A stretch of DNA of 64,000 nt, from contig NC_135759.1 in NCBI RefSeq assembly GCF_052425735.1, positions 1,116,001-1,180,000 of the forward strand, given 5' to 3'. A program made the translations under genes and the position numbers. This document shows, one piece after another, positions 1 to 64,000 of the stretch. This DNA is from Oculina patagonica (Eukaryota). The notes below the pieces were generated by a model. It was not told the origin of the DNA. It did no database searches and saw nothing but the letters and a program-made list of their open reading frames with translations. How positions within the stretch are numbered: position 1 is the stretch's first letter; each line of letters begins with the position of its first letter.

Positions 1-250
1 TCAAGTTTTATGACCGGAGTTTAGTTCTTCATTATAAGCAGGGGAATTTGATTTATGGGGACTGTAATATTTAAGATTAAGTGTACAGTTAAGCTATCTA
101 GAAATGCAAGGGATTTTTGTCGTATCGGGTAGTGTACCGATAATATGGTGTTAACAAGTCTTCGTACCTCTGTTTCAGTCCAAGTGAATTGTTTGGTCGG
201 AAGCCTGGAGCCTAACACTATTTCTGGCTGCAACTACACAAACCATTAAC

Positions 251-2217
251 ATGGAAGTTATACAGGTAATTAAATCTTGATTATTGTAAGAATTCCAAAA
301 TTACGATTCAAGCAGAAAAATCTGGGAAACAGACAACCCTACTCAGCGTACCGAAGAAGTCCCCTAACCAGTTTTAAGACATCACGAGATCTCTTACTGT
401 TTAAAAACATCACAGAAAACTTCTCTTGTCATAAGCCTAACAGTACATCTCAGATCGTACGCTTTAGAGATATTTTACTATTCAGAAAACTGACTTCAAA
501 TTCTTTTTGTTATTTAAATTTGCCAACCATTACACAAAAGAATTCTTTGTTTCATCAACCAGTAAGATCTCAAGCAGGCTCACCAATATCAGCATGTGAC
601 GCAAAGCGAAATATCGCTACACCTGTAATTTATTGACCTTTGAACTATAGTCGAATATTTTTGACGTCCTGAGTTGCATTTTGTCGAGAAATTTCATTTC
701 AGTTTTCATTTCTCGATAGCTGAAGAAATGGGACAGACATTATTCTAAATCATTAATGTGTGTGCGTAGGGGGGTGGGAGGGGAGGGGGGAGGTGGCTAA
801 ACTTCCCGCTTCCCCTACCTTCTACTCCCCGTTCCCGCGCTTTCCTTAGTGGCTCCCGTCTCTTAGTGATTTTTCTATTGCAAAATGCCCCGGTTTTCAC
901 TTCTTAAGGAATCCAACATCCTACCCACTCATCTCCGTAGAGCTCCCACACCTATACTCTTGGATTGCTGCCCTCTGCCTCCCCTCCCCCTCCTCCCCCA
1001 CCCTCACTCAATACTTCCAACGGTCCAAAACGAGATAAAAGTAATAACAGAAGGCGTAGCGGTTAAATCAATTTGTTTTGCATGTTTCAGAGCGTTCTTC
1101 TTTCCACATCTATTGCTGTGTTTTGTGTTCAATTCCCGACGGCGAACAGTCAAGGCGTCTCCAACAGGGGCCCTTCTAGTAAAGCAGCAACCCCATCAGC
1201 ACTCCAGGGAGCCAATAGCAAACAGCCCCTTGGAAAGAGTAGCCTTAACAGTGGTGCGACTATCGTAGCACCTACCAAAGCTTTCGTTACTAAGACTGTT
1301 GCACCTCAATCGCCAACAAGGATAGCAATTGCGAAGCTCAAAAGCACGTCAGGAAACAAAACAAAATCAAACAAGGGTCCATGGCCAAATAGTAGAGTAA
1401 ACAAAAGAAGATCACGCAGAAAGATGCATCAGAATCGTGTGAAGACCAAACATAGAGCAAGAAAAAGGCGTAAAGGATGGGTGGCCGCGAGAAGAAGCCG
1501 AAGAAGAAAAGGCGGTGTTAAAAAGGTAATCATCAGCAATAATGGAACAACAAATGGAACAGCAAGAAATCACACCAAGTTTCACCCTTGTAATTCTGTG
1601 CATGCGCCCGGCATGGAGTACAAAGTTAACAATATCGAGTGTAGACGATGGTACAGCAGTGAACTGCAGCAGCAGATGAAATGCCTTGGAATGTTTAACC
1701 ACCAGTATCTAGCAACGTCTTTTCAAGAAGCTCTGAAGTTTAGAGATCTAGATACTGGAAGAAACTTAGACCTCAGAAAGTCTTTTATTTTAAACCGTAA
1801 ATCTTCTCATCGACAGAAAAGGAATGGACAGATCAACCCGGGAGAAACACTTAATCGTACAGTGTCATGGCGGGTAAAACGCCAACGGAAAATGGGCATT
1901 TGAGGATCTGTCCTGTTTGTATGGCAATAACCCGCCAGCCGTCCACGCCGCGAAGATTTCCGGAATACATTAATGAGCTAATGTGCGATCCTCAAATGGT
2001 GTCGAATTATCTTCCTGGCATTGATGCGTTCTGTGTACAAAAGATTTTTAACCTTGACTTGTTACAGTTTGATGGGGACTGGGAGTTAGATCCCGCACTG
2101 AGCGCAGAGGCTGGACACGATGTTTACACAGAGAAGTGGGAGCTATATACTCAAACGATACGTCGCCACTGCGCATGCGAACTGTTACCTTCAAGCCCGA
2201 TGGCAAACCTTTTGTGA
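251..2217 (+). CDS. Cystine-knot family gene 1 (trunk/PTTH/noggin-like, subfamily I), with a 1-nt frameshift at ~1865 (pseudogene or sequencing error)
   Basis: Coding exon 251-265 (ATG GAA GTT ATA CAG|GTAAT) joins in phase 0 to acceptor tttcag|1091, giving signal peptide MEVIQSVLLSTSIAVFCVQFPTANS. ORF 1073-1903 has HPC..C and LGMFNHQYLA..QEALKF. ORF 1867-2217 has RICPVC..RFPEYINELMC..FC..WELYTQTIRRHCAC. Confidence 0.7.
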
Positions 2218-2704
2218 TCAACTAGTTTCCAGATTGTTCTCTGTGAGTCGCATAGAAAAGAAACGAAAGTTGAGGTGTTGTGGTCTTGCTTTGCACTCGA
2301 TGGCAAAAATCATTTTAAAATTTCCTTTTTTCATGGCTTTTGAATAAGAATTGAGAAGGCGTTTTCTACAGTTTTTTTTTTTTTTGACATTTTCCACATA
2401 AAAAGACAATGAAAATCATTTTTTTAAGAGACATTGAGTAGAAAGATGAGTGCCATCATTAGCTATAAGAATTACTCCGAACACTGGGGTCGCGTAATTG
2501 TGTTTCATTTTGCCGTTAGCTGATAGTAAAACGTCGATGTACAATGAGTGATCTTATAATCCCAAGTTATTAATTATATGTTTATTATATAAATTCAATA
2601 ACATGAAAGTAGGGAGGTTTTCTTTGTATATAACGTGTAGAATAATAAAACCCTGTTTAAAGCAAAATCCGAAATACCTCTTGAATAATCAATTTTGTAG
2701 AATA

Positions 2705-3037
2705 CCGTAGAATTCCGGTTATAAGCCCTGGGCTTATACAACTTCGTAAGGGGTTTTGGGTGGGCTTATAAGCGGAGGGGCTTATATCCGGGAGGGCTTA
2801 TAAGCGGAAAAAAAAAAAACGTCTCGAAAAGATCTACAGGAGTGTTGATCAAAAACGTTTTTAAGTTAAAAACGCATAAAAACGCAACATTTAGCCCTGT
2901 TCAGTACTGTCATCCAGCAGAGGGGGGCTTATATCCGGAGGGGCTTATAATCAGATGTATTTTTTTGTTTCCAGGATGATGGGCCTATAACCGGGGGGGC
3001 TTATAAGCGGGGGGGGGTTTGGACCGGAATTTTACGG
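2705..3037. mobile_element. Tc1/mariner/pogo-type MITE
   Basis: TIR ccgta(g/a)aattccggt at both ends, TA target duplication, internal GGGCTTATA repeats. Confidence 0.8.
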
Positions 3038-3164
3038 TATTATACAAATGTATATTTTATTAAATTCCATATACAATCAGTTTTTTCCAATGTAAGAATA
3101 CTTCAGGTATTTTTAATCGTTTGTATTTTAACGCTAATATTTTTAACCATTCTATTCCTAGATA

Positions 3165-3366
3165 CCAATTTCACGCCAAAAATTTTGCGTAATGGGGCAT
3201 TCATACAAAAGATGAGCTAAAGTTTAGTCGGGAAAATTGCAGCGCTCGCAGCGAGGTGACGTTTTCAGTCCCATTTTAAAAAGACGTTTGTTTGTTATGA
3301 ATGATTTTATATTGGAAACATCTTAGTTTGTTTTCTACTGTGACTTTAAAAGGCAATTGGTAGATA
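3165..3366 (-). mobile_element. Short LINE ORF2 3' fragment
   Basis: Near-identical to 9450-9648, part of the LINE remnant (CERC..ETLTHLLYEC region). Confidence 0.75.
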
Positions 3367-3710
3367 ACCTATGCGGCTCATCAAAAAGTGTCACTGACCA
3401 GATGCGATTTAGTCACCCCCCAGCATTTTCTCAGCTTTTTCCGAACAATTTGCCGTCACCCATTTTCACTCCTGGATGGCAAGTCCCTTATAGACTTGCA
3501 AAAGAATTTCTTCTCAACACTAGCGCTTAGTGAGGAAAATTCCATTTCTACATACCTATCCAAGGCAAGCCATTTTAACTAGCGATCAGCGATCCGGAAG
3601 ACTGATTTTTTTTTTTTTTACATATAATAGCGTATTCCTTTTCACTTTGATAAAAAAACGTATCTTTTCGGTGAACAGTCTGTCCATTGTCAGGAAGCAA
3701 AGGAAGAGAA

Positions 3711-4220
3711 AGTGGAGAAATGGTAAAAAGATTGTTCTCTTTAAGGTGGCTTACTACAGTTTTGAGGAGGTGAATGAGCCCAACTTTTAATATTCATGCA
3801 AAATAAAATAAAAATCTGTAAAACAGATTTTTTGCAAAATAGGAAAATGTGGTATTTTGCCTACTTTAAAAATAGCTCAAAATCTGTCTTGCAGATTTTC
3901 ATTTTATTTTGAAAGAATGTCTAATCAGAGCCAATTTGCAATTTCTGAAATTTTGAGTTGGGGTCTTAAGGGTAGATTTTGAGTAAAACAAGCAAGAGAA
4001 AGTGAAGAAATGATGAAAAGATTGTTCTCTTTTAAGAGGCTTACTACAGTTTTAAGGGTGTAAATAAGACCAACTTTTAATATTCATGCAAAATAAAATA
4101 AAAATCTGTAAAACTGATTTTTTGCAAAATAGGAAAATGTGATATTTTGCCTGCTTTAAAAATAGCTCAAAATCTGTCTTACAGATTTTCATTTTATTTT
4201 GAAAGAATGTTTAATCAGAG
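3711..4220. repeat. Two tandem copies (~290-bp period) of an internally palindromic repeat
   Basis: agtg(g/a)agaaatg..attgttctct..ggcttactacag..aatcagag starts at 3711 and again at 4001. Confidence 0.75.
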
Positions 4221-4460
4221 GCCCTCAGCATTTCAATTATATTTACTTTTCTGCGGAAGACAAGGATTTCATTTATGAGTCAAGTGTGAATTCGCGTTCC
4301 AACTAGGTGAGAACTCACGTCGCGGTTACTTTAAAATTACCTTTCAATTTCATCTACTTTTCCGTAGCCGCTAAACGGTTACTCATATTTGACCTATCAA
4401 AAGGAATCCTTGTTTCAACCTTATTTTACCTTTAACTTAAAAAAAAAATAATAATCTTCG

Positions 4461-5606
4461 GTTAACCACTATTGTAAACTTTAAAACTTAAGAAAATGAA
4501 CATTTTAGAAAGGATGTTTATATAGCTTAAAATCTGTTTTCTATTGTAAAACTTATTGCTTTCCGTAGGATGTGTTTTCAGCTGCGAGATTGCGAGATAG
4601 CTTATTTGGCCAATGATTAGGCTCGCTTGTCTCATTAAAAACTAGGTTCGCTGGCGGCATTTCGCACCTTCGGAACTTCTTTGTTATCGGTTGGGTGCGT
4701 TACTAAGTTTCACATATTTCTAACACCTGAAACTAAAATTCCTTTCGTCAGAAAGAGAACTACTAGCTTTCAAAAGAGCTAGCTCCTGAATGAACTCAGG
4801 ACTAAGATTTTTCCTGCAAATTTTTGCAGAGCACAAGCTAGCTCATTTCGCTTCTTTTTTTCTAGAACCGCGCACTGAACACTACTTTTTTTTTTTTTTT
4901 TTTTTTTTTTTTATTTATTTATTTATTATTTATAACCTTTATTTACCCCGGCAGTATTTATAGCACAAAGGCTAGTGGGGCAATGAAAGCAGATTGAAAG
5001 TAATTAACTTTAGTATTCTCCTTTAAAAGAGCTGTTCTGTAAACGATTATTAATCTTAAGTTAACCACTATTGTAAACTTTAAAACTTAAGAAAATGAAC
5101 ATTTTAGAAAGGTTGTTTATGTAGCTTAAAATCTGTTTTCTATTGTAAAACTTATTGCTTTCCGTAGGATGTGTTTTCAGCTGCGAGATTGCGAGATAGC
5201 TTATTTGGCCAATGATTAGGCTCGCTTGTCTCATTAAAAACTAGGTTCGCTGGCGGCATTTCGCACCTTCGGAACTTCTTTGTTATCGGTTGGGTGCGTT
5301 TTACTAAGTTTCACATATTTCTAACACCTGAAACTAAAATTCCTTTCCTCAGAACTTAGAATGAACTACTAGCTTTCACAAGAGCGAATTAGCTCTTTGA
5401 ATTGAACTTCAGGACTTAAGATATTTTCCTTTTTGCAAATTTTTGCATGAGCAAACAAGCTTAGCTCATTTCGCATTCTTTTTGTTCTAGAAACTCGCGG
5501 CATCTGGAAACACATAACTTACGCATATGAATAGCAGAAAAACTTATGAAAAGTAATTAAGTTTAGTATTCTCCTTTAAAAGAGCTGTTCTGTAAACGAT
5601 TATTAA
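4461..5606. repeat. ~600-bp tandem duplication; the first copy contains a poly(T) retro-tail
   Basis: gttaaccactattgtaaac begins at 4461 and ~5060; T-run at ~4886-4912; the second copy is indel-rich at 5340-5530. Confidence 0.7.
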
Positions 5607-5899
5607 CTCCCAAATTCGCTAGGCTTACGCTACCATCAGAGCTTGTTATCAGCCACTTCTACGATTAAAACAGAGTTACCTGGAAACCTTTGGTTCGTGT
5701 TATTCTTCTTAAATCTGTCGCGTGACATGTTTATAGATATAATGACAAGTGTCATTAATGTTTGTTTTATAAAGTTAAAAGTTATTAAAACCAGTAGCTG
5801 TGTTTTCATGCAAGCACATTTACCAATTTTTGCCTAAATGTTAAGTGGTGACCTTATTTCGTTTGCAGAAAGAAGCTAGTACGGCAGCATTTTGAGAAA

Positions 5900-8795
5900 A
5901 TGAAGGTAAGAGAACTGTTCAGTAATGAAACAATACTTAATATCTCCTGCTGACAGGCTTTCAGAATGGCATATTCAAAAAGGTTCGTTAATCGAGTTTC
6001 GAATGGCAAAAGAAACGAATTTTCGAAAGTGGAATCCAATTTTATCTACAGAATATACGTGTTTCTAAAAGAATGCCTCTTCATTCCCCTTCAAACGTTG
6101 AGCGATAAACACTATCTGTTGCCACAAAAAGGTTAAATTATCGCCATTAAAGAGAGGAGTAGGGAACGTTTTCAACTAATTTTGACATTGAACAACAATT
6201 CTTTTCCTTTTGTAAGAACGCAATAATTCTTACGAGTTTGCTTTGGAACTCGATCAACTAGTCATTTTCAGACTTGCCATTTAGATCGCTGTAGCGGCAA
6301 ATGTACCATCTAACTACCGCCAAATAAAATTAAAACAGTCACATGAACCTATTTGCCATAATGGGGTATTTAAACTTGGGCGTTTTTACTTAGTTGATTT
6401 TTTACTTTTATTTTATTTCCGTTTTTGGCTTTTTTAATCGATTTTTATTTTACGATTCATCCTAGCTCGTTGAACTTTAGAAAAATCTTTAAAAAGCCGT
6501 GCATAAATTCTTTCATACAGATTTTTTAATGAATTTGTTCTGTATTTTAACAGGTTTTTATTGAATTTGACAAAATGGTTCATAAAAATATTTCTGCTCT
6601 ATAAATCATTTGTCTTTTTACGTTTCGTAAGCCAAAGAACCTCTTCATCTGTTTAATTTCATTTTATATTTTTTTAGGTTTTAGTAAAGCCTGTTTTACT
6701 CACAGTTACGATGCTTATAATGATGGTCAGCCGTGTGAACTCCTTGCCCAACAAAAGTGAACGTGACGTCCGAGACATAGAAGCCTTTCCTAGAAGCCGA
6801 GAGGCAGGAGACCGAGATGTTACCAAAGGCAAGGGCCTCTCAAAGAACGATGAATATGGGCCTTCCGTTCATCCTTGTTTCAACGCCACGGTAAATCACA
6901 CTGTCACTACTCAAGAAGGTGAAGAAGTGCTATGTTTGGTGCCTTCCGAAAAGGAGCTGATGAAAGACCTTGAAGCCATCGGAGGATTCAACAGACATTA
7001 CGTCGCAGTCAACATTGAACAGGCCGAAAAAGATTTTGAAAATCCCTTCAAGCCAATTGCCAATCCTAATCCAAAACAGATGAGATGGAATAGCTACTTC
7101 TCCGGAAGGCGTCGACGCTCCATGGACGAGATGAAGAACATCCCCTAGCGAAGAAGGTCTTGAAAAAGATTTTGAAAATCCCTCAAGCCAATTGCCAATC
7201 CACCAAAACAGATGAGAAATAGCTACTTCTCCGGAAGGCGTCGACGCCAGGAAGAGAAGAACCCCGGAAAGTCTGAAAAAGAGCCCGCCAAGCCAACCAA
7301 AACAGAGAGAGCACCCGAAGGCGGAGCCCAGGAGAGATGAAGAACACCCCAGGAAGAAGGCGAAAAAGATGAAAATCCCTCAAGCCAAGCCAACCACCAA
7401 AACAGATGAGAAGCACTCCGGAAGGCGTCGAGCCAGGACGAGATGAAGAACACTCCCAGCGAAGAAGGGAAAAAGATAATCCCGCAGCCAACCACCAAAC
7501 AGATGAGAGACCGGAGGCGTCGACAGGAGAGAGAAGAACATCCCAGCGAAGAAGGGAAAAAGAAATCCCCAAGCCAAGCCCCACAAAACAGATGAGAAAG
7601 CACCCCGGAAGGCGTCGACGCCAGGACGAGATGAAGAACACCCCGCAAAGGGAAAAAGAGAAAATCCCCAAGCAAGCCACCTAATCCAAAACAGATGAGA
7701 TTTAATAGCTACTTCTCCGGAAGGCGTCGACGCTCCATGGACGAGATGAAGAACATCTCTCCTAGCGAAGAAGGTCTTGAAAAAGATTTTGAAAATCCCT
7801 TCAAGCCAATTGCCAATCCTAATCCAAAACAGATGAGATTTAATAGCTACTTCTCCGGAAGGCGTCGACGCTCCATGGACGAGATGAAGAACATCTCTCC
7901 TAGCGAAGAAGGTCTTGAAAAAGATTTTGAAAATCCCTTCAAGCCAATTGCCAATCCTAATCCAAAACAGATGAGATTTAATAGCTACTTCTCCGGAAGG
8001 CGTCGACGCTCCATGGACGAGATGAAGAACATCTCTCCTAGCGAAGAAGGTCTTGAAAAAGATTTTGAAAATCCCTTCAAGCCAATTGCCAATCCTAATC
8101 CAAAACAGATGAGATTTAATAGCTACTTCTCCGGAAGGCGTCGACGCTCCATGGACGAGATGAAGAACATCTCTCCTAGCGAAGAAGGTCTTGAAAAAGA
8201 TTTTGAAAATCCCTTCAAGCCAATTGCCAATCCTAATCCAAAACAGATGAGATTTAATAGCTACTTCTCCGGAAGGCGTCGACGCTCCATGGACGAGATG
8301 AAGAACATCTCTCCTAGCGAAGAAGGTCTTGAAAAAGATTTTGAAAATCCCTTCAAGCCAATTGCCAATCCTAATCCAAAACAGATGAGATTTAATAGCT
8401 ACTTCTCCGGAAGGCGTCGACGCTCCATGGACGAGATGAAGAACATCTCTCCTAGCGAAGAAGGTCTTGAAAAAGATTTTGAAAATCCCTTCAAGCCAAT
8501 TGCCAATCCTAATCCAAAACAGATGAGATGGAATAGCCACTTCTCCGGAAGGCGTCGACGCTCCATGGACGAGATGAAGAACATCTCTCCTAGCGAAGAA
8601 GGTCTTGAAAAAGATTTTGAAAATCCCTTCAAGCCAATTGCCAATCCTAATCCAAAACAGATGAGATGGAATAGCTACTTCTCCGGAAGGCGTCGACGCT
8701 CCATGGACGAGATGAAGAACATCTCTCCTAGCGAAGAAGGTCTTGAAAAAGATTTTGAAAATCCCTTCAAGCCAATTGCCAATACTAAAACTTGA
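5900..8795 (+). CDS. Gene 2: secreted paralog of gene 3 with a tandemly amplified 46-aa G-RRRR unit and no cystine-knot domain; frame broken at 7141-7690, probably by low-quality sequence
   Basis: Coding exon 5900-5905 (ATG AAG|GTAAG) and acceptor tttttag|6678 give MKVLVKPVLLTVTMLIMMVSRVNS. The N-terminal ~140 aa are nearly identical to gene 3. ORF 7695-8795 is about 8 units. Confidence 0.6.
7026..8783 (+). repeat. 138-bp coding tandem repeat, about 13 copies (8 clean, ~4 degraded, plus the first)
   Basis: The unit encodes EKDFENPFKPIANPNPKQMR(F/W)NS(Y/H)FSGRRRRSMDEMKNISPSEEGL; the ATGs at 7695 and 7833 are 138 bp apart. Confidence 0.92.
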
Positions 8796-8929
8796 GTGTA
8801 AATTATGATTTCAATCGATGAATTAAACTGGTTTACACGTATGCAAGCAAGCACTTCTGTTTGTTGTTTTCGTGTTTTCTATTGTTATTTTGCAGTTTTT
8901 GATATCCACCTCTGAAAATTATACTAAAA

Positions 8930-10330
8930 CATTTTTTTTTATTGGTGAATTAGACTTTACAATATTAATTATTGAAAAGAAGACGAACAAAAAAATACAA
9001 TATTGATAATACAAAAAAAATTACACAATTTCACTACATATAAGTACAAGTACAAAGTTTGTTTACAACAGAATGTTTTAAATACAATTTTTAGCGGAAA
9101 CAAGGGAAAAAAGGAAAAAAATAGGAAAAAAGGCGGGTGGCACATTCTAAGTGGAAACATTTTGAGGCGGTAGAGTGCGTAATGTTGCCCATTTTGATCT
9201 AAATTTCGACAAGGTGTTGTTTTTAAAAGCGATTCTGCTTTCACAAAGGATTTTGTCTTTGAGAACGAGATAAAAAATTTTAAAGCTTGGGGTGCTGTTA
9301 TCCAACCAAGCTTGGAAGATGTGATATTTTCCGATGATTAGAACATGGTTTAAGGCGTAAAACTTAGTACAGTCTGGTTTATAGCCGTACAGAATATCTG
9401 TCAAGTTTGAAGAACAATTCTCCGATCGTTTCTCGTTCCACCAAATAACAATTTCACGCCAAAAATTTTGCGTAATGAGGCATTCATACAAAAGATGAGT
9501 TAAAGTTTCGTCGGGAAAATTGCAGCGCTCGCAGCGAGGTGACGTTTTCAGTCCCATTTTAAAAAGACGTTTGTTTGTTATGAATGATTTTATATTGGAA
9601 ACATCTTAGTTTGTTTTCTACTGTGACTTTAAAAGGCAATTGGTAGATAGCTTTCGGGGATAAGTTTTTTCCGACTAGTTCTAGTTCTATATTTGGGGAT
9701 TTAAGAGCTTTCAAAACAAAATGTTCGCGAGCGATTTTGGCAGTGACATTAGAGGGTGTTAGGTTATCTCTGACAGCATTATTGGAGGGTATTTGCTGAG
9801 TATTTAAAAGGGAGTTTTTCCACCCACTAGGGATTGCAGAGAGGAGGCCGAAATATTTTTAAAAATTCACATTTAGACCATATTTTTTTTGAAATTCGGC
9901 TCTGGACAAGAACCTACCATCTTCCAGAAGGTTGCGTATTTTAATCACACGCTTTTGATACCATGTCAGAAAAAAGATCGGTTTTCCATCTATTCTAATA
10001 AATCGGTTGTTCCAAATGATCTCATTCCCGTATTCATCAGCAGATGAGGGGTCTGTAGAGTGTATCTCCTGCCAGGCCGAAAGTATTTCTTTGTAGAAGG
10101 AGGGTAATTCTGAAGGCAGATTTAAGTCATGTATATCAAAGTTACATTCAAAAAGGAATGTGCCACCGACGTGGGTTGTGGCCAAGGAAAAGGCAGCGCA
10201 CCATTTACTATCTCCAGCTTCACATAATCGCTTTGCCCACGCAGCCTTAAGAGATTTATCCATCATAACAAAGTCAACCATGTTAAGACCACCTTAATCA
10301 AGAGGACCAATAAGAGTGTGCCGTTTCACT
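8930..10330 (-). mobile_element. 5'-truncated, degraded L1/Tx1-like LINE (3' part of ORF2 plus 3'UTR)
   Basis: ORFs 9859-10281 (SLKAAWAKRL..EIIWNNRFIRI) and 9147-9557 (CERC..ETLTHLLYEC) are homologous to the C-terminus of ORF2 at 39195-42884. Confidence 0.85.
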
Positions 10331-12751
10331 TAGAGAAGGTAGTTCAGGATAAGATACAATGCACTGTCCTCAACAATGACCAGCTTGGTAGGCCACTATC
10401 TTGTTGTGTTGTTCTAATGCATCAGCAGTAGGGGAGATGTTCTCAAGGGTCCTCCCTTCTGTGCAAAAAATAACTTTCTTGGCACCATTGGCTCCTTGGC
10501 ACGGACTTGTCTTAATATTAGCTAATATTGTTCAGCAGCTTAAATACTATCACCATGCCAAATTTGGTGCTTTTACCCCGAAGTGCACAATACCAGATTT
10601 TTTTGCAGCATATGGCTGGATTTGACTTCACTCGCCAAAATACGCGCGCGACATGAACATATAGAATTAACTGACAAATGACAAACGGGCAAAAAATTAA
10701 CAAGCAAATGACCCAAATTTTTGACCGATATCTGCAGACGCTTACAAATATTTTATTGTAGACAGTAGTATATTTGTTCAAATTTTTGACCGACATCTAC
10801 AGACGCTTGCAAATATTTTACTATTAACAGCTAGTCGTATATTTGCTCTGACACTTACAAAAGCACGGTAGCATTCTGCTAAGCGTGATCCAAAAAGAAG
10901 GACGCTTTCTAGAACTTAATGCTCACGGGTTTTTTCGTACACTAAAACAATTTACAATTTGCACCAAAAACTACGACAGACGTCCACGTGAGTCACGTCG
11001 GATGTCAATCAACTTCTGTCGAAACTCTGAGACCACCTCAAGGTTTTTTCTTTTAAAACTTTCGATATTTGGTTTTCATCTACTGATATTAACGTTACAT
11101 TAATTAAAATTGCATGTCGATAGCGTGTCAAAATCCAATTAAAATCAAATACTTTATTTTATCTTTTGTATTTCCCTTGGCACACAAGACATAGTAAGAC
11201 CTTTTTTGTGAAAACTAATAATTACTGTTTTTTTTTCTTTGTGAAAGCAAAATTGTTTTATTCCGAGACCACCTTGAAGTTTTTTAGGTAGTAACATACG
11301 GTTTGACCTACGTTGAGTTAAGTGTTGATAGTTTAATTATTTATGTCTATCCCGAACATCGCACAAAGGCTGGTAAAAAAGGAACTTTGGGCTGGCCAAT
11401 ACCAGCCCGATCACTCAGACTAAACTTCGCCCGAGCAACAATGTTAAATTGCGTTACACCTTTTAATTTAAAAAAATATATATGAATTTTATCAAATTAG
11501 CCTGGATCACCCTCAAAAATACGCTACTGTATTTAAATATGCGGCTACTTACGTATTCATGCACGTATTGGTCTTCAATTTTATTTAGCGCTTTGATACC
11601 GTCCCATTTAACTTCTGAATTCGTGGAAGTTTTGCAGTTTTTCCGGCTCGTAAAATGATTTTTTTTCCCCGTTGCTCTGGACTCCCGTCATTATTTGAAA
11701 AAATTTCCGCCCAAATTGAACTGCTTTGTTTGAAGACGGAAGCTTTTCGGGTGAAAGGGCCGGTAAGCGATGTTTGTAACCAATAGTGACCAATGTTACA
11801 ACGCCTACAGACCGGTGATATATCGTGTTTATAGCGTGGTCCAGCTAACACCGAAGACTGAGAGGCATCTTCAGACCCACCGGTCCGTACGGGATTTATC
11901 TATCTTAGGTAAGTAAGCAACTCAACAAACGATAATTTGGAGTAGAAAACCTTTCACTAATGCCTTAAACTAACAAATTGCAAGAAACTTTTGACGAGTT
12001 GTAATTTGCAAGACACTGTTTTTTGTTAGGTCAAATTTTTGTATTATTTTATTTTCAAGGATATAAACCAAAATTACACCAACTTCTTATTATTTAATGA
12101 TCCTCGACTCACCTAAAATTTATCATTATTTTGAAGCTGAGAAATTATCGTATGAAACAAAGGACAAGAGAAGCCCTTATAAAAAAATCACTGGTCAGAT
12201 CAAATCATGACCTTAAGATGATTAGTTAGGAACACTTCAATTCGAAATTCGTACATTCAAACATGTTTGCTGAAACAGTATCGATCGCATTAGAAGATAT
12301 GTTTCATTTTTTGAGGTTCATTTCTTGTTGAGTACATAAGCTATTTACATAATCCTTACTCATTACCGGCTAAGTTGCAATTAGCTAGCTTAAGTTGTTT
12401 GAAATGCTATTACTAAGTAAGTAAAACAAAATTAATTTGTATTTATTCAGCTCATGCTAAAAAAGATGCACATCCCAAGACCAAGAAAAAAAAATTTGTA
12501 ATCTGTGTATTTTAAAATGATCTGTTCATAAGTTCTCAAAGGGGACGTTAGTGGTCATAAAAGGTGTTTCAAGCGAACAAGGTTGTTTATAGATAAAATG
12601 ACAAGTGTCATCAATGTTTGTTTTATAAAGTTAAAAGTTATTAAAACCAGTAGTGGTGTTTTCATACAAGCACATTTACCAATTATTGCCTAAATGTTAA
12701 GTGGTGGCCTTATTTCGTTTGCAGAAAGAAGTAAGACAGCTTTTTGAGAAA

Positions 12752-15028
12752 ATGAAGGTAAGGGAACTGTTTAGTAATGAAACAATATTTGATATCTCCT
12801 GCTGTCCGGCTTACCAAATTGCATATTCAAAAGGTTCATGAATCGAGTTAAGAATGGCAATAGAAACGCATTTTCGAAAAGGAAAACCAATTTTCTCCGC
12901 AGAATATACATGTTCCTAAAAGTGTGCCTTTTCCTCCCTAAACATTGTGCAACGAAACACTATCTGTTGCCACAAGAAGGTTTTATCGCCATTAAAGAGA
13001 GGAGTAGGGAACGTTTTCAACTAATTTTGACAGAGAATGTTGAACAACAATTCTATTCCCTTTGTGAGAATGCAATAATTCTTACGAGTTTGCTTTGGAA
13101 CTCGATCAGAGAGCCATTTCCAGACTTTCCATTTAGATCGCTGTAGCAAATGTACCGTCTAACCGCCGCCAAGAAAAGTCACATGAACCTTTTTGCCATA
13201 ATGGGGTATTTAAACTTGGGCGTTTTTAGTTAGTTTATTTTTTTTTTTTTTGCCTTTATTTTTGGCTTTTTTAATCGATTTTCATTTTACGATTCGGCCT
13301 AGCTCGTTGAACTTATTTTTACATTTGCTTGCTAAAATATTCAAATCGACGTGGTATATTTTAAGCGCGACCCATACTGAGTTCGAAATCAATTTGGCAG
13401 TCCCAATAAAGAAAACAATACGTCAAGTTGTAAAAACTAATACATCGGTGAATACTAATTTTATTACATTAGCAGGGATTATTATGTTGACAGATTAATA
13501 AATTTTCTTTTGTTTTGTTTCACAATATACGATTGTAAGGGCGCATAGAAAAACATTAAACGATTTCTTCAATTTTTCGGAAGGAAAAACCCTATAAGCG
13601 GATGTGTAAAGACTGATTCAGAGGCAAAAAATTTATTACACCTGTGCACCGTTCGATTATGATAGCACTTGTGAGGTCTTTTTTTAATCAAACAATGTTT
13701 AATTTGTTTGATTTGTACTGACGGCGCCGCAGTTGTTTGTTCAAAACTGCAATGTTTTCACAATTAGCGATCGAACTAATCAGAACGGTATGTTTTAATT
13801 TTAACCAATCAGGAGTAAAACTAATGCCAGCCGCGTCTTGTCGCAAACGTATTTTCCCGCGCTTGGCAGCACATGTTGCGTTGTTTGATTGGTTCACTGG
13901 GTGTGACCGATGAGTTATAGTTTCTTTGGGTGTTTCAGTGCAATGCAGTCTAATCATCTCAAAAAAACTTTAGAAAGCCGTGCATAAACAGTCTTTTTAA
14001 AATTAATGAACTTGTTCTGTATTTTAGCAGGTTTTTATTGAATTTGACATAATAGTTCATAAAAATATTTCTGCTCTAGAAATCATCTCTCTTTTTACGT
14101 TTCTTAAGTCAAAGAACCTCTCCATCTGTTTAATTTCATTTCATATTATTTTCAGGTTTTAGTAAAGCCAGTTTTACTCACAGTTACGATGCTTATACTG
14201 ATAGCCAGTCGTGTGAACTCCTTGCCCAACAAAAGTGCACGCGACGTCCAAGACATGGAAGCCTTTCCTAGAAGCCGAGAGGTAGGAGACCGAGATGTTA
14301 CCAAAGGCAAGGGCCTCGCACAAAATGATGAATATGGGCCTTCCGTTCATCCTTGTTTCAACACCACGGTTAATCACACCGTCACTACTCAAGAAGGTGA
14401 AGAAGTCCTATGTTTGGTGCCTTCCGAAAAGGAGCTGATGAAAGACCTTGAAGCCTTCGGAGGATTCAACAGACATTACGTCGCAGTCAACATAGAAAAG
14501 GCCGGAGAAGATTTTGAAAATCCCTTCAAACCAATTGCCAATCCTAATCCAAAACCGATATCATGGTCAAGCAAATTCACCGGAAGGCGTCGACGCTCCA
14601 TGGACGAAAAGAAAAACACCTTTCCTAGCGAAGAAGTTCATGGCCGTGTTAAAAGAGCTGCGAATGTTGGGCTTCAGACCTGTGAACGTACAGGTACCCA
14701 GACTTCAGTGGGGTTTTATCAACTCTGCGACGAATGCTGGTGGATCAGAAGGTTGCCAGACGATAGGTTCCCTCGGTACATCAACGAAAAAATCTGCGGA
14801 GTAGATGGCAACAGTGATTCCACATTCAGTGGTCAGTTCTGCAGCGGACGTTCCGACGGTTTTTGTCTTCAGCGGTCGTTTACGCAGGATCTTCTGGTCA
14901 GAACCAACCAGTATGTGCGGATTTCGTCACCCGACCCAAAATACAGCGTGGTCTACAAGCAGGTTTGGAAACAGTACGCCCAGGAAATCAGAAGCTGTTG
15001 TCAATGTCAGAACATGTCGCCGCCTTAG
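12752..15028 (+). CDS. Cystine-knot family gene 3 (subfamily I), intact prepro-protein
   Basis: Coding exon 12752-12757 (ATG AAG|GTAAG) and acceptor tttcag|14156. Signal peptide, HPC..LC, GGFNRHYVA, RRRR and RVKR sites, then a 9-Cys domain LCDEC..DRFPRYINEKIC..IRSCCQC. Confidence 0.88.
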
Positions 15029-16149
15029 ATCTCTATTTTTTTCTAGCCTTGGGGAAAGGGGGTACTTCCAGGGAGTTTGGGTACGCAGGCTCTATCGACC
15101 GGCCTTGCCCTTTAGTCATTTTGTCATAACATATCAGACTTGATATTTTAAGATCTTCACTTACTTCATCTTGTAATTGTCTTTAATCGCATTTACTCAA
15201 ATTCAATCCTTGGGTTTGTTTTTCATTTACATTTTAAAATTATGACCAATAATAATGTATACGCCATGTTGATACGTAAAATTAGACTAAAAGCCCAAAT
15301 CTATAACAATATTCTGAATTATGACTGCTCTAAAACCTCTTCCTCTTAGGGCGGCATATATCGGTGTAAATGATAGCACACCACCATCCCCCGCCCCCCT
15401 TCCCCACAAAGCTCACTGGCAGTGTGTAGCATTGCTATTCATAGCGTAGCGATGAGTAGCTTCTTAAGTTCCGGTGTGTATTTAGTTAGGATCCGTGAAA
15501 ATCCATGTAAAACGTCCATTTAGCAACCTTAGAAAAAAGAAGTTTTACTTAGTTGGCAAACTCTTCAATCAAAGGTTTAGATAACCGTATTGTTTGCTGA
15601 GTTTGGGCTGGCGCGAATTGAACCAATAACTACCTAAATCGAAGCAAATTGTTAGATTGATTGAAACTAGAAAGTAAAGGGTTAAATTAAACTTATTCTA
15701 AATATTATCTTCCCCTGGCACTATAGCCACTTAATTTTATTTTAGGCCAACACGGATTGACCATAATGTTGAATCTCTTAAATTAGTTTTGAATACCCGG
15801 AAAGTCCTGCTGTACTCCACTGACTGTTTTCATATTGATAATAAATATTGTCAAGACATGTTTATTATTAAAATGAATTTTGTAAGTCAAGATTGTTAGC
15901 TTCTTTTAATAATGCTTGTTACCTTAGCCTAAGAACATGCCCTATATACCACCAAGAAGCTATTTTAAACACAAGTTATGTTATCTTCCCTGATTGCACC
16001 CATAGTCCCGCATCTTGAAACCGTATTTATTTCAGACCAAAATTTGTCATTTTTTTCAACCCTATTTCAGGCCAAAAGGCACTTCTAAAGAGAAGAATAA
16101 TGGAAAAAAGTTTATTTTCAAAACCACAGGGAATTTGAGACCAGGGTAA

Positions 16150-16435
16150 AAGGTAAAATCTGCGTTCGAGCCAAGTGGCCCATGAGGCCGGAGCTTATCT
16201 GGTTTCAGTAGCATGAAGCAACTAGGAGTATTTTTACTCCCCCTGAATAGGATACTACTCCATTGCAGGTTCCCCTAGCATTAACTTCGCCTGTACCCAT
16301 TTATATACCTGGGTCGAGTGAGGCACTAGTACTGTGATGGTTAGGTCTCTTGCCCAAAAACATAACGCAATGATCCCGGCCAGCGCTGGACGGTTCGATC
16401 TGGAGTCCAGCACGCTAACCATTAGGCCACCGCCA
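16150..16435 (-). mobile_element. tRNA-derived SINE
   Basis: The reverse strand begins GGCGGTGGCCTAATGGTTAGCGTGCTGGACTCC (A-box-like), followed by a ttgggcaaga..cccaggtatataaatgggtac core. Related copies at ~57925-58210 and ~59945-60235. Confidence 0.75.
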
Positions 16436-16597
16436 TTCCCTCGAGTCCAGAGAGCACAAACCATATCCTATTTCAGAAATAACTGAACTGAGCAAAAAAA
16501 GTACTTAGTCATCTTACAACAGTTACAAGACTAAAGTTACGGCGCACGGGGCCCGATGAATTAAATATAGAAAAATATTACCAGTGTTGTGTCAGAG

Positions 16598-16714
16598 AGA
16601 CTATTTTTCAAAAATTCAAGGCTGATCAGACTGGTTTGAAATTTTAAAACTCTTCATTAATGATCCCCAATTTTAAAACAAGTCTGATCAGCCTTGTATT
16701 TGTGAAAAAGAGTC
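16598..16714. repeat. Imperfect hairpin/MITE remnant
   Basis: caaggctgatcagact ... agtctgatcagccttg inverted arms. Confidence 0.7.
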
Positions 16715-16834
16715 TGTTAAAATTTCATTGTTGATTCTGATTTACAAAAATATCCAGCTACAATTTGCTCCTGTTTGTCCGAATGTTCCTTGCCTTGTTT
16801 ACCCAAAGACTCTGATATTGTATCAGTCAGAATT

Positions 16835-18853
16835 TTACCACACTTGACATTCGCAGCAGCTACGAATTCTCTGAGTGTAAGGCTTCCAGACTTGCTTGTA
16901 AGCTTTGGGAAACTTATCAGGATTAGGAGAAGGAACCTCTACATAATTTTCAGTCTTTACCAGAAAATCTATCAATAAAAAACGTTGAATACACATTCCT
17001 TGATTATTATCACAGCACAAAGTGTCCTCCTTTAGACTTGGTATTTCATCGCTGCATGAAACCTCGTTTATGTATCGCGGGAAACGATCGGAACTCAACC
17101 GAGATATTCGTTGACATTCGGAACACAAGCGAATCATGCCGAGCTCTGTTCGATCACCGCGATTAATACAACGAGTCTTCTTTGAGCTCACTATGTTATT
17201 TTCCAGGTCTGTATCGCGTGACACAGCCCTTTTGTTGCGTGACACTGCAGACAAAAGGTGACTCCATATGATAGGGAAAGGCTTGGCTTCTTTCCTGGGA
17301 GATGTCGGGGGAGGAGGAGGGAGCAGACTGGCGAATTTGTCAGCTTCCTCTTTCGTTACCGCTGCGTAATGTTTGTTGAGGCCTCCGATGTCTTTTAGCT
17401 GCTCTTTAAGCTCTTCTTCTGTGGGAACCATGCACAAAATTAAACTTGTACCGGCGAGGATTGTGCCATTGGTCATAGATCCTTTGCAAGGGTGGTGACG
17501 TCTTTCGTGATCACTGCGGCTCAGTACTACACGCGTGATTTGATGCGTAGATGAAGAGTTCGCGAGTTCACGCGCATGCATCGAAACCACAATAAATGAA
17601 GTTGTTAACAACAGAATTACCTGAGTGAATGGAAGGAACAAATTTAAGGTTAGTTTTCATGTTTAAAATGTGATAAAAATGAAGATAAAGATTTGATTTG
17701 TGCGAGATTTTACTGATTAAAAGCTGATAAAAGAAAATTTCAGGAACCGTGAGAAATTAAACAACAAAAAACCAACAGATCGCCAACAAACAAAAGAAGG
17801 AGACAAAATGAAAATTGGTAACCGGTGGGAGTAAATCACTGATCGGTAAAAATTATGTTTCTAGGCAAAATAATTGCTAAAAGTAATAACTGCAAATGTA
17901 CACGGATCCAGAGTTTCAGAGTTCCGGTCCAAATTCAAAGAAAAAGTGAGCACTCATTAAGTCAGACCATTGTTAAACATCGCAAAACACAATAGCCTGA
18001 CTTAATGAGTGCTCATTTTTCTTTTGAATTTAGACCGGAACTCTGAAACTCTGGATCCGTGTATTGCTAGTTACTTCACAATATTCATATTAAAAACAAT
18101 TTCGACGTCCATGTTTGCGGACATTTAATATCGTTAACAAGTAAAAGTGTAGACTTTATCCCTGACCCATTACCAAGTGGTAAGCAACCCATAGCATGTT
18201 ACCCCCCGGTACATAATTTTGTAAGGACTTTCAGCAACTTGTCTGTGTAAAAGTTCATTTTATACACCTAAGGTTGAAAGGGTCACAGTGAAAAGAAAGA
18301 TTCTTGCTGGCAACACGAGGACAATAAAACAGATATTCGAACTCTCGAACCCACTTTTAGATCACTGCAGTCCGTATTTTGAACAAAAAAGCCAAAGAAA
18401 TTGGACCACCAATTGTAGGTTTAAGGGGCTATGTCATGGATTTTACCAAATTTTTAAACAGCCAAAATTTATATTTGTACTGTAAGAAACCTAAAAATAA
18501 TGGTCCATTTTCATTAACAATTGCCATATTAGAGCATTGAAACTGTAAACAAGCGTCTTTGGCTGCGGATGGCTCAGATGGAAATGGATTGCGACTTGAA
18601 AAATTAAGGCTTAATTTTTCAAATGGTTTTTGCGTGTCTTCAAAAAATCGGTATTTTTTGCAGTGGTTTGATTCCTCACAGCAAATTACGGTTATATCTT
18701 CCTTAAGATGTTCAAAGAGAATGATTTCCATGGGTTAAGTTGGCTAGTACTAATTTCAGAGCAGTTTAGACCAAAAATCTGCTAAATCCACGTGACGTAG
18801 CCTCAATAAAGAATATTGTTATCGCAGTTTATCTTACTTACTTGTGGATGCAT
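16835..18853 (-). CDS. Cystine-knot family gene 4 (subfamily I), intact
   Basis: Coding exon 18853-18842 (ATG CAT CCA CAA|GTAAGT) and acceptor actcag|17620 give MHPQVILLLTTSFIVVSMHA. HPC..LC, GGLNKHYAA, RNKR site, LCSEC..DRFPRYINEVSC..IRSCCEC. Confidence 0.88.
17901..18061. mobile_element. Palindromic MITE in the intron of gene 4
   Basis: About 70-bp near-perfect arms cacggatccagagtttcagagttccggt / accggaactctgaaactctggatccgtg, flanked by TA. Confidence 0.85.
18423..18803. mobile_element. Probable MITE
   Basis: Imperfect terminal inverted repeats ggggctatgtcatggattt / aaatccacgtgacgtagcctc. Confidence 0.5.
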
Positions 18854-19241
18854 TTTCACTCCATAAATCACGACAATCATCTAAAATCATAAGTTAAAAC
18901 ATGGACGAAGAAATGAATTTAAAATGACCTTATTATTATTACCCTCAGATCTCGTTATTTCACCTGCAAGAAGTCTTTACAGATCACGTCAACCTGGAGG
19001 AAGTACGAACAATGACAATAACACACATTATGGATCAGCTGGTGAAAGAACAAAAAAAGGGATTGCCTTAGTAAACAAAAACGACAGATAGGATTTAACG
19101 TGGGTAAATGGATGATTAAAAAATGTCATTTTGTTTGATGATCTAAAAGCTTGTACTCAATCAGCACGTGTCAAACCCACGGCCTGCTGATTTCCTATCG
19201 TGAAAGATTTCAGTACTTTTATATAAAATGATCGCTATCTT

Positions 19242-19517
19242 TAGAGCGGTTTTCACTTGAGTTTCGAAAGTAATTCTCGTTTACTTTGGTTTTGCATTAT
19301 TGCGCTTAGTGATTGGCTCAAAAAACTCGCGCCATTTTCTCAGCCAATCAGAAGTAAACCAAAACCAATCTCGCGCATGTTTTCCCGCGCTTCGTGCCGG
19401 CTAGATGTATTTGCTTTGAGTTTTGCTTGGTTCACTGGATTGTCTGTGTCCTTTGTGATTGGCCAGAGTGATTGCTTTGGTTTTGGTTTTTACGACACTC
19501 AATTGAAAACTGCTCTA
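19242..19517. mobile_element. MITE
   Basis: TIR tagagcggttttca / tgaaaactgctcta; internal gattggc/gccaatc motifs. Confidence 0.7.
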
Positions 19518-22500
19518 TACGTACAGTGAATGAAAATTACTCCCTCATTGTGCCCAGAATTTGCTAGTACGTCATGCTACGCAAGCTTCTAATCACACAA
19601 TTCGGCTCAAATTACATTTTGGCTTTCGAAATTTTACTGCAGTTAAACATAGATATTTCGGCAACACGAAAAACGGTGTTGTTTAAATGTGCGTGCAAAG
19701 TCTGATAAATGGCCGGGAGTGAATGTGCCAGCCCTTCAAACTCGAAAGGTGACTGGCTCAGCTAAAAATCATTACAATTTTGAAAAATCATGTAGCATTT
19801 TTAATTTAAAGAATTTCGTGTGGTTTCCCACGAAGTAACAACTGAAATCAAACGTAAATATCATTTACATATAATAAGACGGAATTCTTCTAACTAGTTT
19901 TAGTACAGGTCTTAGGAAGTGCATCGGTGAAAAATGAATTTCCTGGATTTCAAGTTATTGAGTGATTACCAGTTGTACAAACGATAGTCGACTGAAAACG
20001 AGTCGACGGCGACTCACGATCGTGTTCGTGGTCACTCGGCAATGTTCGGTGTCTCATAATGACGGCGATAAAAAATAGACAAGGTAGTTGACATTACCCT
20101 CCACATTTGTTGAATTTCAACAATTAAAAGAGTTGTTTGGATGTATCGCCAAATTTTCCAAGAACTAACTTTGAAAGAATGTATGGCAGGCGATTAATTA
20201 GGGCGACGAGGTGTAATTTACTTGTAAAAATTCTTTTAGCCAAGAGCGCATCGTTCTGCTTCAAGTTAAAACTGAACTTGAAAGCGTTGACTCATGTGCA
20301 TCAAACACGTAGTAGTTGAAAATCGCAGATTTTATGATTCTAGATATATTCATTTCTGTCTTTACTTTGAACACTTCATTACACTCGTAAAACACTGTGA
20401 CAGGTAAGCCCACAAGGACAAACACATCTATGTCAAGTATTTAAAACAAATAAAACTGATCGATAAGACACGCTAATTCCCAGCCCGAGAAAAGAAACAC
20501 GGTTAGAAATTGTGAGGATGAAATTAAACGAGAAATCTTAAATTTACGTATCTTTGAAACACTAACTAATATTGGATCTGTATTTAGTCTTTGTTTATAA
20601 TTACCTCTTTCGTTTGCAAAGCCACTTTGGGTGCATACTGTATATGTAATCATGGTGATTTTATGATTTTAGAGTAAATTAATGACGTACGTGAAGAGTA
20701 CATGGGGTGTATAATCTCAGAAAACAAGGCTCAATTTGGAAAAAAAAAATCTTCTACTGAGCTATTATTAGAAGAAAAATCAGTGATTAATTTTAATTTT
20801 AAAATCATCATTCTTTAAGGTTCTATTCACAGTCAGCTCCCGTAAACATCCTTTTCCTCCCCGTTTCATGTTTTCTTAACCAACCCAGTTATTCTTGTTT
20901 ATTTCATATTAGCCGGAACCATTCTGGCTTAGATGCCTTTTACGGAAGCCGAGACTGGAGGAACTGCTGAAAGTGTGATGATTTTGAAGGTTGAAATTGA
21001 GGCGTGAATATCTCTCGTAAGCGATCTTATGAAAACCATAAATGACCTTATTTGTATTAAAACGGTTTTAAATGCAAATTTTTAACTTGTTTTGCTCTAA
21101 ATGCCTGTGATTTCTTACTTTATTTAAATTACTATATGCTACACATAGCTTCTTGATAAAGATTTACCTTGCTGAAATTAATCAAAATTGGTATTTTGAG
21201 GACTTAATCGAAGTACAAGCCGCAAACTGTTTATGTGTATTTTTTATTTTTATTCGTTTTAACGGGGAATTCCCAAGGTGTACGCCTTCCCAATACTAGG
21301 GGGCCTTAAGCACTTTGTGACGTTTGCTGACATGTAGCGTCGCTAAGCACCGGTATCAGACCGGTAAATAAACATTGTATTTCCTGACCTTTAAAATGTC
21401 ACGCGATTTGCAAATAGACACAAAATTAGTACGATAATTGTCTAGAATACTAAAAATATACAGTATTAACTACTTATCTTTAAAAAATTCCCGTTTCTTT
21501 AATTAGCAAAAAATTTAAATGTTAAGACTCGTCAGCAGATTGTTTGAGAAATTAATGCTGGCCGAAAAAGGTAGCCGTCACATGTATTTAAATTTAGCGT
21601 GGAAGTAATGTTGATTTTTAACTTTGGCGGACAAACCAAACCAGTGGGGGAAAAAGAGTAAATTAACTACTACAAATACATATCTATAACTAGACTTTCT
21701 CAAAGTATAGGCAAGTCTAATCTAGAACGGAGTTATATTGATATAGATTACGTTGCCGATATCACTTTCGAGATATTTCGTGGCACTATAATATATTATG
21801 TTGTTTGTTTTTAAGCAGTTTTAGTGGACCATTTATATGTCATGAAAAAATTTCAGACAAAAATTGCAGTCAGATTTCGAACATAGAAATAAAAAATGAT
21901 AACAAATAAATAAGAAGTTTTGTAGGGAGAGATAAAAGGCAGTATTATAAAAGTGGTTGGCATTAGTGACGGCGTTTATTCATGGCGTGATCATAAAATG
22001 TAGTCGCCTACGCTGTATGCCGTTTAGACAATCTTTTAAAGGCATCTTAGTGAGCGAACAAAGTTAAAAAAACAAAGTTATAAACATTATCTGTATTAAA
22101 CATGCTCTCATATATGACCATCGTCATATGCCAAGGTCTAGCCGCATATTATATAGCCCAATTTTAGTGGTAATTGTAACTGAATTACTCTCAACTTCTA
22201 TTTATAAAATATATATAGACTTGACTGAAATAACTTTTGCCGTGGTGACATGAAACACATCATCACATTTTCACTTGCCAACAAAACAGTATACAAACAG
22301 GAACTATAATATGACGTTAAGCCATATGTACTTTCTGTCAAAGAAATTACCTCTTCAGCAAAAATAACAGGAACATAAACTCGCTGTAACCATAACGCCC
22401 TTTAATGCGCTGAAAGGAAATGAGTCCGGAAATCGCGTCAACAGCTCCAGACAGCCGTTCCGCGTATTCGCATTCTTAAATGTATATTTTCAAAATCATT

Positions 22501-22784
22501 TAAAGTACAATAGTACATAAAAGCAATATAAGTAATATTAATGGTTTTCTTTCTGCAAAGTTAAGAAGGTTTCAAGAAGTATTTCTGATAGAAATTATGG
22601 TAGATAAGCTAAGTTTGAAGAGCGAAAAAGCAAACAAAGTAATCTCGCCTATTTCCTCGTTTTCGATATCTGTCCACCTTCATGTTTGCCCTTCCGTCGT
22701 AACCAATATAGAACAATGATGTAAAAGCGTGTAGCGGCCCTGGAGATTACGTTGAAGGGACTGCCCCGGGTGATTCTTATGCGG

Positions 22785-22885
22785 TATAAATACAGGGCAA
22801 TTTTGGGCTAGCACAGTCAAGAAACTTGTGGGCAACAAAAACCCGCTCAACTGAAGACTGACAAGAAAGATAGCGAAACAGAAAG
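22785..22885 (+). promoter_or_regulatory. TATA box and non-coding exon 1 of gene 5
   Basis: GTATAAATACAGG, then cacagtc about 28 nt downstream and donor GAAAG|GTAT; conserved in 4 other paralogs. Confidence 0.75.
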
Positions 22886-23826
22886 GTATGTTGAAATCTG
22901 CAAAGCTCTCAGTTTCGTTTAACTTGGAAGAAAATCAACACCATACGCTACTTGCAAAAGTTAGTTATCGGCTTTTTCAAACAATAATTGCCTAATGTAG
23001 GTCGAAAAGCCAGAGAGATAGTTAAATTTGTGTTCAACGATTTAAATTCAGGCTATGAAATCTTTCAGTTGACACTGCGAGTACACTGCGAGTACCAACT
23101 AAAAGAAGTGCCGAACAGGTCATTTTTTTACCTTTCATTCTGGTATCAAACTTTCATTTTTTTATACGTTTATACTTTTAGTATACAAATTGTTTCTCAA
23201 TTAATAATTTGTATTCATATTTGCCGATCTGGCAAAATTGATTAACGAATTTTCTGTGTCAATATGGCTCGATTAGAGATTTAGTAGGGCATGTTGGGCG
23301 CATGCTTTGCTCAATGGGGCTAATATGATTACAAACCAAAAAAACCTACATATATATTAGAAAACAATGGCCATATATACCTGGTATAGAAGTCTTCGGG
23401 ATGCCAAGCGACCCTATGTTATAGGTTTTATTTTTAATTTTTTTTACGCTTTTTCCTGGAATACGATTATCGAAACCAATTTGTTTGCTAACATTGGGGA
23501 AAACGACACTTGCGACAAGCTGATAGACTGACAAGGAAATAAAAATCAGGGTTCCTTCGAAATCTTCGTCAAAGAAATAATTATAATTACGCAGTTGCAT
23601 GAAGTCAATTCCTTTTGAACATTAGTTTAGAAGTTGGAAGAGGCCATTTTGCTGAATTTCACATTAAATTGATGACTCAGATTGTAGCGCCAACAGCCTC
23701 GTTTAAAAAAACCTGCGCGCTTTAATTTCGTAACTGACAAGGGAAATTGAAAAAAAAAAACACTATACTAAACATACATTTAACTTTTGTTATCGTTAAT
23801 TTCAGCTAGATTTTATCTACCACAAA

Positions 23827-25189
23827 ATGGACACTAAAATACTGGTAAGTGCCTACTCTTCTCAATGTCAGACATACAATTAAAAAAAAAAAACAGTAGG
23901 AAAGATTGAGAAAACCCGTAGTCATTTTCCGGAGCCTGAAAACCTCCGGAGACGGGAAAAAGCAAACATACTGATGCAATAAATCAGTTTGGAGTAAATA
24001 AGGCTATTACATATGTACCACAGTACTATACTTTTAAACAAGAAATCCGTTTCATTTGAAGATGAATCTAAAACACGCCCATTTTATTTCTTTATTTTAA
24101 TCTATTAAACTTCCGTCAGGAAAGGCCGGAAACTGTATAAGAGCACAACTTCGAAACTAGCACATAATGAGATAAATTGGTACTGATCGTTTTTACGGTC
24201 TAAAAGGCTATGTAAATGAATGCAACTTTGGTCAGAAGGGACAATATGACAAAACGAGAGAAATGAAAGAAACTCTCCCAAAGAAATTGTAACGGCTATA
24301 TTAGAGGAAAAAAAATATTTTTATCGGAAGTAGAATGCAAATAGATTAGGAATGAAACGGGATTAATCATCAATGCCAGAAGAGAACCTGGCTGAATCTA
24401 ACTAGAAAAGCTGTCAAATTCCTTTCGGGAATTCGAAAAACACATCATAAAGACGGCGCGAATGGTGTTAACAGTAAAAATCATCTCTCTCTTTTTCTTT
24501 CTTTTCAGCTCGCTCTAACAGTCCTGGCTGTAATCAGCTGCCTGCAGTTTACAACAGTCAGTGGTCTTCCTACCGCCAGAGAAGAACTTGGTTCAGGGGC
24601 TGAAGAAACAGATGGCAACCAAACGGACTGGACGATTTCACCACTGAGACTACTCCGCGAAAAACGCCAAGTGTGCAAGTCTTACAGCCGTGCACAGCTA
24701 GTGAGAAAACTCAACAAACTAGGCACTAAGCTAGGAGCAAGCTCGTATGGCGGTTACAATCGACGATACATGGCGATTACCTGGAAGGAGGCAAGGAAAT
24801 TTCCTAGTCTTGTAACAACTGTGGGCGCGTCACCACTGAACGCTTCCGCGATTCAGCTCAACCTCCCCTATAAACCCCCCTCACGAGTGGGTACTTTGAC
24901 GTCACGCGCAAACTGTCACACAACGGACGGTGGTTTGTTACGCATGTGTAGTGCATGTCCTGCAGTCACGTTCCTGGGTCACGACAGGATTCCGAAATAC
25001 ATCAACGAGGTCACGTGCGGGCAAACCATGTGCTCACATGGAGTGATTGGCATGTGTCAGAATGCCGTCATGCATCAGCAGTTTTTGTATAAGACAGGAA
25101 GGTGTGATCCACGTACAGGATACGAAGAAGTATTGCCTTACACCCAGGCAATACGAGTATGCTGTGAATGTCTGGTCTTTCCCAGTTAA
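23827..25189 (+). CDS. Cystine-knot family gene 5 (subfamily II, type A), intact
   Basis: Coding exon 23827-23844 (MDTKIL|GTAAGT) and acceptor ttttcag|24509 are in frame with ORF 24671-25189. Signal peptide LALTVLAVISCLQFTTVSG, REKR site, 11 Cys after the signal. Confidence 0.9.
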
Positions 25190-26740
25190 CTTTGAATGAA
25201 TAAAGAACTGAGTTACACAGTAAAGAAAAATATGAATGAATTTACTATTTATAAAATTATTAAAGTTTTTTTCGGTTTTTAACAGTTGTATACAGAAATG
25301 TAGAAATAATAAAACAGAGTGAACATATATTTTATTTTGTTGCAATTGTAAAAACAAGTTATTTTAATAAAACAGTGACGGAGAGTGGAGCTTGTGTAAT
25401 GTAGTCTGATACAGTTTTATCAACAAAGACATTATCCTTACTGTTCTCATTCTTTTCAAAAAGTACTGGTTGGGAGAATCTGATGGAAACTAGTAACCCC
25501 TAAAAAATATCCCCTATAGGAGTGTTTCTTGTCTAGCCCCAGATTGATCGGCATTCGACCCAGCAGCCAATGCTGGCTCTGCCCAGATTCTAATGACACT
25601 TTTGCATACTTCTTACTTTCCTAGAATCGGAATTGAAAGTTGTTTTAGTGATAATTCACGTCGAAAGAAAATTCACTGCGAGTGTATGTTATCCTCAATT
25701 TATAAACCTTGTCCTTTTCGTGCTGAAACTGAAGGCAACTCTAATGTGACATTACTTTAATTTTTAAGCTGGGTCTCCGGTGATTTTTATTATGAACATT
25801 TAAAACCTGTGCCCTTATATCCCTTTCACTGCAAAGTCCATTATTAGACAATATTTCAGAATAATTTGTTTGCACTTTTTTCTCACAATTTTTTATCTAC
25901 ATCTTCAAACTCTGTTTTTTTAACGGTTTTATGACAATAACATATTTTTCCAAGGAAAGTGGGGTTCTGAGTTACTTGCTGTTTGAGCAAAAAGGCCAAA
26001 ACGGGCAAACTAAAAAAAAAATGTTTCCTTCTTAAGCAGCCTTTATTTACTAACCCATCTCAGTGACTATGAATTTTGCTAATAAGAGCTAACTTTCTTT
26101 CAATGTCTTATCATTCTGACAACATAATGTAGCGCATGACATTAAGCAATTTCCTAAGAAAGGTGCAAATCAGGGTAAATTGGCATTAATGTATTAAAAG
26201 TTTTACGTTTCCAAAATCTTCATTTTCTCTACCGTATTTTTTCTCTTGATTCATGTATATTCCCATACATAACCATTAAGAGAAGATATCCACATGTGGA
26301 CCTGAAGTAATTTCTAATCCCCCCATTTCTGTACGGGTGATACGCATCACGTTTTCACTTACCATACACGATGACGTAAAGGCTAGGTACTTTCTGTTCA
26401 AGAAATTACAAATTCAGCAAAAACATCAGGAAAACAAAACAAACAGGAACATTAGCTCAACTGTAACTTAATTGCCTTTGTTATGCACATAAAGGAAATT
26501 GGTCCGGAAATCGACTTCTTTTAAATTGTTTAAAAGCAAAATGCAGTTATTAGGTTTATTTCTGGTTGACATAATCGAATAGTTAACGGCAGAAAGACAA
26601 CATTGCAATTTTGTCCATTTCCTTGGTTTTTCTTCATTTGTCACAGTGCAGAATGAACAGTGATGCTATTTGTCAAAATGTCGCGGACCCGACATATTAG
26701 GACGAAAGGATTCCTCTGGATTACTATGCTTTTAATGCAG

Positions 26741-26848
26741 TATAAATACAGGACAATTTTCTGGTTAGCACAGTCAAGGTGCAACTAGTGAAGAACAGAA
26801 GTTACACTGACTGAACTGGAGAAAAGCAAAAGATACTGAAACAGAAAG
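26741..26848 (+). promoter_or_regulatory. TATA box and non-coding exon 1 of a type B gene, cut by the assembly gap
   Basis: Near-identical reverse complement of 47926-48033; donor GAAAG|GTAT lies immediately before the Ns. Confidence 0.8.
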
Positions 26849-26852
26849 GTAT

Positions 26853-27352
26853 NNNNNNNNNNNNNNNNNNNNNNNNNNNNNNNNNNNNNNNNNNNNNNNN
26901 NNNNNNNNNNNNNNNNNNNNNNNNNNNNNNNNNNNNNNNNNNNNNNNNNNNNNNNNNNNNNNNNNNNNNNNNNNNNNNNNNNNNNNNNNNNNNNNNNNNN
27001 NNNNNNNNNNNNNNNNNNNNNNNNNNNNNNNNNNNNNNNNNNNNNNNNNNNNNNNNNNNNNNNNNNNNNNNNNNNNNNNNNNNNNNNNNNNNNNNNNNNN
27101 NNNNNNNNNNNNNNNNNNNNNNNNNNNNNNNNNNNNNNNNNNNNNNNNNNNNNNNNNNNNNNNNNNNNNNNNNNNNNNNNNNNNNNNNNNNNNNNNNNNN
27201 NNNNNNNNNNNNNNNNNNNNNNNNNNNNNNNNNNNNNNNNNNNNNNNNNNNNNNNNNNNNNNNNNNNNNNNNNNNNNNNNNNNNNNNNNNNNNNNNNNNN
27301 NNNNNNNNNNNNNNNNNNNNNNNNNNNNNNNNNNNNNNNNNNNNNNNNNNNN
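26853..27352. other. Scaffold gap (500 N)
   Basis: Run of N. Confidence 0.99.
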
Positions 27353-27613
27353 TCAGGGCCTATAAAGAAAATTCATCAAATTCTCCAAATTAGTGCTATA
27401 CGCGATGAATGTAGACCATATTCTTGGTTTACACATGACGTCATCAAAATTCTAAAATTCAAAATCGCGAGACCCCTGACTTTTTAACCTTCACTGCCTA
27501 ATAGATGTCCAAAATATATATGTTATTGAAGGATTTCAGCTCGATTGCGTCCGCCGTCCATAAGATATATGAATTTCGGAGTTTCGCACCACACGACATC
27601 AAAATGGCCTTAA

Positions 27614-28206
27614 CCCTATTCAGACCGGGGGGGGGGGGGGGGGGGGTGGGCTTTTGAGGCCCGCGCTGACTTTGAACTTTTATAACTTTTTTAAGGTTTA
27701 ACCAAACGCTGCCAAACTTTCTGAGTTTTCCTAAAATTTATCTGGCAACAATTTGGTAGGGTTGGATGATGTGTCAGGAACTTGACATCACCATGGCAAC
27801 GGCATTTTGACAGGCATGTTTTCCCAAATTTGTAATTTTGCGTGTTTCTGTTAATAAAAATCAACTTAAATGGAATTATTTTTACAGTTTTACGGGTTTA
27901 AAGCACATTTTTATTTATTTTAAGTACTTTGCAGTGATTTTGGGTGGTTTTCTGGCATTTTGGAAAAATTTTGAAATCCAAGATGGCGGATCCAAGAAGG
28001 CGGCTGTTTTGACATCATGATGTAATTGTCACGTGATGTGACGTCACCATCCCACGTGACGTATACCAAAAGAAAGAGTTTCGGACATACAATACATCCT
28101 ATAAGTTTCATGAAGATTGCTTAAATATTCTGGAAGTTACATAGGGGGGGCTTCCGAAGCCCCCCCACGGTCTGAGAAGGTCCAAAAAAGCCCGGTCTGA
28201 ATAGGG
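27614..28206. mobile_element. piggyBac-type MITE nested in another repeat
   Basis: 16-bp TIR ccctattcagaccggg, TTAA on both sides. Confidence 0.85.
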
Positions 28207-28604
28207 TTAATGGCTATCACGTACGCTTAACAAAAATGCCTTATCCTGTTATTTTTAACAATCTAAACAATTGAGGTTTTACGAGAAGTGTTTATGTGAA
28301 TGTTTACGTGTTCATGAAGGTAAACTGACTGCTTTTTAAAGCAGAAGTAAAATATACCAGATGTTTTCGTTGATTTCCGACGGCCATCTTGGAGCCCTTT
28401 CACACGGACTCCAACATGGCTTCTCTATACTGTGCTCTCTAAATTTGTGTGGAGCATTTTGACGGTTATAACTCAAGTACGGAATACCGTACAGACCTTA
28501 GACTTGGACACGTTGACTATCTAGTAATTTTCTACAACCTGTAATATCCTTGATTCGTTACTGGCGTGACAGTGAAAACCAGCAATTGTTTTATATGGCG
28601 GAAA

Positions 28605-28735
28605 ATACATTTTCTTTTGTTTTCATGTTAATTGGCCTTCGTGGCCTCGATCGCATCTGCAGAGGTCAAAAGAATTTTTGGATTAAAACGAGGCCATGAA
28701 GGCCAATTAACATGAAGACAAAAGAATACTGTTTT
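28605..28735. repeat. Hairpin/MITE remnant
   Basis: ttcatgttaattggccttcgtggcctcg ... cgaggccatgaaggccaattaacatgaa. Confidence 0.75.
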
Positions 28736-28839
28736 TTTTTTTGGCCATTTTGGAAAGAGGCGTATGGCTTAAAATAATAGTAAATCTGTTTTTTGTTCAA
28801 TGTTATGATTTCTTTATTGACTCAGAGCTTTTTCTTTTT

Positions 28840-30301
28840 TCATGGAGAAATGGAGAAAATCAGGCATTTACAACACACTCGTATTTCCTGAGTATAAGGA
28901 AACAATTGCTCGTATCCCGTATGCGGATCACACTTTCCTGTCTTGTATAAAAACAGCTGATTCAGCACAGCACTCTTACACGTGCCGTACTGTTCTCGCG
29001 ATGAGCACAAGCCTTCTTCACACGTGACTTCGTTAATGTATCTCGGAATCTTGTTGGGTCCCAGGTCCGTGACTGCAGGGCATTCAAGGCATCCGCCTTC
29101 CGTTATGTGACAGAGAGTGCGTGACTTTAGTATGCTCGGCCGCGTGGGAGGGCGAGATGGGAGATTAGGAAGGTAGAAGGCTTTATGTGGCGACGCGCTC
29201 GCGTTTGTAACAAGGTTGGGGAATTTACGTGCTTCTTCCCAAGTAAACGCCATATATTGGGCACTGTAGCCGCCATAAGACTGTGCTCCTGGCCTATAGC
29301 CTAACATTTGTATTATCTGAGCTTGGGGGTAAGGCTTGCACCATGGCTTCTTTCTGTGTCCTTTTCCGCGGCCTACTTTGAGTGGAAAAATCGACCAGTC
29401 CGTTTGGTTGTCATCTTTTTCTAGAGAACCAAACTCCTCTGGGACGGTGGGAAGACCGTTGACTGCTGTAAACTGCAGGCAGCTGATAACAGTCGTGATC
29501 GTCAAAGCAAGCTGCAAAAGAAAAAAATTATAAAGAAATTACAAATTAAATTACAAAAATAAAATGATCAAAAATTACAAAGTAATCCATTTACAAAATA
29601 GTATCATTTAAGGTGCGTGCGAGGCAAATTCTGCCCGAAATTCCTCGCATCCTTGTTAAATTTAATTGTGCAAAGGACTATTTTGTGTCGCTATATGCAT
29701 TTTTTTAAATCTTGCCTGTTCATTACTGTCCATTCCTCTTTCTTCTTTTGCTTTCGCTTGTGGGACTAGTTGACTGCATTTAAGCCTGGTTTTCACTAGC
29801 GACGCAAGCACAAGCGCAAGGATAACAGCTCTTATTTCACCTTGAATACGGCTTCGAAGCAAGCAAAAGCACAAGCGCATTGCATTTTGATGCTTGTGCT
29901 TGTGCTTGCGATAAGCACAAGGACAAGGGTCAAAATTTGTCCTTTTTGCGTGTTTGCGCTTATGCTTGCACTTGTGCTTGCGTCGCTAGTGAAAATCAGG
30001 CTTTAATGTTCACAGGTGTGGCATTTTCACGTTTATATCGGAAGGTACTTGCTGCCATTAACTCTTTTAATTCTCGAAGTCCAATGGATTATAAACGCTG
30101 ATGAGCGATGTTTATTGGCAAATTCCACTTGAAACGGATTTAACTTAAGAAATTGATATCAAAGTCCTTTTCTGAGGCTTAATGTCATTGACTTTAATAA
30201 TTATTTGGATTACGGTAACATTATTTAATAAGGCCCCAGAAAATATTTTGTTTTTCATCCATTGAGAAGAGAAAGAGACTTACCAGTATTTTTGCGTCCA
30301 T
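28840..30301 (-). CDS. Cystine-knot family gene 6 (subfamily II); intact ORF, no recognisable promoter/exon 1 of its own
   Basis: Coding exon 30301-30284 (MDAKIL|GTAAGT) and acceptor ttttgcag|29511; VTDLGPNKIPRYINEVTC..IRVCCKC. Confidence 0.85.
29783..30002. mobile_element. PIF/Harbinger-type MITE in the intron of gene 6
   Basis: About 30-bp TIR agcctg(g/a)ttttcactagcgacgcaagcacaag, TTA duplication. Confidence 0.8.
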
Positions 30302-31478
30302 TTCAGGTAACTGAAATCTTTCTGCAATTAAAGCTAAAAATAAAACTTCATTTAGATTAATATTCAGCGCGGCAACTGTTTGCGAATTACGAAACCTTAT
30401 TAGTTACGCCGTCTTTTCGTTAACGGAGGTGTTAAAAGCTACAATCCAAGCCAGAATATGACAACCCAACAAAGCATGGCCGCTTCCAATTTTCAGGATA
30501 ACTTTCAAATGGAATTGACTACCTGCCACTTCGTGATTAAGAATATTACCTTCGAGGAGCTTTGACCCGAAGAGCGCTTTTTTCTTTATTTACTTGAGTC
30601 TTTCTGACTAAAAAAAGGTGTTTCAGCCTGTGTGTGCGCAGTGTCATTTTCTCAATTGTGGCAAAACAAATTTGTTTATAACAGTGCAAAGAACGTGTGA
30701 AAATGAAATCGAGAACATGTGTTCACTTACTGCATTTCCGGCTACATAAGATATAGATATGTGGTTCTCTACACATGCATACCGAATAAAACTCGCGAAT
30801 CTCTGGATCGGAGGTCCGGGAAAATGGATATATTGTTAATTAAGGAGGCTCATAAAGTTTTCCAGCACTTTCGAGCTCTTATACTTTGATGGGTCAGTAC
30901 TACAAATATTTATCAGTTGCTGCAGCAATTATAATATCCAACGAATGTCCAATTATTACTGAAGAAGTTGTGGCCATTTTCATTACGCCACTGCTTACCA
31001 TAGCAACAGTAGGATCTGTTTATAACTCAAAAACGTGCTCGGTGACCCCATTTTTATGATGGAATAATGATCAGCATGTTAAGATACAACTTTTGGCAAA
31101 GTTTTTTAAAAAAATTGTACACGGGCTCAGAGCCACCTTAAATTTTCGAAAATTTAACACAGGAAACAAATATGCATTTGGAACATCGGTCAGTTCTAGC
31201 TAACAAACTGATCAGCGAATACTAATATTGTAAAATCAATTCCCCTACTAGGAGACCAGAAAGGGCTTAAAGGCTTAATGCATCATCAAATTCGATTCTC
31301 CCAACTAATACTAGTAAGAAAGGTTTGTTGGCATAAGATAACTTTACCCAATCACTCTCAAATACATTACGCCTTTACTTGTTTATTAATTGATTCAGTT
31401 TGACAAAACATGTAATCTATTTTTCTGTAATCATTAGTTTTTTCATTAGTTTTTTCGATCGTGTGTCATGTAAGCTCA

Positions 31479-33533
31479 CTACCACACCATGCATTTACAG
31501 CACACTCGTATTTCCTGGGTATAAGGCTCCAATTCTTCGTATCCTGCAGAATCACACCGTCCCGTCTTGTAATAAAACTGCTGACGCATGATACCAGTTT
31601 TACAAGTACGGGTGGACTCTTTCCCCGAGCATGACAGTTGGCCGCATGTGACCTCGTTGATGAAGGAGGGAATCTTAAGATCACCCAGGGACGTGACTGT
31701 AGGGCATTCACTGCATATGCGCTTGTAACTACCGTCCGCTGTCTGGCAGTTTTCGCTTGACATCAGACTCTTCGGCTGTGAGGGAGCACGAAGCGGGAGA
31801 TTGCGAATTGGGGAGACTTCTTGTGGCCACCAGCTGGTAGTTGAAACAAGGTTGGGGAATTTACGTGCCTCCTCCCAAGTAAACGCCATGTACAGCGGAT
31901 TGTAGCCATAATGCGGCGCTCCGAGAATATTCAGCTTTGTTATTAGCTGTGCTTGCGTGTAAGACTTGCACCAAAATGGCCAAGCTCTCGGGATCTGTTT
32001 TTTTTGGGGGTGCGGTTTAAGCGGATAAACTGCCCAGGCCGTTTGATTGCCATCTTTTCCCAAATGACCAACTTTCCCTCCGGGAGTGACAAAACTGCTG
32101 ACTTTTGTAACGCGCAGGCAGCTAATCACAGTCATGATCGTTAAGGAGAGCTGCAAACATGAAAATAAAGTGGATTCAAGGTATTTTTGTCATTAGAACT
32201 TTCAAGGTTACGAAGAGAATCTCGAGTCGAAATAAGCTGTTCATTGTTTAATATGCAGACATTACTGCCAATATTTTGACATCGGTTATTGGCTTTAAAT
32301 TTAAGAGCATTTTCAGCATTCATCTCCTGTCATTAATTCTTTTCTTATTTTTTCATCTCCTACAATATAGTTAGGAGAGTTATAAGTAGTTCCTTAAAAT
32401 TCAATTTTGTAATTATATTAGAGCACGGATCTCTGGAAGACCATCAATTGATGAATGTGATTCCGTGGATAAATAAATAAGTTTCTATCTTGACTCTTTT
32501 TAGGTCTGTACTTTCTTCTTTTCGCTCTAATTTTGCCTGAATGAAGAGTTAACGACAGTTATTAAGCTACATCAGTCTTACAAAGCTACATCTGTGTGAC
32601 ATTTTCATTGTTTTCTTAGTATGCAGTAGCTAATCACCGTGCTGTTGACAAAGCCGGAAGACTGACAAGAGTAAATTAGCATCCATAACAAGGGCATGCT
32701 TTACTGGCTAACTCCGGTTGAAACGGATTTCCACTTCAAAGATATAGTCCTGCAGTAGTAATTTCTTAACCCTTGATATGCTAAACCCGGATTTTTCCAG
32801 GATTTGGAGGAATGGCCATTCCACCACTTATGACGTCACCAATTTACACGTCAGCAGATTTTTGTGATGTGCTCATTATAGAGTTTGGATAGATCTTTCC
32901 ACAGGAGTGTCCATCTCGAATATTGACTGCATTCCGACAGAGCTAATCGAAAAAACCGTCATCAGGTTTTGTTGTAAAATTGGTGCTAAAACAGGCCAAT
33001 ATACCCGCACTTGATCATGGTCTCCTTTCCAGGGATTTCCATTGATTAAGATCAAAAATTTTCAGGCCAGTAGAAGGGGTGCACAGAGTAAAAGATAGAG
33101 AGAATAAGAAAGCAGAGAAAAACGAAAAGGAAAGGAGCAAGGAAAAAAATCAGAACGGTTCCGCAAAAAAAGGTCCAAATTTTGGCTTATGCGCATGCGC
33201 CAAAATAAAATATTGTACATTTTTACATGGAAATTTCATCAAAAATTTACTGCAGTGTCAGAAAGTGCATTTCTAGCAAAGTTTAGATAAATTTAAGACC
33301 GTAGAGCTAAGAAAATTTAATTAACGGTTAAAAAACGTGTTTTTGGAGTAATTTCAGCATATTAAGGGTTAAGCCATAATTTCATTAACTCTAAAACTAA
33401 TTGTAACGATATGTTTATTTTCTTCCGGAGGTACTCCTGCCCCGGAAAATGACTAAGTGCTTTTTTTTTACCCATTAGTTTTGTTAACGTCTGCAGAGAA
33501 GAGAAAAGTACTTACCAGTATTTTAGCGTCCAT
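31479..33533 (-). CDS. Cystine-knot family gene 7 (subfamily II), intact
   Basis: Coding exon 33533-33516 (MDAKIL|GTAAGT) and acceptor gtttgcag|32150. Confidence 0.88.
32770..33368. mobile_element. piggyBac-type MITE in the intron of gene 7
   Basis: TIR ccctt(g/a)atatgct, TTAA flanks; absent from the paralogous intron at ~37430. Confidence 0.8.
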
Positions 33534-34326
33534 TTTCAAGTAAGTGAAATCTTGCTGCAAAAAACAAAAGGAAGCTTGATTAAGATTAATTTTCAAAGCA
33601 GCAACTGTTTGCTAAGATACTTTATAATTAGTTAAGCCACGCTCAGTTTTTTCATTAAGGGAGGCACTAGAAGCTTCTTTTGCGAACTTTATTGGTCAGG
33701 AATAATAATCTACAAGCTTCAGTCTGAGCAATCATTAACCGTTTTCAAGGTGACATTCGAAAGCAATTGACTAACGCAGTTGGGTCAGAATGCGACAACC
33801 TAACAAAGTACGACCTCTCCCGTTTTTTCAGGATAACGCTCAAAGGGAATTGGCAACATGTCACTTCGTGATCAAGTTAGTTACGCTTCACATAAATTGC
33901 ATAGAACTGAAGTAAGCAAAAAGCGAATATCAGTTATATAATTTGAGTTCAGAATCACGATACAAAAGGTTTGTATAATTGCTTTTCTTTAGTAAAAGCA
34001 ATTGAAAGATGCCTGGTTAGAATTTGTAGACATGGACTAAAATATCTCAGCATCCAAATGAGTTCGAGTTTGGGTAGCTGTCTTTTCGTACGGTTAGGCA
34101 CGAGCTGTTTTAAAATGGCGCTGAAAACGTTTTCAAAGAAGCTCTCGTGTTGATTTTCCAAAGCATAGAACAAAACTGAGGGCTATAAGATTAATATTAA
34201 AACTAAAGCTGTCCTACGTTTCGATGTAACAACTTAAGTTAAACGTCGGACAACTTTAGTTTTAATATATACTTCTACTGAAGTTTTTCAGTAAACCGTT
34301 GTCTATAAGATAAAGCTTAAAAATAC

Positions 34327-34439
34327 CTTTCAGTTTCAATATCGTTTGGTCTTCTTCAGTGCAGTTCAGTCAGTGAAGCTTCTGTCCTTCACAAGTTCCA
34401 CCTTGACTGTACTAACCAGAAAATTGTCCTGTATTTATA
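34327..34439 (-). promoter_or_regulatory. TATA box and non-coding exon 1 of gene 7
   Basis: GTATAAATACAGG on the minus strand at 34434-34439; donor GAAAG|GTAT at 34327. Confidence 0.75.
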
Positions 34440-36150
34440 CTGCATTAAAAGCATAGTCATCCGCCCGGAAGATTACTCTCAACATAATCTCCAGGGGCCA
34501 TTTCGACAAATGGCATCTGACTGTTCTTTCTACAGTTATGAACATGTAATTACATAAAACGCACTTTCATTGGTCGTGTGGTCGTTTGGCAAAAGGACAT
34601 GTAATCTCTGATATGACGTGTTTGTCCATTTTACTGGCCTTATTATATAAAATTAATAGAAAAAGGCCATTTCTTGTTTACATAACTTGAAACAAACACT
34701 CGAGTCAGTTTGACAGAATCAGGCAATAGTATTTCATATGTAAACTCGAGCTTATAGTTCCCGTTTGCATGAAACTCGGCACAGGTTCGCTTCTACTATC
34801 CATGCATAAATTTTCGAATTCTAACAAACTTTCTATTGCAAACAAGCGCGTCATTTTCTATTTTTCTAAATATTTGTGTCGTGAAAGACAAAAAATTTTA
34901 CAGACAAGTAAAAGATCAACAAAGAAATGGGCAATATTACAGTTTCCTTTTTGCCATTATCTATTCGATCCTCTTTACCAGAAATAATGCTATATGACTG
35001 TAATTTCCGGTCAAATTTCCTTTGTATGCAGTTAATGTTCCTGTTTTCTTGTTGTTGTTTTTTTTTTTTTAATTTTTGCTGAATTTTTAATTTATTGGAC
35101 AGAAAGTACATAGTCTTGAAGTCATCTTGATGGTAATCGATAGGTGAAAACTTGATGATCAATTATAGTATTTTGAGTCTAATAACCATAAAATATGATT
35201 TAGTGAATTTTTTTTTTCAGAAGGCTTTTTATGTTGTCGAACTGGTCAATCAAAGTCAGCTAATTAAAGATGCATAAATGAGTGAAAAATGGCCATTTTT
35301 GCAAGGGGTCCCATAAATTGGAGGAAATAAAATATTTTAACTTTATGTTTTGTCACAATTAATAACTCATCATGCCCAACATTTGTGCCAAGTTTGAACG
35401 AAATTTGTGATTTGAGATGCATCACCCCCTGCCTGGTCCTCACTTGAACATGCCCTTAAAATACTTACAGATTTTAATGGAGCAATCACTGAAAGCCCGA
35501 AGTTTTCCAATTTCTTATTAGCCCATTAGCAAAAATTCGTTATCTATCAGAAGGTGCACGAATAAGGTAAATTTTGTAGAGAAAATATTGGAAGAATTTT
35601 GCCGCATAAATTTCTTTAATACATCATTATAAATTAACCCATTTGTACAGGAAATTGCAAGACAAGCAGGGTCCCATGTTTGATGTCATACTCCAAACCA
35701 TCCGGTCTGGATGTCAAGTATGGCATTAACTGTAAAAAAGCTACTTGAGAATTCGAAAGTCATTGCATTAGTGCTAGGATAGCAAACAATTTTGGCTTTG
35801 AGAGGTCTAGCCGGCTTTTTGAATTTTTGTTTAAACGTTTCAAAACAGTAAAGTAGTAATCCAGAAGCCCACATCTTTGGAAAATATTGAAAAGTCATAA
35901 TAGACAGGCCTGGGGTTAAAGAGATTAAAGGATTTAAAATACAACATCAAATTCTCCCTTCTTTTAAAAATAAGAAAGATATGGAGACCAATAAAGAGAA
36001 TTTTTATCTTGACTTCAGGCCACATTACACAAGCTTCATTCTCACGACTGTTGCCATTTTACCCGTTTATTAAAGTGACTCGTTTTACATGGCATGAACT
36101 CTACTTATTCCATCAGTTTTCCTTCTGCTTTTCTATAAACGTTAGTAGAC

Positions 36151-37581
36151 TCACGGGATCACCATGCATTTACAGCACACTCGTATTTCCTGGGTATAAG
36201 GCTTCAATTCCTCGTATCCCGTATGCGAATCACACTGTTCTGTCTTGTAATAAATCTGCTGAAGCATGATGGCATTTTTACACAAACGGACTGACTCTTT
36301 CCCCGAGCACGACAATTTTCCGCATGTGACCTCGTTGATGTAGGGCGGAACTTTATCTTCACCAAGTGTCGTGACTGTAGGGCATTCACTACACATGCGC
36401 ATAAGTCCACCGTCCGCTGTCTGGCAGTTTTCAGGTGACGTCAGACTGGTCGGCTGTTTGGGAGCATGAAGGGGCAGATGAGGAATCGGGGAGACTTCTT
36501 GATGCCACAGACTGTTAGTTGAAACAAGGTTAGGGAATTTACGCACCTCCTCCCAAGAAAACGCCATGTACCGTCCATTGTAGCCGCCATAAGACTTTGC
36601 TCCTAGTTTATTTAGCATTCTTTTTAGTTGTTTTTGGGTGTAAGTCTTGCATCGCAGTGGCCAATGTCTCGGGCTCTGGGTTTTCTGGTGGGTAAGCTTA
36701 GGCGGAGAAACGGTCCAGTCCGTCGGGTTATCATCTTTTTTTAAAGAACCAAGTTCCTCTGTGGCGCTGGGAAGACCGCTGACTGTTGTAAGCCGCAGGC
36801 GGCTGATAGCAAGCAGGATCGTTAAGGAGAGCTGCAAAATGAAATAAATGGGGAGCATATCCAGTATTCATCTCCTGTTTAACAATCCTTTTTTTCATTA
36901 GTTATTCATCTCCTACAATAAAGTTGGAGAGTTTCAAGTAGTTTCATCGTCTTCCGGATTCTTATTCGGTCTACTTCCTTCTTTCCGCCCTAATTTCGCC
37001 TGAATGACTAGTTAACGGCCTTTAAAAATATATAAGTTACATCGGAGTGGCATTTTCATTGTTATTTTAAAACGCATTAATGTGGTTACCGTTGCGTTAC
37101 CGTACGTTGCGTTACATCCGGGTTCGTTCTATGACACGTAATATCCCCTAGGGAATCGCACGTGCGAACTTGTGGAGTTTTAGTTTTAGTTTTTGCAGTG
37201 TATGGACAAACAGTTTTTAAATGTGCCTTTGCACGTTTTGTGCATCCTTTCTTGGACTTTGACATTGTAAGGAACAGCTTATATATGGAAGCTACAATTA
37301 ATTACCATGCTCTTAAAGTCCTCGACAAAACAGTAGAGCAAATGGATTGACCGATTAAGTAAACTTAAGCATCGATAACTAGGACGTGTATCCAGGTGTA
37401 CTTCAAAGATATAGTCCTGGAGTAGTAAATTCTTGACCCTTAATCTCGATTTCTCTAAAACTAATTGCAACGATTTATTAATTCCGCCCCCGGAGGCCTT
37501 CCTGCCTCGGCAAATGACTGCGATTGTTCCCCATTATTGAGAAGAGAAGAGAAAAGTACTTACCAGTATTTTAGCGTCCAT
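36151..37581 (-). CDS. Cystine-knot family gene 8 (subfamily II), intact
   Basis: Coding exon 37581-37564 (MDAKIL|GTAAGT) and acceptor ttttgcag|36831. Confidence 0.88.
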
Positions 37582-38721
37582 TTTCGCGTAACTGAAATCT
37601 TTCTCTAATTAACAAAAATAAATGTTTATTTAGATGAATATTCAAAGCGGCAACTGTTTACTCGAAAATTTTATTAAGTATGCCACACGATTTTTTTTCG
37701 TTAACAAAAGTGGAGAAAGGTACAATCTGAGCCATAATATGATCTGACAACCTTACGTATGGCCGCCGCTCCCAAATTTCAAGATCACGACGTTAAAAGC
37801 TTAAGGGAATTGACTACATGCAACTTTGTGATTAACAATACTACCTTGGGGAAGATGTGGCAAAAGAGCATCCTGTTCTTTATAGACATGTTGCATAAAG
37901 GGCACCCAAATTTGAATAATTGTACTGTTCAAATGCAGTCGCCATTTATCCAAAAGGTCAATTAACTTGAGTCTTTTTTACTGTAAAAATACCTTTTGGC
38001 TTGCGTGTTTCAAGTGTCATTTCGCAATTTTGGCAAAACAAATTTGTTTTTAACCGTGCGAATGAAAACGAGAAAATGAAAACGAAAAATAAATAAAGGT
38101 TACTTGTGGTAACTTCGGTATCATCGTTATGTCAATATATGGGTTCTCTAAAATTGAGGTTCCTTTGGCTCTTCCCATTGTTTGATTCACTGAAGTAATG
38201 ACAACATCTAAAAGCGAGCCATACTGTAAAAAATGAAAACTGTTCGATTGGTAAAATATGGATAATTTAAGTAGAAGCTTTTAGTCTTGGTACTTTAGTC
38301 CCCTCTTGACTTATACTGCAATTGTAGCAGATAAATTGAATTTATATGTATTTGAAGTAAACAAAAAAGCGAATAACCGTTAATTTGTATTGCTTAAGAC
38401 CAGAGTTAAAGATAAAAAAAAAAGGTTTGTACAGTAGTTGCTTTTTTGATAAAAGTAATAGAAAGGTGATTAGTCAATGTACAAGAAGTTAAGCATAAAT
38501 ATCAGCACTCGACTGAGTTCGAGTTTCAGTAGCTTTCTTTTCGGTCCGTTAAGGACGAGCTGTTTGTAAAAAAAAAAAAAAATCGGTCTTAAAAAACCTT
38601 TTAAAAACAATTTTTAAAATGTCGATGGCAAAAGTTTTCAAGCAGCTCTCATGTTCAATTTTCCAGCGAATAGGACAAAACTGTTATCTTTTTATATTGC
38701 AAAAAATATATTTTAAAATAC

Positions 38722-38828
38722 CTTTCAGTATCTTTTGGTCTTCTTTAGTGCAGTTCAGTCAGCAAAGCTTCTCTTTTTCACAAGTTCCACCTTAACTGTG
38801 CTAACCAGAAAATTGTCTTGTATTTATA
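38722..38828 (-). promoter_or_regulatory. TATA box and non-coding exon 1 of gene 8
   Basis: TATAAATACA at 38823-38828 (minus strand); donor GAAAG|GTAT at 38722. Confidence 0.75.
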
Positions 38829-38928
38829 TTGCATTAAAAGAATAGTCATCCGGAACAATCCTTTCAACATAACCTTCAGGGGTCGCTATATTTTGACAAA
38901 TGGCATTACTGTTCATTCTGCACTGTGA

Positions 38929-38969
<41 letters not shown>

Positions 38970-39194
38970 TAGCAGTTTATTTATTAACAATGACAATACA
39001 ATACATTACAATACATAGCTTACTTAAAAAAAAGCATTATTTAAGTTAAACAGAGGGCATGCAAAAATAAATTGATAAATAAATAAATAACAAAGAAAAT
39101 AACAAAGAAAAAAAAGGACAGAGGAAAGGTAGCGTGGCTGACTATTTTTTTTTTTTTTTTTGGCCTTTTTAAATACTATATTTAATGTTGAGGG

Positions 39195-42100
39195 TTACAG
39201 CTGTATCTGTTTCTTAGATTTATGCTTCTCTATTTGAATTTTGCTTGTAAGGATGGCCATGAAAGCTTCCCAGTAGTACTCTTCTTCTTTTCTAGAGGCT
39301 GTGTAAATATAATGTTTTGCGATAATCAAGCAGAGGTTTAAACCAAGTCGACGAGAGAAGTCATTGGTAACACCGTATATAATCATGTTTTCATCAAGAG
39401 TTATTGGCTCAGAGTTTTTGGAATTCCACCAATTAGTATAGTGAGACCAAAAACTTTTAACGTTCAAACAGGTAGCAAAAAGATGAGTAAGTGTTTGTCT
39501 GTCAGAGCATAGATGGCATTTATCTGTTTCTTTCAGTGCATCTCTAAAAAGCGTTGAATTTGTTGGCAAAATATGATGAATAATTTTAAATTGAAAGATG
39601 GCAAGTCTGGTGTCCTTAGTGACTTTGAAAGGAAGGCTATAAATGAGTTGTATTGTTTTCTCATTCAAATTTGCTTTTACCATCCTTTTTTCAGCAGTAG
39701 GTGTTAAAAACTTTTTTTTAACAAGGAATTCTGTTGCCGATTTGCAAGAGAGCTTATTTAAAGGTATTCTATCGTTATCTTTACCATCCAATGGCGCCTG
39801 GATATTTCCTTTTAGGATATTAATCCATTCTCTAGGGATTGCGTGGCATAAGCCATGATACGTAAGAAAGTTAGCTTTGATTTTAAATCTAGAGCAGAAC
39901 TCAGAAAAAGATAGAAAGGCGTTGTTTTGGAAAATGTCTTTGATTCTAATGACTCCTGCTGCGTGCCATGTTTTGTAATAAACAGAAAATCCTCCAATTT
40001 TAATGAAACGATTATTCCAAATAACTTCATTCAAAATTTGCTCTTTGGTGTTAGGAGAGATACAATTTATTTTGCCCCAGGCGAGGAGAGCTTCTGAGTA
40101 AAAAGCAAGTGGCATTTCAATTTTAAGTGCTTTTAAGTCGAAATTACATTGAAGTAGAAACAAACCTCCGACATCCCTAAGGTAGCTCAATGGTATGTGG
40201 CCCCAACTTGAAGTTTCTTTACTGTCGTTAAGTCTTTTTATCCAGGAAACTTTAAGGGCTTCGTTGATTATTTCGAAATCAGGCATATCCAGTCCACCTT
40301 TTTCTTTCGGGCCGATCATAGTCTTTTGTTTTATTTTAACTTTCTTGTTCCACACAAATTGGGTAATTGCTTGATTTACCATTTTGACAAATTTCGAAGG
40401 AAAGGTGAGCACCGATGTGATATATACAAGTTTAGAGATTGCGAGCGATTTTAGAATCGTTATACGGCCATATAATGTGAGGTTTCTAGGATACCATAAG
40501 TTGAGAAGGCTTTTCATTGTGTTCAGCTTTTGTTCGAAGTTTTTCTTGTAAGCAACTTCATCATCATATGAAAAGTGAATACCTAATGCGAGTATTGAAT
40601 TGGAAGGCCAAGCTATTCCGAGGGGTTCCGTTGTATTACTTCTGTTCGCACCTAACCACAATCCTTCAGTTTTGCTTTTATTAATCTCTAGACCTGAGCA
40701 TTCCTGAAAGTTTGACAATAGTTGGAACAAGTTTGTTGCAGATTTTAAGTCAGAAACAAAGACAGTTGTGTCATCGGCATATTGAGAAAGCTTGAATTCT
40801 TTGTTATATACATTAATTCCTTGAATAGATTTGTCAGTTCTGATAGCATTAGCTAGAATTTCAGCACATAAAACAAATAAAATCCCCGAGAGTGGACAGC
40901 CTTGACGAACGCCCCTCTCAGGTTTGAAAAATTCAGACGCATATCCGTTGTTTATGAAGCCATTGGAGCAATCCGTATAAAAGGTTTTTATCCACTTTTG
41001 AATGCATGGACCGAAGTTAAAAGCTTGTAGGGTTTTATGAAGAAAATTCCAGTCGACAGTGTCAAAGGCTTTCTTAAAATCAATGAATATAGCCAGCCGA
41101 GGGATGTCTTTTAATTCAGTTACCTTCATGATATCCATAATAAGCCTAATGTTTTGACCAATATAACGGTCTTTGACGTAACCGGTCTGATCATCATTGA
41201 TTATTTTGGGAAGAACTTTTGAAATCCTATGAGCTATGGCTTTAGTTGCGATTTTGTAGTCAACATTAAGTAGTGTTAGCGGTCTCCAGTTTTCAAGATA
41301 TAATTTATCTTTACGTTTTTTTGGTATAACTTTGATAATTCCTTGCTTTTGTGTTATATTTAAGTGTTGATGTTCGAACCCGTAATTTAAACTTTGTACC
41401 AACTCTTCACCCAGCATCGGCCAGAAGTGTAGATAAAACTCTACTGAAAGTCCGTCGCTTCCAGGGCATTTGCCCTTGGCGCACTGCTCTAAAATGTGAA
41501 GGCATTCTTCGTTAGTAAGTGGGTGTTCTAGCTCACTTTTTCCAGTTTCATCTAGCTTAACAAGATTAGGATCCTCAAAGAATAGTTTGTACTTCGAATT
41601 GTTGCACGGCGCTGCAGTATAGAGATTTTTATAGAACATCTTTCCTTGTTCTAGAATTTCCTTCGGAGAAGTGATTTCTCTATCGTCGTTTGTTTTCAAT
41701 TTTGAAATATGCGTCTTGCAGTGCTGTCTTTTCTCTAAATTCAAAAAATACTTAGTGTTTTTTTCGCCTTGTTCATGCCAGCGTGTTCTACTTCTTATTA
41801 TTGCGCCTTTTGTTCGATACTCCGCAAGCACATTAAGTTCAGCTCTAAGACGATAAAGTTTTAAAATGTTTTCTTTTGATCGCTCCGTCTTCAGCAAGTT
41901 CATCAAATGATCAATTTGAGTTTGAAGGTTTTTTTCCGTATTTCTGCGTTCTCTATTTTTCCGTTTTGTATACTGGACACAGAAGCCTCTCACTTCCATC
42001 TTTATCATGTCCCAGTAAAGACCTTTGTCCTCTAGATAATAGTGCTTTGTTTTAAAATCGGGTATCTTGTTAGAAAGTTCCTGTATGAAATTTTCATCAC

Positions 42101-42884
42101 CCAGCAGGGAGTTGTTTATTTTCCAAAAACCGGGGCCTCGTTGAATATATTCTTTTGATTGCAGATTAAGAATAATTGCAGAATGATCAGACAATGTGTA
42201 ATGAACAATTGTAGAATCTTTCACAGAGTTTGACAAGTCTTTTGAAACCAGCCAGTAATCCAGCCTGCATTGTACTTTTAGGGAATTGTTACGCCACGTG
42301 TATTGTGACTGATTGGGGTGTTGACTCCTCCATACATCTTGTAAATTGTACGTTTTGCATAAATTATTGATCTCGCTAATTACTGCTTTTTTCCTTTCAA
42401 TAGAAGTTCCGCCGGTTTTGTCTAAAGGTGCTAGGGCGCAATTGAAGTCACCCCCAAGAATAATTTGCATATCAGCGTATTCTCGAAGAGTGTCATTGAG
42501 CTTTGAAAAGAATATTTTTTGACTGTTATTGTCGTTTGGGCTGTAAATATTGCAAAGTAAAAACGTAGAATCATACAGCGAGACTTCTAGCAGTATATAC
42601 CTTCCGTTTTTATCAGCTATAGCGTTTTTAATGCAAACATCTAATTTCGGATTAAAGAGGATTGCAACGCCTTTGGAATGATTTGTCCCGTGACTGAAGA
42701 AAAAATTCCCTCCCCATTCTGATTTCCACACTGCTTCTATATTTTCCGTAGAGTAAGTTTCTTGAAGAAAGATTACATCAAATTTATAGTTGTGAAGCCA
42801 TCTGAAAAGTTGTCTCCTTTTTCTTGTTTGGTTTAAATCTCTTGCATTGAGTGAGCAAAACGAAGCTTTAAACGGTGTTGTCAT
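39195..42884 (-). CDS. LINE ORF2p: APE endonuclease, reverse transcriptase and C-terminal zinc knuckle
   Basis: FLQET, GGDFN, RLDY, SDH; PGSDGL, WRPLTLLNVDYK, DFKKAFD, GVRQGCPLS, YADD; CHLC..HLFATC. Confidence 0.96.
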   Translation of the reverse strand: MTTPFKASFCSLNARDLNQTRKRRQLFRWLHNYKFDVIFLQETYSTENIEAVWKSEWGGNFFFSHGTNHSKGVAILFNPKLDVCIKNAIADKNGRYILLEVSLYDSTFLLCNIYSPNDNNSQKIFFSKLNDTLREYADMQIILGGDFNCALAPLDKTGGTSIERKKAVISEINNLCKTYNLQDVWRSQHPNQSQYTWRNNSLKVQCRLDYWLVSKDLSNSVKDSTIVHYTLSDHSAIILNLQSKEYIQRGPGFWKINNSLLGDENFIQELSNKIPDFKTKHYYLEDKGLYWDMIKMEVRGFCVQYTKRKNRERRNTEKNLQTQIDHLMNLLKTERSKENILKLYRLRAELNVLAEYRTKGAIIRSRTRWHEQGEKNTKYFLNLEKRQHCKTHISKLKTNDDREITSPKEILEQGKMFYKNLYTAAPCNNSKYKLFFEDPNLVKLDETGKSELEHPLTNEECLHILEQCAKGKCPGSDGLSVEFYLHFWPMLGEELVQSLNYGFEHQHLNITQKQGIIKVIPKKRKDKLYLENWRPLTLLNVDYKIATKAIAHRISKVLPKIINDDQTGYVKDRYIGQNIRLIMDIMKVTELKDIPRLAIFIDFKKAFDTVDWNFLHKTLQAFNFGPCIQKWIKTFYTDCSNGFINNGYASEFFKPERGVRQGCPLSGILFVLCAEILANAIRTDKSIQGINVYNKEFKLSQYADDTTVFVSDLKSATNLFQLLSNFQECSGLEINKSKTEGLWLGANRSNTTEPLGIAWPSNSILALGIHFSYDDEVAYKKNFEQKLNTMKSLLNLWYPRNLTLYGRITILKSLAISKLVYITSVLTFPSKFVKMVNQAITQFVWNKKVKIKQKTMIGPKEKGGLDMPDFEIINEALKVSWIKRLNDSKETSSWGHIPLSYLRDVGGLFLLQCNFDLKALKIEMPLAFYSEALLAWGKINCISPNTKEQILNEVIWNNRFIKIGGFSVYYKTWHAAGVIRIKDIFQNNAFLSFSEFCSRFKIKANFLTYHGLCHAIPREWINILKGNIQAPLDGKDNDRIPLNKLSCKSATEFLVKKKFLTPTAEKRMVKANLNEKTIQLIYSLPFKVTKDTRLAIFQFKIIHHILPTNSTLFRDALKETDKCHLCSDRQTLTHLFATCLNVKSFWSHYTNWWNSKNSEPITLDENMIIYGVTNDFSRRLGLNLCLIIAKHYIYTASRKEEEYYWEAFMAILTSKIQIEKHKSKKQIQL

Positions 42885-43561
42885 ATCCCGTGATTGTGTA
42901 ATATTTTCTTACCGATTTGAGGGAAGACTTCATGGTAATCCGAGTTGTGATATTTGAACATATTTCGATTTTTGAAAAAATAGTGCTATTCTTGCAGCTT
43001 GACTTTAGAAATAGGAACAAGGCATAGTTGTATCTTACAAGATTGATTAAATATAGTTGCTTACTTGTAAGTGTTACTGTATTTCTAAATATTAGCCAAG
43101 AAACCTCTAGAATAAATATTAACAAACAAACAAAAATTCTAAAAACTACAAAAATATCGGACACACGCGAGCGACTGAAACGTGCCAGTTTGTGAGTAAA
43201 CTAGCGTAGTGAACTACTTTGCCGACTAATTGAATAGTGGAAACCACGAAACACATAAACAGCAGCGTTAAACTTGAATACACGGCGAAAAGCCAAAATA
43301 AATTTACAACTATACACTAGCAAACAAATAAAAGAAGAGCTTATGTAACTTGGAAAAAGAAATAACGAATGCAAAACAGAACCTACGGCACACGGACAGT
43401 ATCGCACTACGAACTACTTTACTAACCGAATTAGTAAAGGATGCAAGGAAGCCGAAAATCTGAAATCTAAATGTAAATGACTCCTTGAGTACGTATCACC
43501 TTACCGTGCAAGATTGATTCTGGAAGCCGTCTTCATCAGTAGTAACTAGGGACAGCGAATC

Positions 43562-44473
43562 TTATGAAGACAAAATTTTAGCGTAAAATGGGAACTTCTC
43601 AGTTTCAGGTCCGCGATATATTTGTCCATTAACAATAAGTTTGTCGACGTTGAAAGCGGCTGGAATCTTTTGCTTTTTGGCGTTTTTCAGGACCGGCAGC
43701 AGAGCTTTTCTCATTTCATCTATCTCCTTCGGGTAGTCGTCTGCGACACCGATCTTTAGCTCAGAGTCGATGTTCTTTACGTGTTGAAAAATACTCGTCT
43801 TATCTTTGTAGAAGCTCAGCTTTGCTATAATGGGTCTTGGTTTGTCGCTAGGCGTCTTCGAGGAACGTTTAGTGGGTATGCGGTGCACTCTTTCAAATTG
43901 TAACTTGTCAACAACTTCTTCTGTCATTTTGAGCTCATTAATGAGGAGTTGTTTTAGCACCTTTTCTGTTTCATACGAATTGTCTGCTGCTTCTGTTTCT
44001 TGGACATTGAAGAATTTGACATTGCTTCTCCTGGACTGCGCCTCGATTTTAATGTTCCGTGCCGTCTGTTTCTGCAATTGCTGGTCAACGGTGAGCAGCT
44101 GGGCTTTCATGTTATCTAATTCGGTTTTCATTTCTTTTTGGATCTTTCTCAAATCCTTCGCTTCGTCAGTAGCCCACTGCAGCGATTTCTTCAACTCTGC
44201 ATTTTCTTCTTTTAACGACGCGAATTGGGCGTTGAGATCCTCAACCAGAGGGCAGAGGGAAAGCAACTTATCGAGCTTCAGGTTGATTTCATTCAGACGT
44301 TCATCGTACATGTCTTCATTCATCGTACCATTTTCATCTTGCTGGCCGCCATATTGGTCTTCCATGAAAGCGGCGTCGGTCGACTCGTCGTCTGTCTTGG
44401 AGCTGTTTTCCCTCTGTCGTTTTCTACTTCGTTCCTTTTTTGATTCGTTTGGCTTTTCGCTATCCTTATTCAT
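43562..44473 (-). CDS. LINE ORF1p (coiled coil plus L1-type RRM)
   Basis: Heptad-rich N-terminal half, RRSNVKFFNVQE, FERVHRI, PRPIIAKL; lies upstream of ORF2. Confidence 0.9.
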   Translation of the reverse strand: MNKDSEKPNESKKERSRKRQRENSSKTDDESTDAAFMEDQYGGQQDENGTMNEDMYDERLNEINLKLDKLLSLCPLVEDLNAQFASLKEENAELKKSLQWATDEAKDLRKIQKEMKTELDNMKAQLLTVDQQLQKQTARNIKIEAQSRRSNVKFFNVQETEAADNSYETEKVLKQLLINELKMTEEVVDKLQFERVHRIPTKRSSKTPSDKPRPIIAKLSFYKDKTSIFQHVKNIDSELKIGVADDYPKEIDEMRKALLPVLKNAKKQKIPAAFNVDKLIVNGQIYRGPETEKFPFYAKILSS

Positions 44474-45921
44474 TTCATTTATTCAGCTTCGAAGAAAACG
44501 ATGACTTATTTCTCCGACATTTGGCGGAGCGTCGCAAGACGCGTCCGTCCACTAGCACGGCACGTGACCACGGGACAATATCTGCACTGTGACAAATAGA
44601 GAAAACTAATGTTGTCTTTTTGCCATAAACGTTTCGATTCCGCCAACCAGAAATAAACCTATATGAATTTATTTTGCTTTAAAACAATTAAAAAAAACTA
44701 GATTTCCGGACCAATTTCCTTTTTGTGTATAAAACGGCAGTTAAGTTACATGTCCCTTTCTTTTGTTGCTGTTTGTTTTTTTAAGTTTGTTTTTTATTTT
44801 TTTGCTGAATTCATAACTTCTTGGACAGAATGTACATTGCCTTTACGTCATCGTGCACTGTTAGTGAAAACGTGATGCATTTCACCTGTACAGAAATTAC
44901 TTCACGTCAACATGTGGATATCTTTTCTAATAGTTATCTATGGAATATGCATGAATACAAAATACAATAGAGAAAATGAAGATTTACCCATTTGCACCTT
45001 AATTCTCAGAAAATTATTAATGTCATACGCCAAATTACGCGGTCAGGATAATGAGTAGATATTGAAAGAAAGTTATCGTATTAGCGAAACTCGTTGTCAA
45101 TAGAGATAGGATAGCAACCAAAGGCGACTTCGGGAGGAAAAAAATTGATGTTTTTCCCAGCATGCCCGAAGAAGCGCCTTTTCAACTACCCCCCCCTCCC
45201 CCCTCGGGAGGGTTACTCAATGCAGTGGACTATACGGTGAGGCTCCGCCCGAAAGGCACACCTTCTCCAGGCTGTAGGTATATTAAAGAAAAGGGACTTT
45301 ACGAATTGGAGTATACATAAAAAACTGTCCTTTTATGAAAACAAGCATTTTAATGAAAATAGGGTCGGGGCAGAGGTGCTATGATTGCTGATCTTACGAT
45401 TGATTTCAAGCAAATTATTCGTGATTCTTTTTTGAAAGGGTGTTCTTTTAAGCAACATAAATATCGAATGAAATCAGATAGCATTTGTTCGCCTTTATCC
45501 GCCGTAACATGGTAAACCAGCTTTAAAACAAAAACACCAAACTTCTCTTTAAGAGACCAAATCCAACATCAAGCATGTACATGGTGGTGGTCATGAGCAA
45601 AAAGGAAATTGTCATGACAAATCATCAAATTCTCCCAACCAATACTACAAGAAATGTATGGAAAGCAGTAAGGAGAATTTGTATGTTGACATCAGGCCAC
45701 ATTACACAAGCTCTACTTTCACGTGTTACCATTACATCTGTTTATTGAAATGACCTGTCTTACACGACGTGAAATCTACTGATTTATTATTCTATCAGTT
45801 TTTCTTCTACTTTTCTACAATCCGGTTTGTTAGGTCACATAACCTAAAATGACAGTAAGTTTGCTTTTGTTCAATTTTATGATTCTTTATTGCCTGGAAA
45901 CTTTTCTTTTTCGATCAACAT

Positions 45922-47313
45922 TTAAATGGAGAAAATCATGCATTTACAGCAAACTCGTATTTCCTGGGTATAGGGCTTTAATTCCTCGTATCCCGTATGC
46001 GGATCACACTTTCCTGTCTTGTAAAGAAACCGCTGATTCAGCACAGCACTCTTGCAGCTGCCGAGCTGTCCTCCCGATGAGCACAACCTTTGTTCGTCTT
46101 GTTCACACGTGACCTCGTTGATGTATCTCGGAATCCTGTTAAAGCCCAGGAATGTCCCTGCAGGGCATTCCTTACATCCGCTGTTCGATGTGTGACAGGC
46201 TGTGCTGGAGGTCAGTGTGCTGGGCCGGGTGGGAGCGCGAAGAGGGAGATAAGTAATGTAGGAGATTTGACGTTGAGACGCACTCTCGTTTGTAACAAGG
46301 TTGGGGAATTTACTCGCCTCCTCCCAAGTAAACGCCATGTACTGTCGACTGTAGCCTCCTCCAAGTTGGTTCAGCATTATTATTAGCTGTGCTTGCGTGT
46401 ACGTCTTGCACCATAATGGCCAAACTCTCGGGATCTGGGATTTTTGGGGGAGTGGTTTAAGCGGATAAGTTGCCCAGTCCGTTTGGTTGCCATCTCTGTC
46501 TACAGAACCAAGATCCTCTGCAGCGATGGATAGACCGCTGACTGTTGCTAACCCCAGGTAGCTGATAACAGTCGTGATCGTTAAAAAGAGCTGCAAACAT
46601 ATAGATTGTAATAATAATAATATACGCCTTTTAAACCGCAGACGGTAAAAATAGAAATTGAAATGGATGTGAATATACGGCTATTTTTTTAATGGAACGT
46701 TCAAAGTTACCAAGATAATTTGGCCCTGTTACAAGCAGTTTTTTATACACTACCCATCTTTTGCAATTGGCTTAAAAAATATCAGCTCCTTAATTCCTTC
46801 TCTCCTGTTAAACAATTCTTCCGCTTTCGTTCCTATTTCTTCTCTTGCAAGACTTACAATACAGTTAGAAGAGTTTCAAGTAGTCTTTTTGTTCTCTTCT
46901 CTTCTCTTAGGTCTACTTTGTTCTTTCTCCCGTAATTTCACCTGAATGACCGGCTACAGCCTTTTATCAATCTTATACTGAGCTGCATCTGTGTGACATT
47001 TTCATTGCGTGCATTAATTACGGTTATCTTATAGTTCTCGACAAGACAGTAGTACAGTTGAATTAACCGATTGAATTAAATTAGCAGCGATAACCTGGGA
47101 ATGTTTCCAGCTGAAACGGACTTCTACTTCAAAGATGGAAATTCCTTGAGGCTCAATCTAATTTACTCTCAAACGTATCGTAACGATTTTTTTATTTCAG
47201 CTTCGGGGATACTCACGCCACTCTTCGGAAAAAGGCTTACGATTTGTTTTTTCTCATTATTGTTCTTAATATCTTCAGAGAAGAGAAGTACTAACCAGTA
47301 TTTTAGCGTCCAT
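45922..47313 (-). CDS. Cystine-knot family gene 9 (subfamily II, type B), intact
   Basis: Coding exon 47313-47296 (MDAKIL|GTTAGT) and acceptor gtttgcag|46590. Confidence 0.88.
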
Positions 47314-47925
47314 TTTCAGATATGCGAAATCTTGCTACAATTAACAAAAAATAAAACCAGGTTAGATTAATAGCGGCAACTGTTTGCTATTAAGAAACTT
47401 TGTAATTATTAATGCCACACGCAGTTTGTTTCGTTAATGGAGATGTTAGAAGCTACACTCTGGGCCATCCTTTTCAAGGTCACTTTGGTATCACCGTTAT
47501 GACGTTATTAAGCCAGTGAATATGGTTCTCTTAAAAAATAATGGATACATTAAAGATTTTAGTCTTGATACAATAGCCCTTTCTATACTCAAGCGGCACG
47601 TGTATTTATGTTGAAATGAATTTGAAGTAAGAAAAAAGCGAATAGCCGTTAACTTTGTACAGTTTGTGACTAGATTTAACCTTAAAGAAAAGATTTGTTC
47701 AATAGCTTTTCTTTAGTAAAAGCAAAAGGAAGGTGATTAGTCAGTATACAAGTACAAAATATCTGAGCAGTTGACTGAGCTCGAGTTTGAGGAGCTTTCT
47801 TTCAGCCTATTAGGCATAATCCGTTTTAAAATGTCGTAAAACGTTTTGAAGAAGCTCTCGCGTTGATTTAACAAAGAATAGAGCAAAACATCTTCTTATG
47901 TTGCAAAGATTAAGTCTTAAAATAC

Positions 47926-48033
47926 CTTTCTGTTTCAGTATCTTTTGCTTTTCTCCAGTTCAGTCAGTGTAGCTTCTGTTCTTCACTAGTTGCACCTTGA
48001 CTGTGCTAACCAGAAAATTGTCCTGTATTTATA
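47926..48033 (-). promoter_or_regulatory. TATA box and non-coding exon 1 of gene 9
   Basis: GTATAAATACAGG at 48028-48033 (minus strand); donor at 47926. Confidence 0.75.
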
Positions 48034-48157
48034 CTGCATTAAAAGCATAGTAATCCAGAGGAATCCTTTCGTCCTAATATGTCGGGTCCGCGACATTTTG
48101 ACAAATGGCATCACTGTTCATTCTGCGCTGTGACAAATAAAGAAAAACCAAGGAAAA

Positions 48158-48645
48158 TGTAATTTCTGACGTTTGAATGAATGAATTAGACAGAAATTAC
48201 TATTCTGACGGCACGATTGAGAGGTTCGCGGGTTGTTATGGGATGTCTAGGTATATATAGGTTTTGGCGGGAGATTTAGGTCATTCTACGTCGTCAGTCC
48301 TCGTCTTCGCTTGCTTTTCTTTTTTCTTTAAAGTGTTGTTTGTTCAGCTTTTGTAACTAGTCTATTGAAAAATGCTCTAGATTATTTAGTACCCTTTCTC
48401 TCGGGGTCTCGTGCTGCTGCATTAGATAAGGAATACGTTTCCACTTATTTTTGGCCACTTCTAAAGGGTGGTTTTTAGTGGTTTTTCGTATCTGGCGTAG
48501 CACACAACTTAATACTCTTAGAACGAACTGTTGTTTTTTGCTAGATTCAAGATTGTTATCAGGATGCATTTTGCATCAGATGACTAACTGACACATCCTC
48601 AATAAACTCTTTACATTGAATGTCTCGTGTTAGTGTAGTCAGAAT
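48158..48645. mobile_element. Unclassified ~490-bp insertion in the gene 9 promoter
   Basis: Absent from the paralogous promoter at ~26615-26620; short inverted ends ttctgac/gtcagaa. Confidence 0.6.
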
Positions 48646-49715
48646 TGGACAAAATTGCAATGTTGTCTTTCTGCCGTTAACTATTCGATTATGTCAACCA
48701 GAAATAAACCTAATAACTGCATTTTGCTTTTAAACAATTTAAAAGAAGTCGATTTCCGGACCAATTTCCTTTATGTGCATAACAAAGCATTTAAGTTACA
48801 GTTGAGCTAATGTTCCTGTTTGTTTTGTTTTCCTGATGTTTTTGCTGAATTTGTAATTTCTTGAACAGAAAGTACATAGCCTTTACGTCATCGTGTATGG
48901 TAAGTGAAAACGTAATGCGTATCACCCGTACAGAAATGGGGGGATTAGAAATTACTTCAGGTCCACATGTGGATATCTTCTCTTAATAGTTATGTATGGA
49001 AATATACATGAATCAAGAGAAAAAATACGGTAGAGAAAATGAAGATTTTGGAAACGTAAAACTTTTAATACATTAATGCCAATTTACCCTTATTTGCACC
49101 TTTCTCAGGAAATTGCTTAATGTCATGCGCTACATTATGTTGTCAGAATGATGAGACATTGAAAGAAAGTTAGCTCTTATTAGCAAAATTCATAGTCACT
49201 GAGATGGGTTAGTAAATAAAGGCTGCTTAAGAAGGAAACATTTTTTTTTTAGTTTGCCCGTTTTGGCCTTTTTGCTCAAACAGCAAGTAACTCCGAACCC
49301 CACTTTCCTTGGAAAAATATGTTTTTGTCATAAAACCGTTAAAAAAACAGAGTTTGAAGATGTAGATAAAAAATTGTGAGAAAAAAGTGCAAACAAATTA
49401 TTCTGAAATATTGTCTAATAATGGACTTTGCAGTGTAAGGGATGTAAGGTCACAGGTTTTAAATGTTCATACAAGAAATCATGGGAGACCCAGTCTAAAA
49501 CTTAAAGTAATGTCACATTAAAGTTGCCTTCAGCTTCAGCATGAAAAAGATAAGGTTAAATTGATGATAACATTGACTCGCAGTGAATTTTCTTTCGACG
49601 TGAATTATCACTTTATTTTAAGAACTTTTAATGCCGATTTTAGGAAAGTAAGAAGTATGTAATAATGTCATAAGAATCAGGGCAGAGCCAGCATTGGCTG
49701 CTGGGGCGAATGCCG

Positions 49716-49980
49716 TTTCAGTTATTACGCCGCAAAACAATGGAACGGACTTCCCGAGAACGTACGCTGCCTAGCTGGCACCAAAGATTTTATACGCAAC
49801 ATTCGAAATTTAACGTTTTAAATTGTAAGTTTTTATTTTTTAGGACTTTTTATAGCGATGTTAATCAATCAAGGGTGTTTTAATTTTTTTATATTTTTAA
49901 TCATGTTAATTATATTATCTATAGTAGCTAGCATTTATGTATGTAAGTATGAGAAAAGTAAGGATAATTTCTTTGTTGAT
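49716..49980 (+). mobile_element. Probable 3' end of a CR1/L2-like LINE
   Basis: Translates FSYYAAKQWNGLPENVR..F..I*, typical of ORF2 C-termini; absent from the paralogous region near 25550. Confidence 0.5.
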
Positions 49981-49983
49981 ATA

Positions 49984-51050
49984 CAGTATGGGGCCCAGTT
50001 CTCGGCCACTTTTGACGTAAACTTGTATTTCTTACCTCAGAGGACCCGCAGGAACTTGAAATGTCGCCCAGAGCTAACTACATTATTCAGCTTTTTGTTG
50101 TAAAGCTATCGACCGGTCAATAATTAATTTGCCTGAGCAATAATAAAAATAAAAGCTTCGTTTGTGGGCCCAGTTCTCGGCCACCCGGACCCAGTTTTCG
50201 GCCACCAAAAAGCTTGTGCGGAATATTCTGTATAAAAAGGCTCAATTAATTTCTACAGTCATAAAATCACTCTGTAAACTTATTTATGTTATGTCGATCC
50301 CAAATTATTTTATGAGACTTTGTTTTACTTTGGAAAAGAAGGTTTTTAACGCGCCTTGTTGCTTGCCTATGTGCAGGGTCTGGCAAACCCGCAGAACTAC
50401 GTTGTGTGACCAATGCATTTAGATGGTTTATTTTGCAGTGAAAAGGTCTTGAAAGAGTTAGGTGTTGGAGAAATAATAGAAAAGACAAAAGTCAGCTCAA
50501 AACTTAGATATTTAATTGAACTTTATTTTTAAAACATTTCTTTCTTTCATTATTGCTGCAGCAGATGAAATTATATTAAAACAAAAGCACTAAACTGTGA
50601 TAGCGAGCAGGGTGGCCGAGAACTGGCAAATACGCAAAAGTCGCACGAAAAAATTTCGAAGTAAATTAAGACCAAAATATACAGCGGTTCAACAAAAAGT
50701 TAACTTAAGCAGAAAGCTGAATTATTCTTAGTTTTATATGCCAAAAATTAGCTCGTTTGGTAGGGGCTCACGGACAAAATACAAATTTAACTACATCCAT
50801 GAATTTTAAGGAGCCGTATTAAAACAAACAAGTTTTCGAAAAAAACAAATTCACCTACCTTCGCATAAACTCGACGTGTGAGTTTTCTATAGCGAGTTGA
50901 AAGATCAAACGCAAGATACTAAGATCACAAGAATCAGTCTATCGTTTGAAGGAAAAAACTGTTTCTTTTAATTCAACTGTGGCGTGAAAAAATGCGTTGA
51001 ACACAAAGTGGCCGAGAACTGGACCCGGCTGAGAACTGGGCCCCATACTG
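49984..51050. mobile_element. Non-autonomous Tc1/mariner/pogo-type DNA transposon
   Basis: 24-bp TIR cagtatggggcccagttctc(g/a)gcc, TA duplication, internal copies of the TIR motif. Confidence 0.88.
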
Positions 51051-51281
51051 TAACTGTGATATCAGACCACATTACACAAGCTCCACTCTCACTTCACTGT
51101 TTTATTAAAATAAATTGTTTTTACAATTGCAACAAAATAAAATATATGTTTACTGTATCATATTCTTTCTGCATTTTTGTATATAACGGTTAGTAAACCA
51201 ACAAAACTTTAATAATTTTATAAATAGTAATTTATTTCACAATTTCCTTACTGTGTAACTCAGTTCTTTCTTCATTCAAAG

Positions 51282-52043
51282 TTAACTGGGAAAGACCAGA
51301 CATTCACAGCACACTCTTATAGACTGTGTGTAAGGCAATACTTCTTCGTATCCCGTACGCGGATCACACCTTCCTGTCTTGTACAAAAACTGCTGATGCA
51401 TGACGGCATTCTGACACATGCCAATCACTCCATGCGAACACGTGGCTTGCCCGCAAGTGACTTCGTTGATGTATTTCGGAATCCTGTCGTGACCCAGGAA
51501 CGTGACTGCAGGGCATGCACTACACATGCGTATTAAACCACCGTCCGTTGTGTGACAGTTTGTGCGTGACGTCAGAGTGCCCACCCGTGTGGGAGGTTTA
51601 TAGGGGAGGTTGCGCTGAATCGCGGAGGCGTTCAGTGGTGACGCACCCACAGTTGTTACAAGACTGGGGAATTTCCTTGCCTCCTTCCAGGTAATCGCCA
51701 TGTATCGTCGATTGTAACCGCCATACGAGCTTGCTCCTAGCTTAGTGCCGAGTTTGTTGAGCTTTCTCACAAGCTGTGCTCGGCTGTAAGACTTGCACAC
51801 TTGGCGTTTTCCGCGGAGTAGTTTGAGCGGTGAAATCGTCCAGTCCGTTTGGTTGCCATCTGTTTCCCAGTCAGCCCCAGAACCAAGTTCCTCTGTGGCG
51901 GTGGGAAGACCGCTGACTGTTCTAAACTGCAGGCAGTTGATTACATGAGCTAAAGGTCCTGTTTTTTTGTTGTTGCTGTTTGCTTTATTAATTTTTTTTC
52001 TATATTTTCGCTGAATTTGTAATTTCTTGGACAGAGAGTTCAT
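51282..52043 (-). pseudogene. Gene 10: 5'-truncated type A paralog fused to upstream non-coding DNA; reading frame still open
   Basis: Homology to gene 5 starts at ~51944 (GTA ATC AAC TGC). The acceptor, ATG exon, exon 1 and TATA are absent. There is an in-frame ATG at 52043. Confidence 0.75.
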
Positions 52044-53149
52044 AGCCTTATGTCATCGTGTATGGTAACAGTAAGTGTAAACGTAATGTGTGTCACCTGT
52101 ACAGAAATTACGTCAGGTCAACACGTGGATATTTTCTCTTAATAGTTATCTATGGGAATATGCATTAAAATACAATAGAGAAAATGAAGATTTTGGCTGT
52201 ATAAATCTTTTAATACATTAATACCAATTTACCCATTTGCACCTTAATTCTCAGAAAATTATTAATATCATACGCCAAATTACACGGTCAGGATAATGAG
52301 TAGACATTGAAAGAAAGTTAGCTAATTAGCAAAACTCGTTGTCATTAGAGATAGGATAGCAACCAAATGCGACTTCGGGAGAAATAAAATTGATTTTTTT
52401 CCCAGCCTGCCCGAAAACGCGCCTTTTTAACTCCTCCCCCCCCCCCCGGAGGGTTACTCAATGTAGTGGACTTTATGGCGGGGCTTCGCCCGAAAGGCAC
52501 ATCTCTTCCAGGCTGTAGGGATATTAAACGGTAGGGATTCTACGAGTTGGAGTTTTCAAAATTGTCCTTTATATGATATCATAATGAAAATAGGGTCGGG
52601 GCGGAGGTGCTATGTTTGCTGATCTTACGATTGATTTCAAGCAAATTATCCTGTTTCTGTCTTGAACAGGGTGTTCTGTCAAGCAACATAAATATCGAGT
52701 GAAATCAAGAAGCATCTTTTCGGGTTTATCCCGTCACATGGTAAACCAGCTTTACAACAAAAACACGCAACTTCTCTTTAATAGACCAATTCCAACATCA
52801 AGCATGTACATGGTGGCGGTCATGAGCAAAACGGAAATTGTCATGACAAATCATCAAATTCTCCCAACCAATACTACAAGAAATGTATGGAAAGCAGTAA
52901 GGAGAATTTGTATGTTGACATCAGGCCACATTACACAAGCTCCACTATCACGTGTTACCATTTCATCTGTTTATTGAAATGACCTGTCTTACACGACGTG
53001 TAATCTACTGATTTATTATTCTATTTTTATTCTTCCACTTTTCTACAATCCGGTTTGTTAGGTCACATAACCTAAAATGACAGTAAGTTTGCTTTTGTTC
53101 AATTTTATGATTCTTTATTGCCTGGAAACTTTTCTTTTTCGATCAACAT

Positions 53150-54540
53150 TTAAATGGAGAAAATCATGCATTTACAGCAAACTCGTATTTCCTGGGTATA
53201 GGGCTTCAATTCCTCGTATCCCGTATGCGGATCACACTTTCCTGTCTTGTAAAGAAACCGCTGATTCAGCACAGCACTCTTGCAGCTGCCGAGCTGTCCT
53301 CCCGATGAGCACAAACTTTGTTCGTCTTGTTCACACGTGACCTCGTTGATGTATCTCGGAATCTTGTTAAAGCCCAGGAATGTCCCTGCAGGGCATTCCT
53401 TACATCCGCCGTTCGTTGTGTGACAGGCTGTGCGTGAGGTCAGTGTGCTGGGCCGGGTGGGAGCGCGAAGAGGGAGATTAGTAATGTAGGAGATTTGACG
53501 TTGAGACGCACTCTCGTTTGTAACAAGGTTGGGGAATTTACTCGCCTCCTCCCAAGTAAACGCCATGTACTGTCGACTGTAGCCTCCTCCAAGTTGGTTC
53601 AGCATTATTATTAGCTGTGCTTGCGTGTACGTCTTGCACCATAACGGCCAAACTCTCGGGATCTGGGATTTTTGGGGGAGTGGTTTAAGCGGATAAGTTG
53701 CCCAGTCTGTTTGGTTGCCATCTCTGTCTACAGAACCAAGTTCCTCTGCAGCGATGGATAGACCGCTGACTGTTGCTAACCCCAGGTAGCTGATAACAGT
53801 CGTGATCGTTAAAAAGAGCTGCAAACATATAGATTGTAATAATAATAATATACGCCTTTTAAACCGCAGACGGTAAAAATAGAAATTGAAATGAATGTGA
53901 ATATAAGGCTATTTTTTTAATGGGACGTTCAAAGTTACCAAGATAATTTGGCCCTGTTACAAGCAATTTTTTATACACTACCCATCTTTTGCAATTGGCT
54001 TAAAAAATATCAGCTCCTTAATTCCTTCTCTCCTGTTAAACAATTCTTCCGCTTTCATTCCTATTTCTTCTCTTGCAAGACTTACAATACAGTTAGAAGA
54101 GTTTCAAGTAGTCGTTTTGTTCTCTTCTCTTCTCTTAGGTCTACTTTGTTCTTTCTCCCGTAATTTCACCTGAATGACCGGCTACCGCCTTTTATCAATC
54201 TTATAAAGCTGCATCTGTGTGACATTTTCATTGCGTGCATTAATTACAGTTTTCTTATAGTTCTCGACAAGACAGTAGTACAGTTGAATTAACCGATTGA
54301 ATTAAATTAGCAGCGATAACCTGGGAATGTTTCCAGCTGAAACGGACTTCTACTTCAAAGATGGAAATTCCTTGAGGCTCAATCTAATTTACTTTCAAAC
54401 GTATCGTAACGATTTTTTTTATTTCAGCTTCGGGGATACTCACGCCACTCTTCGGAAAAAGGCTTATGATTTGTTTTTTCTCATTATTGTTCTTAATATC
54501 TTCAGAGAAGAGAAGTACTAACCAGTATTTTAGCGTCCAT
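53150..54540 (-). CDS. Cystine-knot family gene 11 (type B), intact
   Basis: Coding exon 54540-54523 (MDAKIL|GTTAGT) and acceptor at 53818; 7 aa differences from gene 9. Confidence 0.88.
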
Positions 54541-55146
54541 TTTCAGATAAGCGAAATCTTGCTGCAATTAACAAAAAATAAAACCAGGTTAGATTAATAG
54601 CGGCAACTGTTTGCTACTAAGAAACTTTGTAATTATTAATGCCACACACAGTTTGTTTCGTTAATGGAGATGTTAGAAGCTACACTCTGGGCCATCCTTT
54701 TCAAGGTCACTTTGGTATCACCGTTATGACGTCATTAAGTCAGTAAATATGGTTCTCTTAAAAAATAATGGATACATAAAAGCTTTTAGTCTTGATACAA
54801 TAGCCCTTTCTAGACTCAAGCGGCACGTGTATTTATGTTGAAATGAATTTGAAGTAAGAAAAAAGCGAATAGTCGTTAACTTTGTACAGTTTGAGACTAG
54901 ATTTAACCTTAAAGAAAAGATTTGTTCAATAGCTTTTCTTTAGTAAAAGCAAAAGGAAGGTGATTAGTCAGTATACAAGTACAAAATATCTGAGCAGTTG
55001 ACTGAGCTCGAGTTTGAGGAGCTTTCTTTCAGCCTATTAGGCATAATCCGTTTTAAAATGTCGTAAAACGTTTTGAAGCAGCTCTCGCGTTGATTTAACA
55101 AAAAATAGAGCAAAACATCTTCTTATGTTGCAAAGATTAAGTCTAA

Positions 55147-55646
55147 NNNNNNNNNNNNNNNNNNNNNNNNNNNNNNNNNNNNNNNNNNNNNNNNNNNNNN
55201 NNNNNNNNNNNNNNNNNNNNNNNNNNNNNNNNNNNNNNNNNNNNNNNNNNNNNNNNNNNNNNNNNNNNNNNNNNNNNNNNNNNNNNNNNNNNNNNNNNNN
55301 NNNNNNNNNNNNNNNNNNNNNNNNNNNNNNNNNNNNNNNNNNNNNNNNNNNNNNNNNNNNNNNNNNNNNNNNNNNNNNNNNNNNNNNNNNNNNNNNNNNN
55401 NNNNNNNNNNNNNNNNNNNNNNNNNNNNNNNNNNNNNNNNNNNNNNNNNNNNNNNNNNNNNNNNNNNNNNNNNNNNNNNNNNNNNNNNNNNNNNNNNNNN
55501 NNNNNNNNNNNNNNNNNNNNNNNNNNNNNNNNNNNNNNNNNNNNNNNNNNNNNNNNNNNNNNNNNNNNNNNNNNNNNNNNNNNNNNNNNNNNNNNNNNNN
55601 NNNNNNNNNNNNNNNNNNNNNNNNNNNNNNNNNNNNNNNNNNNNNN
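55147..55646. other. Scaffold gap (500 N)
   Basis: Run of N. Confidence 0.99.
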
Positions 55647-55678
55647 TCCATAATTTTCGAGCTTTTTTTAAAGTTCGC

Positions 55679-58600
55679 GGACACCGTACCTCACCGATTT
55701 CGCTGAAATTTGGCATGCAGTCTTGTTTTAGGGTCCTAACTACCAAATGGATATTAAAAAGTTTCAATTCTTTTTATTTTGGAAAATATCGAGAAGGCCG
55801 ATTTGAAGCGTCCGTGACGGCCCGCCAACATGGCGGATCGAAGGTGTTCTTGTTAGTTCGACACTGAACCTGCCGTCACAGTTTCTCGATCATACTTGGC
55901 ATAGTTATAAAGAACTATCTTTCTTCTTTCTATATATCAAAATAGATTTGGCAAATGTTGAGTTTGGATGATCAACGGCCAAGAAGTTCGAAGGTATGTT
56001 AACGATGTTTTGAACAGTCTCAAATTTACTACAAAATAAAAGGCTAATAACTCCACTGTTATCTCGATTTAGAACAAGCCATTTACCATGAACAAAGCTT
56101 GTTCATTGGTGAATTGATTCCATTAATAAAAAAATTGGGGAAATGTAACCGTTAAGAATAAAAAATTATGGAACCTCTAGTAAATTGGCCATTTCAGCGC
56201 CAATTCAGCGGATCAGCTCATTTAACAGCAAATAATCGGGAGAAACATGAAAGGGTTACAGTCGTTTATAATAAGCAGTTTTCAGGTATTCTTTGCTTAT
56301 CTTAAACAAATACATAATCTTTGCCAAAGATATGGCGATTTTTGAGCGTACGATCGTTTCTCCAAATTTTTATGTCGGCAACTTTATTTTATTTGTTGTC
56401 GAGATTATACGCTTTTGTTATTCAATATTCGTTTCACAAGAACTTCTGTTGCTCGCATTTCCCAACTGGCTGTTTAAGAAATTGCCCATTCCGTAACAGG
56501 GTCATTCTTACTTTTTCTTTAAAAATTACTAGGAAAGCAAGAATGTCATAGAACGGTTTTATACTAGTGAAAATACCTGTCAGACATAACTTCAACTGTT
56601 TGTGTTATCTGGCTGTTTTCACAAATATGCAAATTTAGGAATTCTTAAAGTGCCTATCTTTAACTATTTCACGCTTAAAGATTCCTCTAAATCTTTTCGC
56701 CTACCTTTTGGACAAACGAAGTTTTGTGTCTCCAGGCAGAATGCTCGTTATCAGCAATGAAAGTCGAAGAGATACAGAAGCTCGAGTAAAGTTCTAACTG
56801 CTGTGAAATGAACATCGTTTGAGCTTGACGTGTATTTATAGATTGCTCATTTAACAGCAAATAATCGGGAGAAACATGAAAGGGTTAAAGCCGTTTATAA
56901 TAAGCAGTTTTCAGGTATTCTTTGCTTATCTTAAACAAATACATGATCTTTGCCAAAGATATGGCGATTTTTGAGCGTACGATCGTTTCTCCAAATTTTT
57001 ATGTCGGCAACTTTATTTTATTTGTTGTCGAGATTATACGCTGTTGTTATTCAAGTATTCGTTTCACAAGAACTTCTGTTGTTTGCATTTCTCAAATCAC
57101 TGTTTAAGAAATTGCCCAGTCCGTAACAGGGTCATTCTTACTTTTTCTTTAAAAATTACTAGGAAAGCAAGAATGCCATAGAACGGTTTTATACTAGTGA
57201 AAATACCTGTCAGACATAACTTCAACTGTTTGTGTTATCTGGCTGTTTTCACAAATATGCAAATTTAGGAATTCTTAAAGTGCCTATCTTTAACTATTTC
57301 ACGCTTAAAGATTCCTCTAAATCTTTTCGCCTACCTTTTGGCCAAACGAAGTTTTGTGTCTCCAGGCAGAATGCTCGTTATCAGCAATGAAAGTCGAAGA
57401 GATACAGAAGCTCGAGTAAAATTCTAACTGCTGTGAAATGAACATCGTTTGAGCTTGACGTGTATTTATAGATTGCGCTCGAGCTCCGTTAATTAAGTTG
57501 ATTCATTTGGCGATCAGATAAAAATCAATGAATGATCAGAGTTATTAAAGTCCATTTCTAAGCACGAGAGACACGGAAGTTTGTTTCAGAAGCATTTATG
57601 CATAGAAATACCGGTTTATTTTTGAGCGGGAAATCTGCATTTATAATAGCTGGGAGTTTGGGGTGTTTTTCGGTGTAGTTTTTTTTTAGGGGGCTAGGGG
57701 GGGGGGGGGAGGGGGGTGTGGAAGTGGTGCCTTCGTATCCTTTTTTGTTCTTTTACACAGTGGCCTGAATTTGGAACAGTTCGGGGAATTGATTATCAAT
57801 TACTCTTCGTTATGCCATGTCACCCCTTAATGTGGGAGCGCCGTGCCTCAATTTACGATAAAAAAATTATGGCCGCCCGGTCCATTTATGTAGTTCTCCG
57901 CCAGGTCTCTCAATAGGCAGGTTACGAGCCTAGTGGCCCATCCGGCCGGAGCTCATACCGGTTTCCGCAACGTGAAGCGACAACGAGTATTTTTTACTCC
58001 ACCCGAATGGGATGCTATTCCATCGCAGGGTTACCTCCCTTCCCGAAAAGCTAAAGATTGACTGGTAATCATTTTTTAACCTGGGTAAGGAAAGGGACTC
58101 TGGGAGTTGAGAGGCTTTCCAAAGAACTTAACGCATTGTCCCCCAAAAGCTCTATCCAGGACTGTTTGGTCCAGAGTCCAGCGCAGTGACCATTGTTAGG
58201 CCATCACGCTCCCCAACCGTGTAAGAAAGTGCAAAAATCTGCTTGTATAAGCCCTGGGGTTGTACAGTTTGGTACGAAATGTGGGCTTTTAAATGTGGTA
58301 GGTCTTATATCCGTGGTTGGGGTGCGGTGGCTTAAAGCGAAATTAAAAAAAACTTCTTGTTTTCTGAAAAACGTTTTTATAAACTGATTTGAATTACATT
58401 AATGAATTAAAGGGACAGTGTCACCAAGATTTAATAAAATTTAAAACTCTCAAGACGGTAACCTGGTAGGAAAAAAGTGGCCTTAAACTTTGACAGTTGA
58501 CTTGGAAGAAATATATGGGCCTCGAATTGGGTGGGCTTATGAGAGAAAAGGATAAAAAGGGGAATTTCACAGAATCTGCTCAACAGCGTACTCTCGAACA

Positions 58601-61600
58601 GCTTTCATTTATCTGCCCACTGTCTTTTCTCTCTCCAGGTTTTAGTAAGGCCAGACCGCTATGAGTGGATTTACAATTCATATTTACACTTTTTTGAGAT
58701 TTTTAAATCCCGGTTCGAGCTTTGGGGGGATATTGCGTTGAGTTCTTCGGAAAGCCTCTGTACTATCATACCGTATCTACTCGAATAAGCGCTGCCCCCG
58801 AATAAGCGCCGCCCTCGAATAAGCGCCGCCCCCGGCGCCGCAGTCCCGATGCGGCGCTTATTCAAGGAAATCTGTTTAACTAGAAACAGAACTACAAAGC
58901 AACTCTTAAACAAACTTGGACATTTCTTTCCATGAAAAGCGACGTTCTGCAGTTCAAAGTGCTTGTTTTACCGCTCAGTTTTTCTATTGAACATTTTTCA
59001 GTACAATCTTCAGCAAGAGACGACTTTTGGCAATCAGGGGACCCTATTTTAATAAATGTAAAGGATTAGATTCTTTGTGGCGTCAAACTTTTTAATAAGC
59101 GCCGCCCTCGAATAAGCGCCGCACTGGAGGCGTAAAAAATTTAATAAGCGCTTATTCGAGTAATTACGGTAGTCCCTTTGTTCACCTAGCTAGGTCGGCG
59201 ATAAGGACATACGTGATGTAAGTCATGACGCATCACGAGAGGTGTCCTTATGGAGCTCGAGAGGTTCGACTTTAATAAAAAAAAAAGTCCGAGATAACAA
59301 AAACAGCCAAGTTCTCACCTGCTTTTTTTGTAAAAATCTGGACGAAAAACATTTGTATCTTTTAACTTGCCCTAAAAAGAATTGATTCGAAATTCATTTC
59401 AAATCAATGAGGAAAATGTGTTAGCTTCACTGTTATGTTGTTCTTGCCGCGAGTAAGCCACGCCTTCTTCGAACACGATAATTACTGATGACACAAACTT
59501 AAAGTCATGTTCATTTCAAAATCAGCTCGCATTATGCTTATTAACAGATGAGCTCTTTTGTTCAACATTCAGACCACTGTGTCAGAGATCTAAAGAGGAT
59601 TCGGAGGCACCACTTCCACCCCCTCCCCCCGCCTTCCTACAACAACACCAAAAAAAAAACCCAAACTCCCAGCTATTATAAATGCAGATTTACCGCTAGA
59701 AGCCGAGTATTTTTTAACTGCGTCAGTCAATAATAAACCGGTATTTCTATGCATAATGCTTCTGAAACAAACTTCCGTGTCTCTCGTACTTAGAAATGGA
59801 CTTTAATAACTCTGATCATTCATTGATTTTTATCTGATTGCCAAATGAATAAACTTAATTAACACATTTAAAAGCCCACATTTCGTACCAAACTGTACAA
59901 CCCCAGGGCTTATACAAGCAGATTTTTGCACTTTCTTTCACGGTTGGGGAGCGTGATGGCCTAATAATTGTCACTGCGCTGGACTCTGGACCAAACAATC
60001 CTGGATAGAGCTTTTGGGGGACAATGCGTTAAGTTCTTTGGAAAGCCTCTCAACTCCCAGAGTCCCTTTCCTTACCCAGGTTAAAAAATGATTGCCAGTC
60101 AATCTTTAGCTTTTCGGGAAGGGAGGTAACCCTGCGATGGAATAGCATCCCATCCGGGTGGAGTAAAAAATACTCGTTGTCGCTTCACGTTGCGGAAACC
60201 GGTATGAGCTCCGGCCGGATGGGCCACTAGGCTCGTAACCTGCCTATTGAGAGACCTGGCGGAGAACTACATAAATGGACCGGGCGGCCATAAATTTTTT
60301 ATCGTGAATTGAGGCACGGCGCTCCCACATTAAGGGGTGACATGGCATAACGAAGAGTAATTGATAATCCATTCCCCGAACTGTTCCAAATTCAGGCCAC
60401 TGTGTAAAAGAACAAAAGAGGATACGAAGGCACCACTTTCACCCCCCCCCCCCCCCCCGAGCACCCTCAAAAAAAAAAAACAACACCAAAAAACACCCCA
60501 AACTCCCAGCTATTATAAATGCAGATTTACCTCTCAAAAATAAATCGGTATTTCTATGCATAAATGCTTCTGAAACAAACTTCCGTGTCTCTCGTGCTTA
60601 GAAATGGACTTTAATAACTCTGATCATTCATTGATTTTTATCTGATCGCCAAATGAATCAACTTAATTAACGGAGCTCGAGCGCAATCTATAAATACACG
60701 TCAAGCTCAAACGATGTTCATTTCACAGCAGTTAGAATTTTACTCGAGCTTCTGTATCTCTTCGACTTTCATTGCTGATAACGAGCATTCTGCCTGGAGA
60801 CACAAAACTTCGTTTGGCCAAAAGGTAGGCGAAAAGATTTAGAGGAATCTTTAAGCGTGAAATAGTTAAAGATAGGCACTTTAAGAATTCCTAAATTTGC
60901 ATATTTGTGAAAACAGCCAGATAACACAAACAGTTGAAGTTATGTCTGACAGGTATTTTCACTAGTATAAAACCGTTCTATGGCATTCTTGCTTTCCTAG
61001 TAATTTTTAAAGAAAAAGTAAGAATGACCCTGTTACGGAATGGGCAATTTCTTAAACAGTGATTTGGGAAATGCGAGCAACAGAAGTTCTTGTGAAACGA
61101 ATACTTGAATAACAACAGCGTATAATCTCGACAACAAATAAAATAAAGTTGCCGACATAAAAATTTGGAGAAACGATCGTACGCTCAAAAATCGTCATAT
61201 CTTTGGCAAAGATCATGTATTTGTTTAAGATAAGCAAAGAATACCTGAAAACTGCTTATTATAAACGACTGTAACCCTTTCATGTTTCTCCCGATTATTT
61301 GCTGTTAAATGAGCAATCTATAAATACGGTCAAGCTCAAACGATGTTCATTTCACAGCAGTTAGAATTTTACTCGAGCTTCTGTATCTCTTCGACTTTCA
61401 TTGCTGATAACGAGCATTCTGCTTGGAGACACAAAACTTCGTTTGTCCTAAAGGTAGGCGAAAAGATTTAGAGGAATCTTTAAGCGTGAAATAGTTAAAG
61501 ATAGGCACTTTAAGAATTCCTAAATTTGCATATTTGTGAAAACAGCCAGATAACACAAACAGTTGAATTTTTGTCTGACAGGTATTTTTACTAGTATAAA

Positions 61601-62478
61601 ACCGTTCTATAACATTCTTGCTTTCCTAGTAATTTTTAAAGAAAAAGTAAGAATGACCCTGTTACGGAATGGGCAATTTCTTAAACAGTGATTTGGGAAA
61701 TGCGAGCAACAGAAGTTCTTGTGAAACGAATATTGAATAACAACAGCGTATAATCTCGACAACAAATAAAATAAAGTTGCCGACATAAAAATTGGAGAAA
61801 CGATCGTACGCTCAAAAATCGCCATATCTTTGGCAAAGATCATGTATTTGTTTCAGATAAGCAAAGAATACATGGAAACTGCTTATTGTAAACGACTGTA
61901 ACCCTTTCATGTTTCTCCCGATTATTTGCTGTTAAATGAGCTGATCCGCTGAAATGGCGCTGAAATGGCCAATTTACTAGAGGTTCCATAATTTTTTATT
62001 CTTAACGGTTACATTTCCCCAATTTTTTTATTAATGGAATCAATTCACCAATGAACAAGCTTTGTTCATGGTAAATGGCTACTTCTAAATCGAGATAACA
62101 GTGGAGTTATTAGCCTTTCATTTTGTAGTAAATTTGAGACTGTTCAAAACATCGTTAACATACCTTCGAACTTCTTGGCCGTTGATCATCCAAACTCAAC
62201 ATTTGCCAAATCTATTTTGATATATAGAAAGAAGAAAGATAGTTCTTTATAACTATGCCAAGTATGATCGAGAAACTGTGACGGCAGGTTCAGTGTCGAA
62301 CTAACAAGAACACCTTCGATCCGCCATGTTGGCGAGCCGTCACGGACGCTTCAAATCGGCCTTCTCGAAATTTTCCAAAATAAAAAGAATTGAAACTTTT
62401 TAATATCCATTTGGTAGTTAGGACCCTAAAACAAGACTGCATGCCAAATTTCAGCGAAATCGGTGAGGTACGGTGTCC
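55679..62478. repeat. Large inverted repeat: arms ~55679-58297 and ~59863-62478, each containing a ~630-bp tandem duplication and a SINE
   Basis: ggacaccgtacctcaccgatttcg.. / ..cgaaatcggtgaggtacggtgtcc; the arms are colinear reverse complements with only scattered differences. Confidence 0.9.
58771..59169. mobile_element. pogo/Tigger-type MITE
   Basis: TIR ccgta..tactcgaataagcgc, TA flanks, internal aataagcgccgc repeats. Confidence 0.82.
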
Positions 62479-63110
62479 GACCAAAGTTCGAATCTTATAG
62501 ACTATGACAATTAAGACTTAACCTTTGCAACATAAGAATATGTTTTGCTCTATTTTTTGTTAAATCAACGCGAGAGCTGCTTGAAAACGTTTGCTATCGA
62601 CGTTTTAAAACGAATTGTGCCTAATAGGCTGAAAGAAAGTTACTCAAACTCGAGTTCAGTCAACTGCTCAGATTTTTTGTACTTGTATACTGACGAATCA
62701 CCTTCCTTTTGCTTTTACTAAAGAAAAGCTATTGAACAAATCTTTTCTTTAAGGTTAAATCTAGTCACAAACTGTACAAAGTTAACGGCTATTCGGTTTT
62801 TTTTTACTTCAAATTCATTTCAACATAAATACACGTGCCGCTTGAGTCTAGAAAGGGCTATTGTATCAAGACTAAAAGCTTTTATGTATCCATTATTTTT
62901 TAAGAGAACCATATTCACTGACTTAATGACGTCATAACGGTGATACCAAAGTGACCTTGAAAAGGATGGCCCAGAGTGTAGCTTCTAACATCTCCATTAA
63001 CGAAACAAACTGCGTGTGGCATTAATAGCATTAATAGCAAACAGTTGCCGATATTAATCTAACCTGGTTTTATTTTTTGTTAATTGCAGCAAGATTTCGC
63101 TTATCTGAAA

Positions 63111-64000: not shown

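Follow-up and report, generated by a model that had tools for sequence, protein, structure and literature searches.

A duplicated cystine-knot gene in the coral Oculina patagonica carries a tandem array of Gly-RRRR-ending linker units: probably a broken paralogue with a very young coding minisatellite

The window analysed here is a 64-kb stretch of the Oculina patagonica genome (64,000 nucleotides; positions 1,116,001 to 1,180,000 of NC_135759.1, assembly GCF_052425735.1, forward strand), and all coordinates below are window positions. Gene 2 (5900–8795, + strand) is a 5' duplicate of the neighbouring cystine-knot gene 3, from which it has kept mini-exon 1, the intron, a predicted signal peptide and the conserved pro-region. 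Mini-exon 1 (ATGAAG, 5900–5905, +) matches gene 3 exon 1 at 12752–12757 and is followed by a GT donor at 5906. The N-terminus that starts from it, MKVLVKPVLLTVT..., is the one used by both the GenBank and the RefSeq models for the gene 2/gene 3 pair. Intron 1 (GT...AG, 5906–6677, +) shows 12.1% mismatch when aligned with its gene 3 counterpart, which has an extra insertion of 644 bp. The frame runs on from exon 1 into the 5' part of exon 2 (6678–7025, +), which holds the remainder of the signal peptide and the N-terminal pro-region (HPC..LCLVP..GGFNRHY). Together, exons 1 and 2 encode MKVLVKPVLLTVTMLIMMVSRVNS, with an N-terminus matching the public models and a hydrophobic core at residues 3–20 (Kyte-Doolittle hydropathy, as the mean of 11 residues, up to 2.6), as predicted for a signal peptide.

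The pro-region is followed by a tandem array (7026–8783, +) of a 138-bp (46-codon) unit, EKDFENPFKPIANPNPKQMR(F/W)NS(Y/H)FSGRRRRSMDEMKNISPSEEGL, which is the linker segment of the parent gene repeated head-to-tail, each copy ending in Gly-RRRR. Register analysis gave 14 full units from 7026 and a 39-bp partial unit at 8745–8783, close to the approximately 13 copies counted in an earlier sequence-only reading of this DNA. The architecture proposed there, a predicted signal peptide and a pro-region followed by many peptide-Gly-RRRR copies, agrees with what we read from the letters. Unit 1 is of the W/Y type, units 2–12 are F/Y, unit 13 (from 8469) is W/H and unit 14 (from 8607) is W/Y. Tandem Repeats Finder reported a period of 138 with 8.0 copies, 99% matches and zero indels for 7680–8788, and more copies with 16–18% indels for 7128–7680. 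Within the clean part (7680–8744, +; 99% matches, indel-free, open frame listed as 7695–8795), units vary only at TT/GG (F/W) and T/C (Y/H). Because the units are identical at the DNA level, five of the F/Y copies base for base, the expansion of the array is very young. Neither public annotation (GenBank, RefSeq) treats the array as coding.

One stretch of about 5.5 units, from the end of unit 1 to the start of unit 7 (7141–7679, +), differs from the clean units by T-biased deletions. Its alignment to them contains 751 matches, 213 deletions and 0 insertions, and the only substitutions are the two W/F ones of unit 1. T accounts for 135 of the 213 deleted bases, and the T content of the stretch is 7.6%, the lowest in the window, vs. 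23% in a clean unit. No short-read contigs fall on 7141–7679, and the adjoining 12.9 kb has only 9 gap positions in an independent draft assembly. The stretch is very probably a consensus defect of the assembly, not biology; natural decay of units 2–7 was ruled out, as 213 deletions had occurred without accompanying substitutions. The in-frame stop at 7146–7148, which would have closed the frame early had it been genuine, as the earlier reading allowed, is most likely false and a product of this defect. In two DNA runs, with single-copy depths of 9.8 and 36.2, the unit was recovered as a closed 138-bp cycle (a 168-nt cyclic contig) at depths of 123 and 396. The resulting estimates for the two DNA samples, 10.9 and 12.5 copies, are too rough to show a difference between them. 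The gene-2-specific 5' sequence was present at single-copy depth in DNA contigs. At ~11–12.5 times single-copy depth, the array is real and no invention of the assembly, as had been argued from its unit variants. Exact-product look-ups yielded no independent contig across gene 2, and one reached via gene 3 ends at position 9779, short of the array.

At its 3' end the array adjoins a fragment of a very high-copy interspersed repeat (8785–8931, unstranded), which has a depth of 2,500–36,000 in the DNA runs, ~500–1000 times single copy. Since other copies of this repeat run on leftward with unrelated sequence, 8784/8785 is a breakpoint inside the element. The last array unit is cut off at this junction, and the repeat provides both the end of the array frame (...PIAN-TKT-stop, stop codon at 8793–8795, +) and an ATTAAA at 8822–8827. 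Among the short-read contigs listed, none bridges the array-repeat junction (8783/8785). A tblastn search with gene 3 and gene 4 detected no cystine-knot coding sequence in 8843–14189, so that the knot is indeed missing from gene 2, as first noticed from the sequence.

Gene 3 (12752–15028, +; exon 1 at 12752–12757, exon 2 at 14156–15028) is an intact, parent-type paralogue identical to RefSeq XP_078356838/9 (292 aa). It has one linker unit, RRRR and RVKR sites, and a cystine knot; the knot is present in gene 3 and nine other neighbours, and absent from gene 2. Homology between the two genes extends over 5728–7162 and 12584–14642 at 86–90% DNA identity, and they are closer to each other than either is to the nearest other coral locus. 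With a dS of 0.14 and 12% divergence in the intron, gene 2 is therefore not a very recent duplicate: the sequence-only reading was right about the duplication and wrong about its recency. For the pro-region (6678–7025), dN/dS vs. gene 3 is 0.41, and its conserved residues are invariant across coral orthologues. The 142 unique codons of gene 2 have remained without a stop or frameshift despite 12% neutral divergence; in simulations, the probability that such a frame survives neutrally was 0.065. In each of the 30-odd coral orthologues the linker unit occurs once, and the Gly preceding RRRR is nearly invariant throughout the coral family.

The segment that precedes the Gly-RRRR has changed most. 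Between gene 3 (PISWSSKFT) and gene 2 (QMR(W/F)NS(Y/H)FS), 10 of 27 nucleotides differ, vs. 6.5% elsewhere (core vs. rest of exon, Fisher p = 1.6e-5; core vs. intron rate, p = 8e-4), which bears out the switch of core noted earlier. Six of the nine residues are replaced, while W, S, F and the G-RRRR are retained. The dN of the nine-residue core is 0.60, compared with a dS of 0.14 elsewhere, and dN/dS outside the core is 0.36. Judged from these rates, the putative peptide core has evolved faster than neutral. Gene conversion from a paralogue in the window was ruled out as the source of the new core, which was found only in the array.

The unit is also present in RNA libraries of two organisms, where it was assembled from bulk RNA as cyclic contigs (X15, depth 54; X17, depth 15.6). 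The X17 RNA contig is the W/H unit with one change. The prevailing unit type of organism A is F/Y, and that of organism B is W/H with one further change. The ratio of array depth to repeat depth is 0.26 and 0.08 in RNA, vs. 0.011–0.024 in DNA, and intron 1, which is at single-copy depth in DNA contigs, has no RNA contigs and zero depth. These depth ratios and the empty intron ruled out that the RNA signal came from DNA carry-over alone. Among the RNA contigs, none joins the signal-peptide exon to the array, and none covers the gene-2-specific 5' part of exon 2 (6678–6863).

No array relatives were found among 5.8 billion or 1.84 billion proteins, nor in the JGI metagenomes, which were scanned for the core DNA. 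Neither a two-unit query nor the N-terminus of gene 2 returned anything in protein searches within the length limits. A full HMMER scan with the eight-unit ORF against 1.84 billion representatives returned only two unrelated repetitive proteins, and an ESM-atlas search with the array returned generic repeat proteins only, at scores of 0.75 or less. Pfam matches to Baculo_LEF5_C, IGPS and the like, obtained with the repeat ORF, were rejected as repeat-inflated noise, as no stretch passes alone. Pfam assigned no family at threshold to gene 2, gene 3, gene 4, 34 orthologues and 9 paralogues; for the 34 family members and 9 paralogues, there were only sub-threshold matches to IL17 (E 0.014–0.19). 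Neither Noggin (PF05806) nor Spaetzle (PF16077) was recognised by Pfam in the parent gene, and a PDB sequence profile search with the intact paralogues gave no match. The nearest language-model clusters of the intact neighbours carry Noggin, Spaetzle or NGF domains, and their predicted fold best matches IL-25/IL-17F, PTTH (5aoq) and Noggin (1m4u, 7ag0). With no Pfam family and no PDB sequence match, placement of the parent family relies on weak fold and feature similarity, which weakly suggests the Trunk/PTTH/Noggin/IL-17-like fold class. Trunk orthologues have been reported in the corals Stylophora and Orbicella (PMC6660194).

Koch and Grimmelikhuijzen (2020, PMC7523074) called cnidarian preprohormones on three criteria: a signal peptide, three or more sites of Gly followed by basic residues (GR, GRR, GKR), and three or more peptides that resemble each other. 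On sequence grounds, gene 2 qualifies as a candidate multi-copy preprohormone under these formal criteria (PMC7523074). It has eight G-RRRR sites in the clean frame 7695–8795, or 14 counting the corrupted units; its units are identical or are F/W and Y/H variants only; and a hydrophobic core in line with a predicted signal peptide is present, the break of the assembled frame at 7146 being most probably the consensus defect. By the cnidarian rule, aminopeptidase halts at the first Q, X-P or X-P-P. Under this rule the first X-P, S9-P10, would give a 33-mer with five acidic residues, while a cut after the last acidic residue would give a 21-mer starting with N-P, and the untrimmed product would be 41 aa with a predicted pI of 4.8. 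The predicted products (21–41 aa) are thus long, and the longer ones are acidic. The shorter (K/pQ)MRFNSYFS-amide (9–10-mer) envisaged by the sequence-only reading is at odds with the published rule, as a pQ 9-mer would require passing four X-P blocks. The authors of PMC7523074 are sceptical that long candidates with acidic residues are peptides at all, and their survey lists no FS-amide family.

Because 7141–7679 is clearly mis-called and the exact unit number comes from one assembly, one might suspect the assembly of having invented the array altogether or of having expanded a repeat too far. However, a closed 138-bp cycle was recovered at many times single-copy depth in two DNA samples, a variant unit forms a closed cycle in the RNA of the second organism as well, and the assembly itself contains unit variants, which makes an artefact scarcely credible. 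It is improbable, though not to that degree, that the array belongs to a gene still ending in a knot, whether through a mis-join at the junction or through splicing into gene 3, as in the GenBank model KAL9982347, with the repeats forming an excised linker of variable length. The junction is unbridged by the listed short-read contigs, the assembly is demonstrably poor inside the array, and KAL9982347 does consist of the gene 2 N-terminus and the gene 3 C-terminus. Flanked by two furin sites, the linker is predicted to be disordered (pLDDT <50, residues 117–154), so changes in its length might be tolerated. However, KAL9982347 switches genes at exactly homologous positions and requires a 7.5 kb GC-AG intron, RefSeq gives gene 3 its own model, a donor within the unit and the acceptor of gene 3 exon 2 would differ in phase, and neither the window nor the 90% protein cluster contains a second knot sequence of ~90% identity. 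From where it switches, KAL9982347 is a chimera with the apparent signature of a homology-guided modelling artefact.

Gene 2 is probably a lineage-specific paralogue, derived from a gene for a secreted cystine-knot ligand, whose 3' end has been broken off and in which a coding minisatellite has formed very recently. In this copy of gene 3, exon 1, the intron, the predicted signal peptide, the pro-region and the disordered linker bearing the first furin site have been retained, and the 138-bp linker segment has been amplified head-to-tail into 14 copies that stay in frame. From the base identity of the copies and the different dominant unit types of the two organisms, we infer that the array grew by unequal crossing-over or replication slippage. 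The knot would have been lost after the array formed, through a repeat-associated rearrangement. The last copy stops at the breakpoint within the high-copy repeat, the source of the stop codon and the ATTAAA. If the mRNA has exons 1–2 and is translated, the product would be a secreted polyprotein of ~770 aa. Cleavage by furin-type convertases behind every RRRR would then yield 14 fragments, and trimming of these by carboxypeptidase and an amidating enzyme would leave 41-aa peptides with ...NSYFS-amide at the C-terminus. A recent accident, either a transcribed remnant or a proto-gene, seems to us more likely than an established signalling-peptide gene. Against the broken-paralogue reading stand the retention of the 142-codon frame (neutral p 0.065) with a dN/dS of 0.36 outside the core, a core that changed faster than the intron (p = 8e-4) while W, S, F and G-RRRR were kept, and the persistence of the array, in RNA, in a second organism. 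These observations fit some selection on coding capacity and on the peptide, and therefore favour a working precursor that releases ~14 amidated ...(F/W)NS(Y/H)FS-amide peptides, a new hormone or neuropeptide gene derived from a growth-factor pro-region. The formal criteria (at least three Gly+basic sites, at least three similar peptides, a signal peptide; PMC7523074), the intact gene structure with its retained ORF, the accelerated non-synonymous change of the core (dN 0.60 vs. dS 0.14) and the coral-wide near-invariance of the Gly before RRRR all point the same way. We nevertheless regard such a precursor as rather unlikely: no RNA contig links the signal-peptide exon to the array and 6678–6863 is uncovered; the units are DNA-identical, unlike those of old precursor genes; a 46-aa unit with a furin-type RRRR and predicted products of 21–41 aa, mostly acidic, is unlike established cnidarian neuropeptides; no homologue turned up in any library searched; and truncation of the last unit at the repeat junction fits a recently broken gene too. 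The corresponding history, a peptide gene at birth in which a duplicated Trunk/Noggin-like gene shed its knot in the Oculina lineage and its linker, in which a conserved Gly already stood before RRRR, was re-tuned by positive selection and amplified 14-fold, the locus now secreting a new ...NSYFS-amide peptide in many copies, is likewise only tentatively entertained.

The origin of new peptide-signal genes is poorly documented, as the history of old precursors can no longer be traced. In gene 2 each step can still be followed: the parent gene lies 5 kb away, and the duplicated segment, the altered core, the amplified units and the missing knot are all visible. Should its product be made and active, gene 2 would be a dated example, specific to its lineage, of the conversion of a growth-factor pro-region into a multi-copy amidated peptide precursor, and would raise the question of whether the Gly-RRRR pro-peptide conserved in the coral family is itself amidated and active. 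If gene 2 is a mere transcribed remnant, it is still a caution for script-based discovery of preprohormones, since all the formal criteria select this locus. Two errors in public data are flagged as well, the corrupted stretch in a chromosome-scale assembly and the chimeric GenBank gene model.

Compared with Trunk/PTTH/Noggin-like ligands, gene 2 has its exon structure, its pro-region, its first furin site and its predicted signal peptide in common with its intact neighbours but is entirely without the knot domain. The Bombyx PTTH precursor likewise has extra small peptides between basic sites. In yeast alpha-factor, units end at a Kex2/furin-type site and the spacers are removed by an X-Ala dipeptidyl peptidase; each unit of gene 2 also closes with such a site, but its X-Pro register, counted from the furin-made N-terminus, does not fit stepwise removal. 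Coding minisatellites (VNTRs) in secreted proteins consist of in-frame, head-to-tail units of near-identical DNA, as does the array (period 138, 99% matches), and the difference in dominant unit type between organisms suggests turnover by unequal exchange. Cnidarian amidated preprohormones (Antho-RFamide, GLWamide, XPRXamide; PMC7523074) have units of ~6–20 aa, vs. 46 aa in gene 2, which further differs from them in its DNA-identical copies, its long and mostly acidic predicted products, the conserved pro-region of 100 aa before the array, and a furin-type site of four Arg that it took over from a growth-factor precursor. Like them, gene 2 appears to combine a signal peptide with many similar peptides in tandem, each copy followed by Gly and basic residues and preceded by acidic and X-Pro residues (PMC7523074).

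Gene 3 (12752–15028, +) has a 6-bp exon 1 (12752–12757, ATGAAG) and a single long exon 2 (14156–15028). Its product runs from a signal peptide through a conserved pro-region (pLDDT 84–93 in an AlphaFold model) and a linker to the cystine knot; the linker holds ...DFENPFKPIANPNPKPISWSSKFTG-RRRR-S...RVKR, and residues 117–154 (pLDDT < 50) are predicted to be disordered. Gene 2 (5900–8795, +) has the same layout, with exon 1 at 5900–5905, an intron and exon 2 starting at 6678, and the two genes are homologous over 5728–7162 and 12584–14642. The closest other coral locus, L001, is about equally distant from both (~81–83% identity), so the duplication is, by sequence comparison, specific to the Oculina lineage. 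Compared with the gene 2 intron, that of gene 3 is interrupted by 644 extra bp (13315–13961), probably a mobile element. The linker is single-copy in ~33 coral orthologues, with W126, S128, G132 and R134–136 nearly invariant. Stony-coral linkers (gene 3 14510–14660 and orthologues P0002–P0032) keep DFENP..PI..W.S...G-(R/K)RRR-S in a stretch predicted to be disordered; since the nearly invariant Gly precedes the furin site, the single-copy pro-peptide of intact coral genes may itself be C-terminally amidated.

The 64-kb window, from the stony coral Oculina patagonica, contains no fewer than 11 paralogues of a single secreted cystine-knot family. Besides gene 2, at least 10 form a tandem cluster, at 1073–2217, 14189–15028 and 24671–25189 and, on the minus strand, at 16838–17641, 28840–29517, 31479–32156, 36151–36858, 45922–46596, 51282–52043 and 53150–53824. 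They share the motif RFP/IP-[RK]YINE..C and a C-terminal CC.C. No family member or cluster paralogue reached a Pfam family, three paralogues giving sub-threshold IL17 matches, and a PDB sequence search with the family returned no match. The closest language-model clusters were arthropod proteins with Noggin, Spaetzle or NGF domains, and the AlphaFold model (pTM 0.62) matched IL-25/IL-17F, PTTH (5aoq) and Noggin (1m4u, 7ag0), all at E ≥ 0.05. Other stony corals are reported to have Trunk orthologues (PMC6660194). Taking these neighbors, modelled fold matches and the reported coral Trunk together, we call the parent family a Trunk/PTTH/Noggin/IL-17-like cystine-knot ligand, a name that does not imply formal membership. 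The upstream ORF of gene 1 (1073–1903) is exceptionally rich in basic residues (RRSRRK and RKRRKG are among its runs) and overlaps the knot-encoding ORF (1867–2217) in a different frame, which suggests an intron or frameshift.

In gene 2, an array starting at 7026 comprises 14 full units of 138 bp and a truncated fifteenth (39 bp). Units 1 and 14 are of the W/Y type, unit 13 is W/H and the others are F/Y; units 8–12 are identical. When 7026–7778 was aligned to clean units, 751 bases matched, 213 were missing and none was inserted, and the sole substitutions were the two that define the W of unit 1. T accounts for 135 of the 213 deleted bases, compared with 23% of the unit, and 7141–7679 is the most T-poor stretch of the window (7.6%). 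Mutational decay would have added substitutions, and it is ruled out by their absence beside so many deletions; 7141–7679 is very probably a deletion-only, T-biased consensus defect of the chromosome-scale assembly, and the stop at 7146 very probably false. No short-read contig covers 7146–7615, weak evidence by itself since 6864–7145, which is certainly real, is likewise uncovered. An independent draft contig (GCA_044670265.1) matches the neighboring 9779–22699 at 99.64% identity, and this alignment has just 9 gap positions over 12.9 kb. The deletion-only, T-biased pattern may be a recognizable mark of error that merits screening in other tandem repeats of this genome.

A damaged consensus might suggest that the array is itself an artefact, which we regard as extremely improbable. 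In two DNA samples the unit is present as a 168-nt contig (138 + 30), hence a closed cycle at k = 31, at depths of 123 and 396, compared with depths of 9.8 and 36.2 on the single-copy contig beside it. These ratios, which are rough and may reflect individuals differing in copy number, give ~12.5 and 10.9 copies, exceeding the ~9 clean copies assembled and near 14, the count with corrupted units included. Cycles were also recovered from RNA, of the F/Y type in run X15 (organism A, depth 54) and of the W/H type in run X17 (organism B, depth 15.6), the latter carrying a single additional replacement, L for F in DFE. DNA carry-over does not explain this signal, because array depth relative to the flanking repeat is 0.26 and 0.08 in RNA versus 0.011–0.024 in DNA, and no RNA contig falls on the gene 2 intron. 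The beginning of exon 2 that is specific to gene 2 (6678–6863) likewise lacks an RNA contig, though DNA runs yield one there; the libraries may be 3′-biased, depth may be too low, or transcripts may start elsewhere.

At 8783/8785 the array adjoins an interspersed-repeat fragment (8785–8931, roughly 500–1000 copies by short-read depth). Other copies of this repeat extend leftward into unrelated sequence, so the junction is a breakpoint within the element and not its end. The adjacent 8932–9100 is present in ~20–100 copies. Past the junction the array frame reads TKT and then a stop (8793–8795), with ATTAAA at 8822. No knot-coding sequence lies between the array and gene 3, which bears out the claim that gene 2 has lost its knot; that the gene is still complete, hidden by a mis-join, seems improbable. 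Elsewhere in the window, a 1229-aa ORF that looks intact and bears the hallmarks of an endonuclease and a reverse transcriptase (39195–42884, −) and a neighboring 303-aa coiled-coil ORF (43562–44473, −) are probably a young LINE; fragments of LINE-like elements lie at 9147–10281 (−), and 3162–3366 and 9445–9649 are 98% identical.

The gene 3 ORF at 14189–15025 is identical to the last 279 aa of RefSeq XP_078356838/9 ("LOC144641681 isoform X2"), in which gene 3 is modelled by itself and which is the correct model. GenBank KAL9982347.1 (P0001) instead fuses the N-terminus of gene 2 (through NIEQA; 6711–7035) to the C-terminus of gene 3 (from GEDFENPF; 14513–15025). Because the switch occurs at exactly homologous positions and requires a 7.5-kb GC-AG intron, we read it as a chimera produced by homology-guided modelling, an artefact. 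The array ORF has no entry in the protein collection, and no relatives of the array were found in protein collections, JGI metagenomes or the ESM-atlas.

The nine residues ahead of G-RRRR have changed from PISWSSKFT in gene 3 to QMR(W/F)NS(Y/H)FS, a core absent from the window outside the array. Orthologues, from which the polarity is taken, show gene 2 to be the derived copy. Ten of 27 core nucleotides differ, almost all non-synonymously, compared with 26 of 399 outside the nine-codon core (dN/dS 0.36, dS 0.14; Fisher p = 1.6e-5) and 12.1% in the intron (p = 8e-4); a sliding-window permutation gave p = 0.0016. In a simulation with intron substitution and indel rates, 142 codons stayed open on one neutral lineage with probability 0.065. 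These comparisons are moderate signs of constraint and directional change in gene 2, and could date from the time when it was complete.

With exons 1 and 2 taken as joined and corrupted units as clean, the predicted frame encodes a signal peptide, a pro-region of about 95 aa and 14 units. If the product were cut after each RRRR, its basic residues trimmed away and Gly converted to the amide, established convertase and amidating-enzyme chemistry would yield a 41-aa peptide (pI 4.8) from SMDEMKNISPSEE to NSYFS-amide. According to the published rule (PMC7523074), cnidarian aminopeptidases trim until stopped by Q, X-P or X-P-P, and D or E may also be cleavage points. Under this rule trimming would halt at S9-P10, leaving a 33-mer, and cleavage on the C-terminal side of E20 would produce a 21-mer beginning N-P. 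The shorter pQ peptide proposed by the sequence-only reading (pQ33) does not follow, as trimming would have to pass four X-P blocks to reach it; dipeptide steps counted from the N-terminus left by furin are also out of register for an X-Pro dipeptidyl peptidase.

We favor, with some reservation, a young coding minisatellite carried by a paralogue whose knot was lost recently, transcribed and perhaps releasing furin-cut fragments without a selected role, and weight it above a neuropeptide precursor, which is a legitimate if rather doubtful possibility. Established cnidarian neuropeptides are ~6 aa and lack acidic residues, and longer acid-containing candidates have been doubted (PMC7523074). 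With exons 1 and 2 joined and its units read as clean, gene 2 would still pass the formal three-part screen of that survey; its predicted products are long (21–41 aa) and mostly acidic, unlike the established peptides.
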